Of a stretch of 64,000 nucleotides of DNA, positions 1 to 64,000 are shown in pieces. A program made the translations under genes and the position numbers. This DNA is from an uncultured bacterium (GTDB lineage: Bacteria; Desulfobacterota_D; UBA1144; Nemesobacterales; UBA2774): assembly GCA_963825135.1 (NCBI GenBank), contig CAWGRW010000009.1, forward strand, positions 1,728,001 to 1,792,000, read 5' to 3'. Position 1 is the first letter of the stretch; each line of letters begins with the position of its first letter. The notes under the pieces are model-generated. The model had not been told where the DNA came from. It made no database searches and was given only the letters and a program-made list of their open reading frames with translations.

Positions 1-1418
1 GGGATTCATGGAAGAAGGTCTGGACCGGCGTCTCGGGAGGCGGAGATTTTGAAACCTTCTGGAGCGGCGCGCTCGAAAAAGGCGGGATATACAGGGATAC
101 GACTCCCGTTCAGGTATCCGCGTCCGGAAATATTGCCGGAATGAGTTTTTCGGAGCCCGAATTTAAAGGGGACGGCGAATTTTATTTTATGGCCTACCCG
201 TCCTACAAATACTACGACGGCAGGGGGGCGAACAAGCCCTGGCTCCAGGAGCTGCCCGACGCCATCACTACGGGGGTCTGGGACTCATGGGTCGAGATAA
301 ACCCTGATACGGCCAAAAAGCTCGGAGTTAAACTCGGGGATTTCGTCAAGATAGATTCGCCTTACGGGACAATAGAGACGCAGGCTTATGTCTATCAGGG
401 AATAAGGCCGGATACGATCGCCGTGATGATCGGACAGGGCCATACGAGCTACGGCAGGTACGCGAAAGACAGGGGAGTAAACCCACTGTCGATTCTTCCC
501 GTTTCTACCGACAAGCTCACCGGCAGCCTTGCGTGGCTCACCACGAAAGTAAAGGCCTCAGGCACCGGAAGGAACGCGCAGTTCGTTCAGACGCAATACA
601 CGACGGATCAGCACGATAGGGAAGTGGCTCAGCTGGTAACGCTCACGCAGCTCGAGCAAGGCCTGCATAAAGAGGAAAACGAGGAGCCCGATTTTTACCC
701 GCCCGTGGAGTACGCCCGGTACCAGTGGGGCATGTCCATCGACCTCCAGAAATGCACCGGATGCGGCGCATGTATCACAGCCTGTTACGCGGAGAACAAT
801 ATCCCGTTTGTCGGCAAGGAGCTCGTGGCGAAAAGACGCGACATGGCCTGGCTCAGAATCGACAGGTTCTTCGAGAAATCGGACAACAAGGCCGGGTTCG
901 AGACTAGGTTCCTCCCGATGCTCTGCCAGCAGTGCAACAACGCTCCCTGCGAGCCCGTGTGCCCGGTATTTGCGACCTACCACAACCCGGAAGGGCTGAA
1001 CGGAATGGTTTATAACAGGTGCGTCGGGACCAGGTACTGTTCGAACAACTGCACATATAGCGTAAGGAAATTCAACTGGTTCTCGTACAAGCTTCCCGAA
1101 CCCCTCAACTGGCAGCTTAACCCCGACGTCACTGTCAGGGACAAGGGCGTCATGGAGAAATGTACATTCTGCATACAGAGGATTAATTTCGCCAAGGACC
1201 AGGCTAAGGACAAGGGCAGGGACGTGCAGGACGGAGAGTTCCAGGTCGCGTGCCAGCAGTCGTGTGCCTCGGGCGCGATCGTCTTTGGGAATTTAAAGGA
1301 TACGAACTCCGTAGTGTCAAAACTTTCCGGCGACGAAAGAGGTTATAAAGTGCTAAATCAGCTTAATACGAAGCCTAACATTACGTATCTAAAAAAAGTC
1401 AAATGGGATAAAGCATAA
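1..1418 (+). CDS. actB: Alternative complex III subunit ActB (molybdopterin-oxidoreductase-like domain plus Fe-S domain), 5'-truncated by the window edge
   Basis: Frame is open from base 3 into the 141..1418 ORF; molydopterin dinucleotide-binding-like region (ANKPWLQELPD...W..WVEINP) followed by CTGCGACITAC, CQQCNNAPC, CVGTRYCSNNC and KCTFC motifs; directly upstream of an nrfD-like gene. Confidence 0.92.
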   Translation, partial: DSWKKVWTGVSGGGDFETFWSGALEKGGIYRDTTPVQVSASGNIAGMSFSEPEFKGDGEFYFMAYPSYKYYDGRGANKPWLQELPDAITTGVWDSWVEINPDTAKKLGVKLGDFVKIDSPYGTIETQAYVYQGIRPDTIAVMIGQGHTSYGRYAKDRGVNPLSILPVSTDKLTGSLAWLTTKVKASGTGRNAQFVQTQYTTDQHDREVAQLVTLTQLEQGLHKEENEEPDFYPPVEYARYQWGMSIDLQKCTGCGACITACYAENNIPFVGKELVAKRRDMAWLRIDRFFEKSDNKAGFETRFLPMLCQQCNNAPCEPVCPVFATYHNPEGLNGMVYNRCVGTRYCSNNCTYSVRKFNWFSYKLPEPLNWQLNPDVTVRDKGVMEKCTFCIQRINFAKDQAKDKGRDVQDGEFQVACQQSCASGAIVFGNLKDTNSVVSKLSGDERGYKVLNQLNTKPNITYLKKVKWDKA

Positions 1419-2755
1419 TGAGTGAACAGAATTCATTGACTTATGCGAAAGTAAACGAAGATGTAATGCGGATGCTCGAAAAGCCGACCATAAAATGGCT
1501 CGCGCTTTTCCTGCCTGTCCTCGGTTTTGTGGGCTTCGGTATGTTTTGCTTCCTGTATCAGGTATATACCGGACTCGGTGTCGCGGGATACAGACACCCC
1601 GTTTTCTGGGGCGTTTACATTACGGACTTCGTTTTCTGGGTCGGTATCGCCCACTCGGGAACGCTCATATCGGCGATACTTTACCTTTTCAGGGCTAATT
1701 TCAGGGTTTCGATTTACAGGATTGCGGAGGCTATGACGGTTTTCGCAGTTTTGACTGCGGGGCTTTTCCCTATCATACACCTTGGGCGGCCCTGGTTTTT
1801 CTACTGGCTCTTCCCTTATCCGAACCAGCGGGAACTATGGGTGAATTTTAAATCCCCGCTCCTCTGGGACGTGTTCGCCGTCAGCACTTATCTTACCGTA
1901 AGCTCCGTGTTCTTTTTCGTCGGAATGATTCCCGACATAGCCGCGATCAGGGACAAGGTAAAAGAAGTACCCCGCAAGATCGCATACACGATACTATCGC
2001 TCGGATGGAAGGGGTCGAACTGGGAATGGCTCCACTATTCGAGGGCATATCTCTATTTCGCCGCGTTCGCGACACCGCTGGTTTTGTCGGTGCACAGCGT
2101 CGTATCATGGGACTTCGCGATGGCCGACCTGCCCGGGTGGCACACAACGATTTTCGCCCCCTATTTCGTAGCGGGGGCCATATTCTCGGGGCTCGGCATG
2201 GTTATAACGCTCACAATTCCGATAAGAAAAATCTTCGCGCTCGAGGATTACATAACGCTCGACAATTACGACGGCATGGCGAAGATGATAATTCTCACTT
2301 CGCTGATAGTCGGGTACGCGTACGGATGCGAGTTCTTCATGGCCTGGTACAGCGGAAACCCCTCGGAATGGGGCCAGTTTTATTACAGGGCGACCGGGCA
2401 GTACGCGCCCTTTTACTGGATAATGGTTGTCTGCAACGTGCTGATACCTATCCCGCTCTGGTTCAAGAGCGTGAGAAGGAATATCAAGGCATTATTCATC
2501 ATATCGATCTTCATCAACATCGGCATGTGGTTTGAAAGGTTTAATATCATCGTGATTTCGCTGTCCCGGGGCTTCGAGCCGGGGGCCTGGGGAATCTATA
2601 AAGTGTCCTGGGTCGAAATGGGTATTACAGTAGGCAGCTTCGCCTGGTTCTTCATGTTCTTTCTCCTTTTTATCAAGACACTGCCTGCTATATCTATTTC
2701 CGAGATAAAGGAAATTTTGCCTGTACCGAAAAAGGAGGCAAAACACCATGGATAA
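1418..2755 (+). CDS. actC: Alternative complex III quinol-binding subunit ActC (NrfD/PsrC family)
   Basis: Polytopic membrane protein with WGVYITDFVFWVGIAHSGTLIS, HLGRPW, SPLLWD and WHTTIFAPYFVAGAIFSG; start overlaps the actB stop. Confidence 0.93.
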   Translation: MSEQNSLTYAKVNEDVMRMLEKPTIKWLALFLPVLGFVGFGMFCFLYQVYTGLGVAGYRHPVFWGVYITDFVFWVGIAHSGTLISAILYLFRANFRVSIYRIAEAMTVFAVLTAGLFPIIHLGRPWFFYWLFPYPNQRELWVNFKSPLLWDVFAVSTYLTVSSVFFFVGMIPDIAAIRDKVKEVPRKIAYTILSLGWKGSNWEWLHYSRAYLYFAAFATPLVLSVHSVVSWDFAMADLPGWHTTIFAPYFVAGAIFSGLGMVITLTIPIRKIFALEDYITLDNYDGMAKMIILTSLIVGYAYGCEFFMAWYSGNPSEWGQFYYRATGQYAPFYWIMVVCNVLIPIPLWFKSVRRNIKALFIISIFINIGMWFERFNIIVISLSRGFEPGAWGIYKVSWVEMGITVGSFAWFFMFFLLFIKTLPAISISEIKEILPVPKKEAKHHG

Positions 2756-3257
2756 TCAGGGAGTCCTGGGGATATTCTCTTACGTCGATCTAACCGTTAA
2801 AGCCGTCAAGAAGCTTAAGGACGAGGGGTACAAGAACCTTCGTGTTTTTTCCCCCGTGCCTAACCACGAGATAGAAGACGCGATCGGAGAACCCGAGAGC
2901 ATCGTACGTTTCTTCACCCTGTTCGGCGCCATGCTGGGCGCGGCGTGCGGTGTCGGTTTTACGGTCCTTACGGCCTCGGATTGGCCTATTCCGGTGAGCG
3001 CGAAGCCGGTCGTATCGATACCCCCTTTCATCGTAATCATGTTCGAGCTCACTATTCTTATTGGTGCGCTTTCGACACTGCTGGGGTTGCTCATAAATTC
3101 ACGCCTCAGGCGGAACGCCCCTAGGAGCATGTATGATCCGAGGTTTACGTCGGACAAATTCGGCGTGATGGTTACCTGCGGTAAGGATAACGTGAAGAAG
3201 GTAGAAGAGATTCTAAATTCCCAGGGGGCTGAAGAAATAAAATTCGACGGTATCTAG
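2748..3257 (+). CDS. actD: Alternative complex III subunit ActD (DUF3341)
   Basis: FSPVP, two TM helices, FELTIL and YDPRFTSDKF; position in the operon. Confidence 0.88.
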   Translation: MDNQGVLGIFSYVDLTVKAVKKLKDEGYKNLRVFSPVPNHEIEDAIGEPESIVRFFTLFGAMLGAACGVGFTVLTASDWPIPVSAKPVVSIPPFIVIMFELTILIGALSTLLGLLINSRLRRNAPRSMYDPRFTSDKFGVMVTCGKDNVKKVEEILNSQGAEEIKFDGI

Positions 3258-3288
3258 CCGTCGCGGCCTCTCAGGAGGAAATGCGGGA

Positions 3289-3852
3289 ATGTCAGTGAAG
3301 AATATGAAATATTATACGATATTAATTGTGTTGTTGAGTCTGATGGGGACTTCGAAGGCGGGCGCATTCCCATGGAACTTCGATATGTACATTCAGCCGT
3401 CGATACTCCCCTATGAAGAGCCGATCCCGTATCCGCTGCTTTCGGTTACGACGACGGGTCTCAGGATCGAGCCTATGCCGAGGGCGGACTACGAGAGTCT
3501 CACGGTAAACCCCGTGCCCGCTTCGGAGCAGTCTCTCAAAAACGGGGAGAAGCTGTTCAATACGTACTGCATCGTCTGTCACGGGAAAGAGGCTAAGGGG
3601 GACGGACCCGTAATCAAGCGGGGTTTCTATCCGATGAACCTTACGACCCCGGCAGTTATAGCGAGGACCAACGGCTATATATACGCCTACATCAGATACG
3701 GCGGAAAGGTAATGATGCCGAGCTATAGAGAAAGCATCAGTTCGGACAGCGCATGGGACGTGGTCAATTACGTAAGGAAACTGCAGGGAAATCCGAACAC
3801 AGCGCCGGCTAAACCCCAGAACGGGAATACAGCAGAGGAGAAAGCCCAGTAA
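3289..3852 (+). CDS. actE: Alternative complex III monoheme cytochrome c ActE
   Basis: Signal peptide, single CIVCH heme motif, MMPSY axial Met, W.VVNYVRKLQ. Confidence 0.85.
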   Translation: MSVKNMKYYTILIVLLSLMGTSKAGAFPWNFDMYIQPSILPYEEPIPYPLLSVTTTGLRIEPMPRADYESLTVNPVPASEQSLKNGEKLFNTYCIVCHGKEAKGDGPVIKRGFYPMNLTTPAVIARTNGYIYAYIRYGGKVMMPSYRESISSDSAWDVVNYVRKLQGNPNTAPAKPQNGNTAEEKAQ

Positions 3853-3853
3853 T

Positions 3854-5098
3854 ATGGATCAGCATATAAGAGATGAAATACTTGCTAAAAGGTCGGGCAT
3901 ACCGACTTTAGGCATATACATATTTCTAATCATCGCCGTAATCGGTTTCGGCACGTTCATATCTCAGATTTTAGGGTCTGATCCGAAGAGCGCCTGGGAG
4001 ATATTTTTAATCAATTTCCTATTCTGGACCGGCATAGCGCAGGCGGGTGTGGTTTTTTCTTGCATACTCCGTATCACAAACGCCAGGTGGGCGAGACCGC
4101 TGCTCCGCGTGAGCGAGGGCCTTGGCTCGTTTCTGCCTATATCCCTGATTCTTCTCCTCGTGGTCTTCGCCGGGAGGGATTACATACTCCCTTATGCTAC
4201 GGAGCACTATCACCATCCGAAGGACGTATGGCTCAACATGAAGTTCGTATTCGGCCGTGACGTTATCGGATTCGTAGTCCTGCTTATCGTGAGCTCGTGC
4301 TACCTCTACTATTCCCTTAGACAGGACCTGGGAGGTGTGAGCCAGAAACTGAGCGGCCTCGCGGGATGGGTTTCCTCCGGATGGACCGGAGAGGAAGAGC
4401 GTAAGCGGATCTGGGTTAAGATAGGCAAATTCGCCCCGGCCGTGATTATATTATACGCCGTCGTCTTTAGCTGCTTTGCCTGGGATTTTATGATGTCGCT
4501 CGACCCGAACTGGTTCAGCACTCTATTCGGCCCGTTCTACTTCATGGGGAGCTTTGTCTCCGCGATCGGTACGACTATAATATTTTCGATACTCGTGAGG
4601 AGAAGGCTCGGCTTAGAGGATTATCTTAACGACAATCAGTATCACGACATAGGCAAGCTCCTTCAGGGCTTTTCGCTCTTCTGGGTTTACCTCTTTTTCT
4701 CGCAGTTCCTTCCGATATGGTACGCGAACATGCCCGAGGAGACGTCATTCGTAATCAAGAGGGTGCAGGAAGAGCCTTTCAGGTCGCTCGCATGGGCGGT
4801 GCTGACGTGCTGCTTCATTTTCCCTTTTATTTCCCTCCTTCCCAGGACGAACAAGGTGGTGAAGCCCATAGTCGTATTCATAGCTTCCGTATCCCTGACC
4901 GGGTTCTGGCTGGAAAAGTATGTGCTGATAATACCTTCACTATCGAATACCGTGGGAATAAGCTTAATGCAGATACTCATAACACTGGGTTTCCTGGGCG
5001 CATTCGTTATGACTTTCCTTATCTTCATGAGGACGTTTCCGTCAATACCTGTAGGTGACCCGTTCTTCGGCGGGAAATCCGGTTCTGGAGGACACTAA
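3854..5098 (+). CDS. actF: Alternative complex III membrane subunit ActF
   Basis: ActC-paralogous polytopic protein with WDFMMSLDPNWFSTLFG, HDIGKLL and QFLPIWYANMPEET. Confidence 0.88.
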   Translation: MDQHIRDEILAKRSGIPTLGIYIFLIIAVIGFGTFISQILGSDPKSAWEIFLINFLFWTGIAQAGVVFSCILRITNARWARPLLRVSEGLGSFLPISLILLLVVFAGRDYILPYATEHYHHPKDVWLNMKFVFGRDVIGFVVLLIVSSCYLYYSLRQDLGGVSQKLSGLAGWVSSGWTGEEERKRIWVKIGKFAPAVIILYAVVFSCFAWDFMMSLDPNWFSTLFGPFYFMGSFVSAIGTTIIFSILVRRRLGLEDYLNDNQYHDIGKLLQGFSLFWVYLFFSQFLPIWYANMPEETSFVIKRVQEEPFRSLAWAVLTCCFIFPFISLLPRTNKVVKPIVVFIASVSLTGFWLEKYVLIIPSLSNTVGISLMQILITLGFLGAFVMTFLIFMRTFPSIPVGDPFFGGKSGSGGH

Positions 5099-5241
5099 TG
5101 GACGAAAGACATTTGGATATGATATGTCAGGTGGCCGTCGCCGCTCTGTGTCTCGGCGTTGCGGGATTTATATCGCTTATCGCGAGCGTGGCCCTTTTCG
5201 GACCGCATATCGCGCCTCTTATGAATAAGCTCCCCTGGTAG
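5098..5241 (+). CDS. Small (47 aa) single-pass membrane protein at the end of the act operon
   Basis: TAATG stop/start overlap with actF and GGAGG upstream; MDERHLDMICQVAVAALCLGVAGFISLIASVALFGPHIAPLMNKLPW; too short for the ORF track. Confidence 0.65.
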   Translation: MDERHLDMICQVAVAALCLGVAGFISLIASVALFGPHIAPLMNKLPW

Positions 5242-5401
5242 CCGGGATCAGGCACGGACTCTCCCGTGCGCGCGGGACTTTCAAATACCGTCGCGCGTAA
5301 TCCGATTTTTCCATAGCCCCGGGAAATAATCCATTTGACATACCGCGTCATCCGGTGCAAAAATCATAAAGAACGCATTCTAATAACGTCAGGAGGTCAT
5401 C

Positions 5402-6250
5402 ATGGCTAAAAAACCGTCGGCTTCGGCAAAAGAAAACGGGACTAAACCCGCGAAAAAGAAAACCGGGCTAAAACTCACGTACATTCTCTATGAAAAGAAG
5501 GACAGGGTTGCGCGGGTGACGATTAACCGTCCGGAGGTGCGTAACGCCCTTAATTCGGAGGTCAGGGAGGAGCTTGCAATGGCCATTGAGGACGCGTGGC
5601 TCGACGATGAAATAGGGGTTATCGTCCTTACGGGCGCGGGCGGCAAGGCGTTTTCAGCCGGAGGGGACCTGTCCTGGATTGTCGATCCCAAGAAAAAGGT
5701 CGACGCAAAGTACATGCTAGTTCATTACAGGCTCGCGACGGCGATGAGGTGCTGCGGAAAACCGATTATCGCGCGGGTAGACGGTTATTGCGTCGGGGGT
5801 GGGAACGAGCTCAACATGCTCTGCGACCTTACGGTAGCTTCCGATACGTCGGTATTCGCGCAGGCGGGCCCGCTCGTGGGGAGTGCGCCCATATGGTACG
5901 GGCTCCAGCAGCTCCAGCATTCGGTCGGGGACAAGAAGGCGAGGGAGATCGTATACCTTTGCAACAGATACACGGCGCAGGAAGCCATGAACATGGGCTG
6001 GGTCAATAAGGTGGTGCCCCAGGATAAGCTAGACGAGGAAGTGGACGCATGGTGCCGGAGTCTTCTGGAGAAGAGCAGGCAGTCGCTCAGGATCGCGAAG
6101 CTGCAGATAAATTTCATATCCGATATGGCTTATCCTCAGATAACGCACGGGCTCGAGCTCGCGCGGTTCTTCATGAAGGCGCCCGAGATGGTAGAAGGCG
6201 CTACGGCGTTCCTCGAAAAGAGGAAGCCCGATTTCTGGGGCGTGGAATAA
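5402..6250 (+). CDS. Crotonase-family enzyme of the MenB/BadI/Oah-like branch
   Basis: INRPEVRNAL, AFSAGGD, GYCVGGGNEL, QAGPLVGS and C-terminal EG..AFLEKRKPDF. Confidence 0.8.
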   Translation: MAKKPSASAKENGTKPAKKKTGLKLTYILYEKKDRVARVTINRPEVRNALNSEVREELAMAIEDAWLDDEIGVIVLTGAGGKAFSAGGDLSWIVDPKKKVDAKYMLVHYRLATAMRCCGKPIIARVDGYCVGGGNELNMLCDLTVASDTSVFAQAGPLVGSAPIWYGLQQLQHSVGDKKAREIVYLCNRYTAQEAMNMGWVNKVVPQDKLDEEVDAWCRSLLEKSRQSLRIAKLQINFISDMAYPQITHGLELARFFMKAPEMVEGATAFLEKRKPDFWGVE

Positions 6251-6273
6251 TTATTCGTATTAAGGGGTGATCG

Positions 6274-6618
6274 ATGTCGAAAGAGGCGGAAATAAAGTTT
6301 CTGATAAAGCTCGACGATAATGGCGCGCCAGATGAGATATTCTGGAGCGCGAGCGATTCCGATCTCGAAGGCTTCGTGCCCTGCGATTCTCTCCTGATAT
6401 CGGTGTGGGACCGCTCGGAGAAGAATACGATGAGCGTCGATCTCTGGACTGACGACATGCAGGTGGGAGAGATGAACGCGCATTTCTATTTCACGCTGAT
6501 GAAGATGGCGGATACGTACGATAGAGCGACCAGCAACCGGGAGCTCTCGGACATGATAAGAAATTTCGCGGGCGAGTTCGCAAAGAGGGTTGAGGACTTC
6601 GCCGTGAAGCCCGGCTGA
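6274..6618 (+). CDS. gldC: GldC-family protein
   Basis: Pattern IKF.IKLD.N..P..I.W.ASD...LISVWD...DLWT.DM...EM..HFY.TL..MADTY.RAT recognised as GldC. Confidence 0.72.
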   Translation: MSKEAEIKFLIKLDDNGAPDEIFWSASDSDLEGFVPCDSLLISVWDRSEKNTMSVDLWTDDMQVGEMNAHFYFTLMKMADTYDRATSNRELSDMIRNFAGEFAKRVEDFAVKPG

Positions 6619-6634
6619 TATCCGGCCTCAATTT

Positions 6635-7564
6635 TCAGAAGGCCGATAACACCTCTCGCGCAAAGAATTTGAGCGTAGCGTGGTTCATGATATCAGAGAA
6701 GAATATCGTATACTTCGTTATCCCTTTCTCCTCGTTCTCTTCGATCTTCCTTATGCACTGGTCGGGTGTTCCGACTATGCCCAGTTTCTCCACGTCCCCG
6801 AAAAATCCGTACCTCATCTGAGCCTTGGGCAGCTTTTCGGCGAGCTCAGCTTTGTCTTTTGCGAGGACGCAAACCGTCTGCTGGGATATCTTGATATCGT
6901 CCGGGCTTCTGCCGACCGCACTGCAGTGTTTTTTTAGCACTTGGAGCTTTCTATCTATAGAGAGGGAGTGGTTCGCCGGGCAGTTCCACTCGTCAGCGTG
7001 CTCCGCTACGACCCTCAGGAGATGTTTTTCGCCGGCCCCTCCGATGATGACCGGGGGGTGGGGTTTCTGTACGGGCTTCGGGTTGCAGTAGGCGTCTTTG
7101 ATACGGTAATACCTTCCGTCGACGCCCGGCTTCTCTTCGGTCCAGAGAGCTTTTATGATTTTGACGGATTCGGCGAGCTGTTTTATTCTGGTCGCATGGT
7201 CCGGGAAATCATATCCGTATGCCCTGTATTCGGGCTCGAACCATCCGGCGCCTATCGCGAATTCGAGCCTGCCCATGCTTATAACGTCGAGGGTGGATGC
7301 CATTTTAGCGAGCAGGGCCGGGGGCCTGAACGAATTGCAGAGCACCATGGTGCCGAGCCTCACGTTCGATGTGACTGTGGAGAGGGCGGACATGAGAGTC
7401 CACGATTCGAATATATCCAGGTCGAGTTCCCCCATGCCTAGTATGTGGTCGTAGAACCAAACAGAGTGGTAGCCGAGCTCGTCGCAGAGCTCCGCCGTTT
7501 TTCTTATCTCCCCGAATTCAATCTTCTGCTGGCGCAGCATTACGCCGAAATCTATTCTGGGCAT
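6635..7564 (-). CDS. LLM-class (luciferase-like) flavin/F420-dependent oxidoreductase
   Basis: W.YDH, RLGTMVLCNSFRPPALLAKMASTLDVIS.GRLEFAIGAGW, PKPVQKPHPP and IGGAGEK. Confidence 0.9.
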   Translation of the reverse strand: MPRIDFGVMLRQQKIEFGEIRKTAELCDELGYHSVWFYDHILGMGELDLDIFESWTLMSALSTVTSNVRLGTMVLCNSFRPPALLAKMASTLDVISMGRLEFAIGAGWFEPEYRAYGYDFPDHATRIKQLAESVKIIKALWTEEKPGVDGRYYRIKDAYCNPKPVQKPHPPVIIGGAGEKHLLRVVAEHADEWNCPANHSLSIDRKLQVLKKHCSAVGRSPDDIKISQQTVCVLAKDKAELAEKLPKAQMRYGFFGDVEKLGIVGTPDQCIRKIEENEEKGITKYTIFFSDIMNHATLKFFAREVLSAF

Positions 7565-7717
7565 GTTTATTACCTCTCTCGCATTCGGGTTCCGGAAGAA
7601 TCACTTTAACAGAGTGCCGTCTGGGATTCAAATACGCCTCTCCGTTTCGCTCCCGTTTGACACCGGGTCTGAAATGCTATAATTTTAGTGCCCGATAAAG
7701 CAGGAGGAAGAAGGCAT

Positions 7718-8386
7718 ATGAAAAAAGGATTCTTACATTTATTCCCGGAAGCGAAACCTTTCCGGTTCCGCCGGGCGGCGGTTCTGTTTTTAGCCATACT
7801 GCTTATTCCGTCTCTGTTTCTTACGGCCGGGTGCAAGCAGGAGAACTCGAAGCAGGGTAAGAGTGAGAATATAAAAAGCGAAGCAGAAGGAGGCAACCCG
7901 GTGGTTATAATGTCGACATCGAAAGGGGATATAAAGATCGAGCTCTATAAGGACAAGGCTCCGATCACAGTCGAGAATTTTCTCGCGTACGCCAATGACG
8001 GGTTTTACAACGGGACTATCTTTCATCGAGTGATACCGAATTTCATGATCCAGGGAGGAGGGTTTACGCCCGACCTCAATCAGAAGCCTACGAAGCCCCC
8101 GATTAAAAACGAGGCAAAAAACGGGCTCAAGAACGAAAGGGGTACCCTGGCGATGGCGAGGACTCAGGTCGTGGACAGCGCCACTTCGCAATTCTTCATC
8201 AACCTGGTTGACAATAGCTTCCTCGATAACGGCATCAGGGACTACGGATACGCCGTGTTCGGCAAGGTAATCGACGGCATGAACGTAGTCGACAAGATAG
8301 CCGCGGTTGAGACAGGCAGCAAGGGTATGTACGGGGACGTGCCGCAGGAAGACGTAGTTATTACGTCGGTGAAGGTAGTCGAATAA
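7718..8386 (+). CDS. ppiA: Cyclophilin-type peptidyl-prolyl isomerase, probable lipoprotein
   Basis: [31 protein letters not shown] and YAVFGKV; LTAGC lipobox; ATG 7718 preferred over GTG 7688. Confidence 0.9.
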
Positions 8387-8397
8387 GCGAGACTAAC

Positions 8398-9042
8398 TCA
8401 ATAGCCGGGACCGGATGGATCAGGCTGAAGCACTCCCCTGAAGCTCACCCTGTGGATCGGACAGGGGCCGTACTTTCTGATAGCTTCCAGGTGCTCTTTC
8501 GTCGGATACCCCTTGTGCGACCTGAAATTATATTCGGGGTAGAGCTCGTGGTATTCGTCCATGATCTCGTCCCTCCTGACCTTGGCCACAATAGACGCAG
8601 CGGCGATCGAGCAGCACCTGGCGTCACCCCTTACGACTGTTTGCTGGGGAATGAGCAGGGAAGTCCTCTGATTCCCGTCGATCAGGAGGAAGTCGGGCCT
8701 TTTCTCGAGCTTGTTAACCGCTATCTCCATCGCAAGCAAAGAAGCCCTGAGTATGTTGATCCTGTCGATTTCCTGGTGTCCCACAATACCTATGGCAAGC
8801 GAGAGGGCGCTTGAGGCTATGCGGTCCAGCATTTCGACTCTTTGCCGATGGGTCAGTTTTTTGGAATCGTCGAGACCCTTGAGCGAGAATACTTCGGGAA
8901 GGATTACAGCCGCCGCCACTACGGGCCCCGCGAGAGGCCCTCTCCCGGCTTCATCTACCCCTGCGGGCGTCCTCCCCCCGGCCCAAATTCGTTTTTCCAT
9001 TTCGTGATCCGGGGGACTCATCTCCTCCTCCGTCAGCCCCAA
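8398..9042 (-). CDS. rnhB: Ribonuclease HII
   Basis: GVDEAGRGPLAGPVVAAAV, DSKKL, AASIVAKV.RD and HKGYPT. Confidence 0.96.
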   Translation of the reverse strand: MGLTEEEMSPPDHEMEKRIWAGGRTPAGVDEAGRGPLAGPVVAAAVILPEVFSLKGLDDSKKLTHRQRVEMLDRIASSALSLAIGIVGHQEIDRINILRASLLAMEIAVNKLEKRPDFLLIDGNQRTSLLIPQQTVVRGDARCCSIAAASIVAKVRRDEIMDEYHELYPEYNFRSHKGYPTKEHLEAIRKYGPCPIHRVSFRGVLQPDPSGPGY

Positions 9043-9104
9043 GCCCTGTTGTTTTAAGTTGACGCGGCGACACTCGATACTCTAGCTATCTGAAAAAGAC
9101 TATT

Positions 9105-9983
9105 TCAATTGATGATCCCGTAATCCGTGAGCGCTTTCTTGAGCTCAAGGTAATTATGCTCCGACATCCGGCAGAGGGGATACCTGTATTCGTAGGCGAT
9201 TCTATCCATCATGCTGAGAGCGGCTTTGACCGGGATGGGGTTTGTTTCGATAAAGAGCGCGTCGTTCAGGGGGAGGAGCCGGTAGTGCAGGTCCCTTGCC
9301 TTGTCGAACTCTCCCCTGATATACAATTCGTAGAGATCGGCCACGTCCCTTGGGGCTACGTTCGCGGTTACGGTTATGAACCCCCTGGCGCCTATAGCCA
9401 GGAGCGGGAAATTCAGCGCGTCCTCTCCCGAATAGAGCAGAAAGTCCTTACCGCAGAGGTAAAGTATCTTGCTCGCCTGCGTGAGCGACCCCGAAGCTTC
9501 CTTCACCCCGATTATATTCTTACAGTCTTTTGCGAGTCTCAATATTGTTTCGGGGTTCATGTTGACGCCCGACCTCCCCGGGATGTTGTAGAGAATAAGC
9601 GGGATGCGGACCTGTGAGGCTATCTGCTTGAAATGGAGATATAGCCCTTCCTGTGTAGGCTTGTTGTAGTAGGGCACGACCAGGAGGGCGGCGTCCGCCC
9701 CTATCTGCTCCGCGAACCTCGTCAGCCTGATTGCTTCTTTAGTGCTGTTAGAGCCCGTCCCCGCTATTACAGGGACTCGCTTTTTTACGGTTTTTACGGT
9801 TAACTCGATGACGTATTCGTGCTCTTCGTGCGACAGGGTAGGCGACTCTCCGGTAGTTCCGCACGGCACGATGCCGTGAGTGCCGTTTTCGATCTGGAAT
9901 TCGATAAGCTTCTTGAGCGCGTCTTCATCGATCGTGTCATTTTTAAAGGGAGTAACTATGGCGACCAGTGAGCCGTGAATCAT
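9105..9983 (-). CDS. dapA: 4-hydroxy-tetrahydrodipicolinate synthase
   Basis: GTTGES, PYYNKP, LYNIPGR, GVKEASG and ETNPIPVK. Confidence 0.96.
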   Translation of the reverse strand: MIHGSLVAIVTPFKNDTIDEDALKKLIEFQIENGTHGIVPCGTTGESPTLSHEEHEYVIELTVKTVKKRVPVIAGTGSNSTKEAIRLTRFAEQIGADAALLVVPYYNKPTQEGLYLHFKQIASQVRIPLILYNIPGRSGVNMNPETILRLAKDCKNIIGVKEASGSLTQASKILYLCGKDFLLYSGEDALNFPLLAIGARGFITVTANVAPRDVADLYELYIRGEFDKARDLHYRLLPLNDALFIETNPIPVKAALSMMDRIAYEYRYPLCRMSEHNYLELKKALTDYGIIN

Positions 9984-10103
9984 ATAAAGCCTCCTTCTTA
10001 GGATTGCTTTTCATTATATTGAAGCTGCCGTGTAAATCAAGGAATCGACCCCTCGGATCGATAAGAGCGTCGGAGATCGGATTTTCTCCGGCATACGGTT
10101 TTG

Positions 10104-10652
10104 TTAAGGGCTCTGCAGTTTAGCCCCGCATTCGGAACAATAATGACTCCGCCTGAGGATTCTGCCCCCGCACGCCCCGCAGTATACAAACTCGCCTTCC
10201 GGTGAATTTTGAAGCTCGGCTCTCGCATTGCCTATTGCTTCGTTGATTATTTCTTCGAGACTCCCGCAGTGGTGTGAAGCCTGCTTCGGGAATTCTATAA
10301 TGTCTTCATGACCCGGGGAGGCAATCGTTATCCTGGGCTTTGAATGATCGAGTTCGTAGAATATCTGCGAAATACCGGACAACGGTATGTCCCTGAATCT
10401 CTTGAACACGGATGAATTTCTGGCGATTATCATTCTATCATTTGTGAGGATGAACCAGGAATTAAAAAACGTGTTACTGTCCACGAACTTCGGCGCCTTA
10501 TAGATGGCCCTCCAGTCAAGGAGCGTGAAGAGTATGCTCTCTCCTTCGTTAATGTATTTCTCGACCCCTGCCCTTATCCCGTCGGGGAGCTCGGTGTGGT
10601 TCCTGGTTTCTATAATGCCCATCAGGTTTTTAACCGCTTCCATTATCGTCAT
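10104..10652 (-). CDS. Hypothetical protein with a PH-like domain and C-terminal zinc ribbon
   Basis: ILTNDRMIIA (bacterial PH-like) plus CGACG...CSECG; start overlaps the asd stop. Confidence 0.65.
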   Translation of the reverse strand: MTIMEAVKNLMGIIETRNHTELPDGIRAGVEKYINEGESILFTLLDWRAIYKAPKFVDSNTFFNSWFILTNDRMIIARNSSVFKRFRDIPLSGISQIFYELDHSKPRITIASPGHEDIIEFPKQASHHCGSLEEIINEAIGNARAELQNSPEGEFVYCGACGGRILRRSHYCSECGAKLQSP

Positions 10653-11674
10653 TATATGTAGTCTCTCACGAGGATCTCCGCTATCTGTATAGCGTTGAGA
10701 GCGGCCCCCTTCCTGAGCTGGTCACCTACTACCCAGAAGCTCAAACCGGCGGGTACGGTGTAATCCTCCCTGATCCTGCCCACGAGGCATTCATCCTTTC
10801 CGGCTGCGTCGATCGGCATTGGATATTTCAGGTTCTGCGGCTCGTCGACCACTTTAACACCCGGGAACTTGTTGAGGGCTTCCCTCGCCTCTCTTATCGT
10901 GATCCGCTTTTCGGTCTCGATATTGACCGACACGGAATGCGCTCTGAACACGGGCACCCTGACGGTGGTTGCAGTTACCGATATGGTGTCGTCTTCGAGG
11001 ATCTTCCGTGTTTCGTTATGGAGCTTCATTTCCTCCTTTGTATATCCGTTTTCGAGGAAGCTGTCTATGTGGGGTAGCAGATTGAACGCTATCTGGTGCG
11101 GGAATGCCCTAACCTTTATTTCCTCTGAATTCGCCCACGCGAGGGTCTGGTTCCTGAGCTCCTCTATAGCCTGGGCTCCTGCGCCCGAGACGGCCTGGTA
11201 GCTCGATGCGACGACCCTCCTTATCCTGCCCAGGTCGTGAAGAGGCTTGAGCGCCATGATCGTGACTGCGGTCGTGCAGTTGGGGTTCGCGATAATTCCT
11301 CTTTTCTTGTATCCGGCGACTGCGTGAGGGTTGATCTCCGGCACCACTAGCGGTACGTCCTCTTCCATTCGGAACGCGGAGCTGTTATCGACGACCACGG
11401 CCCCCGCTTCGACGGCGGCCGGCGCGAATTCCTTACTCCTCGACCCTCCGGCGGAAAAGAGCGCTATATCAATGCCTCCGAAGGAATTTTCATCGAGCTT
11501 CTCTATTTCTTTCCTGCTGCCGTTATATTCGATTTCCCTGCCCGCCGACCTTTCGGACGCAAGGAGTCTCAGCTCCTTCACGGGAAAATTCCGTTCCCTG
11601 AGTATATCCATCATTTCCTGTCCCACTGCTCCCGTCGCGCCCACAATTGCGACGTTATAACCGTCACTCTTCAT
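10652..11674 (-). CDS. asd: Aspartate-semialdehyde dehydrogenase
   Basis: VGATGAVG, DNSSAFR, ANPNCTT, SYQAVSGAG and DQLRKGAALNA. Confidence 0.96.
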   Translation of the reverse strand: MKSDGYNVAIVGATGAVGQEMMDILRERNFPVKELRLLASERSAGREIEYNGSRKEIEKLDENSFGGIDIALFSAGGSRSKEFAPAAVEAGAVVVDNSSAFRMEEDVPLVVPEINPHAVAGYKKRGIIANPNCTTAVTIMALKPLHDLGRIRRVVASSYQAVSGAGAQAIEELRNQTLAWANSEEIKVRAFPHQIAFNLLPHIDSFLENGYTKEEMKLHNETRKILEDDTISVTATTVRVPVFRAHSVSVNIETEKRITIREAREALNKFPGVKVVDEPQNLKYPMPIDAAGKDECLVGRIREDYTVPAGLSFWVVGDQLRKGAALNAIQIAEILVRDYI

Positions 11675-11710
11675 TTCTTCCTCCGGATTTAAACGCTTAA
11701 TCCCGGTGTG

Positions 11711-12154
11711 CTACCGGCAATATTTTTTTTCGATCTCGCTTACCTTGTCGATGTTCCTTTTCTCGCCCGCCTCGGGCTCCGAGCCCAACCAGGCGTCCAG
11801 TATCTCCCTCGCCACCACGGGGGAGGTAGACCTCAAGCTCAGGGCGAGCACGTTGGCGTCATTCCATTTCCTCGCCCCTTCCGCGGTCCTGGCGTCCGGG
11901 CATAGGGCGGCCCTGATACCGGGCACTTTGTTTGCGGCGATGCTGACCCCGGTCCCGGTCCAGCAGAAGAGTATACCCTGATCGCAGGCTCCTTCCCTCA
12001 CCCTTTCGGAGACCCTCTCGGCGATGTCCGTCCATTCGAGCTTTTCTCCATCGAGCGGCCCGTGGAGCTCGACTTCAATCCCTTTGCCCCGAAGCTCCTC
12101 GATCACAAAGTCAGTCAAGTATGTCCTCTCGTCGCTGCCAACCGCTATCTTCAT
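11711..12154 (-). CDS. rpiB: RpiB/LacA/LacB-family sugar-phosphate isomerase
   Basis: MKIAVGSD, GILFCWTGTGVSIAANKVPGIRAAL and ARKWNDANVL. Confidence 0.85.
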   Translation of the reverse strand: MKIAVGSDERTYLTDFVIEELRGKGIEVELHGPLDGEKLEWTDIAERVSERVREGACDQGILFCWTGTGVSIAANKVPGIRAALCPDARTAEGARKWNDANVLALSLRSTSPVVAREILDAWLGSEPEAGEKRNIDKVSEIEKKYCR

Positions 12155-12268
12155 ATAATCAACCCTTATATATCTGTTTCTCAAGTATTTTAAATGTGTC
12201 GCATCGAGGCTTCAAGCTCCGGCCGGCGATAACAAATTTCGATTCGTGGTAAACCGGGCTGGATGGGT

Positions 12269-12598
12269 CTAACCGCGGTACTTTATTACTTTAATCTTTT
12301 CCATTGTGACGATTCCGTTCCCGATGTTCTCATCGAGAAAGGGCAGGAGCTTTTTAATATTCTCTTCATCGTCTACTATCTCTATGATAATCGGCAAGTC
12401 CTCGGAGAGGCGGAGTATCTTTGCAGAGTGTATTTTACTATTGGCTCCGTACCCCATTATGCCCCTGATAACCGTAACCCCCGCTATATGGAGCTCCCTA
12501 GCCTTATATACGATTTGCTCATAGAGCGCCTTCCCTTTATGGTTGTCACTCTCGCCGATGAATATCCTGAGCAGCTGCTCTTCTTTGAAAATGTTCAT
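12269..12598 (-). CDS. DUF190 (PII-like) protein
   Basis: LLRIFIGESD...GVTVIRGIMGYG...LSEDLPIIIEIVD; directly downstream of fluC. Confidence 0.88.
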   Translation of the reverse strand: MNIFKEEQLLRIFIGESDNHKGKALYEQIVYKARELHIAGVTVIRGIMGYGANSKIHSAKILRLSEDLPIIIEIVDDEENIKKLLPFLDENIGNGIVTMEKIKVIKYRG

Positions 12599-12607
12599 TC
12601 ATACCTC

Positions 12608-12994
12608 CTACCTGACGATACCAGACAGGTATCTGGCCGCTATGAAGCCTAAAAATACCATTCCAATACCCAGAATGTTGCTTGCGAGGAAATTTAGCAG
12701 GACGTAACCTATTTCTCTCTCTCTCAGGAGGTTGAACGTCTCCAGACCGTACGTTGAGAAAGTCGTATAGGCTCCAAGGATACCGATGAACAAAAACGAT
12801 CTCATGTTGGGCGTAAAAGAGAAGTTCTCAAACAACTGCCAGAGAAAGCCTATAACCAGACAGCCGCTGAGATTAACCACCAGGGTCCCCCAGGGATACG
12901 CTCCGCCCGAGAAGTTGTGTATAAAGCCCGATACGGCATACCTCAGCAGGGCCCCTGCTGCCCCCCCTATAGCAATGTATAATAAATGCGTCAT
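12608..12994 (-). CDS. crcB: Fluoride channel Fluc/CrcB
   Basis: GGAAGALLRY, PWGTLVVN and GILGAYTTFST. Confidence 0.94.
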   Translation of the reverse strand: MTHLLYIAIGGAAGALLRYAVSGFIHNFSGGAYPWGTLVVNLSGCLVIGFLWQLFENFSFTPNMRSFLFIGILGAYTTFSTYGLETFNLLREREIGYVLLNFLASNILGIGMVFLGFIAARYLSGIVR

Positions 12995-13130
12995 TCGAGC
13001 CCCCGGACTGCATTAAACGGCTACCGGATGGGGGAAAATGATAACACATAAATAATTAAATGTACCCTGGTGGAAATTAACCGTTTGTTAAAGTAGTTTT
13101 AATTCCTTGGGGAGGCTCGAAGGTCTAACA

Positions 13131-13901
13131 ATGTCCTGGAATCCTGAGCTTTATCATAAATTTCAGTCCGAAAGATTCGCGCCCTTCGAAGACCTCATGA
13201 GTCTGATCGTCGTCAGGGAAGGGCTCACGGTAATAGATCTCGGGTGCGGTACGGGCGAGCTTACGGAGATGCTGTCCGACAGGCTGCCCGGAAGCGACGT
13301 GCTGGGAATAGATTCTTCTCCCGAGATGCTTGAGCAGGCGAAAGCGAAAGAGAGGGACGGGCTGAGATTCGAGCTTAGGGCGATAGAGGATGCTACGGGC
13401 GAGTGGGACATCGTATTTTCAAACGCGGCGATACATTGGGTGGAGAATCACGCGGCTCTGGTCCCGGCGTTATTTAAACTCGTGAGCCCCGGAGGCCAGA
13501 TCGCGGTTCAGCTCCCGTCTAACCATAACCACGAAACACAGCTGCTGGTGCACGAGATCGCGAAAGAACCCCCTTTCGCGACCGCGCTCAGGGGGTGGTC
13601 GAGGAAATCCCCGGTATTGTCGATAAATGCGTACGCCGAGATTCTGTATCAATGCGGAGGTATGAACATCGATGTGTTCGAGAAGGTATTCCCTCACGTG
13701 ATGAGGGATACCGATGCGGTGGCGGACTGGCTTTCGGGTACGATGCTGAGGCCTTATTTCGAGCGCCTGCCCGAGGAGCTTCGGGGAAAGTTCGTGGATA
13801 TATACAGGAAGAGGTTGAGGGAGATTTATCCGTCTGATCCTGTCTTCTATCCCTTCAGACGCATATTCTTTTCGGCGGTAAAAACAAATTTACAGGGATA
13901 G
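13131..13901 (+). CDS. tam: Trans-aconitate 2-methyltransferase-like SAM methyltransferase
   Basis: MSWNPELY..F..ER..PF.DL, DLGCGTG, SNAAIHWV, YPFRRIF. Confidence 0.85.
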   Translation: MSWNPELYHKFQSERFAPFEDLMSLIVVREGLTVIDLGCGTGELTEMLSDRLPGSDVLGIDSSPEMLEQAKAKERDGLRFELRAIEDATGEWDIVFSNAAIHWVENHAALVPALFKLVSPGGQIAVQLPSNHNHETQLLVHEIAKEPPFATALRGWSRKSPVLSINAYAEILYQCGGMNIDVFEKVFPHVMRDTDAVADWLSGTMLRPYFERLPEELRGKFVDIYRKRLREIYPSDPVFYPFRRIFFSAVKTNLQG

Positions 13902-13970
13902 GAATATCAGAGGCGGGCAATTGGAGTGTAATGTTTTATATACTCAGCGATAATGCAGGTTTGAAAGGAG

Positions 13971-14645
13971 ATGCTGATGCCGGTAAAGAGATTCTCAAAA
14001 AGAGAGGCAATCGAGTTCGGATGGCGGACTATGAGAGCCAACCTGGCTATTTTTATCGTCTTCCTCGTCGTCTCGATGGTGGCGGGTTTTTTCTTCAGCG
14101 GATTCGCGGGACTATTTGAAAAACGCCTGCCTTTTTTATCCCTTATTTTCAACCTCGGGTATATCCTGCTGACCATTGCGGTAAATATCGTCGGCATCAA
14201 GATTGCCTTGAAGTTCTGTGATAATGACGAACGGGCGATATCGGAGGTAATACCATTTACGCCCGCTTTGTTCCTGAGGTTTGCCGCCGGATATATTCTC
14301 TACAGTCTATTGATCGTGGCGGGCTTCGTATTGCTGATAGTCCCCGGTCTGATCTTCATGGTCAAATATCAATACGTGATCTATTTCATTGCCGACAAGG
14401 ATACGGAAATCGGCGAAGCGTTTACAAAGAGCTCCGCTCTCACAAACGGGATCAAGTGGGAGCTGTTCTTGTTCCTGATACTGTTATCGTTGATCAACCT
14501 GGCCGGTCTCATATGCTTCTTCGTGGGCTTATTTGTCACAATACCCGTTACAATGGTCGCGATGGCGTACGTTTATAGAAAGTTGTCAGGCCCCTCGGCG
14601 GCCGAAGCGCTCGACCCGTTTCAGTCGCCTCATCAAGCGGTCTGA
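13971..14645 (+). CDS. Integral membrane protein (DUF975/YciC-like)
   Basis: Multiple TM helices; LLIVPG, EAFTKS..LTNG.KW and VGLFVTIP...AYVYRKL. Confidence 0.7.
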   Translation: MLMPVKRFSKREAIEFGWRTMRANLAIFIVFLVVSMVAGFFFSGFAGLFEKRLPFLSLIFNLGYILLTIAVNIVGIKIALKFCDNDERAISEVIPFTPALFLRFAAGYILYSLLIVAGFVLLIVPGLIFMVKYQYVIYFIADKDTEIGEAFTKSSALTNGIKWELFLFLILLSLINLAGLICFFVGLFVTIPVTMVAMAYVYRKLSGPSAAEALDPFQSPHQAV

Positions 14646-14674
14646 ATCTAAATCATGGAGAGGTAAATCCGGAA

Positions 14675-15121
14675 TTGGGCAGGGTCTACAAGCACACGCA
14701 AATCGGTTATGTGATGTTTCTGATAATCGGGACAGGGCTTTATCTACTGTTGAACTTCTTCTATCTGCACGGGTTCATTATCGTATTCGTCGCCGTTTTT
14801 GTATTGCTCGCCGTCTGCCTGGTTTTGTTTGCCGCATTGAGGGTGGAAGTTGACGACAGGGAAATCTCGGTTCGTTTCGGAATCGGGATCATCCGCAAGA
14901 AATTTCCGGTAAGCGGGATCGAGTCTGCCGCGATAGTCAGGAACCCCTGGTATTACGGATGGGGGATAAGGAAAACGCCCGATGGCTGGCTCTACAATGT
15001 ATCCGGATTAATCGCGGTCGAGCTGCGGATGAGGAGCGGGGAAAGATTCCTGATCGGGACCGACGACCCCATGGGGCTCCTGAATGCGGTGCAAGGGGTT
15101 ATTCCCGGAAAAAGCGTGTGA
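14675..15121 (+). CDS. Hypothetical membrane protein (two TM helices plus PH-like C-terminal domain)
   Basis: YKHTQIG, WYYGWGIR, WLYNVSG and IGTDDP; TTG start uncertain. Confidence 0.65.
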   Translation: MGRVYKHTQIGYVMFLIIGTGLYLLLNFFYLHGFIIVFVAVFVLLAVCLVLFAALRVEVDDREISVRFGIGIIRKKFPVSGIESAAIVRNPWYYGWGIRKTPDGWLYNVSGLIAVELRMRSGERFLIGTDDPMGLLNAVQGVIPGKSV

Positions 15122-15134
15122 AGCGGATTACATC

Positions 15135-15692
15135 ATGGACGATCAATTCAAATTAAGGATAGAGGGCGGTATCGAGCTCGAACTCCTGTGTGAGGACCAT
15201 GCAGAGGAGTTATTCGAGCTTACTGACAGGAACAAAGGGTATCTCCGGAAGTGGCTGCCCTGGCTCGACAGCAACAAATACATTCAGAACACCATTGATT
15301 TCATTCAATACAGCAGTAAACAATATGAAGAGAATAACGGGTTACAGTTCTGTATCCGGTCCGGCGGGGGTTTGGCCGGGATGATCGGCTTTCACAGGGT
15401 GGATTGGCTGAATCATTCGACAAGCATCGGATACTGGCTTGCGGAGGATTTTCAGGGTAAAGGGATTATGACCGCATCGTGCCGGTGTCTTCTGGACTAT
15501 GCTTTCGGCAACCTCGGAATGAACCGTGTCGAAATCAGGTGCGCTACCGAAAACAAGCGCAGCAGGGCGGTTCCGGAAAGGCTGGGGTTCACCGAAGAGG
15601 GGACCATCCGGCAGGCCGAGTGGTTGTATGACCACTATGTGGACCACATCGTCTACGGTATGCTGAGGGAGGAATGGAAGTGCAGGATATGA
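15135..15692 (+). CDS. RimJ/RimL-family GNAT N-acetyltransferase
   Basis: LRKWLPW, IGYWL...FQGKGIMT, N.RSRAVPERLGF.EEG. Confidence 0.9.
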   Translation: MDDQFKLRIEGGIELELLCEDHAEELFELTDRNKGYLRKWLPWLDSNKYIQNTIDFIQYSSKQYEENNGLQFCIRSGGGLAGMIGFHRVDWLNHSTSIGYWLAEDFQGKGIMTASCRCLLDYAFGNLGMNRVEIRCATENKRSRAVPERLGFTEEGTIRQAEWLYDHYVDHIVYGMLREEWKCRI

Positions 15693-15693
15693 A

Positions 15694-15731
15694 AAACCCT
15701 CCTAGATCCTATTAAGGAAATAAGAGGGTTT
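15694..15731. terminator. Imperfect hairpin between convergent genes
   Basis: AAACCCTC...GAGGGTTT outer stem with an inner TCCT/AGGA stem, right after the GNAT stop. Confidence 0.45.
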
Positions 15732-15761
15732 AAGAGAAGCAAAAGGCAAGATGTAGTTAAG

Positions 15762-15842
15762 CTAGGAAAAAAGCACTATTATTAATCCGGCGAATATCGT
15801 CGAATATAGCACCAAATCCGCAAACCCGTACGTTTTATTCAT
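15762..15842 (-). CDS. Putative 26-aa hydrophobic small protein
   Basis: GGAGAGG SD upstream of ATG; MNKTYGFADLVLYSTIFAGLIIVLFS. Confidence 0.5.
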   Translation of the reverse strand: MNKTYGFADLVLYSTIFAGLIIVLFS

Positions 15843-15980
15843 TAACTCATCCTCTCCTAGAATCATAGACTATAAATACATAGTCTCTCAAGGTTTAATT
15901 TCTGATAATTTAAAAGATTGATCGCGGGGATTGCTATCATACTTTAGTATTACTACTTAAGTTAGCGGTGTCAGGCAGGA

Positions 15981-16808
15981 TCAGGGCTTTTTGGATATGA
16001 TGAGGTGATTGGCAGCCTTTCCCTCGTCGATCAGCTGGAGGTATGTGTCGAAATACTCGATATGGTAATCGGTGTTTTCCCTGCCCTGTTCCTTTACGAT
16101 TTCCTCATAGTGTTTCTTGTACGCGTCGCCCCATTTCTTGTTCTGAACCCTGAAGTCCGACACATACTCGGTAATCTCCTCTATCTGAAAGCCCGCTTCC
16201 TTGAGCATGCGGCGGTAATTCGGAAGAGAGTCGTAGTACTGAGGGATCAGGTATCCGCGCGCCATTTTTCTTGTTACTTCCGGATCGTCGGGCATGTCGA
16301 ATGTCCCGCTCAGAAACGCCCATGTTCCGTCCTTCTTCAGTACCCTGAGCACTTCCCTGAAAAGCCCGACCTTGTTCTTGAATACATTCATTACGTTTAA
16401 ACTTATCGCGATGTCGAACGTGTTATCGGGGAAGGGGGTCTTCATCGCGTCCCCGAGATGAAATTCCGCTTGTCCCTCGAGACCCGATTTTTTAGCCAGC
16501 TTCACCGACATATCCACACCCACGTTTGAAATATCGACACCTGCTATTCTGCACCCGGTCTTGCTCGCAATGTACAGGGCCGGGCCGCCGACGCCGCTTC
16601 CTATGTCGAGCATGTAATTATTTTCACTGATACGAAGCCTTCTTACGAGGTCGTCAAGGTACCTGGGAGTGGTGAACGATTGCTGACCGATGTCGTTTTC
16701 CTTGCCCCAGATAGAATCCCTTATTAGCCTGTTGGCCGGGCTGTCTATCTGATGAAGTATCGAATAATCGACGCCGATTTTTTTCTCCTTCATCTTTTTA
16801 TCCTCCAT
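15981..16808 (-). CDS. Class I SAM-dependent methyltransferase
   Basis: LDIGSGVGG, GVDIS, GDA...PFPDNTFD and RVLKKDG. Confidence 0.85.
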   Translation of the reverse strand: MEDKKMKEKKIGVDYSILHQIDSPANRLIRDSIWGKENDIGQQSFTTPRYLDDLVRRLRISENNYMLDIGSGVGGPALYIASKTGCRIAGVDISNVGVDMSVKLAKKSGLEGQAEFHLGDAMKTPFPDNTFDIAISLNVMNVFKNKVGLFREVLRVLKKDGTWAFLSGTFDMPDDPEVTRKMARGYLIPQYYDSLPNYRRMLKEAGFQIEEITEYVSDFRVQNKKWGDAYKKHYEEIVKEQGRENTDYHIEYFDTYLQLIDEGKAANHLIISKKP

Positions 16809-16902
16809 GGAATCGCTTCGGAAGCAGTCATTATGGGAGGTTGTGCCAATGGAATATTATCCGATCCCGATTACGCTATAAAGGTCTAATTTTAGTAATA
16901 TA

Positions 16903-17667
16903 TTATTTTGCGCTCATCCCTCCGTCCACGGAGAGCATCGCTCCGGTAATGAACCTGATTTTATCGTCGCATAGAAACAAGACCGCGCGGGCTATTTCCT
17001 CGGGCTGTGCCAGGCGTCCTATGGGGTGTACAGAGATATAACGCTTTTCACCGAGTTCCCTGTCCCCCCATTCCTCAAACAGCGCGTCCATCATTGGGGT
17101 GTATATGGTCCCGGGGCAGACGGCGTTTACCCTGATCCCCTTATCCGCGTATTCGAGCGCCATGCTTCTCGTGAGCTGGTTCACGGCTCCTTTGGAGGCG
17201 CTGTAGGCGGCAAAGCCCGCCGGGGACGCCTTTAATCCCAGTATCGACGAGTTATTCACTATAGCGCCCTCCCCCTGCCTGATCATGTGGGGTAGCGCGT
17301 GCTTGGACATAAGATAAACGCCCTTAACGTTGATATCGAAAGTCTCGTCCCACATGCCGGTATCCGTTTCGTGTGTGTTCGATTTGTAGCAAACCCCTGC
17401 GTTATTGAAGAGTATGTCTATGCGGCCGTAGCTGCGCATTGTGCTTTCTACGGTCTTTACGCAGTCCGACTCCTTTGAGACGTCGCTTAGGATGTAGCTG
17501 ATTTCAATACCGTCTTCTTCCATCTCGTCGGCCGCTTCCTTTAATGTTTTTTCGGTTCTGCCCGTAATGACTACGTTTGCACCCTCTGCGGCAAACAGGC
17601 GGGCTGTCGCCTTTCCGATCCCCGTACCGCCCCCCGTGATTATGGCCGTCTTGCCTTTCAGTTTCAT
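16903..17667 (-). CDS. Short-chain dehydrogenase/reductase
   Basis: TGGGTGIG, NNAG, YSASK and RVNAVCPG. Confidence 0.93.
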   Translation of the reverse strand: MKLKGKTAIITGGGTGIGKATARLFAAEGANVVITGRTEKTLKEAADEMEEDGIEISYILSDVSKESDCVKTVESTMRSYGRIDILFNNAGVCYKSNTHETDTGMWDETFDINVKGVYLMSKHALPHMIRQGEGAIVNNSSILGLKASPAGFAAYSASKGAVNQLTRSMALEYADKGIRVNAVCPGTIYTPMMDALFEEWGDRELGEKRYISVHPIGRLAQPEEIARAVLFLCDDKIRFITGAMLSVDGGMSAK

Positions 17668-17738
17668 TTCGTGTCGTCGGTTTATTTCCGGATGCTAATA
17701 ATTATGGGGGAGATTAAGGCGTTATCAATATAGGGCTG

Positions 17739-19166
17739 TTACCGGATATCGCCTGGATTTATCTCCTCCAGGGATCTCCCAGTGGTGTGTACCTGGAATA
17801 TGGCCGTTACGAGGAGTCCCAAAATCGTGGTAGCGGCGACTACGATTAGGGTCGATGGTATGCCCACGGAAGATCTAAGTATGGGCATTAAGAAGATGCC
17901 GAACGCGGCGCCCAGCTTTGCGGCCGATGTGGCGATCCCGTGCGCGGACGCACGCATGCTCGTGGGGAACAGCTCGGCTGGCAGAATGAAGGTCGTGGCG
18001 TTGGGTCCCATGTTCATCAGAAGGTTAAATAGAATAAAGCCGGGTATTACGAGGAAGGGGTTTGCATCACCCTGCGATCCCGTCGCCGTGGCTATCGCCA
18101 GTATGGAGAGTCCGAGCGCCATACCCCCGAAGCCCAGAATCTGGAGCCTGATTCTCCCCCATTTGTCCACGAGCAGGATGTTCAGGAGGAACCCGACGAT
18201 AAGGAATGTATCCAGATAGGCGGCGCCTTTTGTGGCTGCCAGGTCTTTCAGAATGAAATTCGTCTCTTTATCGTATGTAATTATCGCAAGAATCGTCGGG
18301 GTGAATAACCCGATACCATACGTTGCGATATCCATGCAGAACCACGGCACGACAGCGAGGACGGTCCTCCGCATATACTTCTTGGCAAGCAGCTGGCCGT
18401 ACCGGAATTTCTTTGCTTTTACTTTTTTTGCGTGCGCCGCGGCATCGGCCACTAATGTGTTAATCTGGTCTTTCAGGGCTGGTACGATCATGGCCATGAC
18501 GGCCCCCGCTTTTTCAAAATACCCCTTGTCTATAAGCCACCTGGGACTTTCGGGTACGGTCGTACGCAACACTAAAACAATTACTGCGGGCACTATCCCA
18601 AGGCCCAGCATCCACCGCCATGCCCCGGATTCGGGAAATAAATTGAGCACGACGACGCCTACTACAGCGCCGGTTAGCATTCCCGCGGCCTGGAAGCTGA
18701 AAGCCCCTATCAGCATCTTTCCCCTGATACGGCTCGGCATGAATTCTGAAACATAGGAGGCGCAAATAGGGTAATCGACCCCGACCCCGAGTCCGAGGAA
18801 GAACCTGAACACGACGAGGGACCATACGTCCCATGAAAATGCGGTAAGTAATCCGAAGATGATAAAGAAAGCCAGGTCGACAAGGTATAGGGCTTTTCTC
18901 CCGTAACGGTCTGTAAACCATCCCCCGAGGATGCCCCCGAATATCGAACCCAATACCGCCGCGGCCCCAATGAGTCCGGTCACGAATGGCCCGGGAGAGA
19001 ATTCCCGGCTAATGAGCGGCAGGGCGACGCCGATAATAAACAGGTCAAAACCGTCGAGGAAAACGCCCATTGCGGACAGAAACCATACCCTCCAATGCAG
19101 ACCCCCGAGTTTCGTTTCTTCCAGGGCTTGATTCATCGAGGTTATTACATTTTGTTTTTCAGGCAT
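17739..19166 (-). CDS. MFS transporter
   Basis: About 12 TM helices; DRYGRK, GVGVDYP, PESPRWL and AELFPT..RA. Confidence 0.92.
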   Translation of the reverse strand: MPEKQNVITSMNQALEETKLGGLHWRVWFLSAMGVFLDGFDLFIIGVALPLISREFSPGPFVTGLIGAAAVLGSIFGGILGGWFTDRYGRKALYLVDLAFFIIFGLLTAFSWDVWSLVVFRFFLGLGVGVDYPICASYVSEFMPSRIRGKMLIGAFSFQAAGMLTGAVVGVVVLNLFPESGAWRWMLGLGIVPAVIVLVLRTTVPESPRWLIDKGYFEKAGAVMAMIVPALKDQINTLVADAAAHAKKVKAKKFRYGQLLAKKYMRRTVLAVVPWFCMDIATYGIGLFTPTILAIITYDKETNFILKDLAATKGAAYLDTFLIVGFLLNILLVDKWGRIRLQILGFGGMALGLSILAIATATGSQGDANPFLVIPGFILFNLLMNMGPNATTFILPAELFPTSMRASAHGIATSAAKLGAAFGIFLMPILRSSVGIPSTLIVVAATTILGLLVTAIFQVHTTGRSLEEINPGDIR

Positions 19167-19332
19167 GACCCTCCCCCGCTCATCTCAGGAACCTACCTTC
19201 TGATTTCTTCTCGATGCGTTAAGGGGGCATGAAATTTCGATTAAGCTGATTTATAATCTCTTAACGGATTTTCACCGAAAAGGGCGATATAATAAGTGAC
19301 CGAATTTATTCGAATACGGAGAGGATGAGCAT

Positions 19333-22300
19333 ATGGATAATTCTTCAGAAAATAGACCCGCTTTCAGAGACCCGAAAAATGTAGCAATAGCGCTCCTTGT
19401 TTTGATAGTCCTCATTATGGGACTCCTCCTGGCCAAAAACAATCTACCCGTGACGGGCGCGAAAAAGGTTTTGACCGGAATAAGCGGCGGCGTATCGGTC
19501 GTGGAGGTCAAATTCGATACCCAGGACAACACTTTTGTCGACATAATATTCAACAAGCCCATCGGGAAGAGCGAGGAGGGCGAGATTCTGGGACGCGACC
19601 CCGCCGTCATAAATCCCCCCGTTAACGGCTCCTGGACCTGGAAAACGCCCAACGTGCTTAGCTTTCAGGCGTCCTACAGGTTTAACATGGCCACCGATTA
19701 CACGATTACACTGAAGCCGGATAATTTTCTAAAGCCAGGCGAGGCTCTCGGCGGAAAGACCGAGTTCGAGATACGCACGGATAAATTTAAAATCGAGCAG
19801 GCTACCGTGGCGGAAGAGCCGGTGCCGGACCGGAAGAATACTGTGACGCTCGTCGGCACGATTGACTTCAACTACACGGTCGATCCGACTGTGATGGCTC
19901 GGAAAATCAGCCTGATAGAGCTCCCTGCGGAGAAAGACGGAGAGGAAAAGCTGATACCCATTAAGCTCATCACCGACTATTGGAATACCACTATCAAGTG
20001 GAGCAGCGACCCCATCGAGAAGATGGCGGCGGAACGGGAGCTCAAGCTGGTCATCGTAGGCGACCTCACGCCCGCAGAAGGGAACGTCGCTCTCGGGGAA
20101 GATTATGTCGAGAAGATCACGCTCGGATCAAAAGACAAGCTCGCAGTGAGGAGTGCCGAGCCCAAATCCGAATACCCGAAATCCTCTATCGACCTGGGCT
20201 TTTCTTCCTCCGTGAGCCCCGACATAGCGGCCGATTACATCTCTGTCGACCCCAAGGTGAATTACACCGTAAAAAGGGTCCAGAACGACCTTATCTTGAC
20301 CGGTGATTTCGTCCCCGGGAGTAAATACCAGCTCTCGATAGCGAAGGGGCTTCCTGCACTCGACGACGCCGTCCTCAGGGAGGAATACAAAAAGGAGATT
20401 CAGTTCGCCGATCTCACTCCGAAGCTTGAGTTCGAAAGCCCGGGGATGTTCCTCGACTCCAAGGGCACACGGGCCGTAGTGCTGAAATCTATAAATATGG
20501 AGAGCGTCGAGCTGACGGTCGACCGCGTTTATCTCAACAACATCTTCTTTCTCTTTCAGTCCTACGGATACTCGGTCTGGCGGGACGAATTCTATCAGGG
20601 CACCGTCGGGGATTTCATGGGCGGCCTTGTTGCTGAACAGCTCGATTACAAAATAGCGAACAAGAAGAACGAGGAAGTCTCCACAGTCCTTGATCTTCAG
20701 AAATACATACCTCAGAACGAGCCCGGCCTCTATCAGGTAGGCGTGCTGCCCTCAGGGGAGTATCAGGGCGTGCAGAAGTGGGTGCTGATTACGGATATAG
20801 GCATCGTCGCCAAGAAAGGCAAGGACGATTTCCTTGTCTGGACCTCGTCGTTTTCGAACCTCGAACCGATAGCGGGCGCGGATGTGAGGGTCATCAGCAG
20901 CCAGAACCAGCTTATCGCGAGGGGGTTGACGGACAAAAAAGGTATCTTCAGAGCGTCTGGGCTCACACAGAAATTTATCGATAACAAACCCTATATGGTG
21001 ACCGTGCAGAAAGGCGCCGATTTCAGTTTCCTCATTCTCGACAATATGCAGATAGACACGTCGGGGCTCGACGTCGGGGGCGCGGTGCCGTCGACTCTGG
21101 GGTATACCGCCTACGTATACGGCGAGAGGGATATATACCGCCCCGGAGAGACGGTAGAGGGCGTCGCGATAGTGAGAGATTCCAACCTCAATACGCCCTC
21201 GTCGATGCCCATCGTACTCAAGCAGAAGGACGCGAGAGGGCGTGAAGTCAAGACGATAAAGGAAACCATAAACGATGAAGGTATCGTATCATTCTCGATA
21301 CTGATACCCGAATTCGCTCCGACCGGGAACAATACAATCGAAGTGCTGGCCGGAGACGAGCTCATAGGGCAGTACCTCTTTCAGGTGGAGGAATTCATCC
21401 CGGACCGCATAAAGGTCAAGATCGAGACGGACGAGGACAACGTCCCCCTGGGTAAAGAACTCGAGTACGACGTAAGAAGCTCATATCTCTTCGGTCCCCC
21501 TGCCTCGGGACTCTCTGTACAGACGCTCATAGACCTTGTGGAGAACCCTTTCCTTCCCGAGGGCTACGACGGGTACGTCTTCACCAACCCTGACAGGAAA
21601 TACGATTCCAAGGAGATTTTCCGCTCGGAAGGTTATCTCGATGCCGAGGGTGTAAAAAAATTCACCGTCAAGATACCCGAAGGGCTAAGGCCCGCCTCGT
21701 CCCTTCAGGCCCAGATAACCGCGCGAGTCCAGGAAACGGGCGGCCGCGGCGTGAACTCGCTCAGGCGGGTAAATGTCGATCCTTATCCCTATTACCTGGG
21801 GCTCAAGCGGAAGACCCCTGATGAATTTGCCGAGCCCGGGAAAGAGGTAGAGTTCGAGTACGTCGCCCTCTCCCCGAAAGGCGAAGGTACTGAGGAGGTA
21901 AAAACCGGGGCATTAAAGGCGGAATTTTATAAAGATGTATGGAATACCGTATTGAGGAGGACGTCCAGCGGGAACTACAGCTACGAATCGAAGCGCGATT
22001 CCGTGCTTCTGAATTCGATGACTATAGACAGCGGGGTGTCCAAAGGCAGCTTCACTTTTACCGCTCCCGAATTCGGGAGCTACCGGGTGGTACTGACCGA
22101 TCCGAAGGGCGGCGCCTCCACTCAGATCCAGTTCTATGCGAGCGGATGGGGGTTTTCACCCTGGGCGATCGAGAACCCTGCGCGCATAGACCTCGACCTA
22201 GAAAAGGCTGAGTATATGCCGGGCGAGACGGCCAAGCTTCAGGTGCGTGCGCCGTTCTCGGGGAAACTCCTCATTACCGTCGAGCGGGAAGGCGTGTACT

Positions 22301-24852
22301 ACACCGAAACGCATACTCTCGACGGCAACACAGCGACAATCGACATACCGATCAGCGAGAAATTCAGGCCTAACGCATACGTCACGGCTACCCTCGTCAG
22401 GGGCGTAAAGGAGCTTGAGCCCGGCTCGGCGGGGAGGGCTTTCGGAGCAATTCCGATAAACGTGGACCGCACGGCTAACAAGATAAACGTCGAAATCACG
22501 GCGCCCGAGGAAATCAGGCCCCTCACTCCTCTGGAGATAGGGGTTAAAACGGTTCCCGGCGCGACAGTCACGATCGCGGCCGTGGATGAAGGCATATTGC
22601 AGCTCATTGACCAGAAGACCGCCGACCCGTTTACCTATTTTTACAGGAAGCTCGCGCTCGAAGTGACCGCATATGACACGTTTTCGCTCCTCCTGCCGGA
22701 CGTATCTCTCGGGTTATCGCCCCCGGGCGGCGGATTCGGAGCCAGAAAAGAATTGCAGTTCCTGAGCACCCAGGGCATAAGGAGGGTAAAGCCGGTCGCC
22801 TACTGGTCGGGCGTGCTGAAAGCGGACGCCCAGGGGAAGGCCGTGTTCAAATTCGATATGCCTCAGTTCCAGGGAGCCGTCCGTATCATGGCCGTGGCCG
22901 AAAAGGGCGAGGAGTTCGGCTCGTCCGAGAAATTCACACGCGTGAAATCCCCTATAGTGCTTCTCCCGACAGCGCCCAGGTTCTTTTCGCTCAACGAAAG
23001 CGTCGTCATACCGGTCTCCGTCAGGAACGACACTAAGAAGGACGGCGTATTTGCCATAAATACCGTGATAACCGGACCCGGTTCCGTCGCAGAGATGAAA
23101 AGCGGCGGGGATGCAAAGGAAAAAGCCGGCAACGCAAAGGAAGCGAAAATAGAGGCCGAGATTCCGAACGGCGGAGAGAAGACGATATATTTCGTCGTTG
23201 ATACGGCCGACGAGACGGGCGCGATCGGTCTCAATATCTCCGCGTCTGGTAACGGCGAATCCACAAACTCCGACATGGACGTTCCGGTCCTCCCCGACCT
23301 CCCCATGAGCAGGGCGGAGAACCTCGGCAGCATAAAAAATGCCGACACTGAGCTCGCAATCGAAAATACGGAATCTTACCGCGCGGGGACTATAAACAGA
23401 GAGCTCTATATAAGCAAGCTCCCTCTGATAGAGTTCTCCGGGAAACTCGAATACCTGCTTCAATACCCGTACGGGTGTCTCGAACAGGTCACTTCCCGCG
23501 TATTCCCGCTCGTATACCTTTCCGATATTGCAAAAGAGATAGACCCCGATCTGTTCAAGAAAGCCGACCCCGCGGCCATGGTTCAGGAAGGGATAAGACA
23601 GATAGGCACGATGCAGGTGGCGGGGGGAGGATTCTCTCTCTGGCCGGGAGGCGTCGAGCCCGAGCCGTGGGTGAGCATATACGCCGCGCATTTCCTCGTC
23701 GAGGCCCGTAAGGCGGGATACTTCGTCGATGACTCCTTGTATTCGGGAATGATCGAATATTTGAAGAACGTCGCCAAAGCGAAGCCCGATTACAGCACGG
23801 GAGAGCTCGAGAGGGCGGTCTACGCGTTATACGTCCTTAGCCGTGACGGGAAGCCGGATATGAGCACCATGGATTTCATCAGGGACCGTCACATAGGCGA
23901 GCTCACAGTCGAATCGAAGGCGCTCTTGGGCGGCGCATACGCCGCCGCAGGGAACGCGGCCGCTCTGGAAGGGCTGCTCAAGGGCCTGGACGACGTGGAA
24001 GAGGTGGCGAGGCAGACCGGAGGCAATTTCAATTCCACTATCAGGAACCGCGCCATACTGCTCATGGCTATACTAGATGTCAACCCCGAGGACCCGAGAG
24101 TCCCAGCGCTCGTCGAGCGGCTGTCGAGGGACGCACAGTTAAACGCATGGTGGACCACTCAGGAGAGCTCTTTCGCACTCCTGGCCATAGGCCAGTTCGT
24201 CAAGAGACAGAGCGAGACCCCGCCTTACACGGGGAAGGTATACGTGGGGGACGAGGAGAAAGCGAGCTTCAGCAGCGAAGCGACCCTGAGTCTCACAGGC
24301 ATTACGGGCGACAAACCGGTTAGCATAAAGATGGACGCCGGGTTTAAGGAAGGGAGCGCGTTCTATACCCTGATAACGAGCGGCTTCCCGACGAAAAAGG
24401 GGTTCAAGCCCGTACAGGACGGGCTCCTCGTGGAGAGGGAATTCCTGACGAGGGACGGCGCCCCGCTCGATCCCAATAACATCGTTCAGGGCGACCTTGT
24501 GGTAGTCAGGACGAAGATACAGAGCGCGTCCGGAAGTCTTCAAAACGTGGTGATAGAGAACCTGCTGCCTTCGGGGTTCGAGGTGGAGAACCCGAGGCTC
24601 AAGACGACTGAGACCCTTTCCTGGGCGACGGGCGACAGTATAGAACCCGGATACCTCGACATAAGGGACGACCGCATACTGATATTCACGGACCTGCCCG
24701 ACGCCAAATGGTACAACTACTACGCTCTTCTGCGCGTCGTTAATCCCGGCACATTCAATGTGCCGCCCGTTCAGGCGGAGGCGATGTATTCGCCCAATAT
24801 CAGGTATACGGGAAAACTCGGGAACCCGTTCGTCGTTAAGATGAGACAATAG
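19333..24852 (+). CDS. yfhM: Bacterial alpha-2-macroglobulin (YfhM family)
   Basis: 1839 aa; ERDIYRPGE, FQVEEFIPDR, AAVDEGIL, thioester motif YPYGCLEQ, LLPSGFEVEN; followed by pbpC. Confidence 0.93.
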   Translation: MDNSSENRPAFRDPKNVAIALLVLIVLIMGLLLAKNNLPVTGAKKVLTGISGGVSVVEVKFDTQDNTFVDIIFNKPIGKSEEGEILGRDPAVINPPVNGSWTWKTPNVLSFQASYRFNMATDYTITLKPDNFLKPGEALGGKTEFEIRTDKFKIEQATVAEEPVPDRKNTVTLVGTIDFNYTVDPTVMARKISLIELPAEKDGEEKLIPIKLITDYWNTTIKWSSDPIEKMAAERELKLVIVGDLTPAEGNVALGEDYVEKITLGSKDKLAVRSAEPKSEYPKSSIDLGFSSSVSPDIAADYISVDPKVNYTVKRVQNDLILTGDFVPGSKYQLSIAKGLPALDDAVLREEYKKEIQFADLTPKLEFESPGMFLDSKGTRAVVLKSINMESVELTVDRVYLNNIFFLFQSYGYSVWRDEFYQGTVGDFMGGLVAEQLDYKIANKKNEEVSTVLDLQKYIPQNEPGLYQVGVLPSGEYQGVQKWVLITDIGIVAKKGKDDFLVWTSSFSNLEPIAGADVRVISSQNQLIARGLTDKKGIFRASGLTQKFIDNKPYMVTVQKGADFSFLILDNMQIDTSGLDVGGAVPSTLGYTAYVYGERDIYRPGETVEGVAIVRDSNLNTPSSMPIVLKQKDARGREVKTIKETINDEGIVSFSILIPEFAPTGNNTIEVLAGDELIGQYLFQVEEFIPDRIKVKIETDEDNVPLGKELEYDVRSSYLFGPPASGLSVQTLIDLVENPFLPEGYDGYVFTNPDRKYDSKEIFRSEGYLDAEGVKKFTVKIPEGLRPASSLQAQITARVQETGGRGVNSLRRVNVDPYPYYLGLKRKTPDEFAEPGKEVEFEYVALSPKGEGTEEVKTGALKAEFYKDVWNTVLRRTSSGNYSYESKRDSVLLNSMTIDSGVSKGSFTFTAPEFGSYRVVLTDPKGGASTQIQFYASGWGFSPWAIENPARIDLDLEKAEYMPGETAKLQVRAPFSGKLLITVEREGVYYTETHTLDGNTATIDIPISEKFRPNAYVTATLVRGVKELEPGSAGRAFGAIPINVDRTANKINVEITAPEEIRPLTPLEIGVKTVPGATVTIAAVDEGILQLIDQKTADPFTYFYRKLALEVTAYDTFSLLLPDVSLGLSPPGGGFGARKELQFLSTQGIRRVKPVAYWSGVLKADAQGKAVFKFDMPQFQGAVRIMAVAEKGEEFGSSEKFTRVKSPIVLLPTAPRFFSLNESVVIPVSVRNDTKKDGVFAINTVITGPGSVAEMKSGGDAKEKAGNAKEAKIEAEIPNGGEKTIYFVVDTADETGAIGLNISASGNGESTNSDMDVPVLPDLPMSRAENLGSIKNADTELAIENTESYRAGTINRELYISKLPLIEFSGKLEYLLQYPYGCLEQVTSRVFPLVYLSDIAKEIDPDLFKKADPAAMVQEGIRQIGTMQVAGGGFSLWPGGVEPEPWVSIYAAHFLVEARKAGYFVDDSLYSGMIEYLKNVAKAKPDYSTGELERAVYALYVLSRDGKPDMSTMDFIRDRHIGELTVESKALLGGAYAAAGNAAALEGLLKGLDDVEEVARQTGGNFNSTIRNRAILLMAILDVNPEDPRVPALVERLSRDAQLNAWWTTQESSFALLAIGQFVKRQSETPPYTGKVYVGDEEKASFSSEATLSLTGITGDKPVSIKMDAGFKEGSAFYTLITSGFPTKKGFKPVQDGLLVEREFLTRDGAPLDPNNIVQGDLVVVRTKIQSASGSLQNVVIENLLPSGFEVENPRLKTTETLSWATGDSIEPGYLDIRDDRILIFTDLPDAKWYNYYALLRVVNPGTFNVPPVQAEAMYSPNIRYTGKLGNPFVVKMRQ

Positions 24853-24900
24853 CCCCGCGGGTATCGGGCCCGCGCGATAGTCGTACGGAGATAAATAGTA

Positions 24901-27276
24901 ATGCCGAGAGCTGCCGGGCGATATAAGAAAATAGCGGCGATAGTTTTTCTATCGTCGTCCGCATTTGTCCTCTCCGCGCTCATACTTTTTTTGGCGCTCG
25001 ATTCCTTATTCCCTTTTCCGGTGGAATCGCTCCGAAGAGAGCCGACGGCCGTTATCACGGACAGGGACGGCAGGCCTCTCAGGTTCTTTCTGCCCGGGGA
25101 CAAGCGCTGGCGCTTCCCCGTAAAGCTCGCGGACGTTTCCCCGAAGCTCACCCGAGCCGTGATCGCCTCTGAAGACAGGTGGTTCCACGCGCATCCGGGC
25201 GTGAATCCTTTCGCTCTTATGAGGGCCTTTTACACCAACATAAAAGAGGGAAGGGTCGTCTCGGGCGCGTCCACGATACCGATGCAGATTGCCCGCATGA
25301 CCGACCCTAAGCCGAGGACTATCTTCTCTAAAGCGGAAGAGGCGTTCCGCGCAATTCAGCTGAAGCGAATTTTTAGAGACGACGAGCTCCTCGAAATCTA
25401 CCTGAACCTGGCCCCCTATGGCGGCAACATAGAGGGAGTGGGCGCTGCGTCTTATTTTTACTTCGGGAAGAGCCCGCGCGCGCTTTCGCCGGGCGAGATA
25501 GCACTGCTCACGGCACTCCCGCGCTCGCCCGCGGCCTACGACCCGATCAGGAACCCGAAGGACTCGGAGAGGGAGAGAAATAAAGTCCTGGGTCAGCTTG
25601 CCGCAAGTGGGGTTATTTCGGCGGATGAGGCGGCGGAGGGCAGGAAAGAGTCTGTGCCCCGAAGAAGAAAACCCCAGCCCTTCTCGGCGCCGCACTTCTC
25701 GGAATACGTGTACAGAGATATTTCGAAAGGCGGAAGCCTGAAAACTTCGCTCGATTCGTCAATTCAGAAGATAGCCGAGGAAGTGGCCAGGCGGCACATC
25801 GGACTATTGAGGAACGACGGCATAGACAACCTGGCGATTGTCGTTATAGAGAACGACACGAGGAAATTGAGAGCCATGGTGGGATCGGCGGATTACTTCG
25901 ATAAGGCGCATTCGGGTCAGTTCAATTTCACGCTCGCCAAACGCTCACCCGGCTCCGCCCTTAAGCCGTTTCTTTACGCTATGGCGCTTGACGAGGGTAT
26001 AGCAGTGCCCGATTCCTACGTGCTCGACATACCCACCGACTTCTCGGGATACGTCGCCGAGAATTACGACAGCAAATACAGGGGGAGGATAACCCTCGAG
26101 AACGCCCTGATACTTTCATTAAACGCCCCGGCCGTGAGGATGCTGGCCAGGGTCGGCCTCAAGGATTTTCACAATTTGCTTTTAAAGGCCGGTCTGTCGA
26201 CACTCGACAGGCCGTCTAATAAGTACGGGCTTCCGCTTATACTCGGATCAGGGGAAGTGAGGCTTCTCGATCTGGCGAACCTCTACGCGACGCTCGCCGG
26301 GGGGGGTGAGCACGAGCCATTGATTGTCGCCGAAGACGCGAAACACGACGGCGAGGCAACTGAACTGTTCTCCCCCGAGGCATCATACCTTATAACGGAA
26401 ATACTTACCGGTCTCAAGCGCCCCGATATGCCGGCCAACACATGGGCGCTCACGGAGGACATACCGGAAGTCGCGTGGAAAACGGGCACGTCGTACGGAC
26501 ACAAGGACGCGTGGTCCCTCGGGTTCTCCAGCAAATACACCATAGGCGTCTGGGTCGGCAATCCTGACGGCAGGGGACAGAAAGGCATCTCGGGCTCCGA
26601 GCACGCCGCGCCCATTCTATTCGATGTTTTCAGGGGGATCGAGGGGGACGGCTCGAGAATAGGCAGGCCCGAAGGACTCAACCTCGGCACGATCGAGGTC
26701 TGCAGGGAGAGCCACCTGCTCCCGACGCCGTACTGCGAGGATAGGGACAAAATCACGTACATAAAAGGCGTATCCAGAATTCCGAGAGACAATTACTCGA
26801 AGAAGATATTTGTAGATTCGGAGACCGGAGATTTACTTCTTGGTGATTGTATCGGAGAGCGCCCTCACGAATCGCGTGTTGTTACAACGTATCCCCCGGA
26901 GCTCGTCGCCTGGTGGGTGGCCGAGGGCAAACGGTCTGATGCTATCCCTCCCCTGAGTCCCCACTGCAAAGACGTCTCTTCCGAGCGCCCCCCTCAGATA
27001 TTATCGCCGGATAAATCGACCCCTTACCGCGTGCTCAAAGGCATGCCGGCCGAGTATCAGAGGGTCGAGCTCATAGCAGGGGTGAGCGAGGAGGTAAACG
27101 CGCTCTACTGGTATCAGGACGGGGAGCTCGTGGCCTCGACGCGTCCTTACAAGAAAACGTTCATACCGCTCACAGCGGGCACACACCGCCTCGTCGTAGT
27201 GGATTCCTCGGGGCGTTCCGACAGCATCAAGTACGGGGTCGAGAGCCGGGACAGCGTTGAAGTCGTGGTGAAATGA
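24901..27276 (+). CDS. pbpC: Penicillin-binding protein 1C
   Basis: Transglycosylase EDRWF..H.GV and GASTIPMQ; transpeptidase SALK, SLN and KTGTS; adjacent to A2M. Confidence 0.93.
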   Translation: MPRAAGRYKKIAAIVFLSSSAFVLSALILFLALDSLFPFPVESLRREPTAVITDRDGRPLRFFLPGDKRWRFPVKLADVSPKLTRAVIASEDRWFHAHPGVNPFALMRAFYTNIKEGRVVSGASTIPMQIARMTDPKPRTIFSKAEEAFRAIQLKRIFRDDELLEIYLNLAPYGGNIEGVGAASYFYFGKSPRALSPGEIALLTALPRSPAAYDPIRNPKDSERERNKVLGQLAASGVISADEAAEGRKESVPRRRKPQPFSAPHFSEYVYRDISKGGSLKTSLDSSIQKIAEEVARRHIGLLRNDGIDNLAIVVIENDTRKLRAMVGSADYFDKAHSGQFNFTLAKRSPGSALKPFLYAMALDEGIAVPDSYVLDIPTDFSGYVAENYDSKYRGRITLENALILSLNAPAVRMLARVGLKDFHNLLLKAGLSTLDRPSNKYGLPLILGSGEVRLLDLANLYATLAGGGEHEPLIVAEDAKHDGEATELFSPEASYLITEILTGLKRPDMPANTWALTEDIPEVAWKTGTSYGHKDAWSLGFSSKYTIGVWVGNPDGRGQKGISGSEHAAPILFDVFRGIEGDGSRIGRPEGLNLGTIEVCRESHLLPTPYCEDRDKITYIKGVSRIPRDNYSKKIFVDSETGDLLLGDCIGERPHESRVVTTYPPELVAWWVAEGKRSDAIPPLSPHCKDVSSERPPQILSPDKSTPYRVLKGMPAEYQRVELIAGVSEEVNALYWYQDGELVASTRPYKKTFIPLTAGTHRLVVVDSSGRSDSIKYGVESRDSVEVVVK

Positions 27277-27292
27277 GATTCCGCAAGAAGGG

Positions 27293-28144
27293 GTGAATTT
27301 GGGCGCCAGGACGATACTCGATAAATTTATTCGGCTTCTATCATTTTCCATTGCTCTCTTCCTGTTGACCGGCTTCTTGCAATATTCCCGTTCGGCGGAA
27401 GAGAGCCCCGGACTTAAATTTCTTGTTTCCGGTAAGGCGGTAAAGGAGATAGGCCTGGGCGAGCTAAAGACGAAGCTCGAGGCGCAACGTATCGAGCTAT
27501 ACGATACGGAGTATAAGAAGTCCAAGAGGTACGAGGGGTTCAAGGTCGAGGACGTGCTCAGGCTGGCGTACGGCGACTTATTGGACAGCCCTGACTATAC
27601 CGATATCGCGTTTACGGCGCTCGACGGCTATGAAAGCGTGTCCGTTCTCTCCAAAATGGAAGAGAAGGGGGGGTACTTGGTTTTTGCCGATCTCGACTCG
27701 AATAATTGGGAGCCCATAGGCAGGACCGGGGCGAGCCCCGGCCCGTTTTATCTCGTATGGACCGGCAAAGACCAGCTTCCGGAAAACGAATACCCGTGGC
27801 CCTGGCAGATAGCATCCATCAATATCATGCGCTTTTCAGACCAGTACCCTCTCGTCTATCCGGACGGTGCGGAAATGGATTCAGCCGCGTATAAGGGTTA
27901 CGAGATATACAAGGGGAGGTGCGTCAGGTGTCATTCGATGAACCGGCAGGGCGGCAAGGTGGGCCCCGACTTAAACGCTCCCCGGAGTATCGTTACTTAC
28001 CGCTCGGAATATATGATAAAGGAGTTTATCAAGCACCCGTCCGAGTATCGATATACCCAGATGCCCGACCACCCCGATCTGAGCGATCAGGACTTGAATG
28101 ACTTGATCGCGTATTTCCGTTACATGAACAGTCACAGGAAATAG
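27293..28144 (+). CDS. Exported protein with a molybdopterin-oxidoreductase-like N-domain and C-terminal monoheme cytochrome c
   Basis: Signal peptide; ALDGY, PFYLVW and WPWQ; CVRCH and MP. Confidence 0.75.
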   Translation: MNLGARTILDKFIRLLSFSIALFLLTGFLQYSRSAEESPGLKFLVSGKAVKEIGLGELKTKLEAQRIELYDTEYKKSKRYEGFKVEDVLRLAYGDLLDSPDYTDIAFTALDGYESVSVLSKMEEKGGYLVFADLDSNNWEPIGRTGASPGPFYLVWTGKDQLPENEYPWPWQIASINIMRFSDQYPLVYPDGAEMDSAAYKGYEIYKGRCVRCHSMNRQGGKVGPDLNAPRSIVTYRSEYMIKEFIKHPSEYRYTQMPDHPDLSDQDLNDLIAYFRYMNSHRK

Positions 28145-28147
28145 AAC

Positions 28148-29515
28148 CTACCTCTTCTCGACTGTCATCCTCATCCCGTACTTCGGGCGGATAGTGATAA
28201 GCGGGTCAGGCTCGACCCTCTGGCCCGGAGCGAGGCTCATCTTCCACCGGGAGGCGATTGCGGCGATCAGAAGCACGCCCTCCATCCACGCGAAGGGCTC
28301 CCCTATACAGCGCCTGGGCCCTCCACCGAACGGGAAGTAGGCGAATTTGGGGAGGCGCGAATCCTCTTCCGATCCCCACCTTTCGGGGTCATATTTGAGC
28401 GGGTCCGGATAAAAACGCCCGTCACGGTGCACGACGAACTGGCTCATGTATATATCCGCCCCCGCGGGGACTACATATCCGCCGACCCGGTAATCCTCTA
28501 TAGCGCGCCGGGCGAGCGTCCATGCCGCGGGATAGAGCCTGAGGGCCTCCTTGAAAACCCCGTGCGTATATGGGAGCTTGCCGAGGTCGTTCATGGAAGG
28601 AAGCCGCCCGCCCAGAACGGTGTCGATCTCTTCGTGGAGCTTCTTTTCGGCTCCGGGGTTTTGAGAGAGGAGATACCACGTCCACGTGAGGGAATTGGCC
28701 ATCGTCTCCTGCCCGGCAAGGAATAGGGTTATCGCCTCGTCTCTCACCTGCCTATCGCTCATACCCTTCCCGTCCCCCTCTTCGTCCCTCGCTTCGAGCA
28801 GCATCGAGAGGAGGTCGTCTTTCTGCCCCGCATCCCTCCGTCTTTCGTCTATGAGTCTGTAAATCACGTTGTCGAGCCGGCTCACCGCAAGAAGCCCGCG
28901 TTTATTCCCCGGGAGGGGCAGGTAGTCGAGGATTTCGGAGAACGGGAATACGAACCTCGGAAAAAGGTTCACAATTTCCGTGAGTGATTTGACGATCTCG
29001 TCCGATTCGGATTCGACGTCGGCGTCGAAGAGGGTCTTGCTCACGACTGCGAGCGTGAGCCTCGTCATCTCCGCGTGCATATCGACCGTGTCTCCATTCT
29101 TCCATCCCCCGCCCGTGCGCGAGCCGTGTTCAGCCATAACGTCGCCGTAGGATTTTATCCTCTTGTAGTGAAATACCGGCTGAACGATTCTCCTCTGTCT
29201 CAGGTGTAACTCCCCTTCGCTCGTGAGAAGCCCATCGCCCAGGACTATCCTGGCCCGGTTAAGCGCGCGGCTCTTGGTGAAGTTGCGGTTGTGTGTGACG
29301 AGCACGTCCTTGATGTGCTCCGGGTCGTTCAGGAGGTATAACCTCCGCGAGCCCAGTCTGAAGTAAACGATGTCCCCGAACTCTTCTGAAATCTTTGTGA
29401 GGAAACCGAGCGGGTCTCTGAAATAGTCGAGAAGGGAGCCTATGAAAGGCAGGCCCCTCGGCCCCGGAGGCAGCTGCGGTTTATTAATCCGGTACTCTTT
29501 TTTCGCGGCTTCCAT
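28148..29515 (-). CDS. Cytochrome P450
   Basis: PPGP, I-helix AGQET, EALRLYP, DPERW and FGGGPRRCIG heme-Cys motif. Confidence 0.95.
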   Translation of the reverse strand: MEAAKKEYRINKPQLPPGPRGLPFIGSLLDYFRDPLGFLTKISEEFGDIVYFRLGSRRLYLLNDPEHIKDVLVTHNRNFTKSRALNRARIVLGDGLLTSEGELHLRQRRIVQPVFHYKRIKSYGDVMAEHGSRTGGGWKNGDTVDMHAEMTRLTLAVVSKTLFDADVESESDEIVKSLTEIVNLFPRFVFPFSEILDYLPLPGNKRGLLAVSRLDNVIYRLIDERRRDAGQKDDLLSMLLEARDEEGDGKGMSDRQVRDEAITLFLAGQETMANSLTWTWYLLSQNPGAEKKLHEEIDTVLGGRLPSMNDLGKLPYTHGVFKEALRLYPAAWTLARRAIEDYRVGGYVVPAGADIYMSQFVVHRDGRFYPDPLKYDPERWGSEEDSRLPKFAYFPFGGGPRRCIGEPFAWMEGVLLIAAIASRWKMSLAPGQRVEPDPLITIRPKYGMRMTVEKR

Positions 29516-29643
29516 GATTAGTTCAAGAATATGGAATCGCGGATAGAGTGTCAACAACGCTCCGGGCTGTAATCCCCCCTTAGCTAATATTCTTGTAATG
29601 GAACCGCTCTCTGGTGTAAATTATTCCGGGAGAGGAGACGGTA

Positions 29644-30111
29644 ATGGAAGACATAAAGACACTCCGCCGGATATTGAACGATTATAAAACAATTGCCGTC
29701 GTCGGGCTCTCCGACAAATGGAACCGACCGAGCTATTTCGCCGCCAAGTACCTCCAGGAGCACGGCTACAGGATAATTCCGGTCAACCCCGGGCATAAAG
29801 AGATCCTCGGTGAGAAGTGTTATGCGAGCCTCCTGGACATTCCGGAGAAGGTCGAAGTCGTCGAGATATTCAGGAAGTCAGAAGACGTCCCGCCCATAGT
29901 CGAAGACGCGATAAAGATAGGGGCGAAAGTCGTATGGATGCAGCTCGGGATTATTAACGAGGAGGCCGCGAAGCGCGCGAGGGAGGCGGGGCTCGAGGTC
30001 GTCATGAACAGGTGCATGAAGATAGAGCACGGACGGCTCTTCGGGGGGATTAATTTTATCGGGGTCAACCGCGGGATAATTTCGTCCAAAAGGCCGAAAC
30101 ATGTCCCGTAG
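29644..30111 (+). CDS. CoA-binding protein (YccU-like)
   Basis: IAVVGLS, PVNP, VWMQLG and NRCMKIEH. Confidence 0.9.
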   Translation: MEDIKTLRRILNDYKTIAVVGLSDKWNRPSYFAAKYLQEHGYRIIPVNPGHKEILGEKCYASLLDIPEKVEVVEIFRKSEDVPPIVEDAIKIGAKVVWMQLGIINEEAAKRAREAGLEVVMNRCMKIEHGRLFGGINFIGVNRGIISSKRPKHVP

Positions 30112-30142
30112 CTTATTTGCCGTGAAGACGCCGGGGCGTTAA

Positions 30143-31492
<1,350 letters not shown>

Positions 31493-31546
31493 CCGGATCA
31501 AAATACCCTCGGGCTTCCCGTACGGCTTGCGCAAGATGAAATTCTC

Positions 31547-32449
31547 ATGGAAAAAGATATGAAAGTAGGGATCGCGCTCGGAGGGGGAGGGGCCAAAGGG
31601 TTCGCCCATATAGGCGTACTCAAGGCTCTCGGGCAGGCGGGCATTGAATTCGACATCGTAGCGGGCACGAGCATCGGGGCGCTCGTAGGCGCGGTTTACG
31701 CTTCGGGGAAGCTCTCCGAATTAGAGCGCATCTCGAGACGGTACGGAGTAAAGGACCTCCCATTTCTTCTCGGCCCCACATGGCCGCGGAAGGGCCTCTT
31801 CAGCGGCAACTATATAGAGCGCCTGCTGAACGATATAGTGCATGTGAAAAATATAGAGGATTTAGGAAAACCCTTCGCCGCTCTCGCGGTCGATCTGAAT
31901 AAAGCCGAAATCGTTACTTTTACGCGCGGGAATCTTTACAGGGCCGTACACGCCAGCATGTCTATTCCGGGTCTGTTCAAGCCCGTAATAGACGGGGGTA
32001 AAATACTTGTGGACGGCGGAGTCCTGGAGCCCGTACCCGTGAACGCACTCAGGCGTCTCGGCGCCGACGTCGTCGTTGCGGTCGATCTGCTGAGCAACCT
32101 CTCCCCGATAAGCAGGGGCGCGAAGAATAGATCTATGTTCGCGGACTATATCCGCTCTCTGGCCGAGAAGTTCTACATGGAGGATTTGATCGGAGCGAAG
32201 GACCAGGAAGGCGAGATCGATATGTCCCTCGTCGATATCATACAGAGGAGTTCCATAGTCGCTCAGAGGAGGCTTACGGAGTATAGCTTCAGGGACAACC
32301 CCCCGGACATCGTCATCACCCCTCCGCTCTCGGATATCAGAGTCCTCGATTTCCATCGGGGCGAATTGATTGTCGAGGCCGGCAGGCAGGCCGCGGAAAG
32401 GGTTATTCCCGAGCTGCGGGACATCCTCACGAGAACCTGTTCCCGATAA
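31547..32449 (+). CDS. Patatin-like phospholipase (RssA-like)
   Basis: GGGGAKG, GTSIG and DGG; 3' end overlaps the convergent gene by 23 bp. Confidence 0.92.
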   Translation: MEKDMKVGIALGGGGAKGFAHIGVLKALGQAGIEFDIVAGTSIGALVGAVYASGKLSELERISRRYGVKDLPFLLGPTWPRKGLFSGNYIERLLNDIVHVKNIEDLGKPFAALAVDLNKAEIVTFTRGNLYRAVHASMSIPGLFKPVIDGGKILVDGGVLEPVPVNALRRLGADVVVAVDLLSNLSPISRGAKNRSMFADYIRSLAEKFYMEDLIGAKDQEGEIDMSLVDIIQRSSIVAQRRLTEYSFRDNPPDIVITPPLSDIRVLDFHRGELIVEAGRQAAERVIPELRDILTRTCSR

Positions 32450-33875
32450 ACTCTCTTGTTCCCCTCTTCCATTCGAGATAGAGAAGTATCCAGACAGGCG
32501 CGAATTCGAGCCAGACGATTATATTTGCGAATGCTTCCGGCTCTCCCCGGGGCTCGAAATAATACCTCAGGTAGTAGAGCGGGAGCAGGGCGGTCAGCGT
32601 GATGAGCGAGAATCTCGGCAGAAGGGCTAAAAAGGGGAGGAGCCACGTGTAATACCAGGGGAACTCGGTCGGACCGACGAGAAAAACGAACGCGATTATA
32701 AAGAGGCTTTTTTTGAAGAAGTCGCTTTCGGCGGGCTTCCTGTACGACATATACGCTATCCACAAAATTGTGAGAGAGGCCGCGATCACACGCGCCATAG
32801 CGTATTTACGGTACGTATGGAATCCCAGGGTGCCGAGAGAGTAATCCGAGATTAAAATTAATATCCGGAAGATCGAATCGTTGTTCTCCCAGCTCCTCCC
32901 GTAAGCGATCACGCCTGAGGACTGGTCGGGCCCGGATAGATATAGCGGCAGGAAGAGGGCGCAGAGGATAAGTAGTAACAGAATGACCGCCCTCAGCATC
33001 CTCCACGGGCTGGATAGGATTGGGCGCAGGACTAGCGGTATCAGGAATGCGGGCCAGAGCTTCAGGCCTACGCCCGCCGCGAGGCTCATGAGAGAACCCG
33101 TGTATTTAGCCCTCAACGCGAGCATCACCCCGCCTAATGCGAAAGGTAGGACTAGCACATCCAGGTGACCCGAGTTGTATATCTCCTTAACGAGCAGCGG
33201 GTTCCACCAGTAGATGATTGCGTAGACGAGGGGCAGCCGCATGTAGTTGAGCGAATACAGGATGAGAGCGAGTGTCGCAATGTCGAATAGCAGCAGTATC
33301 GCTCTCCACGGTAAGAGACTCCAGGGCTTTATGATGTACGAGAGCGCAAAGAACGCCTGAGTGACCGGAGGGTATATGGTGCGTATGTGAGGGTGATTGA
33401 TGCGGTGTATTATATCGCCTGATTTCCCCGCGAGACTGCTCAGCCCTTCGGGGACGTCCCGGTTCTGAATAACCCGTTCCGGCGAATATTTATAGGGGTT
33501 TATACCGTTCGCCGTCACGGCCCCGTCCCAGAGGTATCTGAAATAATCGTCTTCGAGCATCGGGGTCGAGAAAAACATCACAAGCCTGAACGCAAGGCCG
33601 ATAAACAAGATAAACCCCAGCATCGTACCGGCGTTAACCGAATTGAGTGTTTTGGCGACTGTAAATATATAAAGAGCGCCTGAGATGGCGAGTATCAGGA
33701 CAAGCAGGAGCACTGGTCTGTCTTTGAGCGGAATTTCCGGTGAGAAATAATCCGAGAGGAAGGACAGTATGAGGAAGAGACAAGTAAGCGTGAGACCGCT
33801 CCATACGATGAGCCTCTTCGTAGTTAACGTACGCTCGCGCTTCCTCTCCTGATCCGCTCCGAAGAGCATGTTCAT
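32427..33875 (-). CDS. Polytopic GT-C-fold glycosyltransferase (GT87-like)
   Basis: EDDYFRYLWDG, NPY, TIYPP, WNPL, SGHLD and PWY. Confidence 0.75.
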   Translation of the reverse strand: MNMLFGADQERKRERTLTTKRLIVWSGLTLTCLFLILSFLSDYFSPEIPLKDRPVLLLVLILAISGALYIFTVAKTLNSVNAGTMLGFILFIGLAFRLVMFFSTPMLEDDYFRYLWDGAVTANGINPYKYSPERVIQNRDVPEGLSSLAGKSGDIIHRINHPHIRTIYPPVTQAFFALSYIIKPWSLLPWRAILLLFDIATLALILYSLNYMRLPLVYAIIYWWNPLLVKEIYNSGHLDVLVLPFALGGVMLALRAKYTGSLMSLAAGVGLKLWPAFLIPLVLRPILSSPWRMLRAVILLLLILCALFLPLYLSGPDQSSGVIAYGRSWENNDSIFRILILISDYSLGTLGFHTYRKYAMARVIAASLTILWIAYMSYRKPAESDFFKKSLFIIAFVFLVGPTEFPWYYTWLLPFLALLPRFSLITLTALLPLYYLRYYFEPRGEPEAFANIIVWLEFAPVWILLYLEWKRGTREFIGNRFS

Positions 33876-33992
33876 AGCGACACCCCGGTGTATACGGCTC
33901 CCGGTATCAATATACGCTCTTGCCGCGGCGCGCGGAAGGTGTTATCTGATTGTGGTTGGAATAGAATCAGACGGAGGTTGTCGGATGCGACC

Positions 33993-34943
33993 TTACGCGT
34001 GTCCTTCGAGAAACCTCTCGGCGTCTATAGCCGCCATACACCCCGACCCCGCCGCAGTGATGGCCTGCCTGTATTTGCTGTCCTTCACGTCGCCCGCGGC
34101 GAATACCCCGAGGATGCTTGTCTCGGTGCTCCCGTTTTTCGTGATAAGGTATCCGAGCGCGTCCATCTCGAGCGTTCCCTTGAAGAGCTTCGTGTTCGGG
34201 TTGTGGCCTATGGCGATGAATACACCCCGGACCGCCCTTTCCGAGACCTCGCCCGTCTTCGTGTCCCTGAGCCTCACACCTCTGACGCCACCCTCCTGGT
34301 CCCCCAGTATCTCCTCCACTTCCGCGTTCCAGATGAAATCGACCTTAGGGTTTTTCATCGCCCTGTCCTGGAGTATCTTTGAAGCGCGGAGCTCGCCTCT
34401 CCTGTGGACGATGCTCACCCTGGATGCGAACTTCGTGAGGAACGTGGCTTCTTCGAGCGCACTGTCCCCGCCCCCCACTACTATCAGATCCCTGTCCTTG
34501 TGGAAAAAACCGTCGCATGTGGCGCAGGTCGATACTCCCCGCCCCAGTAATAGTCTTTCCGATTCTATACCCAGCATCTTGGCGGAAGCCCCTGAAGCGA
34601 TGATGAATGAATCGGCTTCGATGACCGTATCTCCGGCGGTGATTTTAAAGGGCCTCTTCGAGAAATCGACAGCGGTTACGGATTTCATCACGCACTTCGC
34701 ACCGAACCTCTCCGCCTGCTCCCTCATCGAGTCCATTAGCTCGGGCCCTCGTATCCCTTGAGGGAATCCGGGGAAATTTTCTACATCGGTCGTCAGAGTC
34801 AGCTGGCCGCCTGCCTCCATCCCCTCGAAAACCACCGGCTCGAGATTAGCCCTGGCCGTATATAGAGCCGCGGTTAACCCTGCCGGCCCCGAACCCATAA
34901 TGACGACCTTGTGTCTTTGTCTTAAATCCTTTATATCGGTCAT
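33993..34943 (-). CDS. trxB: Thioredoxin reductase
   Basis: GSGPAG, CATCDG, GGGDSALEEA and QAITAAGSG; ATG 34943 has a GGAG SD. Confidence 0.96.
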   Translation of the reverse strand: MTDIKDLRQRHKVVIMGSGPAGLTAALYTARANLEPVVFEGMEAGGQLTLTTDVENFPGFPQGIRGPELMDSMREQAERFGAKCVMKSVTAVDFSKRPFKITAGDTVIEADSFIIASGASAKMLGIESERLLLGRGVSTCATCDGFFHKDRDLIVVGGGDSALEEATFLTKFASRVSIVHRRGELRASKILQDRAMKNPKVDFIWNAEVEEILGDQEGGVRGVRLRDTKTGEVSERAVRGVFIAIGHNPNTKLFKGTLEMDALGYLITKNGSTETSILGVFAAGDVKDSKYRQAITAAGSGCMAAIDAERFLEGHA

Positions 34944-35185
34944 TTCCGCTCCTGAAGCATGCGTTTTCCGCAAGCTCCGCTTTATACTACATACGGGAAG
35001 GGGTTTTTCAAGTTACCCCCGCCCCGCAAAATAGTGTCTAATTTTAGATAACCGGGGGTGCGGGAAAGATTCAAACCGGGATTTCGCCGCAGGGTCCGCC
35101 GCGTCTGGTAGAATAATGATATCGAGCGCTAATTCACGGGAATTCCGAGAGAACGTATGGGCGTCAAATAACTGCCTCTAATCGT

Positions 35186-36298
35186 ATGAGTATTAAGAAA
35201 CTGCCCCTACATATTGTACATGAGTCGCTGGGCGCGGTCTTTCGCGTTTCAGGAGACTGTCTCGTCCCCGAGAGATACGGCGATATACGGGCCGAATACG
35301 AGGCCGTGAGGAACGGGGTCGGCTTGGCGGACTTGTCTGACCGCGGGAAGCTCCGTCTCGGCGGTAAGGAGCATCTGAAATTCCTTCAGGGCATGCTCAC
35401 GAATGACGTTATGAAGCTCGATGGGGGGAAAGGGATGTACGCCGCGATTCTCACTGTAAAGGGCAGGATGGTCTCGGATATGCGGGTCTACCGTGAAAAG
35501 GATTCGGTGTTTTTGGATCTGGAGCCGGGGTTGAATACTAAAGTCGGAGAGCTCCTTAAGAAGTTCAGGCTCTCTTACAAGGCGGACATAGACGATCTGA
35601 CGGAAAGCACGGGACTGGTTTCCGTTCACGGCCCCAGCGCGGCCGATTTGTTGGGAGAAGTTATCGGCGAGAAGAATTTGCCGGTGAACGAATTCGATCA
35701 CGTGAGGGGGTCTGTCCACGGCCGCGAGGTGACTGTCGTTAAAGTGAACCGGACAGGCGAAGAGGGTTATGATATTTACGCCGCCAATGAAGGTCTCTCT
35801 GATCTTTGGGGATTATTGACGGAGAAGGGGAAAGGGTTAGGGATAATACCTGTGGGCAGAGACGCGCTTGAAATACTCAGAATAGAGGCCGGCATTCCGG
35901 TCTACGGGATTGACATGGACGAAGAGACAATTCCTATCGAAGCGGGCATCTGGAGCGCGCTCAATTTCGAGAAGGGGTGTTACGTCGGTCAGGAGGTCGT
36001 AGCAAGAATCAAATGGAGGGGTCATGTGAATTGGCATCTTCTTGGATTCATTTCGGATGGGGACAGGGCTCCGGAAAGGGGTTCGGAGGTGTACATGGAG
36101 GAAAAGAAGATCGGACGCATTACTAGCGGAGGGCTTTCCCCCTCTCTCGGAAAACCCATTGCCCTCGGCTACATAAGAAGGGAATTTAAAGAGCCGGGCA
36201 CCCGGGTTGAGATCAGATCCCAGGACGGGTCTATCGAGCATGCCGAAGTCGCCGCCCTCCCGTTCCTGGGCGGTCAAACCGTTCAAAAAACGGAATAA
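35186..36298 (+). CDS. ygfZ: GcvT-fold folate-binding protein, YgfZ type
   Basis: FLQGMLTND, RIEAG and the KGCYVGQE signature. Confidence 0.8.
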   Translation: MSIKKLPLHIVHESLGAVFRVSGDCLVPERYGDIRAEYEAVRNGVGLADLSDRGKLRLGGKEHLKFLQGMLTNDVMKLDGGKGMYAAILTVKGRMVSDMRVYREKDSVFLDLEPGLNTKVGELLKKFRLSYKADIDDLTESTGLVSVHGPSAADLLGEVIGEKNLPVNEFDHVRGSVHGREVTVVKVNRTGEEGYDIYAANEGLSDLWGLLTEKGKGLGIIPVGRDALEILRIEAGIPVYGIDMDEETIPIEAGIWSALNFEKGCYVGQEVVARIKWRGHVNWHLLGFISDGDRAPERGSEVYMEEKKIGRITSGGLSPSLGKPIALGYIRREFKEPGTRVEIRSQDGSIEHAEVAALPFLGGQTVQKTE

Positions 36299-36446
36299 TC
36301 GCGTTTGGTTAAAAATTACTGCCCGTAATCCTTGATTTTATTTCCCCCTCAATTATAGTATCAGTAGGGTGTATTCTCTCGGGCCAAAAGCCAGTTAAGA
36401 AACAGGGTTGGGTATCTTTTATAAATCACTAATAACATTTTATTAA

Positions 36447-37526
<1,080 letters not shown>

Positions 37527-37579
37527 AGATCGGACGCAGCTTCTGTGTACTATGGGTCTTTTGCTGATATGATATAAAG

Positions 37580-38407
37580 ATGGGTTTCTTCAAGCGCCGC
37601 ACCATACTAATCATCCTGGTTCTCTTCTTTATAGCGATACAGCTCTTTTCTCTCGATCTCAGGGAGAGGAACAGTCAGAACCCGGTATCCAAATTCGTCC
37701 TGACCCTGACTTATTATCCCCAAAAATTCGTATCTTCCATTACCGGTAAAATCGTTGGTACCTGGCGGGATTATGTCGACCTCCTGCATGTGAACGAAGA
37801 GAACAGGAGGCTCCGGGAGGAGCTCAACACCCTCAGGCAGGAGAAGTTCGAGTTAGCGGAAATCAAGGAGCAGAACACGAGACTGAAAAAGCTTCTCGAT
37901 TTTAAGGATGTGGCTCTATACCCCGTCGTGTCGGCGAACGTTATAGGCGCGAGCCCATCGATGCTCCGCTCTCAGGTCGTAATAGTCGATAGGGGAACCG
38001 CCGACGGAATAACGGAAGGGATGCCCGTCGCCTCTTACGACGGTATAGTCGGTAGGATATTGCTCGCGGGCGATAAAAGCTCCGAAGTGCTCCTGATAAC
38101 CGATCCGGTGAGCGCAGTAGACGCATATATCCACAGGACCCGGGCGAGGGGCATTGTGAAAGGCGTGGGAAACGGCTGTGTTATGGAATATATCGAAAAC
38201 AAATCCGATGTCAGCATCGGAGACAAGGTGATCTCGTCCGGAAAGGACGGTTTTTTCCCCAAGGGGGTCATAATCGGAACCGTCACCGATATAAGCCCTG
38301 ACGGGAGTTTTATTAGCGCGGGTGTTTCCCCTCACGTCGATCTTAATTCCCTCGAAGAGGTCGTAATAATGCAAAAGTCCGTAAATAACGTGGTCCTGAA
38401 TGAATAA
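37580..38407 (+). CDS. mreC: Rod shape-determining protein MreC
   Basis: N-terminal TM, coiled coil, DRG..DG and SSG..GFFPKG; follows mreB. Confidence 0.93.
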   Translation: MGFFKRRTILIILVLFFIAIQLFSLDLRERNSQNPVSKFVLTLTYYPQKFVSSITGKIVGTWRDYVDLLHVNEENRRLREELNTLRQEKFELAEIKEQNTRLKKLLDFKDVALYPVVSANVIGASPSMLRSQVVIVDRGTADGITEGMPVASYDGIVGRILLAGDKSSEVLLITDPVSAVDAYIHRTRARGIVKGVGNGCVMEYIENKSDVSIGDKVISSGKDGFFPKGVIIGTVTDISPDGSFISAGVSPHVDLNSLEEVVIMQKSVNNVVLNE

Positions 38408-38891
38408 GACACTTACCTTTGTATCCCTGATTGTCGTCTCGATCGTGTTGATAACGGTCCAGTCCACGCTGCTCTCGCCGAGGAAAGTCGGTTACCTGTT
38501 TCCGGACCTGAATTTAATCTTTATAGTCTTTCTGGCCGTTTATTCTGAAACGAGAGGGAGTTTCCTCCTGGCTGCGGGAAACGGGTATATGATGGACGTC
38601 CTGTCGGGGAATCTCCCAGGCACCTTCACTATCTCCCGCCTGAGCGCGTATCTCCTGGTCCGCACGAGCTCCAACCATGTGTATCTGAAGAAAGTCCTTG
38701 TCCAGGGACTCGCAATATTTCTAACGACTATTTTTACGTGGACATTTATTTTAACTATAATTAAGATAAAGAGTGAAGCGGGTTTTCAGCTTTCTTTCAG
38801 TGAAATAATTTTACAGGGCGCGGTAAATTCAGTCGTTGGCGTGGCGCTTTTCTGGGCCGTTGGCAGGATGCATGCAAGATTTCAGAAATAG
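38400..38891 (+). CDS. mreD: Rod shape-determining protein MreD
   Basis: Hydrophobic; PDL..I and G..MDVLSG; between mreC and mrdA. Confidence 0.85.
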   Translation: MNKTLTFVSLIVVSIVLITVQSTLLSPRKVGYLFPDLNLIFIVFLAVYSETRGSFLLAAGNGYMMDVLSGNLPGTFTISRLSAYLLVRTSSNHVYLKKVLVQGLAIFLTTIFTWTFILTIIKIKSEAGFQLSFSEIILQGAVNSVVGVALFWAVGRMHARFQK

Positions 38892-40680
38892 ACTCGTAAT
38901 CGCAACCATAATTCTCGGCGTTGCGTTCCTGGTCCTGGTTTCGAGACTCTGGTTCCTCCAGGTCTTGAAAGGGGACGAGTTCGAGATATTTTCACGGGAT
39001 AACAGAATAAGGATAGAAAGGGTTCCGGCTTCAAGGGGGAGGATACTCGACAGGTTCGGCCGGGAATTGGTCGTAAACAGGCCTTCCTTCGATATTTATG
39101 TGCTGCCCAAGGATGTCGAAGATTTTTCTTCACTCAGTGCGAATCTGTCGGGCGTACTTCACGAAGACACGAAGAAGCTCGAACAGAAAATTATCGAGGC
39201 TTCCAAGAAGAGCCGTTTTAAACCCGTTCTTGTCGCGCAGGACATAAACCGGGATCAGCTTGCGTACATCGAAGCACGGAGGAGTTCCCTGCCCGGACTC
39301 ATCATTGAGGTCAACAATCTGCGGCAATACCCTCACGGCATGCTTGGCGCGTCGTTCCTCGGTTATATAGGGAAAGTGAACGAATCGGAGCTCCAGGACA
39401 ATCCTAAACTCAGCAGTAACGGTCTGGTAGGTAAAACCGGTGTGGAAAAAACCTGGGAGCAATCGCTTCGCGGGGAAGACGGCTTCATACAAAAAGTCAC
39501 GGACGCGCTTGGAAGGGAGGTAACTTCAAACCTCTTTCAGAAAGACCTGATTAATAAAAACAGCGTTCCCGGTAACGACGTCGTTATGTCGATAGATATG
39601 GATCTTCAGAAAGCGGCGGAGGACGCCCTCGGCGAAGAGTTCGGGGCGATTATCGCGGTCGACGTAAGGAACGGCGAGGTGATCGCGCTCGCCAGCAAGC
39701 CTTCGTTCGATCCCGCCGATTTCGTGAAGGGGATCGACGCGAAGACCTGGTCGGCGCTTATAAAAGACAAGAACTTCCCCCTTATCAGCCGGGCGACGCA
39801 GGGATTATACGCGCCGGGTTCTGTTTTTAAAATGGTACCGAGCGCGGCGGCCATGAACGAGGGACTTATCGATCCTGATGCGCTGGTGTATTGTCCCGGT
39901 TATTACAGAGTCGGCTCTCATGTCTACAAGTGCTGGAAAAAAGGAGGGCACGGATGGATGAACATGAGGGAGGCGATAGTCCAGTCCTGCGATGTTTATT
40001 TCTACACCCTGGCGGACAAGCTGGGAATAGACCGGATATCTAAGTACATGAATTTCTTCGGGTTCGGATCCCCTACCGGCATCGGAATCGAGGAGCGGGC
40101 AGGGGTAGCGCCGAGCAGGGAATGGAAGCTCGAGAAATTCAAGAAGCCCTGGTATAAGGGAGAGACCATCGTTTCCGCGATAGGTCAGGGCTACGTGAGC
40201 GTAACGCCGCTGCAGGTCGCCATGATGACGACTGCCATAGCGAACGGCGGTACGCTGTATACCCCGAAGCTCGTCATCAAGGAAGTGGCTTTCAGCGGGG
40301 CAACGAAGATGAATAACATCCCTCCCAAGGGCACCCTGCCTGTCAGGAGAGAGGTTCTGGCGATCATCCGGGACGCCATGAAAGGTGTCGTTAACGACCC
40401 GGGCGGCACGGGTCACGGGGCCAGGATCGAGAACATAACGGTAGCCGGGAAGACGGGGACGGCCCAGGTGGTATCGCTCGATTCTCAAAGCGCCGACAAA
40501 GCTCACAAGGACCATGCCTGGTTCACGTCCTTTACGCCGGCCGAGGAACCCGAAATCGCCGTTACCGTTTTAATCGAGCACGGAGGGAAAGGCGGAGCCG
40601 TAGCTGCTCCGATAGCGAAAAAGATTATAGAAACATATTTCCATTTGAAGAAAGAGAGAAAAGCAAATGATAATGTTTGA
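38872..40680 (+). CDS. mrdA: Penicillin-binding protein 2
   Basis: RG.ILDR, SVFK, SCD.YFY and KTGTAQ. Confidence 0.95.
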   Translation: MQDFRNRLVIATIILGVAFLVLVSRLWFLQVLKGDEFEIFSRDNRIRIERVPASRGRILDRFGRELVVNRPSFDIYVLPKDVEDFSSLSANLSGVLHEDTKKLEQKIIEASKKSRFKPVLVAQDINRDQLAYIEARRSSLPGLIIEVNNLRQYPHGMLGASFLGYIGKVNESELQDNPKLSSNGLVGKTGVEKTWEQSLRGEDGFIQKVTDALGREVTSNLFQKDLINKNSVPGNDVVMSIDMDLQKAAEDALGEEFGAIIAVDVRNGEVIALASKPSFDPADFVKGIDAKTWSALIKDKNFPLISRATQGLYAPGSVFKMVPSAAAMNEGLIDPDALVYCPGYYRVGSHVYKCWKKGGHGWMNMREAIVQSCDVYFYTLADKLGIDRISKYMNFFGFGSPTGIGIEERAGVAPSREWKLEKFKKPWYKGETIVSAIGQGYVSVTPLQVAMMTTAIANGGTLYTPKLVIKEVAFSGATKMNNIPPKGTLPVRREVLAIIRDAMKGVVNDPGGTGHGARIENITVAGKTGTAQVVSLDSQSADKAHKDHAWFTSFTPAEEPEIAVTVLIEHGGKGGAVAAPIAKKIIETYFHLKKERKANDNV

Positions 40681-41791
40681 TAGAAGACTGCTCCAGAGTT
40701 TCGGGTGGTCTCTATTCCTGATGACCCTTGCCTTCTCCGCGCTATCGCTCATGAACCTCTACAGCGCTTCGTATCAGACGGGTCTCGGCTATTTTAAAAA
40801 GCAGGCGGTATGGGTGTGCATAGGCATCCTCGCGATGCTTGTCGTCTCATTCATCAACAATAAGCTTATAAAGCAGTACGCCCTATATATTTACGGGTTC
40901 TCACTGCTCCTTCTCCTGTTCGTGCTCGTATTCGGCAAGGAAGTTTCCGGGTCGAAGAGCTGGATCTCTTTAAGCTCCTTCGCCACGATACAGCCTTCGG
41001 AGCTCGCGAAAATACCGATTATCCTCGCCATAGCCAGATTCTACGACAACGATTACGAAGGGGTGCCTTACGGCTTGCTTGACCTCATAAAGCCTGTTTT
41101 GCTGACCGCGTTACCTCTTTCCCTCGTTATGCTTCAGCCCGATCTCGGCACGGCCCTTACCATTATACTTATTTCGGGCAGCATGATTCTCTTCATGGGT
41201 GTCGAGAAGAAGCTGATCCTGCTTGTGCTGGCGGTGGTCATAGGGTTTTCTTATCCGGCCTGGCATTTCTTTCTCAAGCCCTACCAGAAAGAAAGGATAA
41301 AGACCTTTTTAGAGCCTTCAAAAGACCCCCTCGATTCCGGTTACAATGCCATCCAGTCTCAGATCGCGGTAGGCTCCGGCAGGTTCACCGGAAAAGGGTT
41401 CATGTCGGGCTCCCAGACGCAGCTCAGGTTTATCCCGGCTCAACAGACCGACTTCGCTTTTTCAGTGCTTGCGGAGGAGTGGGGCTTCCTCGGCGGGTTC
41501 ATGGCTCTTCTGCTATATTTTATGATGATCCTCTGGATTCTCGACACGGCGAGCAGGGCGAAAGACAAGTTCTCGGTGCTTGTATGTTTCGGCATCGCGG
41601 CCATGTACTTCTGGCACATCGTCGTGAATGTCGGAATGGTCGTGGGGCTTCTACCGATTACGGGCGTGCCGCTGATGCTCTTGAGTTACGGCGGGTCCTC
41701 GACCCTTACTGCGCTGATCGGAATAGGCATAGTCCTAGGCATCAGAATGAGGAAATTCCCCATGCAGGGTACGGCGGTCGAGCTCAGGTGA
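40667..41791 (+). CDS. rodA: Rod shape-determining protein RodA
   Basis: QPSELAK, QPDLGT, QSQIAVGSG, TDFAFS..AEEWG and SYGGSS. Confidence 0.95.
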   Translation: MIMFDRRLLQSFGWSLFLMTLAFSALSLMNLYSASYQTGLGYFKKQAVWVCIGILAMLVVSFINNKLIKQYALYIYGFSLLLLLFVLVFGKEVSGSKSWISLSSFATIQPSELAKIPIILAIARFYDNDYEGVPYGLLDLIKPVLLTALPLSLVMLQPDLGTALTIILISGSMILFMGVEKKLILLVLAVVIGFSYPAWHFFLKPYQKERIKTFLEPSKDPLDSGYNAIQSQIAVGSGRFTGKGFMSGSQTQLRFIPAQQTDFAFSVLAEEWGFLGGFMALLLYFMMILWILDTASRAKDKFSVLVCFGIAAMYFWHIVVNVGMVVGLLPITGVPLMLLSYGGSSTLTALIGIGIVLGIRMRKFPMQGTAVELR

Positions 41792-42767
41792 TCTCATCGG
41801 CCCTTAAATCCCGCATGCTCGGTATCCCTCCCATGCTCTTGGACCGATGAAGGGCGCGGAGTATGGCGTTTGCGGTAAGCTCGGCCGCTATAACGCCCGC
41901 CAGGTTTGCGTCCCCCTCCGAATCCCCGCACGATACGGCGATCACGACATCCCCGTCGGCTATCGTATGCACGGGCGATATTACCCTTGCAAGCCCGGTC
42001 TGGGCGATACTGGCAATCCTGCCCAGCTCGGATTTTGAGAATCGGGCGTTGGTCGCCACGACCGCGAGAGTGGTGTTCCGGGATTTATCCTCTTTGAATG
42101 TGACTCCTTTCTTGAACAGGTTGACAGTACCCGCGAATTTACTTCCGTGCGGGGTCGTCCTTACGCCCGCGATGATTTCCCCGTTTTCAGGAGATATGAT
42201 ATCTCCGAACGCGTTGACAACGACCAGCACTGCTACGATTATGCCGTTTTCGAATTTGTAGCCCGATGTACCCACGCCCCCCTTTGTCGCGTGATCGAGT
42301 CCCAGGAGCTTACCGACGGTAGCGCCGGTCCCGGCTCCGATACTGCCCTCCTTGACCCCGGAGGAACCGGCGTTGAGACAGGCTTCGTACCCCATGCGGG
42401 CATCCGGCCTTACCCCCCCGTTGCCTATCCCAAGGTCGAATATTACCGCAGTGGGCACCGACGGGACAACCATCCCGTACCCGACGCTTAGCCCTGTGTT
42501 TCTTTCCTCGAGGAATTTCATCACGCCGCTTGAGGCATCGAGACCGTACGCGCTCCCCCCGGTGAGAAGGACCGCATGGATTTTGCCGAACGTATTATGG
42601 GAGAGGAGGGAGTCGATCTGCCTCGTGCTCGTGCCGCCCCCCCTCAAATCTATGGCTCCCAGGGCGGGCTTATCGAATAAGATAACCGTACATCCTGTCA
42701 CCGCCTCGTAATCGGAGGCGTGGCCGACTCTTATGCCTTCAATATCCGTAATTGAGTTCATGATCAT
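41784..42767 (-). CDS. P1/S58 (DmpA-like) family peptidase
   Basis: ITDIEGIRVGH, LTGGSAYGL, GAGTGATVGK, NTTLAVVATNA and DGD. Confidence 0.85.
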   Translation of the reverse strand: MIMNSITDIEGIRVGHASDYEAVTGCTVILFDKPALGAIDLRGGGTSTRQIDSLLSHNTFGKIHAVLLTGGSAYGLDASSGVMKFLEERNTGLSVGYGMVVPSVPTAVIFDLGIGNGGVRPDARMGYEACLNAGSSGVKEGSIGAGTGATVGKLLGLDHATKGGVGTSGYKFENGIIVAVLVVVNAFGDIISPENGEIIAGVRTTPHGSKFAGTVNLFKKGVTFKEDKSRNTTLAVVATNARFSKSELGRIASIAQTGLARVISPVHTIADGDVVIAVSCGDSEGDANLAGVIAAELTANAILRALHRSKSMGGIPSMRDLRADEIT

Positions 42768-42817
42768 TATTCTAAAATCAATATTATTTATTACAAAGTT
42801 TGCTCATGCGAGACACC

Positions 42818-42857
42818 CCTGTCTTTAACTTGACAGGATACGATAATCAGATAAAAT
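42818..42857 (+). promoter_or_regulatory. Sigma70-type promoter of the cox operon with an overlapping palindrome
   Basis: TTGACA (42830-35)-N16-TAAAAT (42852-57); CCTGTC-N8-GACAGG (42818-37) overlaps the -35. Confidence 0.55.
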
Positions 42858-43008
42858 CTTCCACGATTTAAGGTTATTAGGATTGAGGTTTTTGCGGGTT
42901 GATAACCTGATTTTAATTTCATTAAAATTTCCTGTATTCACCCCAAATTATGATTAATACATAATAGACGGAATAAACGGTGTTGCGTGATGGGTTTTCG
43001 AACCTGAA

Positions 43009-43845
43009 GTGATCGGAAGCAGGATTGAATATATGCATAACCCTAAATTGCTCGTAAGAATATCGGTTCTATTTATATTATTTTCCGCAAGTTATGTATA
43101 TGCCATAACCGATTCGAGGGACGTAAAGGACATAGGGATAGATGAAAAGGCGGGAGATGTAATCCCGGGCGATATTACCTTTCTGAATGAAGATAAGGAA
43201 ACGGTTGAATTAAAGGATTTTTTTACACGGGATAAGCCCGTGCTTTTGAACCTCGTTTATTTCGGGTGTCCCAGATTATGCAACTATGCGACGGCCGGGC
43301 TGGTTCAGGTAATAAACGAGCAGAACTCGCTCGAAATCGGGAAGGATTTTAAAATATTGACGGTAAGCTTCGATCCGAAGGACACGCCAGAACTCGCGGC
43401 AACCAAAGCCGCGAGATACCGCGAGTCGGTTAAGCATGGGAATTCCGGGAAAGAGAACTGGGTGTTCCTCACGTCTGATCCTGCAAATATCCGCAGGTTA
43501 ACCGAGGCCGTAGGGTTTAAATACAAGGTTGACGGCGATGAATTCGCACACGCTTCCGCTTTAATAGTCCTCACCCCGGAGGGGAAGATTTCGAGATACC
43601 TCCCCGGTATTCAATACGAGCCCATCGACTTCAGGATGTCCTTGTTAGAGGCGTCCAGGGGGAGAATCGGATCATCCGAAATGTTGAACAAAATGCTTCT
43701 TTTTTGTTATGAATTCGATCCGGTAGGTAAGAAATATGCGCTCAAGGCCCTAAAGGTCGTCAAAGCTGCCGGAGTCGTTACGCTATTGTCCCTCTGCGGG
43801 ATACTGACTTATTTCTGGAGAAAAGAGAGGAAGGAACCTGAATAG
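43009..43845 (+). CDS. SCO1/SenC copper chaperone
   Basis: CPRLC motif, SFDP.DT, conserved His in FAHAS, C-terminal TM; start may be ATG 43033. Confidence 0.88.
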   Translation: MIGSRIEYMHNPKLLVRISVLFILFSASYVYAITDSRDVKDIGIDEKAGDVIPGDITFLNEDKETVELKDFFTRDKPVLLNLVYFGCPRLCNYATAGLVQVINEQNSLEIGKDFKILTVSFDPKDTPELAATKAARYRESVKHGNSGKENWVFLTSDPANIRRLTEAVGFKYKVDGDEFAHASALIVLTPEGKISRYLPGIQYEPIDFRMSLLEASRGRIGSSEMLNKMLLFCYEFDPVGKKYALKALKVVKAAGVVTLLSLCGILTYFWRKERKEPE

Positions 43846-43869
43846 GAGAATGGAGGTTTAAACAGACAT

Positions 43870-44808
43870 ATGACTTGGATTCCAGAGGTCGCATCAAATA
43901 TAGCGGGCAAGGTAGACGGAGTATTACTGCTGATTACCTTAATGTCGGTCGTATTCTTCGTGCTCATCACGGTGGTACTCGTGTATTTTGCCATAAAGTA
44001 TAGAAGAAGGAGTGAAGATGACGAGACCCCGTATATTACCGGGAACGAAACCCTGGAAATACTCTGGACCGTGATACCCTCCATACTGCTTATCGTCCTT
44101 TTTGTTTACGGTTTTGTGGTCTATAAGGAAATGAGGACTCCTCCCAAAGACGCTGTGGATATACAGGTTCAGGCGAAGCAGTGGCTATGGACTTTCGATT
44201 ATTATAACGGCAAGAAAACGATTAATGAATTATACGTTCAGCAGAACAGGCCTGTGCGGCTCGTGATGCAGTCGGATGACGTACTTCACGATCTCTTTAT
44301 CCCGGCATTCCGCATAAAGCAGGATGTACTGCCGGGCAGATACGTTCAGGAGTGGTTTATACCCACCAAGATCGGCACATTCGATATCTTTTGCGCGGAG
44401 TACTGCGGGACGGGACATTCCGCCATGCGTGCTAAGGTCGTAGTGCTCAGTCCAGAGGCTTATGATATCTGGGATAAAGGCGTCAAGGTCGATGAGGGTG
44501 CGGGTGTAGCATCTCTCCCCCCAGCCGAGCTGGGAGAAAAAATATACAAGGAAAAGGGGTGTAGTGCCTGTCACAGCATCGACGGCTCAAAGATCGTCGG
44601 TCCTTCTTTCAAGGGCATTTACGGTCATCAGGTCGAATTACAGGACGGCTCCAAAGTCGATGTGGACGAGAATTATATCAGGCAGTCTATAATTGAACCC
44701 CAGTCGCAGATGGTAAAGGGTTTTCCGCCTGTGATGCCTTCGTTTAAGGGCATATTGAGCGATAGCGACGTTACGGCTATTATCGCTTATATCAAGACGT
44801 TAAAATAG
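43870..44808 (+). CDS. coxB: Cytochrome c oxidase subunit II with fused cytochrome c (caa3 type)
   Basis: CuA ligands H...CAEYCGTGHSAM; C-terminal CSACH. Confidence 0.95.
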   Translation: MTWIPEVASNIAGKVDGVLLLITLMSVVFFVLITVVLVYFAIKYRRRSEDDETPYITGNETLEILWTVIPSILLIVLFVYGFVVYKEMRTPPKDAVDIQVQAKQWLWTFDYYNGKKTINELYVQQNRPVRLVMQSDDVLHDLFIPAFRIKQDVLPGRYVQEWFIPTKIGTFDIFCAEYCGTGHSAMRAKVVVLSPEAYDIWDKGVKVDEGAGVASLPPAELGEKIYKEKGCSACHSIDGSKIVGPSFKGIYGHQVELQDGSKVDVDENYIRQSIIEPQSQMVKGFPPVMPSFKGILSDSDVTAIIAYIKTLK

Positions 44809-44835
44809 ACGTTAGAATTTAAGGAGGCTGTTTTT

Positions 44836-46437
44836 ATGGCAAATCATACAATTGCCCACAATGTGTACGTTCCCTTTCTTGAGAAGAAGGGAATACTCTC
44901 ATGGATTCTTACAACCGACCACAAGCGCATTGGGATAATGTACCTGATATCGATTTCGTTCTTCTTCCTCGTCGCCGGCGTGTTCGCTCTGATGATGAGG
45001 TATGAGCTCCTGACGCCCGCTTCGGATTTTGTTCAGCCTCATACGTATAATGTGCTGTTTACGCTCCACGGATCGATAATGGTTTTCTTCTTTATCGTAC
45101 CCGGGCTTGCGGCGAGCTTCGGCAACTTCCTGATACCCCTTATGATTGGGGCCCCCGACGTTGCGTTTCCCAAGCTCAATCTGGGAAGTTACTGGATTTA
45201 CCTGCTGGGTGCCCTGATAGTGCTCATAGCCCTTGCTAAACCTGCCGACACGGGATGGACGTTCTATACCCCTTACAGCGCGACGACCGACACCGACGTT
45301 GTTTTGATAACCCTCGGGGTGTTCGTCCTCGGCTTCTCGTCCATCCTTACGGGGTTGAACTTCATCGTCACGATACACAAGATGAGAGCGCCGGGTATGA
45401 CATGGCACAGGCTTCCGCTCTTTATCTGGGCCTCTTACGCTACGGCGATATTGCAGCTCCTGGCTACGCCGGTCGTCGGAATAACGCTTCTCCTTCTGAT
45501 AATGGAGAGAACCCTGGGCGTCGGTTTCTTCGATCCTGCTAAAGGGGGAGACCCTGTACTGTTTCAAAACTTTTTCTGGTTCTATTCCCACCCTGCCGTA
45601 TATATCATGATCATTCCGGCCATGGGGGTGATTTCGGAGATAATCCCCGTTTTCGCGAGAAAACCTATATTCGGATACAAGGCCATAGCTTATTCCAGTC
45701 TCGGGATTGCCTTTATAAGTTTTTTTGTATGGGCTCACCACATGTTTGTGGCCGGTATTTCCGAAACCGCAGCGACGATCTTCTCGTTCCTGACTTTTTT
45801 GGTGGCGATTCCTACGGCTATTAAAGTGTTTAACTGGACGGCTACGCTCTATAAGGGGTCGATCCTGCTGCACTCGGCGATGTTGTACGCACTGTCCTTT
45901 ATATTCCTCTTTACCATAGGGGGGCTTACCGGACTTTTCCTGGGAGCGCTTGCGGCCGATGTGCATCTGCACGACACCTATTTTGTAGTTGCCCACATGC
46001 ACTACGTGATGATTGGGGGAACGGTTATGGGGTTCTTCGGGGCGCTCCATTTTTGGTACGCCAAGTGGTTCGGCAGGATGTTTAACGAAACGGTAGCAAA
46101 GATAGCATGGTTTTTCATTTTCATAGGTTTCAACGTTACGTTCTTTCCTCAATTCTTTCTCGGGATTCAGGGAATGCCCAGAAGATACGCCACGTACCCT
46201 CCGCAGTTCGAATCGCTGATGTCGCTTTCCACTTACGGTTCCTGGATACTCGGCGCCGGCATATTCATCATGACTGTAAACCTGATAGCGGGCCTGATAA
46301 ACGGAGAGAAAGCGCCTCAGAACCCGTACGGTTCGCTTTCTCTGGAATGGCAGGTGCCTTCTCCCCCGCCGCTTGAGAATTTTGAGGAAATACCCCACGT
46401 GACGGACTGGTCGTACGGCTACGGAAAAAAGAAATAA
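44836..46437 (+). CDS. coxA: Cytochrome c oxidase subunit I, A2 type
   Basis: [16 protein letters not shown] (YS motif of A2 type), [16 protein letters not shown] and GMPRRY. Confidence 0.96.
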
Positions 46438-46449
46438 TCGGAGGCCCAA

Positions 46450-47055
46450 ATGGGTGACGCTAGCGCAGAACATTCACACGGACACCACATGGACCCTGCT
46501 GTCGAGTACAGCTCGTCAAAGCTGGGCATGTGGCTGTTTCTCGGGACGGAAATATTGCTCTTCGGAGGGCTTTTCGCGGCTTATGCGATTTTCCGCGCCA
46601 AGTATCCCGAGATGTTTTTCGAGCAGCACGTGGAGCTCAACAAGAAGATGGGTGCGATAAACACCTGCATCCTGATATTCAGCAGCTTAACCATGGCCAT
46701 GGGCGTATCGGCCATTCAGCGCGGGAAACAGAAGGCCACCGCTATCCTGATCCTGATCACGATAATCTGCGGCCTCGGGTTCGGCGTCGTAAAATATTTC
46801 GAGTACAGCGCCAAGTTCCATCACCACATATACCCGAGTACGAGCATATTTTTCTCGCTCTATTTTATGATGACCGGGCTCCACATGATTCACGTTTTCG
46901 TTGGGCTCGTGATACTCTCTGTTTTATTCGTCCTGACGCTAAAAGGAAAGTTCAATGCCAAATACAGCACGCCCGTCGAGGTGGGAGGGCTTTACTGGCA
47001 CCTCGTGGACCTGATATGGATATATCTTTTCCCATTACTATATCTCATAGGCTGA
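46450..47055 (+). CDS. coxC: Cytochrome c oxidase subunit III
   Basis: GMWLFLGTE, TGLH..HV and YWHLVDLIW. Confidence 0.94.
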   Translation: MGDASAEHSHGHHMDPAVEYSSSKLGMWLFLGTEILLFGGLFAAYAIFRAKYPEMFFEQHVELNKKMGAINTCILIFSSLTMAMGVSAIQRGKQKATAILILITIICGLGFGVVKYFEYSAKFHHHIYPSTSIFFSLYFMMTGLHMIHVFVGLVILSVLFVLTLKGKFNAKYSTPVEVGGLYWHLVDLIWIYLFPLLYLIG

Positions 47056-47071
47056 AGGGAGGAAATCAGAC

Positions 47072-47380
47072 ATGACTACCGATACACATGCTGAAGAACA
47101 CCATATAACGAGCAACAAGACATATATAATAGTCTGGGCCGCGCTCATGGTTATGACGGCCACCACGGTGTATGTGTCGTATATAAATTTCGGCGTGCTC
47201 AACATCGTCATTGCGCTCGTGGTCGCCTCGATAAAAGCGACCATAGTGGCCCTTTATTTCATGCACCTCAAGCTCGAAGACTCGATCACGTGGGTATTCG
47301 CGCTCTTTCCGCTGAGCCTGCTGGCGCTATTGATAGCAATGACTATGACGGACATGTTTACAAGGGTAGTAGTCCCCTAG
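47072..47380 (+). CDS. coxD: Cytochrome c oxidase subunit IV
   Basis: Three TM helices and KA..VALYFMHLK. Confidence 0.88.
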   Translation: MTTDTHAEEHHITSNKTYIIVWAALMVMTATTVYVSYINFGVLNIVIALVVASIKATIVALYFMHLKLEDSITWVFALFPLSLLALLIAMTMTDMFTRVVVP

Positions 47381-47392
47381 AACCAATAATTC

Positions 47393-48247
47393 ATGATTGC
47401 AAAAATTACTCTCTGTCTTCTTTTTCTTCTCCTAGTTTGGGGAAATCTGGTTGCCGGTCTTAAAGCAGGACTGGCATGTCCGGATTGGCCGCTCTGTCAC
47501 GGGACGGTGCTCCCCCCATTCAGGTGGGATATATATATGGAGTTCTCGCACCGCATCATTGGAGGCGTGACCTCTGTTTTCCTCATTATTCTCTCGTATC
47601 AGAGGTTCCGGAGCTACACCGGCCCGGTAAAATCGGTTCCGGTGATGATAGTGCTCCTCCTTTTGATACAGATAGTCCTCGGGGGAGTTGTCGTGCTGCT
47701 CGAAATTCCGGTCGATCTTACGACTTACCACTTTGCAAACGCGATCGTAATATTCGCGCTGACCCTTTATATCGCTTTTTATGACGGCGAGAAGCGGAAG
47801 CCTCATTTCGATATCGGCGGCGGTAAAGGGATATTCTTCTTCCTTGCGTTTCTGATTTTCGTTCAGGCAGTGCTCGGGGCCTATGTCAGGCATTCCGGCT
47901 CGGGGCTCGCCTGCCCGGATTTCCCCAAGTGTCTGGGTTACTGGATTCCGCCCCTGTTGTCGGGAATAATCCTGAATCACTTCCTCCACAGAGCCGTTGC
48001 ATATGTTATTGCGATCACCGCTCTTATACTCCTGGTCTCCTCGTACGTGACCAGGGGCCTTCAAATGTTCCGTAAGGAGCTGTTGATTCTCATCTGTCTG
48101 ATAATCCTCCAGATTGCGCTTGGAGTCGGCGTTGTTCAGACTAAGCTCTACTTCGCCGTTACGGCCCTTCATCTCTCTTTTGCGCTGTTAATCCTCTCTC
48201 TCGTGCTTTATACTTGGTTCAGAGGGATGGAGGAAAGTTATCAATAG
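47393..48247 (+). CDS. ctaA: Heme A synthase (COX15/CtaA)
   Basis: GLACPDWPLC, EFSHR, second CPDFPKC and conserved His residues. Confidence 0.88.
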   Translation: MIAKITLCLLFLLLVWGNLVAGLKAGLACPDWPLCHGTVLPPFRWDIYMEFSHRIIGGVTSVFLIILSYQRFRSYTGPVKSVPVMIVLLLLIQIVLGGVVVLLEIPVDLTTYHFANAIVIFALTLYIAFYDGEKRKPHFDIGGGKGIFFFLAFLIFVQAVLGAYVRHSGSGLACPDFPKCLGYWIPPLLSGIILNHFLHRAVAYVIAITALILLVSSYVTRGLQMFRKELLILICLIILQIALGVGVVQTKLYFAVTALHLSFALLILSLVLYTWFRGMEESYQ

Positions 48248-48274
48248 GCTATGTGCGGGAAATAACGGGGATAC

Positions 48275-49189
48275 ATGAATACGATCGGGCACATTGACAG
48301 GGCGCCCGCAAAGATAGTCGTCTCGACTATCCTGCTTTCAAAGCCCGGAATAATACTGAGCGTCGCGTTCACCGGATTCGCGGGGATGGTTCTGGCCAAC
48401 CGGGGTCTCCCGTCTCCGGGGTTGACTGTGGCGGCTGTAATTTCGCTGCTCCTCAGCGCGGCGGGTTCCGCGATATTAAACAACGTCCTCGATAAGCAGA
48501 TAGATTCACTTATGAGCAGGTTGAGCAAACGAGTGGACGCGCTCGAGGTGGTGGGAGAAAGAACGGCGACCGTCATATCCCTCGTTTTTATAACAATCTC
48601 TTTATTTATCTCTTTTTATTATCTGAACGCGGTGAACGGCGCATTGATCGTAGCGGCTATTTTGAGCTACACGCTCCTCTATACCCTGTATCTCAAACGG
48701 AGCTCCCCTTACGGCACAATTCTCGGGGGTCTCCCCGGGGCGCTGCCCGTGCTTGTCGGATACAGCGCGGTGAATCCCCACATCGGCGTTGACGGCATAA
48801 TACTATTTTCGTTCATGATGCTCTGGCAGCCGCCTCATTTCTGGGCCCTCGCCCAGAAATATAAGCTCGATTACAAGAAGGCGGGGGTGCCTGTCATGCC
48901 CGTGGCTCTGGGCACGAAATTCACTAACGTTATGATACTGCTTTATTCGATTTCGCTATTGCCCCTTTCGCTTTCTCTGTGGATACTGCATTACTGCTCC
49001 GATTATTACGCTGTCTTCGCGATCCTCTCGGGTCTCTATTTCGAGTATGTGATGATACGGAGCGCGGTAAAGAATACCGATTACGGAAAGGCCTTCGGCA
49101 CTTCCATTATATATATGCTTATCATCATGCTGTCCCTGATCCTGGACCTCTCGTTCGGCTCCGCGAATTCGGCCGTCGGCGGTTTCTAG
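48275..49189 (+). CDS. ctaB: Protoheme IX farnesyltransferase
   Basis: KPGI, N..LD..ID..M.R, YT..LKR, WQPPHFWAL and DY..AGVP. Confidence 0.92.
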   Translation: MNTIGHIDRAPAKIVVSTILLSKPGIILSVAFTGFAGMVLANRGLPSPGLTVAAVISLLLSAAGSAILNNVLDKQIDSLMSRLSKRVDALEVVGERTATVISLVFITISLFISFYYLNAVNGALIVAAILSYTLLYTLYLKRSSPYGTILGGLPGALPVLVGYSAVNPHIGVDGIILFSFMMLWQPPHFWALAQKYKLDYKKAGVPVMPVALGTKFTNVMILLYSISLLPLSLSLWILHYCSDYYAVFAILSGLYFEYVMIRSAVKNTDYGKAFGTSIIYMLIIMLSLILDLSFGSANSAVGGF

Positions 49190-49261
49190 GGCGTTCGTTT
49201 CGGTCGGGATTAGTCCGGCATTCCCTTGGATGTAACTTCTTGACGCCGTTTAGTCCGGTTC

Positions 49262-51082
49262 CTAATCTTTCATGTTCTTGAGCAGCTCCTTAAGCCGTAA
49301 GAGCGGCTCTTTCAGAGAATTGATGGACTCAACCCAGAAATCGGCGGATTCGAGGTCTCTGCCTAGGCTCCTCTTGGCCACGTTCTCGGCTGTGTCCGAG
49401 CCCGAGAGCCTGAGGAACTCTTCGTATTTCGGCAGGAACTCCTTCCCCTCTTTTTTGAACATCGAAAAGAGACCCCGGCTGAGTAAGTACCCAAACGTGT
49501 ATGGAAAATTATAGAACGTTATCCCGGTTATATAGAAATGGAGCTTCGACGCCCAGAAATAGGGGTCTTCGCCGCCCTCTTCTAGCACGTCGCCGAATAT
49601 CCTCCGCTGGGTCTCGCACATCAGCTCCTTCAGCCTGCTTACGCTGACCTCCCCCTTCTGTCTTTCTTCGTAGAAGGCCTTCTCGAATTCGTAGCGGACC
49701 GGTATGTCCATCAGGTATATGGCTCCGTGATTGATTTCCATATCGAGGGTGAGCGCTTTCTCCGTGTCGTTTATGGACGGGTCTTCGAGCGCGCCTTCCG
49801 TGAGTATCATCTCCCCGAACGTGGACGCCGATTCGGCGAGCGTCATGGGATAGAAATGCGAATAGGGGCGAATGTCGCTCATGACGTGGCTGTGGAACGC
49901 GTGTCCGGCCTCGTGGGCCAGGGTCAGCACGTCCCCGAGCGTCTCGTTGTACGTCATGAATATTCTCGACTCTTTCGTGAGAAGGGACCCTGTGCAGAAT
50001 CCGCCCGGCCGCTTCCCCTCACGCGGCTCCCAATCGATCCACTCTTTCCTGTAGGCGTCGTCTATGAATTTGCCGAGCCTGGGATAAGACGCTGTGAATG
50101 AGTTCTTAACCATCTTCTTAGCCCGGCTCCACGTCAGTTTCTGCCCGGCCTTCAAGTCGAGAGGCGCTCCGAGGTCGTACCAGGCGATGCTGTCGCGCTT
50201 CATGGTTTCGGCTTTCAACCTGAGTATGCTTTTCGGAAGCTCCAGCTCGGAGTATATGGCCTCGAACATCGCGTCGAGGGTCTTCCTGCTTATCGACGAC
50301 TGAAAGAGAGCGACGTCGAGGAAATGGTTGATTCCCCTGTACCTGTTAAGCGTAAGACGCGTGCCCGCGATGGCGTTAAGCGCCGCCGCCGCCGTGTCCT
50401 CAATGCTCCTCCACGCCCTGTTGCCCCCTTCGAACGCTGCCTTTCTTACGGCCCTCTCCGGTTTTTCCATCAGGGACCTTCTCTGTGATATGGGCAGGGT
50501 TTTGACGGTCCCGTCAGGATACGCCATTTCAAACTCGAGCCTGCCCGAGACCGTGTCGTATAGCCTCCCCCAGGCGCTGATTCCGTCAACACCCAAGTCG
50601 GCTGCGAGTATTTCGCGCTCCGTGTTCATTTTTTTTTGTGCATCTTCCCGCAGCCTGCCGAGGTAATATTTTGAGCTTGTTAAGGCTTTGCTTTCCGTAA
50701 GTGACGAGAAGTTTTCGTCGGAGGCGTCCTTGATCCCCCTCATGATCTCCACTTTGAGCTTCGAGAATTCGGCCCCCAGCGCCGACATCTCGGCCTCTTC
50801 CCTGAGATAGTCCTCGTTGAGCCCGTCGGCCGCCGAGAGACATCCGATATAGGAATCGAGGTGTGTGTAGCGCGTCACGAGGTCCTCGTTCTTGAGTAAG
50901 ACGTCCTCCCATTCGCTGCGATTCGTATCGTCGATCGGGGCGAGCGAGGAGGCTTTTTCCTTAACGGTCTCTATGTCCGTCTTCAGTTTCTCCTTGAACT
51001 CCTTCATTTCGGGTCCGTCGAATTCAGGGAAGTAGCTCGTCAGATCCCAGTTCATTTTCGCGGTCGTATCGTTTGCAGGCAT
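49262..51082 (-). CDS. pepF: M3-family oligoendopeptidase F
   Basis: WDL, GKRPGGFC, HEAGHAFH, AESASTF and FYNFPYTFG. Confidence 0.9.
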   Translation of the reverse strand: MPANDTTAKMNWDLTSYFPEFDGPEMKEFKEKLKTDIETVKEKASSLAPIDDTNRSEWEDVLLKNEDLVTRYTHLDSYIGCLSAADGLNEDYLREEAEMSALGAEFSKLKVEIMRGIKDASDENFSSLTESKALTSSKYYLGRLREDAQKKMNTEREILAADLGVDGISAWGRLYDTVSGRLEFEMAYPDGTVKTLPISQRRSLMEKPERAVRKAAFEGGNRAWRSIEDTAAAALNAIAGTRLTLNRYRGINHFLDVALFQSSISRKTLDAMFEAIYSELELPKSILRLKAETMKRDSIAWYDLGAPLDLKAGQKLTWSRAKKMVKNSFTASYPRLGKFIDDAYRKEWIDWEPREGKRPGGFCTGSLLTKESRIFMTYNETLGDVLTLAHEAGHAFHSHVMSDIRPYSHFYPMTLAESASTFGEMILTEGALEDPSINDTEKALTLDMEINHGAIYLMDIPVRYEFEKAFYEERQKGEVSVSRLKELMCETQRRIFGDVLEEGGEDPYFWASKLHFYITGITFYNFPYTFGYLLSRGLFSMFKKEGKEFLPKYEEFLRLSGSDTAENVAKRSLGRDLESADFWVESINSLKEPLLRLKELLKNMKD

Positions 51083-51228
51083 TGTTCCTCCGATCGGCTC
51101 AGGCAGTTATTGGATAAGAAGTAAAAATCACCAAGAAATATATCATATGAGGGAGAAGTGTGTGTTGAGTAATAATATATTTGAGCATTAGAAATTCTAA
51201 TCGGCTTTCTATAGTCGATTCCGCTCGT

Positions 51229-52042
51229 TTACCGCGTCCTGGAGAAAGCCTCGTCGAGGAGGTTAATCTGCTTCTCCGACAGACGCCATCCGGACGCCCC
51301 GCAGTTCTCTATCGTTCTCTCGACGCTGTCCGATTTCGGAATTGCTATGACGTTCTCACGGGAGGTGCACCAGTTAAGCGCGACCTGCGCCGTCGTTTTC
51401 CCGGTCTCAAGGGAAATATCTTCGAGCACCCTGGTTCTTTCTGACGACATGAAACGGGGCCTCGATGCGAGGGTGCCGTCGTCAAGGGGCGTGTATGCGA
51501 GGACCGTTATCCCGTGTGCGAGACAGTAGGGGAGTAAATCCTTTTCGATCCCCCTCTCGTTCAGGTTGTAAAGCACCTGATTTGAAACTATCGGCGTGTG
51601 CCTGAGCGCGGCCCTCGGCCTCTCTCAGGTCGTCGAGGTCAAAGTTGCTCACCCCGATGAATCTTACGATTCCCCTCTCGACGAGCGTCTCCATGGCGCG
51701 CATGGTTTCACTCATCGGATAAGACGAGTTGGGCCAGTGGACCTGGTAGAGGTCGATGTGCTCCGTGCCGAGCTCGGAGAGGCTCCCCTCGGCGGCCCGC
51801 AGCACGTCGTCGTAGCCGAGACGCCTGCCCGATACCTTGGTTGCGATGAATACCCTGTCCCTCATCCCCCTGACCGCTTTGCCGACTACGTGCTCCGTGC
51901 CATATCCCTCGGCGGTGTCTATTAAAGTCGCACCGAGCTCGATCCCTTTCCGCAGAGGCTCGATGCCGCCCCTGTATCTCCAGGTCCCGAGCCCGATCTC
52001 CGGGATCAATACCCCTGTATTCCCAAGCTCTTTTAATTCCAT
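51229..52042 (-). pseudogene. Aldo/keto reductase split by a one-base frameshift (or sequencing error)
   Basis: N-half (IGLGTW, IDTAEGY, IDLYQVHWP, IGVSNF) and C-half (YNL, AYTPL, AQVAL.W, IPKS) lie in different frames; removing one C from CCC at 51612-14 restores ...EAEAALRHTPIVSNQVLYNL. Confidence 0.85.
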
Positions 52043-52119
52043 AGAGCGCAAACCCCTATATTTCGGGCTGGTCCGATTCTCCGGGAGAGGTTCTAACCTC
52101 GCTTAAGGCTCTCCTCTGT

Positions 52120-52446
52120 TCAATGAACGGTTACGCGGAAGAGTCGACGGGGGCCCACTGTCGTGCCCACCGAACATAACGTAGTTCCGGGAGCAACACC
52201 CTTGAACCCTAGCCCGTCCGGTGTATTGACTAACCTGACTATATTCGCATCATCGCAAATAGATACGAGTGCCGGGCAGACAACTATGCCGGATTTACAG
52301 ACTTTAAAGATTTCCCCTGCCTGCAACTCAACCTCATGCGGCTGGTCAAGCCCTGTTGGGTCCCCGGCCTTCACATCACCGGCGAACATAATAAGGACCA
52401 GAAATCCCGTAGCTATAATTATTGCAGTCTTCATGCTGACCCCCAT
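52120..52446 (-). CDS. Secreted Cys-containing hypothetical protein
   Basis: GGAGG SD, signal peptide (..VKA|G), four Cys in the mature part. Confidence 0.7.
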   Translation of the reverse strand: MGVSMKTAIIIATGFLVLIMFAGDVKAGDPTGLDQPHEVELQAGEIFKVCKSGIVVCPALVSICDDANIVRLVNTPDGLGFKGVAPGTTLCSVGTTVGPRRLFRVTVH

Positions 52447-52565
52447 TATGAGAACCCCCTCCTACAACTAGTTTCTATAATATATCATCTATAGAAAAAT
52501 GACTGAAAAACGCTTTCTTTCAAGGTATCGGCGGAAGTCTCAATTCGAGCTGTTTTTTCTCATAA

Positions 52566-52655
52566 TCGGCCTTGCAACAATTTCAAAATATTGTAGATTT
52601 ATACGTCCGGCCGGGGTGTAGCTCAGATTGGCTAGAGCGTTGCGTTCGGGACGCA
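52566..52655 (+). repeat. Left 90-bp direct repeat: tRNA-Pro promoter plus 5' half of the tRNA (attL-like)
   Basis: Identical to 58346-58435; the tRNA part starts at 52612 and stops after the anticodon stem; imperfect similarity extends about 20 bp further upstream. Confidence 0.93.
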
Positions 52656-52791
52656 AATTGTGATTAAGAAAAGCATCATTGCTGCAGTATCTTAAGTAGG
52701 CATTTCAACCAAATTTCCCTTCCATGTAACCATTCACTAACCAAAGACACCGGCTATATGTCCAGATACCTCAACCTTATGGAGGCGACGT

Positions 52792-52872
52792 ATGGCGAGT
52801 CTACAGCGAAAGAAACGTACAACTAGTTGGCTTAATTGTCATATTCGAAAATTCATTCCTATCAGTCGGTAA
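52792..52872 (+). pseudogene. Possible N-terminal stub of a tyrosine integrase
   Basis: GGAGG SD plus MASLQRKKRTTSW..., 26 codons, about 135 bp inside attL and pointing inward. Confidence 0.35.
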
Positions 52873-52931
52873 TCGGGCTAACTCTCTGGAGAAACCTCAA
52901 AGTACGTATAACAGAGTCTGAACTAAGAATA

Positions 52932-53094
52932 TTGTCATAATTGAATGACAAATTTTGTCATTTCCGTCGTTACTCGAATAGCATTAAGTCGCGCTACTTT
53001 TCTAGTAATTTAAAGGAGTTATATAATATTTAACGATAATTCCGGCTAGTATAGTTCATTATTGGCTTTTAAATAAGATGGCATGAATTTTGAT
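52932..53094 (+). promoter_or_regulatory. Sigma54-like promoter with upstream TGACA/TGTCA palindromes
   Basis: Perfect AATGACAAA-T-TTTGTCATT at 52944-62; TGGCAT-N5-TTGAT at 53079-94 (-12 is GA instead of GC). Confidence 0.5.
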
Positions 53095-53157
53095 ACTAAG
53101 TAAGAATACAATTAAAAATCGTAAACTATCTGACAAATCATTCTTTGGAGTAAGTAT

Positions 53158-56100
53158 ATGTTTCAGACTCTCGATTCTGAGTTAAATGCTGTAAGTAGAA
53201 ATAAAAGATTATTGCTTTCTGATCATCTGTTCTCATGCGTTGTAATACCTGGTGATGATGCATCTGTAGAATTCATTAATTTATGTAATACAATATATCA
53301 GCATCTGGACCAAACGCGAATACAAGTTAATTTTTTGCCAGAAATAGATAAGCAAGCTGGATCATACGAGCAGCTATTCGATCAATTAGTTGATAACTGC
53401 ATTTTTGTTATTGCGATGAAAGGGGACTTTGAAAAGAGTTTATCATACGAGTATGGATATTTGAGAGGCATAAGAAAGCCAATTATTGTAATAAATACCA
53501 CAAATAATCCAACACCCGCCGATACAAAACATGATAGGGCCAATCATGATAATCATGAATCTACTCATAAAGAGATCTTGAATAAATTCATCGATTACAT
53601 TGACCTAGGTTCGGAATCACAACATGATCTTCCGGATCAATTTATAAACAAATTCGATCAAATCCTCTTAGAAATAATGGAAGGGTCTTTAATTAACTCC
53701 GATAAGATCATTAATGTAAATCAAGAAGTACCATTTAATGATATCAAAAATCTGATAAAGCGGATTTTAAAATATTATATATTACGGAATGATTACGGTT
53801 TACATGAGATCGATGAGATATTTAAATCGATTGATAAATTAGATGCAGATCAACATAAGAATCTCCCTTCGTTAGTACTAAACTGCTTACTTGCTCTTTC
53901 AATTGATTTATTGAGAGCACAAAATGATAAGAATCAAGTTCATGATATAGCAGAAAAGTGCATATCTATGTGTCAAACAATATTGGATAATGAAAAAGAT
54001 CTGGTATTTAAAGCAGTTATAGAGAAAAAGTTGGCTGATTTGCTGTTAATTTCCCCAGACCCGGATAATGAGGTTGGGAATCTTGAAAGAGCTGTAGATC
54101 TTTATAAAAAATCTAAAGAGTATTTAACAATAGATGACTATCCTCATTATTTAGTTTCAATAAATAATAATCTTGGTGTGGCGTTGAATGATTTATTCCG
54201 AATTCTAGGAGAATCAAAGTATCTGAATGAAGCGAATGATTACCTTTCTAACCTGGTGGCAGATCAAATTTCTTCAAATTCTAATTATGCGTTAGTTAAA
54301 TATAATCTTGGTATTACCAGGTTGGGGTTTGCTTCAGTGGTTGGTGCTCAATATGATTATTATGATGCACTTGAATGCTTCAATAGCTTTCTAATGGATT
54401 CTTTTTACCTCCATAATAATGAAGAATTTTTGGATATTGAAATCAACATTGGGTCTATTTATTTTACAATTGCTCAAGAGCAAAACGATCAACTATGTTG
54501 CGAGAGATCAATAGGAGTATTTCAAAATATTCTAGGTTTATGCTCTACTCAAATTCATGAAATGGAGTACGGAATTATTAACCGCAGTCTCGGTGACATT
54601 TATAGCTTTCTTGACGCTTTAAGACCAGATAATATTGAAACGAAGCTGAATATTATTGGATTTTATGAAGAAGCTTTAAAAATATATACATTAGATAAAT
54701 TCCCAGATGAATATTGTTGTATAAGGTTCAAATTAGCAGATGCACTAAGTACACTTAGGCGACGACACGATTTGGAAAGTGCGTCAGAAATCTTCAATCA
54801 ACTTTTGAGTACTCCAATTCTTGAGTCTTACAACTACAATTATGCTCTTATTCAAAAGAAACTTGCCAGCTTATACTTAAGGTTAGCCAAAATGGATATG
54901 AGTAAGAATTATCACTCTATGGCTTTAGAGAGTTACGAAGATGCATTGTCTCAATTCTCTTCAATGAAAGACGAATACGAGATTGCTGATCTAAAAAAGT
55001 ATTTGGGAGATTTGTACATTCTCGATGCGAAGGAGAAAAGTGATTTCTCTTTATATCTAAAAGCTACAGAGGCTTATCAAGATGCACTTAGTTATTTTAC
55101 AAGAGATAAGTTCCCATTGGTTTTTGCCTCACTCAAGATGAAACTCGGTGATCTAAATAGAATGATCGCAGAATATCAGAATTCTATCGATGATTATAAT
55201 GATGCTATTCGTGCTTATGAGGAATCTCTTAATATTTATAATTCTTATGAATTTCAAAAAGAATCATGGGAAGTGCATAAGAAGATTAGCGATACATATA
55301 TGACCTTGGGAGACATCAAATCTAATTCACAATATCCAGATGAGGCGATCACTTATTATACTGAGGCTCTAAAATTCCTAACAAATCAAAGCTCACCGAT
55401 TGAAAAGGGGAATGTTCTGAGAAAACTAGGTAATGAGCATGTTCAATTTTCTAGAATTGTATTCCGTACTCAAAATTTAAAACATGCTCTCGAATATTAC
55501 GAGAAAGCCCTACTGTATTACAATCCTGACGAGTTTCCATCCGAATATGAAGAGATAAGAATTAATATGGGAACAAATTTCAGGATATTAGCAGTTCTTG
55601 AAAAAGAGAGGGGCAACTTGAAAGATGCAATCTCATTTTATGAGAGAGCTGCTGAGTTTATTTCAATTAACAACAATCCAGATAAATACGCTTCACTGAT
55701 GGTCGCAATTGGATCCATATACAAACAACTATCGCAGATTGAAAATGAAGTAGTTAATAGCAAAAAAGCTATCGAGTATTATATCAATGGATTAGTTGTT
55801 TATAATCCACAAGATCATCCTCATGAGCATGGTACTTTACAAAAACATCTGGGGTTAACATATATAGATATAGCCGAGAAAGAGAATTATCTCGAAAATA
55901 TAAGAAATGCATATAAAGCATTTGAAGCATCTCATAAAATATATTCAGTCGAAGACAATCCCGAAGATTTGTTATTTGTGGAGAGTAAATTGTCGGAACT
56001 GAGTAGAAAGATTTCAAATGGAGACAACAGCACTTCAAATCAAAATGTGCTTCAGGATTCAAGCTATGATAATTTGACGACGCTTGATCCAATCAATTCT

Positions 56101-57873
56101 GCTCTCAACAATCATGAAATCGCTGAACAAATGATGACACTTGACCAACCGGCTGAATTTAAAGATATGGACTCCAATAGAGAGGGCTTGAAAGAAGTAA
56201 GAGTTGAAACAGAGGAGTTCAGTCCATTAAATTTGGAAATAGACTTAACTAATAACGAATTAAATGATGATTCAGAATCTATTGAACGCCTAGATCAGCT
56301 CATCAGTGAGACATCTCCAGTGGAATCGCCAAAGCTTCATGCATACCTAAATTATAAGATTGGCAATGCTTATCAAAATATTGGCAAATCTCACGGTTCC
56401 TCACAAAATTACAAAGAAGCAATAAGATATTATGCTCAAGCCTTAAAATATTATACATATGAGGAATACCCATATGAATATGCTTGTATAAATGGCGAAC
56501 TTGCAACTACTTATAAATATCTAGGCGACTCATCTGGCGATTTAAAAAACTATGAGGTTGCAATAGAATTATACAATGAGTCATTAGGACTAATTAAGAT
56601 TGATGAGCATCCCATTGAATTCGGGAATTATAACCTAAATATGGGACTCATTTTTAGTGAATTTAGCAGAATTCTTCAACTCAAAAAGCATCATGAAAAT
56701 GCGATACATGCATATAATGAAGCACTAAAGGTTTTTGAATCGAGCGAATATCCTTATGAGTATGGATTAATTCAGATTAAGCTAGGTTCCGTTTATAGCA
56801 TGCTTGCTTATTATGAATATTACTCCTATAACTGTCTAAAATCTGCTGAAGCTTACAAGCAAGCACTAACCGTATACGACTTCGAGAATTTCCCTAATGA
56901 ATTTGCAGAGATTCAAAAAGAACTGGGCATCTTATATTTGAATTCTGGTTTAAATGATATGGATAATAATAATTTCTTGTTATCTGTAAAATCATTCGAA
57001 GAAGCACTAAAACACTATAACTTAGAAAATTACCCAGCGGATTATGGGTTAATAAAAATAAAAGAAGCTAAATCTTATGAATATTTATCCAAAGCTTCCG
57101 AGGAATCATATTATCTGAGACAAAGTATCGATGCTTATAAAGATGCAATTAAATATTATACCCATGAGACTTATCCAGATGTATTTGCTTCAATAGCATT
57201 AAGTTTAGGCGATGTTTATCATAATATCGGTAAGCTAGAAAACACAGACATAGATCAAAGAATTGCAATTGAATACTATAAGCAGGCTCTTATGGTTTAT
57301 AATTCAATTGAGTTTCCTCTAGAGTATGCAACTACAGAATATAATATAGGAATGGCATACTTAATGCTTTCAGATTCTGGGCAACTAAAAGAAAATATCA
57401 TTAATGCGATAAATTCCCTCAAAGCATCATCAAAAGTCTATTCGAAAATAGGGCTATCTGATCAGTATGGAAGTTGTGAGAATAATCTTGGCATAGCGTA
57501 TATGCAAATTGCGAATGAGCCGGAAGGTAGTGCTTATCTGTCGTTAGCTCAAGAATGTTTTGAGAAGGCGATTAAAGTCAGGACTTGTGAAAAACAGCCG
57601 CTCGAATTTGCCAATACGCAGTTTAATTTAGGGGCTTTATTCATGACACTCTATAAGAACGAGAAAGAAACAGAATATGCCGAAAGGTCTGTACAAGCTT
57701 ATGAAAAGGCTCTGCAAATCTACATCGTAGATAAATTCCCGGCTGAATACAACACAATACAAAATAATCTTTCATGGATGAATCAAACACTTGCTAAAGA
57801 AAAAGATGAAAACAAGTCTTATGATGATAGCTGGACTTACCTACGAAAGTCTACTCCGAATAATTTAAATTAA
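53158..57873 (+). CDS. Large TPR-like repeat protein with an N-terminal nucleoside-deoxyribosyltransferase/TIR-like domain
   Basis: N-terminal CIFVIA...SYEYGYLRGIRKPIIVI; about 26 repeats of about 47 aa (A..YEEALK.Y....FP.EY...Q..LG..Y) in two arrays split by an acidic linker; GGAG SD. Confidence 0.85.
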   Translation: MFQTLDSELNAVSRNKRLLLSDHLFSCVVIPGDDASVEFINLCNTIYQHLDQTRIQVNFLPEIDKQAGSYEQLFDQLVDNCIFVIAMKGDFEKSLSYEYGYLRGIRKPIIVINTTNNPTPADTKHDRANHDNHESTHKEILNKFIDYIDLGSESQHDLPDQFINKFDQILLEIMEGSLINSDKIINVNQEVPFNDIKNLIKRILKYYILRNDYGLHEIDEIFKSIDKLDADQHKNLPSLVLNCLLALSIDLLRAQNDKNQVHDIAEKCISMCQTILDNEKDLVFKAVIEKKLADLLLISPDPDNEVGNLERAVDLYKKSKEYLTIDDYPHYLVSINNNLGVALNDLFRILGESKYLNEANDYLSNLVADQISSNSNYALVKYNLGITRLGFASVVGAQYDYYDALECFNSFLMDSFYLHNNEEFLDIEINIGSIYFTIAQEQNDQLCCERSIGVFQNILGLCSTQIHEMEYGIINRSLGDIYSFLDALRPDNIETKLNIIGFYEEALKIYTLDKFPDEYCCIRFKLADALSTLRRRHDLESASEIFNQLLSTPILESYNYNYALIQKKLASLYLRLAKMDMSKNYHSMALESYEDALSQFSSMKDEYEIADLKKYLGDLYILDAKEKSDFSLYLKATEAYQDALSYFTRDKFPLVFASLKMKLGDLNRMIAEYQNSIDDYNDAIRAYEESLNIYNSYEFQKESWEVHKKISDTYMTLGDIKSNSQYPDEAITYYTEALKFLTNQSSPIEKGNVLRKLGNEHVQFSRIVFRTQNLKHALEYYEKALLYYNPDEFPSEYEEIRINMGTNFRILAVLEKERGNLKDAISFYERAAEFISINNNPDKYASLMVAIGSIYKQLSQIENEVVNSKKAIEYYINGLVVYNPQDHPHEHGTLQKHLGLTYIDIAEKENYLENIRNAYKAFEASHKIYSVEDNPEDLLFVESKLSELSRKISNGDNSTSNQNVLQDSSYDNLTTLDPINSALNNHEIAEQMMTLDQPAEFKDMDSNREGLKEVRVETEEFSPLNLEIDLTNNELNDDSESIERLDQLISETSPVESPKLHAYLNYKIGNAYQNIGKSHGSSQNYKEAIRYYAQALKYYTYEEYPYEYACINGELATTYKYLGDSSGDLKNYEVAIELYNESLGLIKIDEHPIEFGNYNLNMGLIFSEFSRILQLKKHHENAIHAYNEALKVFESSEYPYEYGLIQIKLGSVYSMLAYYEYYSYNCLKSAEAYKQALTVYDFENFPNEFAEIQKELGILYLNSGLNDMDNNNFLLSVKSFEEALKHYNLENYPADYGLIKIKEAKSYEYLSKASEESYYLRQSIDAYKDAIKYYTHETYPDVFASIALSLGDVYHNIGKLENTDIDQRIAIEYYKQALMVYNSIEFPLEYATTEYNIGMAYLMLSDSGQLKENIINAINSLKASSKVYSKIGLSDQYGSCENNLGIAYMQIANEPEGSAYLSLAQECFEKAIKVRTCEKQPLEFANTQFNLGALFMTLYKNEKETEYAERSVQAYEKALQIYIVDKFPAEYNTIQNNLSWMNQTLAKEKDENKSYDDSWTYLRKSTPNNLN

Positions 57874-58027
57874 CTTATATAGACATCGACTCTCTGAATC
57901 TCGCTGATCGGTTATGTGTTTGCCGCAGTTGACTCCTCAACATAAAGGAGAAGCCTCACCTATCTTATGGATTTAAATGTAGAGAAGTCATTCACTTGCA
58001 GCTCATATATCCAAAAACCTGGTGCCA

Positions 58028-58053
58028 GGGTTCGAGTCCCGTCGTCCCCGCCA
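58028..58053 (+). other. 3'-end fragment of a different tRNA (Asp-like), probable att scar
   Basis: GGGTTCGAGTCCCGTCGTCCCCGCCA = T-loop, acceptor 3' strand, G73 and CCA; no 5' half upstream. Confidence 0.7.
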
Positions 58054-58351
58054 GTCGCTAATGAACATTCCCAAATATTTTATTGATAAAAAGGATAAGA
58101 GGGAAATTGATCCATTAGAAGAGCTTAAGAAGAAGAAAACAAGAAGGAGGGCCATGTTATGACTTGATATATGCATAATAATGTGATTTTGTGTTTACTT
58201 GTATAAGGGATCTGATTATAGTTTTGATCAAAAGGGCATATAGTTTCATCTAACCAGCGTCCAACGGATTGGTTAGAAATATAGGGAAATTGCTGTGTTC
58301 CAACGTGCTAAAAGGAGCCTCGGATTGAGCTGTTTTTCTTCACGGTCGGCC

Positions 58352-58379
58352 TTGCAACAATTTCAAAATATTGTAGATT
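58352..58379 (+). promoter_or_regulatory. Sigma70 promoter of tRNA-Pro (second copy at 52572-52599)
   Basis: TTGCAA-N16-TAGATT followed by a GC-rich stretch just before the tRNA. Confidence 0.65.
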
Positions 58380-58391
58380 TATACGTCCGGC

Positions 58392-58469
58392 CGGGGTGTA
58401 GCTCAGATTGGCTAGAGCGTTGCGTTCGGGACGCAGAGGCCGCCGGTTCAAGTCCGGCCACCCCGACCA
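58392..58469 (+). tRNA. tRNA-Pro(CGG)
   Basis: Full cloverleaf: CGGGGTG/CACCCCG acceptor, GCTC/GAGC D-stem, TTGCG-TTCGGGA-CGCAG, GCCGG-TTCAAGT-CCGGC, A-CCA. Confidence 0.97.
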
Positions 58470-58569
58470 TTCTTACTTCTATCAGTCCTTCGGGATAGCC
58501 TGTAACCATCGAATTTTCGACAAAATCTGAATAACCAATCCCATTCATGGACGGATCGCTCGCACGAAG

Positions 58570-58878
58570 TCAGTCTTGGGAGTTCGATTTGCTGCTTTTG
58601 ACCGTTGTCCCCTCAGCAGGGGCAGGAGTAGGAGCAGGCGTAGGTTGTAATTGGCGTTCGCTTGAGTTCGACTTGCTGCCTTTGACCGTTGTCCCTTCAA
58701 CGGGCTCAGGGGCGGGAGTAGGAGCTGGTGTAGGCGTAGGTTGTAATTGGCGTTCGCTGGTGTTCGACTTGCTGCCTTTGACCGTTGTCGGATTGGCATA
58801 TGCCATATGTACCGTCAAATGAGCTGCAAAAATCCCTAAAAATAGAAATACGGAAAATAGATATATTAGACGCTTCAT
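58570..58878 (-). CDS. Secreted 102-aa protein with three TTVK(G/S)SKSN repeats and Pro/Thr linkers
   Basis: GGAG SD before ATG 58878; signal peptide ending AYA; repeats visible at DNA level. Confidence 0.8.
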   Translation of the reverse strand: MKRLIYLFSVFLFLGIFAAHLTVHMAYANPTTVKGSKSNTSERQLQPTPTPAPTPAPEPVEGTTVKGSKSNSSERQLQPTPAPTPAPAEGTTVKSSKSNSQD

Positions 58879-58990
58879 TTTAATAACTCCTTGAAACCGA
58901 GTTTGATACTTGTAGCCTTGCAAATATCGTATGAGCACCTATTTACCCTGTCCGGCCCATAAATTTGAAAATGACTCACTGCCCGAAAAA

Positions 58991-59034
58991 GGGACTGAGA
59001 GGCCGCCGGTTCAAGTCCGGCCGCCCCGGCCATT
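58991..59034 (+). repeat. Degenerate copy of the tRNA-Pro 3' half (attR-like)
   Basis: 40/44 identity to 58428-58471. Confidence 0.85.
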
Positions 59035-59055
59035 AGTTTCAAAAGCCCTCACTCT

Positions 59056-60147
59056 TTAGCGTAAGAATAAGGCCATAAGGATCTCCGCCAGGATCAATGC
59101 AATAATTATCAGCTCCAGGGCCTGGCTTTGGGTCGTCCGCACCCGGTCGGTCAGCAGCTGATACAGGCTTGCGATAATGTCGAGCTTGCGCGAAATGGAG
59201 CTCTCCCAATCCTGAAGATAGAGTCTTCGAGCGCCGACGGCATGAACCCTGGCCAGATAGAGATCCCCTATCAGCTTAAGTGCATTATCAACCCTCTCGG
59301 TCAGCAACAGCGATTCGAGTCTCAGCTCGGCCAGTGCTTGTATCGCTTTCCGATTTGGTGTGCGTAGCGGCATTGACCAATCTCCTCGTTTGAGAGCGAG
59401 ACCCTGATAATCGCCGATGCGCCGATCCAGCTGCTCGTCGATATAACGCGCTTCTAATAACTCCACGTTGAGTAATTCCAAGACATTGACGGTATCGTGA
59501 TAATCACGATCATAAACAAGCGCCGCATTCCAATCCACAATGACTAGATCGTTCTCGTAGTAAGAGAGCCTTTGGTTCAGCGCTTCCTCCTGCTGCTCCA
59601 GACTGAGCGGCTGAGTTTCAAACCGCAGAACCTGTGCTACGAGTGAGCCGTGCCGCGCCAGCAAATCGGCGGCGGACCAGGGTCGGTCAAATTCCTCTAT
59701 GACGAACAAATAATAATCTTCTACCAGAGGCGATAATTCAGGCCGGACTATTGCAGAGCGGTTTTCTTCCAGGAATGCCTGTATCTGTTCCTTCGCCTGA
59801 GCTTCCAGATTAAGGTCATAAAGAGTCCGACTGAGTGGTTGCAAATCCGCCAGTGAAAGGGCTTGCCGGCCTGCGGGCAGCGGCCATTGATATGCTATGC
59901 TGGCGGCGCCGAAATCAAAGACCGTGACCTGCGCCCGCCCCGCTTCAGAGAGAATGGGCTTTATCTCTCCCAAATGCACGACGAGAGGGGGCTTCGAATA
60001 CTGTAAGAAAGTCGGAGTCTGCTTTTTGGGCGAGAGCGGCGGCACAGGGGCTGATGAAGGCAATTCGCTGAGTTTCTCGAGCGCCACCTCGAAGCCGATG
60101 TCAAAGGCGAAGAGAGCTATTACTCTGCCGTTTGAGAGCATCGTCAT
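59056..60147 (-). CDS. Conserved hypothetical protein, RMD1/DUF155-like with C-terminal TM
   Basis: FAFDIG.E, EDY..F, SYY..DLVIVDWNAA, helical C-terminal region, ending LELIIIALILAEI. Confidence 0.6.
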   Translation of the reverse strand: MTMLSNGRVIALFAFDIGFEVALEKLSELPSSAPVPPLSPKKQTPTFLQYSKPPLVVHLGEIKPILSEAGRAQVTVFDFGAASIAYQWPLPAGRQALSLADLQPLSRTLYDLNLEAQAKEQIQAFLEENRSAIVRPELSPLVEDYYLFVIEEFDRPWSAADLLARHGSLVAQVLRFETQPLSLEQQEEALNQRLSYYENDLVIVDWNAALVYDRDYHDTVNVLELLNVELLEARYIDEQLDRRIGDYQGLALKRGDWSMPLRTPNRKAIQALAELRLESLLLTERVDNALKLIGDLYLARVHAVGARRLYLQDWESSISRKLDIIASLYQLLTDRVRTTQSQALELIIIALILAEILMALFLR

Positions 60148-60249
60148 GCGATTAAGTCTACAGTCTGCGTAGGGGTTTTTCCATGAAGCGATTTTAGGAT
60201 GTTTTACGGTCTAACCATGGAGTTGATTCAAGCTTCAGGAGCTACGGGC

Positions 60250-60277
60250 AAAAAAAGGGGAGCTTCTGCTCCCCTTT
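60250..60277 (-). terminator. Rho-independent terminator
   Basis: AAAGGGGAGC-TTCT-GCTCCCCTTT stem-loop with a U7 tail on the minus strand, 25 bp after the 60302 stop. Confidence 0.85.
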
Positions 60278-60301
60278 CATGACCATTAAGAATTTTCTTC
60301 C

Positions 60302-60622
60302 TTATTTAGCTGCATCATCCGGCATATCGCCACCGGGCGCCTCGCCTTCCGTGGACTTATCCGGGGTCCCCGTATCTGCTCCGGAACCGTTGGTCGCTTC
60401 GTCCGGCATATCGCCGCCGGGCTGCTCGCCCTGGGTGGCCTTGTCGGCAGCGCCGGTAGCGGCTCCCGAACCGTTGGTCGCTTCATCCGGCATATCACCG
60501 CCGGGCTGCTCGCCTGCGGGGTCGTTCTGCGCTACAGCGGATACACTGCTGAAAAAGGAATTTCCACCGAAGGAAAGTCCCGTCACCAACAATATAGCAA
60601 ACAAAATAGCAATCACTCTCAT
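60302..60622 (-). CDS. Secreted acidic 106-aa protein with three GE(Q/A)PGGDMPD repeats
   Basis: GGAGG SD, signal peptide, 28-aa repeat period, own terminator. Confidence 0.8.
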   Translation of the reverse strand: MRVIAILFAILLVTGLSFGGNSFFSSVSAVAQNDPAGEQPGGDMPDEATNGSGAATGAADKATQGEQPGGDMPDEATNGSGADTGTPDKSTEGEAPGGDMPDDAAK

Positions 60623-60685
60623 ATCTTCAAAACCTCCTGATTTTTTTTACCGACCGAGTTCCCCGGCCAGCTTAGCTAATTATAA

Positions 60686-60701
60686 TGCAAATTCTGTACC
60701 A
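60686..60701 (-). promoter_or_regulatory. Sigma54 -24/-12 promoter
   Basis: Minus strand TGGTAC-AGAAT-TTGCA, 64 bp upstream of the 60622 start. Confidence 0.7.
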
Positions 60702-60861
60702 AGAAAACATGGACTTAAAGATTTAGTTTTAACGGCCTGTTGCATCATATAGCTTATATTCGGGGCAAAAATATAGCTCGCGGATGCGTTAAAAACCACA
60801 TCAAATTGTGTAAAATGGCACATTGTATAATGTTTCGGTTCATAGTTCGGCATGGCTCGAA

Positions 60862-62019
60862 TCATGCGCGGAAATTTTTAAGGGCTTCCTTCATTCTGGA
60901 GACCGAAAGCTTACGCAGGGCTTTCTTTTCGATCTGCCTGATCCTCTCCCTCGTGAGCTTGAATTTCATGCCTATATCGTCAAGCGTAACCACATCGCTC
61001 CTGTCTATCCCGAATCGCATCCTTAACACCTCCTCTTCTTTGACGCTCAGAAGGGCCAGAGATTTGCGGATGCTTTCCTTTAATTCGAAATCCACCACCA
61101 GTTGATCGGGCGAGGAAGATTCTTCATCCTCGATAAAATCGTAAAGTGTCCTTCTCTCTCCGTCTACCGGGGAGTCGAGGCTCACGGACTCGTTTGTGAT
61201 TTTCAATATCCGGCTGACGTATTTGAGCGGTACACCCGATTGCTCAGAGATATCATCGGCTGTCGGATTCTTGCCGGATTCTTTTAAGAGTCTCGATTTC
61301 GTCCGGTAGACCCTGCTCGTCACTTCAAGGAGGTACACCGGCACTCTCACTGCTCCCCTGTGAACAAGAATCGCCCGAGTTATGGCCTGATATATCCACC
61401 ATGACGCGTACGTCGAAAATCTGAACCCTTTTAAATGGTCGTATCTTTCTATCGCCTTCATGAGACCGATATTGCCTTCCTGAATGAGGTCGAGGAAGGG
61501 GAGGCCGTGGTTCACGTATCTCTTTGCTATGCTTATTACCAATCTGAGATTGGCGCTCGCGAACCTCTTCTTCAACTTCTCCGCCTGATGAGTGTAAGCT
61601 TTGAGGGAGGCGTTGAGCCTGTTTCTGTCTCTTCTTCGGTCAAGGTGACCGTTATCTTTTCTTTCGCTTCCATTGTCATCGAGTGTTCTTTCCAGATACG
61701 TCCTAATCTGCTTAATCTTGAATTCGCATTTTTTTATCTTTGCCGGAATCTCCACCTCTTCCTTGAGCGTGAGAAGGGGCTCTTTTGAAATATCCCTGAA
61801 ATAATCGTTCAGTATTCTGAATTGTTCGTCCTGTCCGTCGTGAATGACGGCCCTCTCCGGGAACTCGGATTCGGTAACGTCGAAAACATCCGCAGCCTCT
61901 GCCGCGCTGAACAGGTCTTCGTCCGTAAAATTCTCGTCTTCCGCGTCCTCATCGAAGCGGTCAGGGTGGCTTTCCGTCCCAATTTCCGATGTCTGGATTT
62001 CATCGTATTTCATGGTCAC
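60862..62019 (-). CDS. RpoD/RpoS-like (non-primary) sigma-70 factor
   Basis: ANLRLVISIAKRY, DLIQEGNIGLMKA, FSTYASWWI.QAI, SLD.P and TRERIRQIE..AL.KL; short acidic N-terminus instead of a recognisable region 1.1. Confidence 0.9.
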   Translation of the reverse strand: MTMKYDEIQTSEIGTESHPDRFDEDAEDENFTDEDLFSAAEAADVFDVTESEFPERAVIHDGQDEQFRILNDYFRDISKEPLLTLKEEVEIPAKIKKCEFKIKQIRTYLERTLDDNGSERKDNGHLDRRRDRNRLNASLKAYTHQAEKLKKRFASANLRLVISIAKRYVNHGLPFLDLIQEGNIGLMKAIERYDHLKGFRFSTYASWWIYQAITRAILVHRGAVRVPVYLLEVTSRVYRTKSRLLKESGKNPTADDISEQSGVPLKYVSRILKITNESVSLDSPVDGERRTLYDFIEDEESSSPDQLVVDFELKESIRKSLALLSVKEEEVLRMRFGIDRSDVVTLDDIGMKFKLTRERIRQIEKKALRKLSVSRMKEALKNFRA

Positions 62020-62144
62020 TTTCCTCTCTTAAGTTCTCGGGAGTTTTTTTCATCGAATACCGAATACCGTTCGACGGCGAGGAGGGCCCGGTGCATACAG
62101 GGGTTCCCGGGTATATCGCCTTCTCTCTTCTTGGTACTTCTTAT

Positions 62145-62160
62145 GGCAATATATGTGCCA
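62145..62160 (-). promoter_or_regulatory. Sigma54 -24/-12 promoter of the sigma-70 gene
   Basis: Minus strand TGGCAC-ATATA-TTGCC, an exact match to TGGCAC-N5-TTGC. Confidence 0.78.
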
Positions 62161-62506
62161 TATTACTCATTATTGTTTTTTATTCGTGTTATCGCCAGGT
62201 TATGCCGATGGGATTGTTAGCAATGAGGGGATACGAAGTATATTGTGTAAATTCACACTGTTTATGGTGTACGAATTTAAACCTAAGATATCAACAGCGG
62301 ACCCCGCAGTTTTAGTATGTGGCGATATCGGGTTCGGTATGACGCGAAGATGAGAGGACATGCCGAACACTGATGATTTATTCCCTTCACTTTTGGACTG
62401 TGAAGCGTCAGAACCGCCTTCCGGTCGCATTTTGTTATTCCTCTTGTCCCCCCTTTCTCTGCTCAGAACTTGAAATCTCTCTATAAGCACCTGTAAAATC
62501 TTATTA

Positions 62507-64000
62507 ATGTCAAACAAGCTCAATGAGATACTCGATGCGCTTGAGAAACCGCTCATATTTGCGTCAAGAAATAATTTCTCAAACCTGGATAAGGTGAAGT
62601 CCCTCGACGAGCTTGTCGGGGATCTAACGCTAAAGGCTCTCTCCCTTCCGCTCTCAACTAAGCAGACCACAGATTTTGAATCACTGAGGGCTTTCTTCTC
62701 CGCATACGGAGGACTCGACCATGCAGAGAGAATAGACGTCATTCGGAAATCGCTCGGTATCATCAGCGGGCTTAAAAATGACGACCCGAAGGGACCCGGC
62801 AAACCCGTCGGGGCAAGGGCGGAAATTTCGGGCGGGAATACAGGAGACGAGACGGTTCCGATAAGACATGCGAGCGGGAATTCGGTTCCTGATGCGAGGG
62901 AGCCGGATCAGGTTCCGATTCAATACATCAAGGGGGTCGGTCCCACGGATCGCTTCCATATTGAAGAAAAAGGAGATCGAAACGGTTGAGGACGCGCTTT
63001 ACTACTTCCCTAGGACGTACGAGGACAGGAGGACGGTAAAGAGCATGTCTAAAATAAGACCCGGCCATCGGGAGACCGTCATGGGGGAAATAACGCTCGC
63101 CGGGAAGGTCCGCGCAAGGAGCAGGAGCCTCTATCAGATTACGATTTCCGACGGTACGGGGACTGTGACCCTGTTATGGTTCCAGTTCAACGAGAAATAC
63201 CTGAGGAGCGCGTATAAGAAAGGGGCTACCGTCATACTGACTGGCGACGTCAGTGTCGGTTACCGGGATGCGCTCCAGATCGTCCATCCAAGGCCCGAGG
63301 ATATAGAGGTCATCGAAGAGGGTGAGGAGCTCGACGAAGACCATGTGCATTTTAACCGCATCGTGCCCATATACCCGCTCACCGAGGGGTTGAAGCAGAG
63401 GCGCATACGGAGGATCATGAAGTCGGTCGTGGACGGCTACTCGTCGTCTCTGTCGTTGAAACTACCGGCCGCGATAAAGATAAAAAGAGGGGTAATCGAT
63501 CTTGGCGCGGCCGTATCGAGGGTCCACTTCCCGTCGAACGATGACGGCGTGGTGGAGCTTGCGGACAAGGACTCCGTCTACGGCTCTCCCCCGCACAAGA
63601 CGCTCTCTTATAACGAGTTCCTGATGATGGAACTCGGACTCGCGCTCAAGAAGCGCGATGTGTCCCGGCTGGACGGCATCTCTTTCGCTCCGAACGGCGA
63701 GCTGACCGGGAGGCTCTCCGCAAGGCTCGCATTTAAGCTTACGTCCGCCCAAAAGCGCGTGTTGTCGGAGATAGAGCAGGACATGCGGTCGGGAAGGCCG
63801 ATGAACAGGCTCCTTCAGGGGGATGTCGGGAGCGGCAAGACCATAGTCTCGGTTCTTTCCATGCTTAAAGCGGTCGAATGCGGTTATCAGACGGTCCTTA
63901 TGGCTCCTACCGAAATACTGGCCGAACAGCATCTGTCGTCTGTTCTGGAATACGTCAAGGGTTTGGGGATAAGGGTCGTCTTTTTAAAGAGCGGGCTCGG
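62507..64000 (+). CDS. recG: ATP-dependent DNA helicase RecG, frameshifted near 62944 and running off the window end
   Basis: IKGVGP, then in the shifted frame RIASILKKKEIETVEDALYYFPRTYEDRR, IVPIYPLTEGL, MNRLLQGDVGSGKT and MAPTEILAEQH. Confidence 0.9.

What the first reader, a model, noticed from the sequence alone, without database searches (positions are those of the whole stretch)
52547..58469. Island duplicates the promoter and 5' half of tRNA-Pro rather than the usual 3' end
Seen: 52566-52655 is identical to 58346-58435 (90 bp covering -35/-10 and the tRNA through the anticodon stem), with diverged similarity further upstream; the intact tRNA is at the right end. Known: most tRNA-targeting islands lie downstream of the gene and restore its 3' end, and 5'-restoring islands are uncommon. 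Inference: attP carried its own tRNA promoter and 5' half, with crossover in or near the anticodon arm (the left copy ends in a perfect TTGCG/CGCAA stem, the intact one in CGCAG). The functional tRNA would now use an element-supplied promoter.
Basis: partly seen in the sequence, partly recalled or inferred. Interest (0 to 1): 0.72.

Follow-up and report, generated by a model that had tools for sequence, protein, structure and literature searches.

The report
Decayed island restoring tRNA's front half
A 5.8-kb piece of foreign DNA sits in front of a tRNA-Pro gene and carries its own copy of the gene's promoter and front half, likely inserted by an integrase that has since been deleted here; this is a known but uncommon kind of insertion, here from an integrase family whose members use both this and the usual back-half arrangement.

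Summary
In detail: 52566-52655 = 58346-58435 exactly (90 bp, -46..+44 of tRNA-Pro(CGG)). It is a real 5'-restoring island. Same-genus genome G007 has the complete element: 5' fragment, tyrosine integrase, the same TPR gene (96% nt), intact tRNA. In the window 1,069 bp of that integrase are deleted; an independent metagenome contig shows the same junction. Five of 7 same-genus relatives with the locus have a single tRNA. Independent elements place the crossover at the anticodon loop. The class is known (Islander: 159 of 3919 islands), and this scan noted a similar decayed case on other DNA (e1-5267006). Less ordinary: within one integrase clade 3'- and 5'-restoring layouts alternate at least 4 times (monophyly of the Pro-type rejected, p-AU 0.0014), and the integrase sits behind the host tRNA promoter.

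The parts
52547..52611 (+). host-side tRNA promoter left behind (putative -35 TTGCAA 52572-52577, 16-bp spacer, -10 TAGATT 52594-52599); now points into the element
   Evidence: continuous with the flank of empty-site relatives G003/G008; motif conserved in 18 of 21 copies; below scanner threshold
52612..52655 (+). displaced 5' fragment of tRNA-Pro(CGG), +1..+44 (attL); symmetric core TTGCG-N7-CGCAA at 52640-52656, anticodon loop 52645-52651
52724..52742 (+). degenerate tandem TAAC-N7-TAAC repeat, predicted integrase arm-type site (P' arm)
   Evidence: perfect copy at the same place in G007 and before 15 clade integrases; weak alone: rank 14 in the 2.8-Mb contig
52781..52818 (+). ribosome-binding site (GGAGG 52781), first 23 nt of the tyrosine-integrase gene (ATG 52792-52814) and deletion junction ACGT (52815-52818); 1,069 bp of the G007 integrase region are missing
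   Evidence: same junction in run X6
53158..57873 (+). cargo: 1571-aa TPR-repeat protein with an N-terminal flavodoxin-like (TIR/nucleoside-deoxyribosyltransferase-type) fold; function not shown
   Evidence: Pfam TPR families; 96% nt to G007 copy; model pLDDT 66.6, best matches tied at Z 9.3-10.2 incl. MilB Z 9.9/3.3 A/125 aa and SIGIRR TIR Z 9.6/3.5 A/122 aa
58028..58072 (+). nested 3' end of tRNA-Asp(GUC) plus 19 bp of its flank, remnant of another att site
   Evidence: 43 of 45 nt match G000 C9:152054-152010; flank not shared with 11 relative loci shown
58091..58162 (+). 3' remnant of the small DUF6788-like ORF that is whole at the right end of the G007 element
   Evidence: 18 of 21 aa identical, E 4e-9; weak Pfam DUF6788 hit E 0.032, below cut-off
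58248..58266 (+). degenerate tandem repeat, predicted arm-type site (P arm)
   Evidence: aligned with G007's perfect copy; score 9.5, not significant alone
58326..58391 (+). element-side copy of the tRNA promoter (-35 58352-58357, -10 58374-58379)
58392..58469 (+). intact tRNA-Pro(CGG), the genome's only one (attR: element-derived 5' half, host 3' half, inferred)

Best explanation
This is a genomic island lying upstream of the intact tRNA-Pro(CGG) gene, bounded by two copies of the promoter and 5' half of the tRNA, which likely entered by tyrosine-integrase recombination at the 7-bp anticodon loop and has since lost its integrase. The circular precursor would carry, in order, a P arm, a tRNA promoter plus 5' half, the core, a P' arm and the integrase gene. 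Integration leaves the host promoter and a 44-nt stub on the left, pointing into the integrase gene 137 bp further on, and rebuilds the tRNA on the right behind the element's promoter copy. The two promoter copies were then probably made identical by gene conversion or by RecA-type excision/reinsertion within the repeat, most likely host to element. Later deletions removed the integrase and part of the cargo, grounding the element and keeping the TPR gene. Shown: repeat, empty sites, intact form, deletion, block boundaries. Inferred: strand-exchange position, arm-site function, promoter activity, direction of homogenisation.
For: Intact form in G007: fragment 4755-4798, 362-aa PF00589 integrase with R192, K217, R302, H325, Y334 (first catalytic His position is Y299), same TPR gene, intact tRNA at 15009. 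Empty sites: 5 of 7 same-genus relatives in which the locus was found have one tRNA and no 5' fragment; 2 of 9 gave no match; the window with the island removed aligns to G008 (331 matches over 390 nt) and G003 (327 over 392). Right edge of the shared block is fixed near the anticodon loop (+37..+49) while the left edge varies from -107 to 0 across G000, G007, G014, G006, G047, G011, G041, L107, L114 and G000's own tRNA-Arg island; in G014 the block is only -1..+47 and the upstream sequence is unrelated, so crossover is inside the gene. 3'-type fragments at the same tRNA begin at +31 (G009); overlap +31..+40 contains the loop (+34..+40). Tandem arm-like repeats at both element ends in G000, G007, G047, G041 and none beside the tRNA in 5 empty-site loci. 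Runs X2 and X3 hold integrase sequence joined to the TPR spacer, X3 in one 1769-bp contig from the fragment on; X6 holds the same deletion junction; X3 holds a contig joining 52502 to 58325. Homogenisation: -46..-1 copies 100% within G000, 98% within G007, 76-78% between them, while the TPR gene is 96% identical between them.
Against: No excised circle or integration was observed; only contigs, no raw reads and no RNA run were available. No intact integrase of this clade is in G000. The promoter is below the consensus-scan threshold. The arm-like sites in the window are degenerate and not significant alone. Promoter duplication is not general to 5' islands: present in 6 (G000 Pro, G007 Pro, G047 Pro, G011 Arg, G000 Arg, G041 Met) and absent in 5 (G014 Pro, L107, L114, G004 Arg, G007 Arg) of 11 with both ends. 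At the tRNA-Arg(UCU) site both upstream types look element-derived, so the direction host-to-element is not general. Promoter type does not follow the host tree cleanly: G004 groups with G008 but has a G007-like promoter core. Element ends of G000 and G007 are only 62-77% alike, so ancient insertion with later cargo exchange is as possible as recent transfer.
Confidence: 0.88

Rival explanations
1. The element inserted upstream of the promoter (crossover near -46), so the intact tRNA keeps its own host promoter and the left copy is the element's; nothing needs restoring.
For: The right-hand -46..-1 core is host-type in sequence; in G000 alone the crossover cannot be placed within the 90-bp block.
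Against: G014, L107 and L114 share no upstream sequence between copies, and all blocks end at the anticodon loop; the left flank upstream of -46 is the host's (77-79% to G008/G003 over -200..-116, right copy 53-54%); symmetric core at the loop; element-specific arm repeats and ORF remnant lie upstream of the right copy.
Confidence: 0.04
2. This particular copy arrived already integrase-less, by homologous recombination through the repeat or through flanking DNA from a relative, or was mobilised in trans/cis; the integrase explains only its ancestry.
For: Run X6 has the identical deletion junction on a contig whose upstream loose end differs from the window's flank; TPR 96% and integrase-TPR spacer 94% identical between hosts that are 81% identical in flanking genes; perfect 90-bp identity.
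Against: Does not change what the structure is; X6's flank is known only from a 30-nt consensus; vertical inheritance of the deletion explains it equally.
Confidence: 0.06
3. Assembly artefact or local tandem duplication of the tRNA promoter region, unrelated to a mobile element.
For: Perfect identity of a short repeat could reflect consensus collapse; no read-level check was possible.
Against: Same layout with 1-3 differences between copies in G007 and G047; integrase next to the fragment in 4 genomes; low GC interval; independent contigs.
Confidence: 0.02

Closest known systems
Islander islands with a 5' tDNA fragment (Hudson, Lau & Williams, PMC4383910; parts 1-2 of 3 of the text read)
   Same: tDNA plus same-strand 5' end fragment upstream, tyrosine integrase, anticodon-centred site; 159 of 3919 islands are of this configuration.
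   Different: The window's copy lacks the integrase, so Islander's filter would reject it; the parts read do not discuss promoters or switching between 5' and 3' layouts.
[quoted passage not shown]
   Same: Replacement 5' portion of a tRNA gene carried on the element.
   Different: Could not be compared in detail; promoter content, integrase position and target not checked.
Pelagiphages HTVC021P/HTVC022P/HTVC011P (bioRxiv 10.1101/410191; passages read)
   Same: On integration the host tRNA is split and complemented by a phage-borne 5' part; junctions confirmed by PCR there.
   Different: Phages with integrase upstream of attP; the word promoter does not occur in that text; here a small non-phage island with integrase downstream of the stub.
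dusA-associated integrase islands (PMC4482086; passages read)
   Same: Island replaces the 5' end of its target gene and supplies putative -35/-10; original 5' end forms the outer boundary.
   Different: Target is a protein gene; replacement sequence is new, not a host-identical promoter copy.
InTr shapes / KplE1 intS autoregulation (PMC2951348; abstract and sections 10-11 read)
   Same: Integrase start lies just inside attL, with predicted arm sites between promoter and start codon, as in STI shapes that are autoregulated.
   Different: That scheme counts integrases beside intact tRNAs; here the integrase is beside the displaced 5' stub, directly behind the host tRNA promoter with no tRNA terminator in between.
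CIMEs, cis-mobilisable elements (name taken from earlier scan notes; definition recalled)
   Same: att ends kept, integrase lost, cargo retained, tandem accretion at one tRNA (G006 has two 5'-type elements in tandem).
   Different: Mobilisation by a neighbour not tested; CIMEs as recalled are 3'-type and derived from ICEs; no conjugation genes seen in the G007 or G014 elements.
tRNA-dependent lysogeny (PMC10865867; passages read)
   Same: Element must make good a tRNA gene it splits.
   Different: There the tRNA is not rebuilt and a whole phage tRNA complements; here it is rebuilt at attR and the island holds no whole tRNA.

Membership tests
tDNA-integrated island with 5' fragment (Islander criteria) | end fragment of the tDNA on the same strand, 5' fragment upstream of the gene | tested here: met
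   +1..+44 at 52612-52655, gene at 58392-58469
tDNA-integrated island with 5' fragment (Islander criteria) | length 2-200 kb, fragment outside protein domains | tested here: met
   5780 bp; no ORF of 70 aa or more over the fragment
tDNA-integrated island with 5' fragment (Islander criteria) | tyrosine integrase encoded in the island | tested here: not met
   window keeps 23 nt only; met in the G007 copy of the same element. So the window's copy is filed as a decayed derivative, not as an active member
tDNA-integrated island with 5' fragment (Islander criteria) | uninterrupted site in relatives | tested here: met
   5 of 7 same-genus relatives with the locus
anticodon-loop (site A) tyrosine-integrase elements | crossover core is the 7-bp anticodon loop flanked by symmetry | tested here: met
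   by comparison only: 5'-type blocks end +37..+49, 3'-type begin +31; TTGCG-N7-CGCAA; strand exchange itself not assayed
anticodon-loop (site A) tyrosine-integrase elements | arm-type binding sites on both attP arms | tested here: inconclusive
   tandem repeats at both ends in 4 elements, weak in the window; binding untested
anticodon-loop (site A) tyrosine-integrase elements | excision as a circle / integrase-dependent integration | not testable with these tools
   only contigs from other organisms were available
CIME-like decayed elements | both att ends kept, own recombinase lost | tested here: met
CIME-like decayed elements | mobilised in cis by an adjacent intact element | not tested
   no intact clade integrase in G000
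tRNA-dependent lysogeny | tRNA not rebuilt at an att junction; element encodes a whole cognate tRNA | tested here: not met
   tRNA is whole at the right junction; no tRNA inside

The most novel reading that the evidence does not exclude
One integrase clade flips freely between restoring the 3' and the 5' half of tRNA genes, in both orientations, by recapturing whichever flank it needs; the 5' forms keep swapping in the resident host's tRNA promoter, which both keeps the tRNA correctly regulated in each new host and puts the integrase under a stable-RNA promoter, so that element mobility is tied to growth rate and the integrase is repeatedly deleted to ground the cargo.
Probability: 0.3. Interest if true: 0.6.

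Novelty: new member of a known kind. Interest (0 to 1): 0.36.

Why it matters
As a single locus it is a clean, comparative-genomics-confirmed example of an uncommon but catalogued island class, now immobile. The wider value is the clade: sister integrases with 3'-restoring, 5'-restoring and inverted 5'-restoring att sites at anticodon loops make the question of how attP acquires its replacement gene segment, and which side, directly testable; the G007 integrase with its att sites is a ready assay system. It also shows that island finders needing an integrase or a 3' fragment miss such elements: 2 of the 10 tRNA genes with fragments in this genome are 5'-type.

Tried and rejected
Promoter scanner did not call the tRNA promoter, and found no excess of promoters or terminators; the anticodon hairpin of the stub was flagged terminator-like, at chance level (1 found, 0.4 +/- 0.6 expected). 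The stub transcript has no unusual fold (z +1.1). Rfam found only the tRNA and a sub-threshold hit on the stub. Metagenome scan with the G007 integrase gave 5 distant loci, none informative. No RNA holder listed. PADLOC gave only a weak generic TPR match; a defence role for the cargo is not shown. Single-sequence fold was unusable (pLDDT 37.5); the fold search on the alignment model does not separate TIR, deoxyribosyltransferase and other flavodoxin-like folds. Atlas look-up gave no answer. Monophyly of the four Pro-type integrases rejected (G006's sequence is partial, G007's branch is long). G023's two degenerate tRNA-Pro copies 1.5 kb apart were dropped from all counts as uninterpretable. 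G018 and G019 lack the promoter motif and were not resolved. Three of 26 clade matches (G050:C107, G045:C86, G052:C290) were not in the tree; L096, L097, L099 repeat loci already held and were not counted twice. Literature: searches (phrases on 5'-portion/tRNA promoter/attP) returned no paper holding all terms; some searches returned the papers cited; Williams 2002 and Zhao & Williams 2002 were not held, so promoter capture may be described there. No supplements were read; those of Islander/TIGER-type papers may list such islands.
Full report
1. Observation. The repeat is as described: 52566-52655 equals 58346-58435 over exactly 90 bp, covering -46..+44 of the only tRNA in the window, tRNA-Pro(CGG) at 58392-58469, which is also the genome's only CGG gene. 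Similarity decays upstream (107 of 113 to about -69; 58% over -115..-47). The DNA between is 33.9% GC against 53.1% and holds one long ORF, a 1571-aa TPR protein.

2. Empty and filled sites. Searching 40 relatives with the left junction and fetching 18 loci: of 9 same-genus genomes, 5 (G002, G003, G004, G008, G009) have one whole tRNA and no 5' fragment, 2 (G007, G006) have 5'-type elements, 2 (G001, G005) gave no match at this locus. G003 and G008 share the window's left flank and run straight into the whole tRNA; the window with the island cut out aligns to them at 327 of 392 and 331 of 390 positions. So the left flank and left promoter are the host's and the insertion lies upstream of the gene.

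3. The intact element. G007 carries a 10.25-kb version: fragment +1..+44, a 362-aa tyrosine integrase starting 137 bp later (PF00589, E 1e-29), the same TPR gene (96% nt), a GDSL-type and an ATP-grasp gene, a small DUF6788-like ORF, promoter copy and whole tRNA. The window keeps the ribosome-binding site and first 23 nt of the integrase, then ACGT, then resumes just after its stop: 1,069 bp are gone. A contig in run X6 has the same junction, X3 has fragment-integrase-spacer on one contig, X2 has integrase joined to the spacer, and X5 and G006 show other deletions of the integrase. The window has also lost the two middle genes and the 5' part of the small ORF, whose 3' end survives at 58091-58162 behind a stray tRNA-Asp 3' end. 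G000 has no intact integrase of this clade, so the element is grounded unless helped.

4. Where the crossover is. Within G000 alone it could be anywhere in 90 bp. Across independent elements the right edge of the shared block is nearly fixed: +40 (G047), +44 (G000, G007), +47 (G014), +49 (G006) at tRNA-Pro; +37 to +43 at other tRNAs; the left edge ranges from 0 to -107. In G014 the block is -1..+47 and the sequence upstream of the whole tRNA is unrelated to the host promoter, which remains in front of the stub. 3'-restoring fragments at the same tRNA start at +31 (G009). The common part, +31..+40, contains the anticodon loop (+34..+40), flanked in the stub by a perfect TTGCG/CGCAA repeat. This matches the anticodon-centred site class (2083 of 3919 Islander islands) and the usual 7-bp exchange segment of tyrosine integrases (passage in PMC10111431). 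Tandem TAAC-N7-TAAC repeats lie inside both ends (window 52724, 58248; perfect in G007 and G047) and not beside the tRNA in 5 empty-site loci; I read them as arm-type sites by position, but in the window they are degenerate and weak alone.

5. Whose promoter? A TTG..-N16-TA(G/A)ATT motif precedes 18 of 21 tRNA-Pro(CGG) copies in relatives, so it is the ancestral host promoter (activity inferred; the scanner does not call it). Over -46..-1 the two copies are 100% identical in G000 and 98% in G007, but 76-78% between the two genomes; G000's variant is 93% like element-free G003, G008, G009. The same element thus carries a different promoter core in each host, matching the resident one. Simplest reading: homogenisation between the direct repeats, host to element. 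The tRNA is therefore transcribed from element DNA whose core sequence is the host's; only sequence upstream of -46 differs. Caveats: such duplication is found in 6 of 11 two-ended 5' islands and absent in 5; at tRNA-Arg(UCU) both upstream types look element-derived; promoter type does not track the host tree cleanly. A by-product of the layout is that the integrase start lies behind a tRNA promoter both in the circle and after integration; no convincing terminator intervenes. Whether it is transcribed from there is untested; arm sites between promoter and start codon would allow autoregulation as shown for KplE1 intS.

6. The integrase clade. A profile search of 120 genomes of the class found 26 matches at E <= 1e-80 in 17 genomes; 23 went into a tree. 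By att geometry (labels set before the tree): 13 follow a whole tRNA (usual 3'-restoring layout; distal 3' fragments seen for 3), 4 follow a 5' stub (all tRNA-Pro(CGG): G007, G014, G006, G047; whole tRNA seen at the far end for 3), 4 sit divergently beside a whole tRNA (5' fragment seen at the far end for 2), 2 unassigned. The G014/G006 pair nests among tRNA-Thr 3'-type integrases (100/98). At least 4 changes between 3' and 5' state are needed, and one clade for the Pro type is rejected (p-AU 0.0014). Among 80 more distant loci, 16 listed a whole tRNA on the same strand about 100 bp after the integrase; most are cut short, and a matching upstream 5' fragment was confirmed in 2 of them (L107, L114). 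G000 itself has a second 5' island of 15.2 kb at tRNA-Arg(UCU) with a broken clade integrase. The closest named integrase records are titled Desulfobacterota/Thermodesulfobacteriota; the host's own lineage was not established by a call.

7. Cargo. The TPR protein has 20-28% identical homologues in 20 of 100 other genomes of the order at other loci, but a 93% match only in G007. Its N-terminal 150 aa model as a flavodoxin-like domain with tied matches to a nucleotide hydrolase (MilB), TIR domains and others; Pfam gives only a sub-threshold deoxyribosyltransferase hint. A sensor-plus-nucleotide-degrading effector is a guess, not a result.

8. Comparison with what is known. Islander counts 159 of 3919 islands with a 5' fragment; Krupovic et al.'-distal recombination considerably less frequent and cite Zhao & Williams 2002 and archaeal cases; pelagiphages restore the 5' end of tRNA-Cys; dusA islands replace a gene's 5' end and supply a promoter. 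I found no held paper on promoter homogenisation or on 3'/5' switching within a clade, but two key 2002 papers were not available.

9. Verdict. Real, correctly interpreted, and a decayed new member of a known minority class. Interest 0.36, carried mainly by the clade-level switching and the host-matching promoter rather than by this copy.

Noticed in passing
window 58470-59034: [quoted passage not shown]
   Followed up: partly
window 58028-58072: tRNA-Asp 3' end plus 19 bp of flank identical in type to this genome's own tRNA-Asp locus (itself followed by several 3' fragments); a contig in run X4 follows the window to 58056 and then diverges.
   Followed up: partly
L228 1972-17250 (G000:C9:2187971-2203248): Second 5'-restoring island in this genome, 15.2 kb at tRNA-Arg(UCU), block -107..+43 (148 of 150), broken divergent integrase; G004 and G007 have different 5' islands at the same tRNA without promoter duplication.
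   Followed up: partly
window 58943-58986 vs G000:C9:2188176-2188219: The arm of the 3'-type Pro remnant resembles (35 of 44) sequence beside the 5' fragment of the tRNA-Arg(UCU) island, hinting that a further element family also occurs in both layouts.
   Followed up: no
L029 5211-7027 (G006): Tandem of two different 5'-type elements at tRNA-Pro; the first keeps only the first codons of its integrase, broken at nearly the same point as in the window.
   Followed up: partly
L102, L107, L137 vs L101, L113, L158: 5'-type layouts sit at the first gene of tRNA clusters and 3'-type layouts at the last, which would keep tRNA operons unbroken; anecdotal, not counted.
   Followed up: no
L214 1833-2250 (G050:C107): Sequence reading like a complete attP (arm repeats, core ending exactly at the anticodon loop, reversed 5' half, arm repeats, integrase): an excised circle or a tandem junction.
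   Followed up: no
L022 7377-9644 (G014): The G014 5'-type element carries a family-B (organellar/viral type) DNA polymerase-like gene with a C-terminal HTH.
   Followed up: no
window 51229-52051: The aldo/keto reductase gene is split into two overlapping ORFs here but whole (273 aa) in G007: frameshift or assembly error.
   Followed up: no
L036 (G018) just upstream of tRNA-Pro: A degenerate D-arm-like stretch about 50 bp upstream and a G014-element-like sequence in place of the host promoter: possibly a collapsed 5'-type element.
   Followed up: no

Follow-up and report, generated by a model that had tools for sequence, protein, structure and literature searches.

An AT-rich island in the genome of an uncultured bacterium carries a single gene, whose 1571-aa product (P0001) combines an N-terminal domain related to NDT and TIR-like proteins with a long array of TPR-like repeats. 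We tentatively read P0001 as an NTPase-less glycosidase-TPR conflict effector-sensor, a reading to which we give slightly less than an even chance. Architecture, homology network, a conserved Glu, island mobility and purifying selection are established for this protein. The window is a stretch of 64,000 nt (C9:1728001-1792000 in genome G000); features are given in Table 1.

The P0001 ORF is a 4716-nt open frame in DNA of 32% GC and the sole gene of a 5.8-kb island; the first-pass annotation had described it as the only large gene of an AT-rich island. GC content is 0.31-0.35 over 53.0-58.0 kb versus 0.50-0.56 on either side, and the largest rival ORFs overlapping the gene measure 102 and 67 aa on the opposite strand. 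Two AlphaFold2 models alternate strands and helices over aa 25-175, in line with the alpha/beta domain expected there. Repeat units were located by an HMM built from the repeats themselves; their period of 47 aa equals 141 nt, and the repeat family seen at the DNA level has spacings of 141, 423, 564, and 705 nt. This bears out the earlier count of about 15 plus about 11 repeats, and the acidic linker previously placed at ~56010-56280 agrees with the repeat-free gap between the two arrays. P0001 is a TPR repeat protein by curated models over threshold (Pfam TPR_12, 78.2 bits, cut-off 30.1; TPR_2, 46.7, cut-off 27; TPR_8, 40.1, cut-off 25.7) and by its 26 units. The claim that a P-loop/STAND ATPase is missing also holds: a motif search of P0001 found no Walker A motif (GxxxxGK[ST]), Pfam, NCBIfam, and PADLOC matched no NTPase family, and in place of a central P-loop STAND NTPase aa 181-500 gave weak helical-repeat matches only.

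Table 1. Features of the tRNA-Pro island and of the P0001 gene (window coordinates)
Feature	Position	Strand	Remarks
Left direct repeat: copy of tRNA-Pro promoter region and 5' half of tRNA-Pro(CGG)	52536..52655	+	ends exactly after GGGACGCA; 120 nt
Integrase-proximal remnant	52553..52818	+	integrase ORF of G007 island cleanly gone; junction 52814/52819
Displaced 5' tRNA-Pro fragment (acceptor, D arm, anticodon arm)	52612..52655	+	registers with 58392-58435 of full tRNA
AT-rich island body	52656..58315	.	GC 0.31-0.41; missing in G009, G002, G004, G003
P0001 gene, NDT/TIR-like + TPR protein	53158..57873	+	ATG start, 1571 aa
N-terminal flavodoxin-like alpha/beta domain, NDT/TIR-like sequence affinities	53158..53697	+	aa 1-180
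Glu98 codon (YEYGYL motif, aa 97-102), candidate catalytic residue	53449..53451	+	aligns with Glu98 of Lactobacillus-type NDT chains
TPR-like array 1, ~15 units of 47 aa, some degenerate	54013..55977	+	aa 286-940
Acidic low-complexity linker	55978..56337	+	aa 941-1060; no positive-scoring repeat unit
TPR-like array 2, 11 units of 47 aa	56338..57855	+	aa 1061-1566
Right direct repeat: promoter region and 5' half of intact tRNA	58316..58435	+	pairs with 52536-52655
Intact tRNA-Pro, anticodon CGG, integration target	58392..58469	+	ARAGORN; Rfam tRNA 62.8 bits
Extra tRNA-Pro 3'-half copy	58991..59034	+	91% identical to 58428-58471 (repeat family D8)

The observations support horizontal acquisition of the island, with the P0001 gene as its only cargo. 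An intact tDNA with a same-orientation fragment, empty sites and foreign composition identify a tDNA island; its two direct repeats are 92% identical, and the left-repeat junction is the same in G000 and in the congeneric genome G007. The latter has a longer island version (L001) with a tyrosine integrase (Phage_integrase, 103.8 bits) at L001 8571-9659. Window positions 52553-52814 correspond to L001 8337-8593 and 52819-57957 to L001 9663-14806, and the integrase is absent from the window island, which has the deletion junction in its place. The two versions have one gene in common, the P0001 ortholog, and the SGNH-hydrolase, ATP-grasp, and integrase genes are dispensable between them. The site is empty in all four further genomes of the genus examined: in G009, G002, and G004 about 220 nt separate the aldo-keto reductase gene from tRNA-Pro, and in G003 only orf108 lies between the two. 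Contigs linking 52042 directly to 58350 were also found in runs X2 and X4. As in Islander tDNA islands, one end has an intact tRNA and the other a displaced 5' fragment, with the crossover at the anticodon arm; in G007 the integrase adjoins the tRNA fragment, as it does in Islander islands, whereas the window copy has none. The Islander report counts 159 islands with a 5' fragment versus 3760 with a 3' fragment (PMC4383910), and the window configuration is thus of the minority type. A second insertion slot, the classical one on the downstream side, is marked by the extra 3'-half copy. The spacer downstream of tRNA-Pro differs in length among relatives.

Between G000 and G007 the P0001 gene has a dS of 0.064, 16-20 times lower than the 1.0-1.3 of its flanking genes, and its transfer was therefore recent; the 1573-aa ortholog in L001 is 93% identical to P0001 at the amino acid level. 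Its dN/dS of 0.47 (flanking genes, 0.06-0.08) is compatible with relaxed constraint. The ORF is under purifying selection; dN/dS is below 1 in every segment. The ORF is intact at 1571-1573 aa in G000, in G007, and in P0002 (1572 aa, 69% identity), and among the 12 indels listed, out of 20, in contigs from four studies, the only one within the ORF is an in-frame indel of 6 nt, with no frameshift.

The N-domain had been proposed to be NDT/TIR-like. From its sequence relationships this is still the best assignment, for which direct evidence is weak and transitive evidence strong. The N-domain passes no Pfam threshold: PF05014 reaches 12.8 bits (E 0.13, cut-off 28.8) with aa 78-119 on model positions 60-103, and PF10137 (cut-off 24.7 bits) gives no match at E<=10 on aa 1-200 or 1-400 and none across the whole window genome. 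The PADLOC search that had been suggested left the N-domain unmatched. In contrast to these direct scores, phmmer with the N-domain against 1.84 billion representatives retrieved P0006 (E 2.4e-7) and P0007 (E 1.4e-4), and hhalign connects the clade of island and core proteins with the 'RPNV' clade (98.7%, E 1.8e-16, 108 columns). This second clade consists of proteins that join the N-domain to TPRs and lie on the border of PF10137 (CAP12/Pycsar TIR), with scores of 20.5-30.7 bits; only P0009 (30.7) exceeds the cut-off, and P0007, L003, L004, L005, and L033 score 20.5-23.9. Precomputed matches in clade members include PF10137 in 9 of 63 and PF05014 in 4 of 63. The N-domain of P0001 may share the five-strand alpha/beta fold of PF10137 and PF05014 (DNPH1, MilB, BcmB, NDT); P0001 stays below both thresholds, and distant relatives reach or approach that of PF10137.

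Searching the PDB with the family profile (E<=10) returned only three NDT sequences, 4hx9, 9gn4, and 1f8x (E 0.09-0.75). The family Glu, Glu98 in P0001, pairs with Glu98 of all three, which we take to be the NDT nucleophile; Asp72 of NDT has no acidic counterpart in the profile alignment. The Glu belongs to a conserved, NDT-type block, E-x-G-x-L-x-G-x-x-K, that precedes strand 4. It is retained by the island copy, by every one of that copy's close relatives and by 18 of 22 aligned family members (Gln in two, Ala and Gly in one each), and alignment A3 has invariant G100 and G104, with K107 in 16 of 17 sequences. MilB is among the top structural matches of the N-domain model, SARM1 chains are also matched, and the named ESM Atlas neighbours (0.88-0.89), a lead only, are all TIR_2, NDT, or CAP12 clusters. 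In CAP12 and PycTIR proteins the switch is a cyclic-nucleotide-binding domain, and TPRs are not known to take this role.

By analogy, P0001 resembles known single-protein anti-phage sensors, and its domain layout has precedents in E. coli TIR-II and in ThsI/BcTpr of Thoeris VIII. The report on TIR-II describes single TIR+TPR proteins without ATPase, validated as anti-phage in E. coli, and a single- or few-gene system in which the ATPase is missing from ~70% of cases (PMC11350192). Like TIR-II, P0001 holds a nucleotide-glycosidase-type domain and TPRs within one protein. However, TIR-II has a canonical TIR, whereas the P0001 N-domain matches no TIR model and leans to NDT and CAP12-TIR, and the 1571 aa and 26 repeats of 47 aa set P0001 apart in a comparison by description only. 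Thoeris VIII effectors are reported to be CMP-hydrolase+TPR proteins; ThsI and BcTpr have ~415 aa and are usually neighboured by a TIR gene, the source of the cADPR that activates them, and 29 of 78 BcTpr-type genes are given as having no TIR neighbour (10.64898/2025.12.03.692087; 10.1101/2023.05.26.542521). In the respective preprints cADPR activates ThsI (bioRxiv 10.64898/2025.12.03.692087) and the BcTpr substitutions E86A and N82A abolish both NADase activity and defence (bioRxiv 10.1101/2023.05.26.542521). Compared by description only, P0001 agrees with ThsI/BcTpr in its architecture and its MilB-like model, and ahead of its TPRs it may have the same kind of MilB/CMP-hydrolase-like N-glycosidase domain and catalytic Glu. 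BcTpr P81/N82/E86 are spaced P(-5), N(-4), E(0), an arrangement that recurs in the 'RPNV' clade, which is homologous to the P0001 N-domain, but P0001 is about four times longer and has Ser94 in the position of the essential Asn (N82), four residues before Glu. Neither G000 nor G007 has a TIR gene within the island or in the sequence flanking it, and the TIR_2 genes of the window genome lie outside the window at C9:798718 and C7:5616. L033 of the 'RPNV' clade adjoins a TIR_2-like gene, as in Thoeris VIII.

SARM1 is built of ARM repeats, SAM, and TIR. It likewise fuses an alpha-solenoid, an autoinhibitory ligand sensor, to a TIR-superfamily NADase without an NTPase, and the analogy with SARM1 is made by the BcTpr authors (bioRxiv 10.1101/2023.05.26.542521). 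P0001 resembles the NLR-like Avs/STAND proteins in having a putative effector at the N-terminus and a TPR array, as candidate sensor, at the C-terminus, but the STAND NTPase that defines them is missing.

The defence reading is tempered because this architecture is already known and because the genus has a syntenic core paralog at host GC. This paralog has the same architecture (1390-1520 aa, GC 0.55-0.63) and is present in eight of nine other genomes of the genus. The first-pass annotation had named stable non-defence surroundings of homologs as counting against its proposal, and such surroundings are found for the nearest clade: the core paralog has a HEAT-repeat gene on one side and hisS on the other in all five other genomes of the genus whose locus was retrieved (G007, G004, G009, G003, G001), its neighbours (HEAT-repeat, MFS, and hisS genes) form no defence island, and Gln replaces Glu in the window genome's own copy. 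P0001 might instead bind ligands without catalysis, or act as a scaffold, in a cellular role particular to its lineage, its N-domain binding a nucleotide or partner like SLOG-type sensors and its TPR solenoids organising a complex; the island copy would then be a hitch-hiking or duplicated member of a housekeeping-like family, not an immune gene. Such a role would suit the synteny, which extends to another genus (L002/G011) with the same HEAT and MFS neighbours, the nesting of the island group inside the core-paralog clade (support 95/97), the missing defence-library matches, and a Glu replaceable in 4 of 22 proteins beside the steadier G100, G104, and K107. However, the Glu is retained in the island copy and its close relatives, carriage on a mobile element with so low a dS is typical of accessory conflict genes, and anti-phage activity is reported for related architectures (PMC11350192; 10.64898/2025.12.03.692087; 10.1101/2023.05.26.542521). 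Moreover, the core paralogs and their HEAT neighbour evolve fast (56-58% identity versus 74-89% for most flanking genes, namely hisS, glycosyltransferase, MFS, and a DUF3943 gene; two unannotated ORFs flanking the core paralog, 59-80%). We consider a scaffold role unlikely, albeit the strongest alternative.

A second possibility, which we judge improbable, is that the gene works for the benefit of the mobile element and not of the host, through inter-element competition, by keeping out rival elements or phages as they enter, or as an addiction-like module, and is here a remnant after integrase loss. The P0001 ortholog as the only gene common to both island versions and its very recent passage from one species to another, with the att site unchanged, would fit, as would TIR-II, which is described in Caudoviricetes with inter-phage competition suggested (PMC11350192). 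On the other hand, no relatives of P0001 were found in phage, plasmid, or viral collections, and the ORF is still intact after the element became immobilised. The mechanism overlaps with that of an effector-sensor, and the main difference is who benefits.

It seems very improbable that P0001 is a signalling scaffold whose N-domain acts as a CheY-like receiver or pseudo-receiver: strands 1 and 3 do have acidic residues after them (GDD, aa 32-34, and D90, from sequence and model), but Response_reg is unmatched in Pfam scans of 11 family members, every sequence-profile affinity points to NDT or CAP12-TIR, and the block before strand 4 is not receiver-type. A decaying, functionless passenger ORF, for which the elevated dN/dS and the degraded, integrase-less element could speak, is hardly credible given a long open frame that persists at low GC, keeps its length even in P0002, shows dN/dS below 1 throughout, and has no frameshift among the indels considered.

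Weighing against the effector-sensor reading are the missing library matches, Ser94, the lack of a TIR neighbour, the core paralog, Glu loss in family members, the dN/dS of 0.47, and the lack of phage, plasmid, or viral relatives. On this reading, the P0001 gene is the surviving cargo of a small integrative element whose recent insertion took place in the anticodon region of tRNA-Pro(CGG) and whose integrase has been lost from the window genome. The N-domain would belong to an NDT/DNPH1/MilB-TIR-like N-glycosidase superfamily, with Glu98 as candidate catalytic residue. Modelled on how TIR-II, ThsI/BcTpr, and SARM1 are described to work, the TPR solenoid may hold the glycosidase domain inactive until the solenoid meets its trigger, which would be an invader protein or a nucleotide signal, for example a cADPR-type molecule. 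The N-domains would then come together and cleave NAD+ or a nucleotide at its N-glycosidic bond, so that the invading element would be starved or the cell arrested.

The P0001 gene is the only long ORF of its island, where the only other ORFs of at least 60 aa are two antisense ones (102 and 67 aa) within the gene itself, and GC content across the stretch is 31-35% as against 50-56% in the flanks. The Pfam matches of P0001 are to TPR-type families only (e.g., TPR_12 with 78.2 bits, cut-off 30.1). An HMM grown from six of its repeat units reveals a strict 47-aa period in two arrays (see table), and the DNA repeat family in the gene is spaced at multiples of 141 nt. A motif search found no Walker A motif in P0001, and no NTPase family was found in it with Pfam, NCBIfam or PADLOC. 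ORF scan, repeat HMM and the missing Walker A motif and NTPase thus confirm the first-pass annotation throughout as far as its description is concerned: a lone ORF in an AT-rich stretch, with 47-aa repeats, a linker and no P-loop or NTPase. Promoter-like (25 seen, 27.5 expected) and terminator-like sites (4 seen, 2.6 expected) are uninformative. The 24 sequencing runs listed include no RNA run that carries the sequence.

Features of the P0001 island, its surroundings and related loci (window coordinates unless a locus is named)
Feature	Location	Strand	Description
P0001 gene	53158-57873	(+)	ATG start, 1571 aa (ORF scan)
P0001 repeat array 1	aa 286-940		about 15 units, some degenerate (repeat HMM)
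P0001 acidic low-complexity linker	between arrays 1 and 2		120 residues
P0001 repeat array 2	aa 1061-1566		11 units (repeat HMM)
Left direct repeat	52536-52655		120 nt, 92% identical to right repeat
Right direct repeat	58316-58435		120 nt
Intact tRNA-Pro(CGG)	58392-58469		ARAGORN, Rfam
L001 tyrosine integrase	adjoins displaced tRNA fragment		Phage_integrase, 103.8 bits
L001 P0001 ortholog			1573 aa, 93% identical
L001 SGNH/GDSL-type hydrolase (listed first) and ATP-grasp enzyme	L001 15009-16265 and 16508-17719	(-) and (+)	both missing from the window's island
Aldo-keto reductase gene	51229-52051	(-)	broken into overlapping frames of 189 aa and 115 aa
122-aa ORF	58570-58938	(-)	signal-peptide-like start
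Copy of the tRNA-Pro 3' half	58991-59034		44 nt
157-aa ORF	60279-60752	(+)	three 84-nt tandem repeats (60312-60499, 77-90% identical)
G000 core paralog	G000:C9:428000-447000 (L019), 8756-12928	(-)	1390 aa, Gln at Glu98 position
G000 HEAT gene	L019 14140-16629	(+)	829-aa HEAT-repeat protein, divergently paired with core paralog
Family member in another genus	L002 9983-19261	(+)	3092 aa, Thermodesulfobacteriota chromosome, N-domain and very long TPR/ARM-like arrays
L033 TIR_2-like gene	L033 4498-5097	(-)	metagenome contig
L033 N-domain+TPR gene	L033 5570-7420	(+)	RPNV clade, back-to-back with TIR_2-like gene

Within aa 1-200 of P0001, the sole relevant Pfam match is Nuc_deoxyrib_tr (12.8 bits, E 0.13, cut-off 28.8), and PF10137 yields nothing at E<=10 across the entire genome of the window (G000). 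Relatives of the N-domain are rare: an exhaustive phmmer search over 1.84 billion representatives returned five proteins at E<=1e-3, three of them near-identical, plus P0006 (E 2.4e-7) and P0007 (E 1.4e-4). P0007 falls in a larger group with the motif RPNVxFEFGFLKG, the RPNV clade, which comprises 63 clusters of proteins 299-2000 aa long, nearly all with an N-domain+TPR architecture; its members come from anammox bacteria, Omnitrophica, Chloroflexi and archaea. Precomputed matches to PF10137 and PF05014 exist for nine and four of the 63 clusters, respectively. In direct scans with PF10137, the relative P0009 alone is over the threshold (30.7 bits, cut-off 24.7), and P0007 and the proteins of loci L003, L004, L005 and L033 stay under it with 20.5-23.9 bits. 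The profiles of P0001's clade and the RPNV clade align over 108 columns (hhalign, 98.7% probability, E 1.8e-16). By profile comparison, P0001 is homologous to an N-domain+TPR family at the border of the CAP12-TIR and NDT models.

A 17-sequence family profile has only three matches in the PDB at E<=10, all nucleoside 2-deoxyribosyltransferases (E 0.09-0.75); the single P0001 sequence and a 5-sequence profile gave chance-level matches only. The conserved glutamate of the family (Glu98 in P0001, codon 53449-53451) aligns to Glu98 of these three enzymes, their catalytic nucleophile, and by this alignment occupies the NDT nucleophile position. Two AlphaFold2 models of the N-domain (pLDDT 59 and 64) concur on a five-strand alternating alpha/beta domain, for which Foldseek ranks MilB, NDT and BcmB on top (E 4-8e-4). 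The predicted fold is a generic flavodoxin-like sandwich, and structure prediction does not settle the family; a receiver-like reading of P0001 appears very unlikely. Predicting the N-domain as a homodimer (two copies, alignment A3) gave a score of 0.30 against a mark of 0.42, which is counted neither way. Sequence profiles rather than the fold point to the NDT/TIR-like superfamily, to which the N-domain probably belongs. The assignment proposed in the first pass is therefore backed by the hhalign and profile links and by the aligned Glu98, although P0001 itself reaches no Pfam threshold for it.

The direct repeat bounding the island corresponds to the promoter region and 5' half of tRNA-Pro(CGG). 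In G007, another genome of the genus, a 10.4-kb island (locus L001) has a junction identical to the window's, exactly after GGGACGCA. The window's island corresponds to the L001 island from which exactly the integrase ORF and the two genes downstream are missing, and window 52819-57957 is 96.1% identical to L001 9663-14806. The downstream flank is found in all nine other genomes of the genus, and the site is empty in all four in which the upstream side was inspected (G009, G002, G004 and G003, leaving out G001, G005, G006 and G008), with the aldo-keto reductase gene ~220 nt from the tRNA or orf108 alone in between. Metagenome contigs linking 52042 to 58350 were found in two of four runs and may derive from other species. 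The P0001 gene occurs in sediment and soil habitats. Between G000 and G007, dS is 0.064 for the P0001 gene and 1.0-1.3 for the flanking UbiA, M3-peptidase and COX15 genes; hence, the island reached both species long after their divergence. It is a recently mobile tDNA island. According to the Islander account, 159 islands carry a displaced 5' tDNA fragment vs 3760 with a 3' fragment, making the 5' type a minority (PMC4383910), of which this locus is a clean example with integrase-bearing and integrase-less forms in sister species. The P0001 gene is constrained, but loosely (dN/dS 0.47 overall and 0.39-0.62 by segment; 0.06-0.08 in flanking genes). Its ORF stays open across species and metagenomes, and that it is junk is hardly credible.

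The tRNA-Pro is a hotspot for insertions on either side. Upstream, the window's aldo-keto reductase gene is split, owing to either a frameshift that made it a pseudogene or a mistake in the assembly; L001 has a single 273-aa ORF, and contigs of metagenome run X1 carry a 1-nt deletion at 51610 relative to the window, within the split gene. A 130-nt segment (57958-58089) is present in the G000 island only, compared with G007. Within it, a string at ~58020-58055 resembles, by eye, a tRNA T-arm and acceptor 3' end with terminal CCA. ARAGORN and Rfam both pass over this string, and it may be the remnant of an att site from another element. The slot downstream of the tRNA is the classical insertion slot, and its contents vary in every relative. 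In G009 (locus L035, about 14000-17000), a different ~3-kb insert of 36-42% GC lies downstream of the same tRNA-Pro, and in the window the 122-aa ORF, whose 84/96-nt tandem repeats encode TTVKGSKSN-SERQLQPTP(A/T)P units, sits between the tRNA and the copy of its 3' half. The 157-aa ORF matches no Pfam family.

An N-domain profile run over 61 whole genomes of the order, G000 included, matched in 22 of them and in eight of the nine other genomes of the genus. The island type (E about 1e-70) is confined to G000 and G007. The remaining genus matches share the architecture of P0001 and represent a protein of 1390-1520 aa, the core paralog, with host-like GC (0.55-0.63), TPR_12 matches and, in several cases, TPR-S matches. 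Its context is fixed: MFS transporter, 825-aa HEAT-repeat protein, small ORF, paralog, 180-aa ORF, hisS, glycosyltransferase and DUF3943 genes. In a genome of another genus (G011, locus L002), the same HEAT and MFS genes adjoin a 3092-aa family member; open frames reach 3774 aa in other relatives. In a maximum-likelihood tree of 22 N-domains, the island group, on a long branch, clusters with P0006 and the core paralogs (support 95/97), and the RPNV clade stands apart (100/99). The Glu98 column of these 22 sequences holds 18 Glu, two Gln, one Ala and one Gly, and one of the two Gln belongs to G000's own core paralog.

Relatives of P0001 were not found in viral contig, plasmid and phage collections, and a metagenome scan gave two loci only. 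Locus L034 was dropped as spurious (a 26-residue match within a radical-SAM gene). An archaeal origin, raised by P0008 (90% identical, labelled Nitrososphaeraceae), was set aside: P0008 lies on a contig of 2470 nt, and in the tree the island group is nested with bacterial core paralogs. We infer that the label arose by mis-binning of the AT-rich DNA.

When G000 is compared with five other genomes of its genus, the core paralog and the HEAT gene next to it are each 56-58% identical. In the same comparison, identity is 73-89% for hisS, the glycosyltransferase, the MFS gene and one DUF3943 gene, 59-80% for two unannotated ORFs flanking the locus, and 44-45% in two of the genomes for the second DUF3943 gene. 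The paralog and the HEAT gene may form a chromosomal two-gene system. The HEAT protein matches PADLOC HEAT-ARM_XIII (89.5 bits), which is not counted as defence evidence because repeat proteins cross-match. The core pair, too, may play a role in conflict, given its fast evolution and the TPR-S matches.

The architecture of P0001 has already been described and, for relatives of its kind, validated. In the account of E. coli TIR-II, TIR and TPR occur in one or two proteins, with an additional ATPase in nearly 30% of systems; TIR-II protects E. coli in plaque assays and is presented as the most widespread new TIR system (PMC11350192). Type VIII Thoeris is described as a TIR producing canonical cADPR plus ThsI, a 'CMP hydrolase' domain with TPRs (bioRxiv 10.64898/2025.12.03.692087). 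BcTpr of the BcTir/BcTpr system (415 aa) is reported to have a MilB-like N-glycosidase domain (aa 1-189) followed by TPRs; E86A and N82A each abolish NAD+ depletion and defence, and 29 of 78 homologs have no TIR neighbour (bioRxiv 10.1101/2023.05.26.542521). All three share P0001's logic, a likeness drawn from published descriptions. The P81/N82/E86 spacing of BcTpr recurs in the RPNV clade as P-N-x-x-x-E; P0001 has Ser94 at the N82 position. Unlike Thoeris VIII with its TIR partner, neither the window's island nor the G007 version contains a TIR gene, and G000's two clear TIR_2 genes are located away from it. At L033, the TIR_2-like gene (25.5 bits, cut-off 28; weak spbK/ThsB PADLOC matches) and its RPNV-clade neighbour look like a Thoeris VIII-like pair; no TIR gene lies beside the RPNV members at L003, L004 and L005, the other loci with context. 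What is new is the very large variant made of 47-aa repeats, an N-domain under all library thresholds, carriage on a 5'-fragment-class tRNA-Pro island and a sister core paralog in which the Glu is naturally replaced by Gln.

In the best explanation, which we hold tentatively and at a little under an even chance, the TPR array would gate an N-glycosidase activity of P0001 on NAD+ or a nucleotide, and this activity would serve host or element in a conflict. Its main rival, possible but appreciably less probable, is that P0001 serves in binding or as a scaffold without being catalytic; the synteny of the core paralogs and the replaceable Glu within the family favour this view. That the gated glycosidase serves the mobile element in particular is quite unlikely. 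The interpretation in the first-pass annotation is borne out in part. The defence or sensor role that it suggests agrees with the NDT/TIR-like affinity, the TPRs, the missing NTPase and the mobile island, but the closest clade consists of syntenic core paralogs in a stable non-defence context, which speaks against it.

A bolder reading, which is doubtful, is that a genus-wide chromosomal NDT/TIR-like+TPR family, whose core copy has a co-evolving HEAT-repeat gene as its partner, spawned a mobile copy that hops between species at tRNA-Pro. This copy would be a stand-alone immune receptor without NTPase or TIR signal generator, its 26-repeat solenoid sensing invader proteins and switching a Glu98-dependent nucleotide/NAD+ glycosidase. 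If true, it would be the simplest NLR-like logic yet described and a natural example in which a core module of the cell became portable immunity, or the reverse. If P0001 is active, a very long TPR solenoid can directly govern a nucleotide-glycosidase effector with no need of an NLR-type STAND ATPase or a Thoeris VIII TIR partner, and TIR-II/ThsI architectures would extend to an uncultured lineage (relatives labelled Candidatus Dadabacteria / Thermodesulfobacteriota) and to archaea. The mobile Glu copy and the syntenic core Gln paralog in one genome are a ready-made natural experiment, bearing both on the role of such domains, enzymatic or sensory, and on how immune and cellular genes exchange roles.
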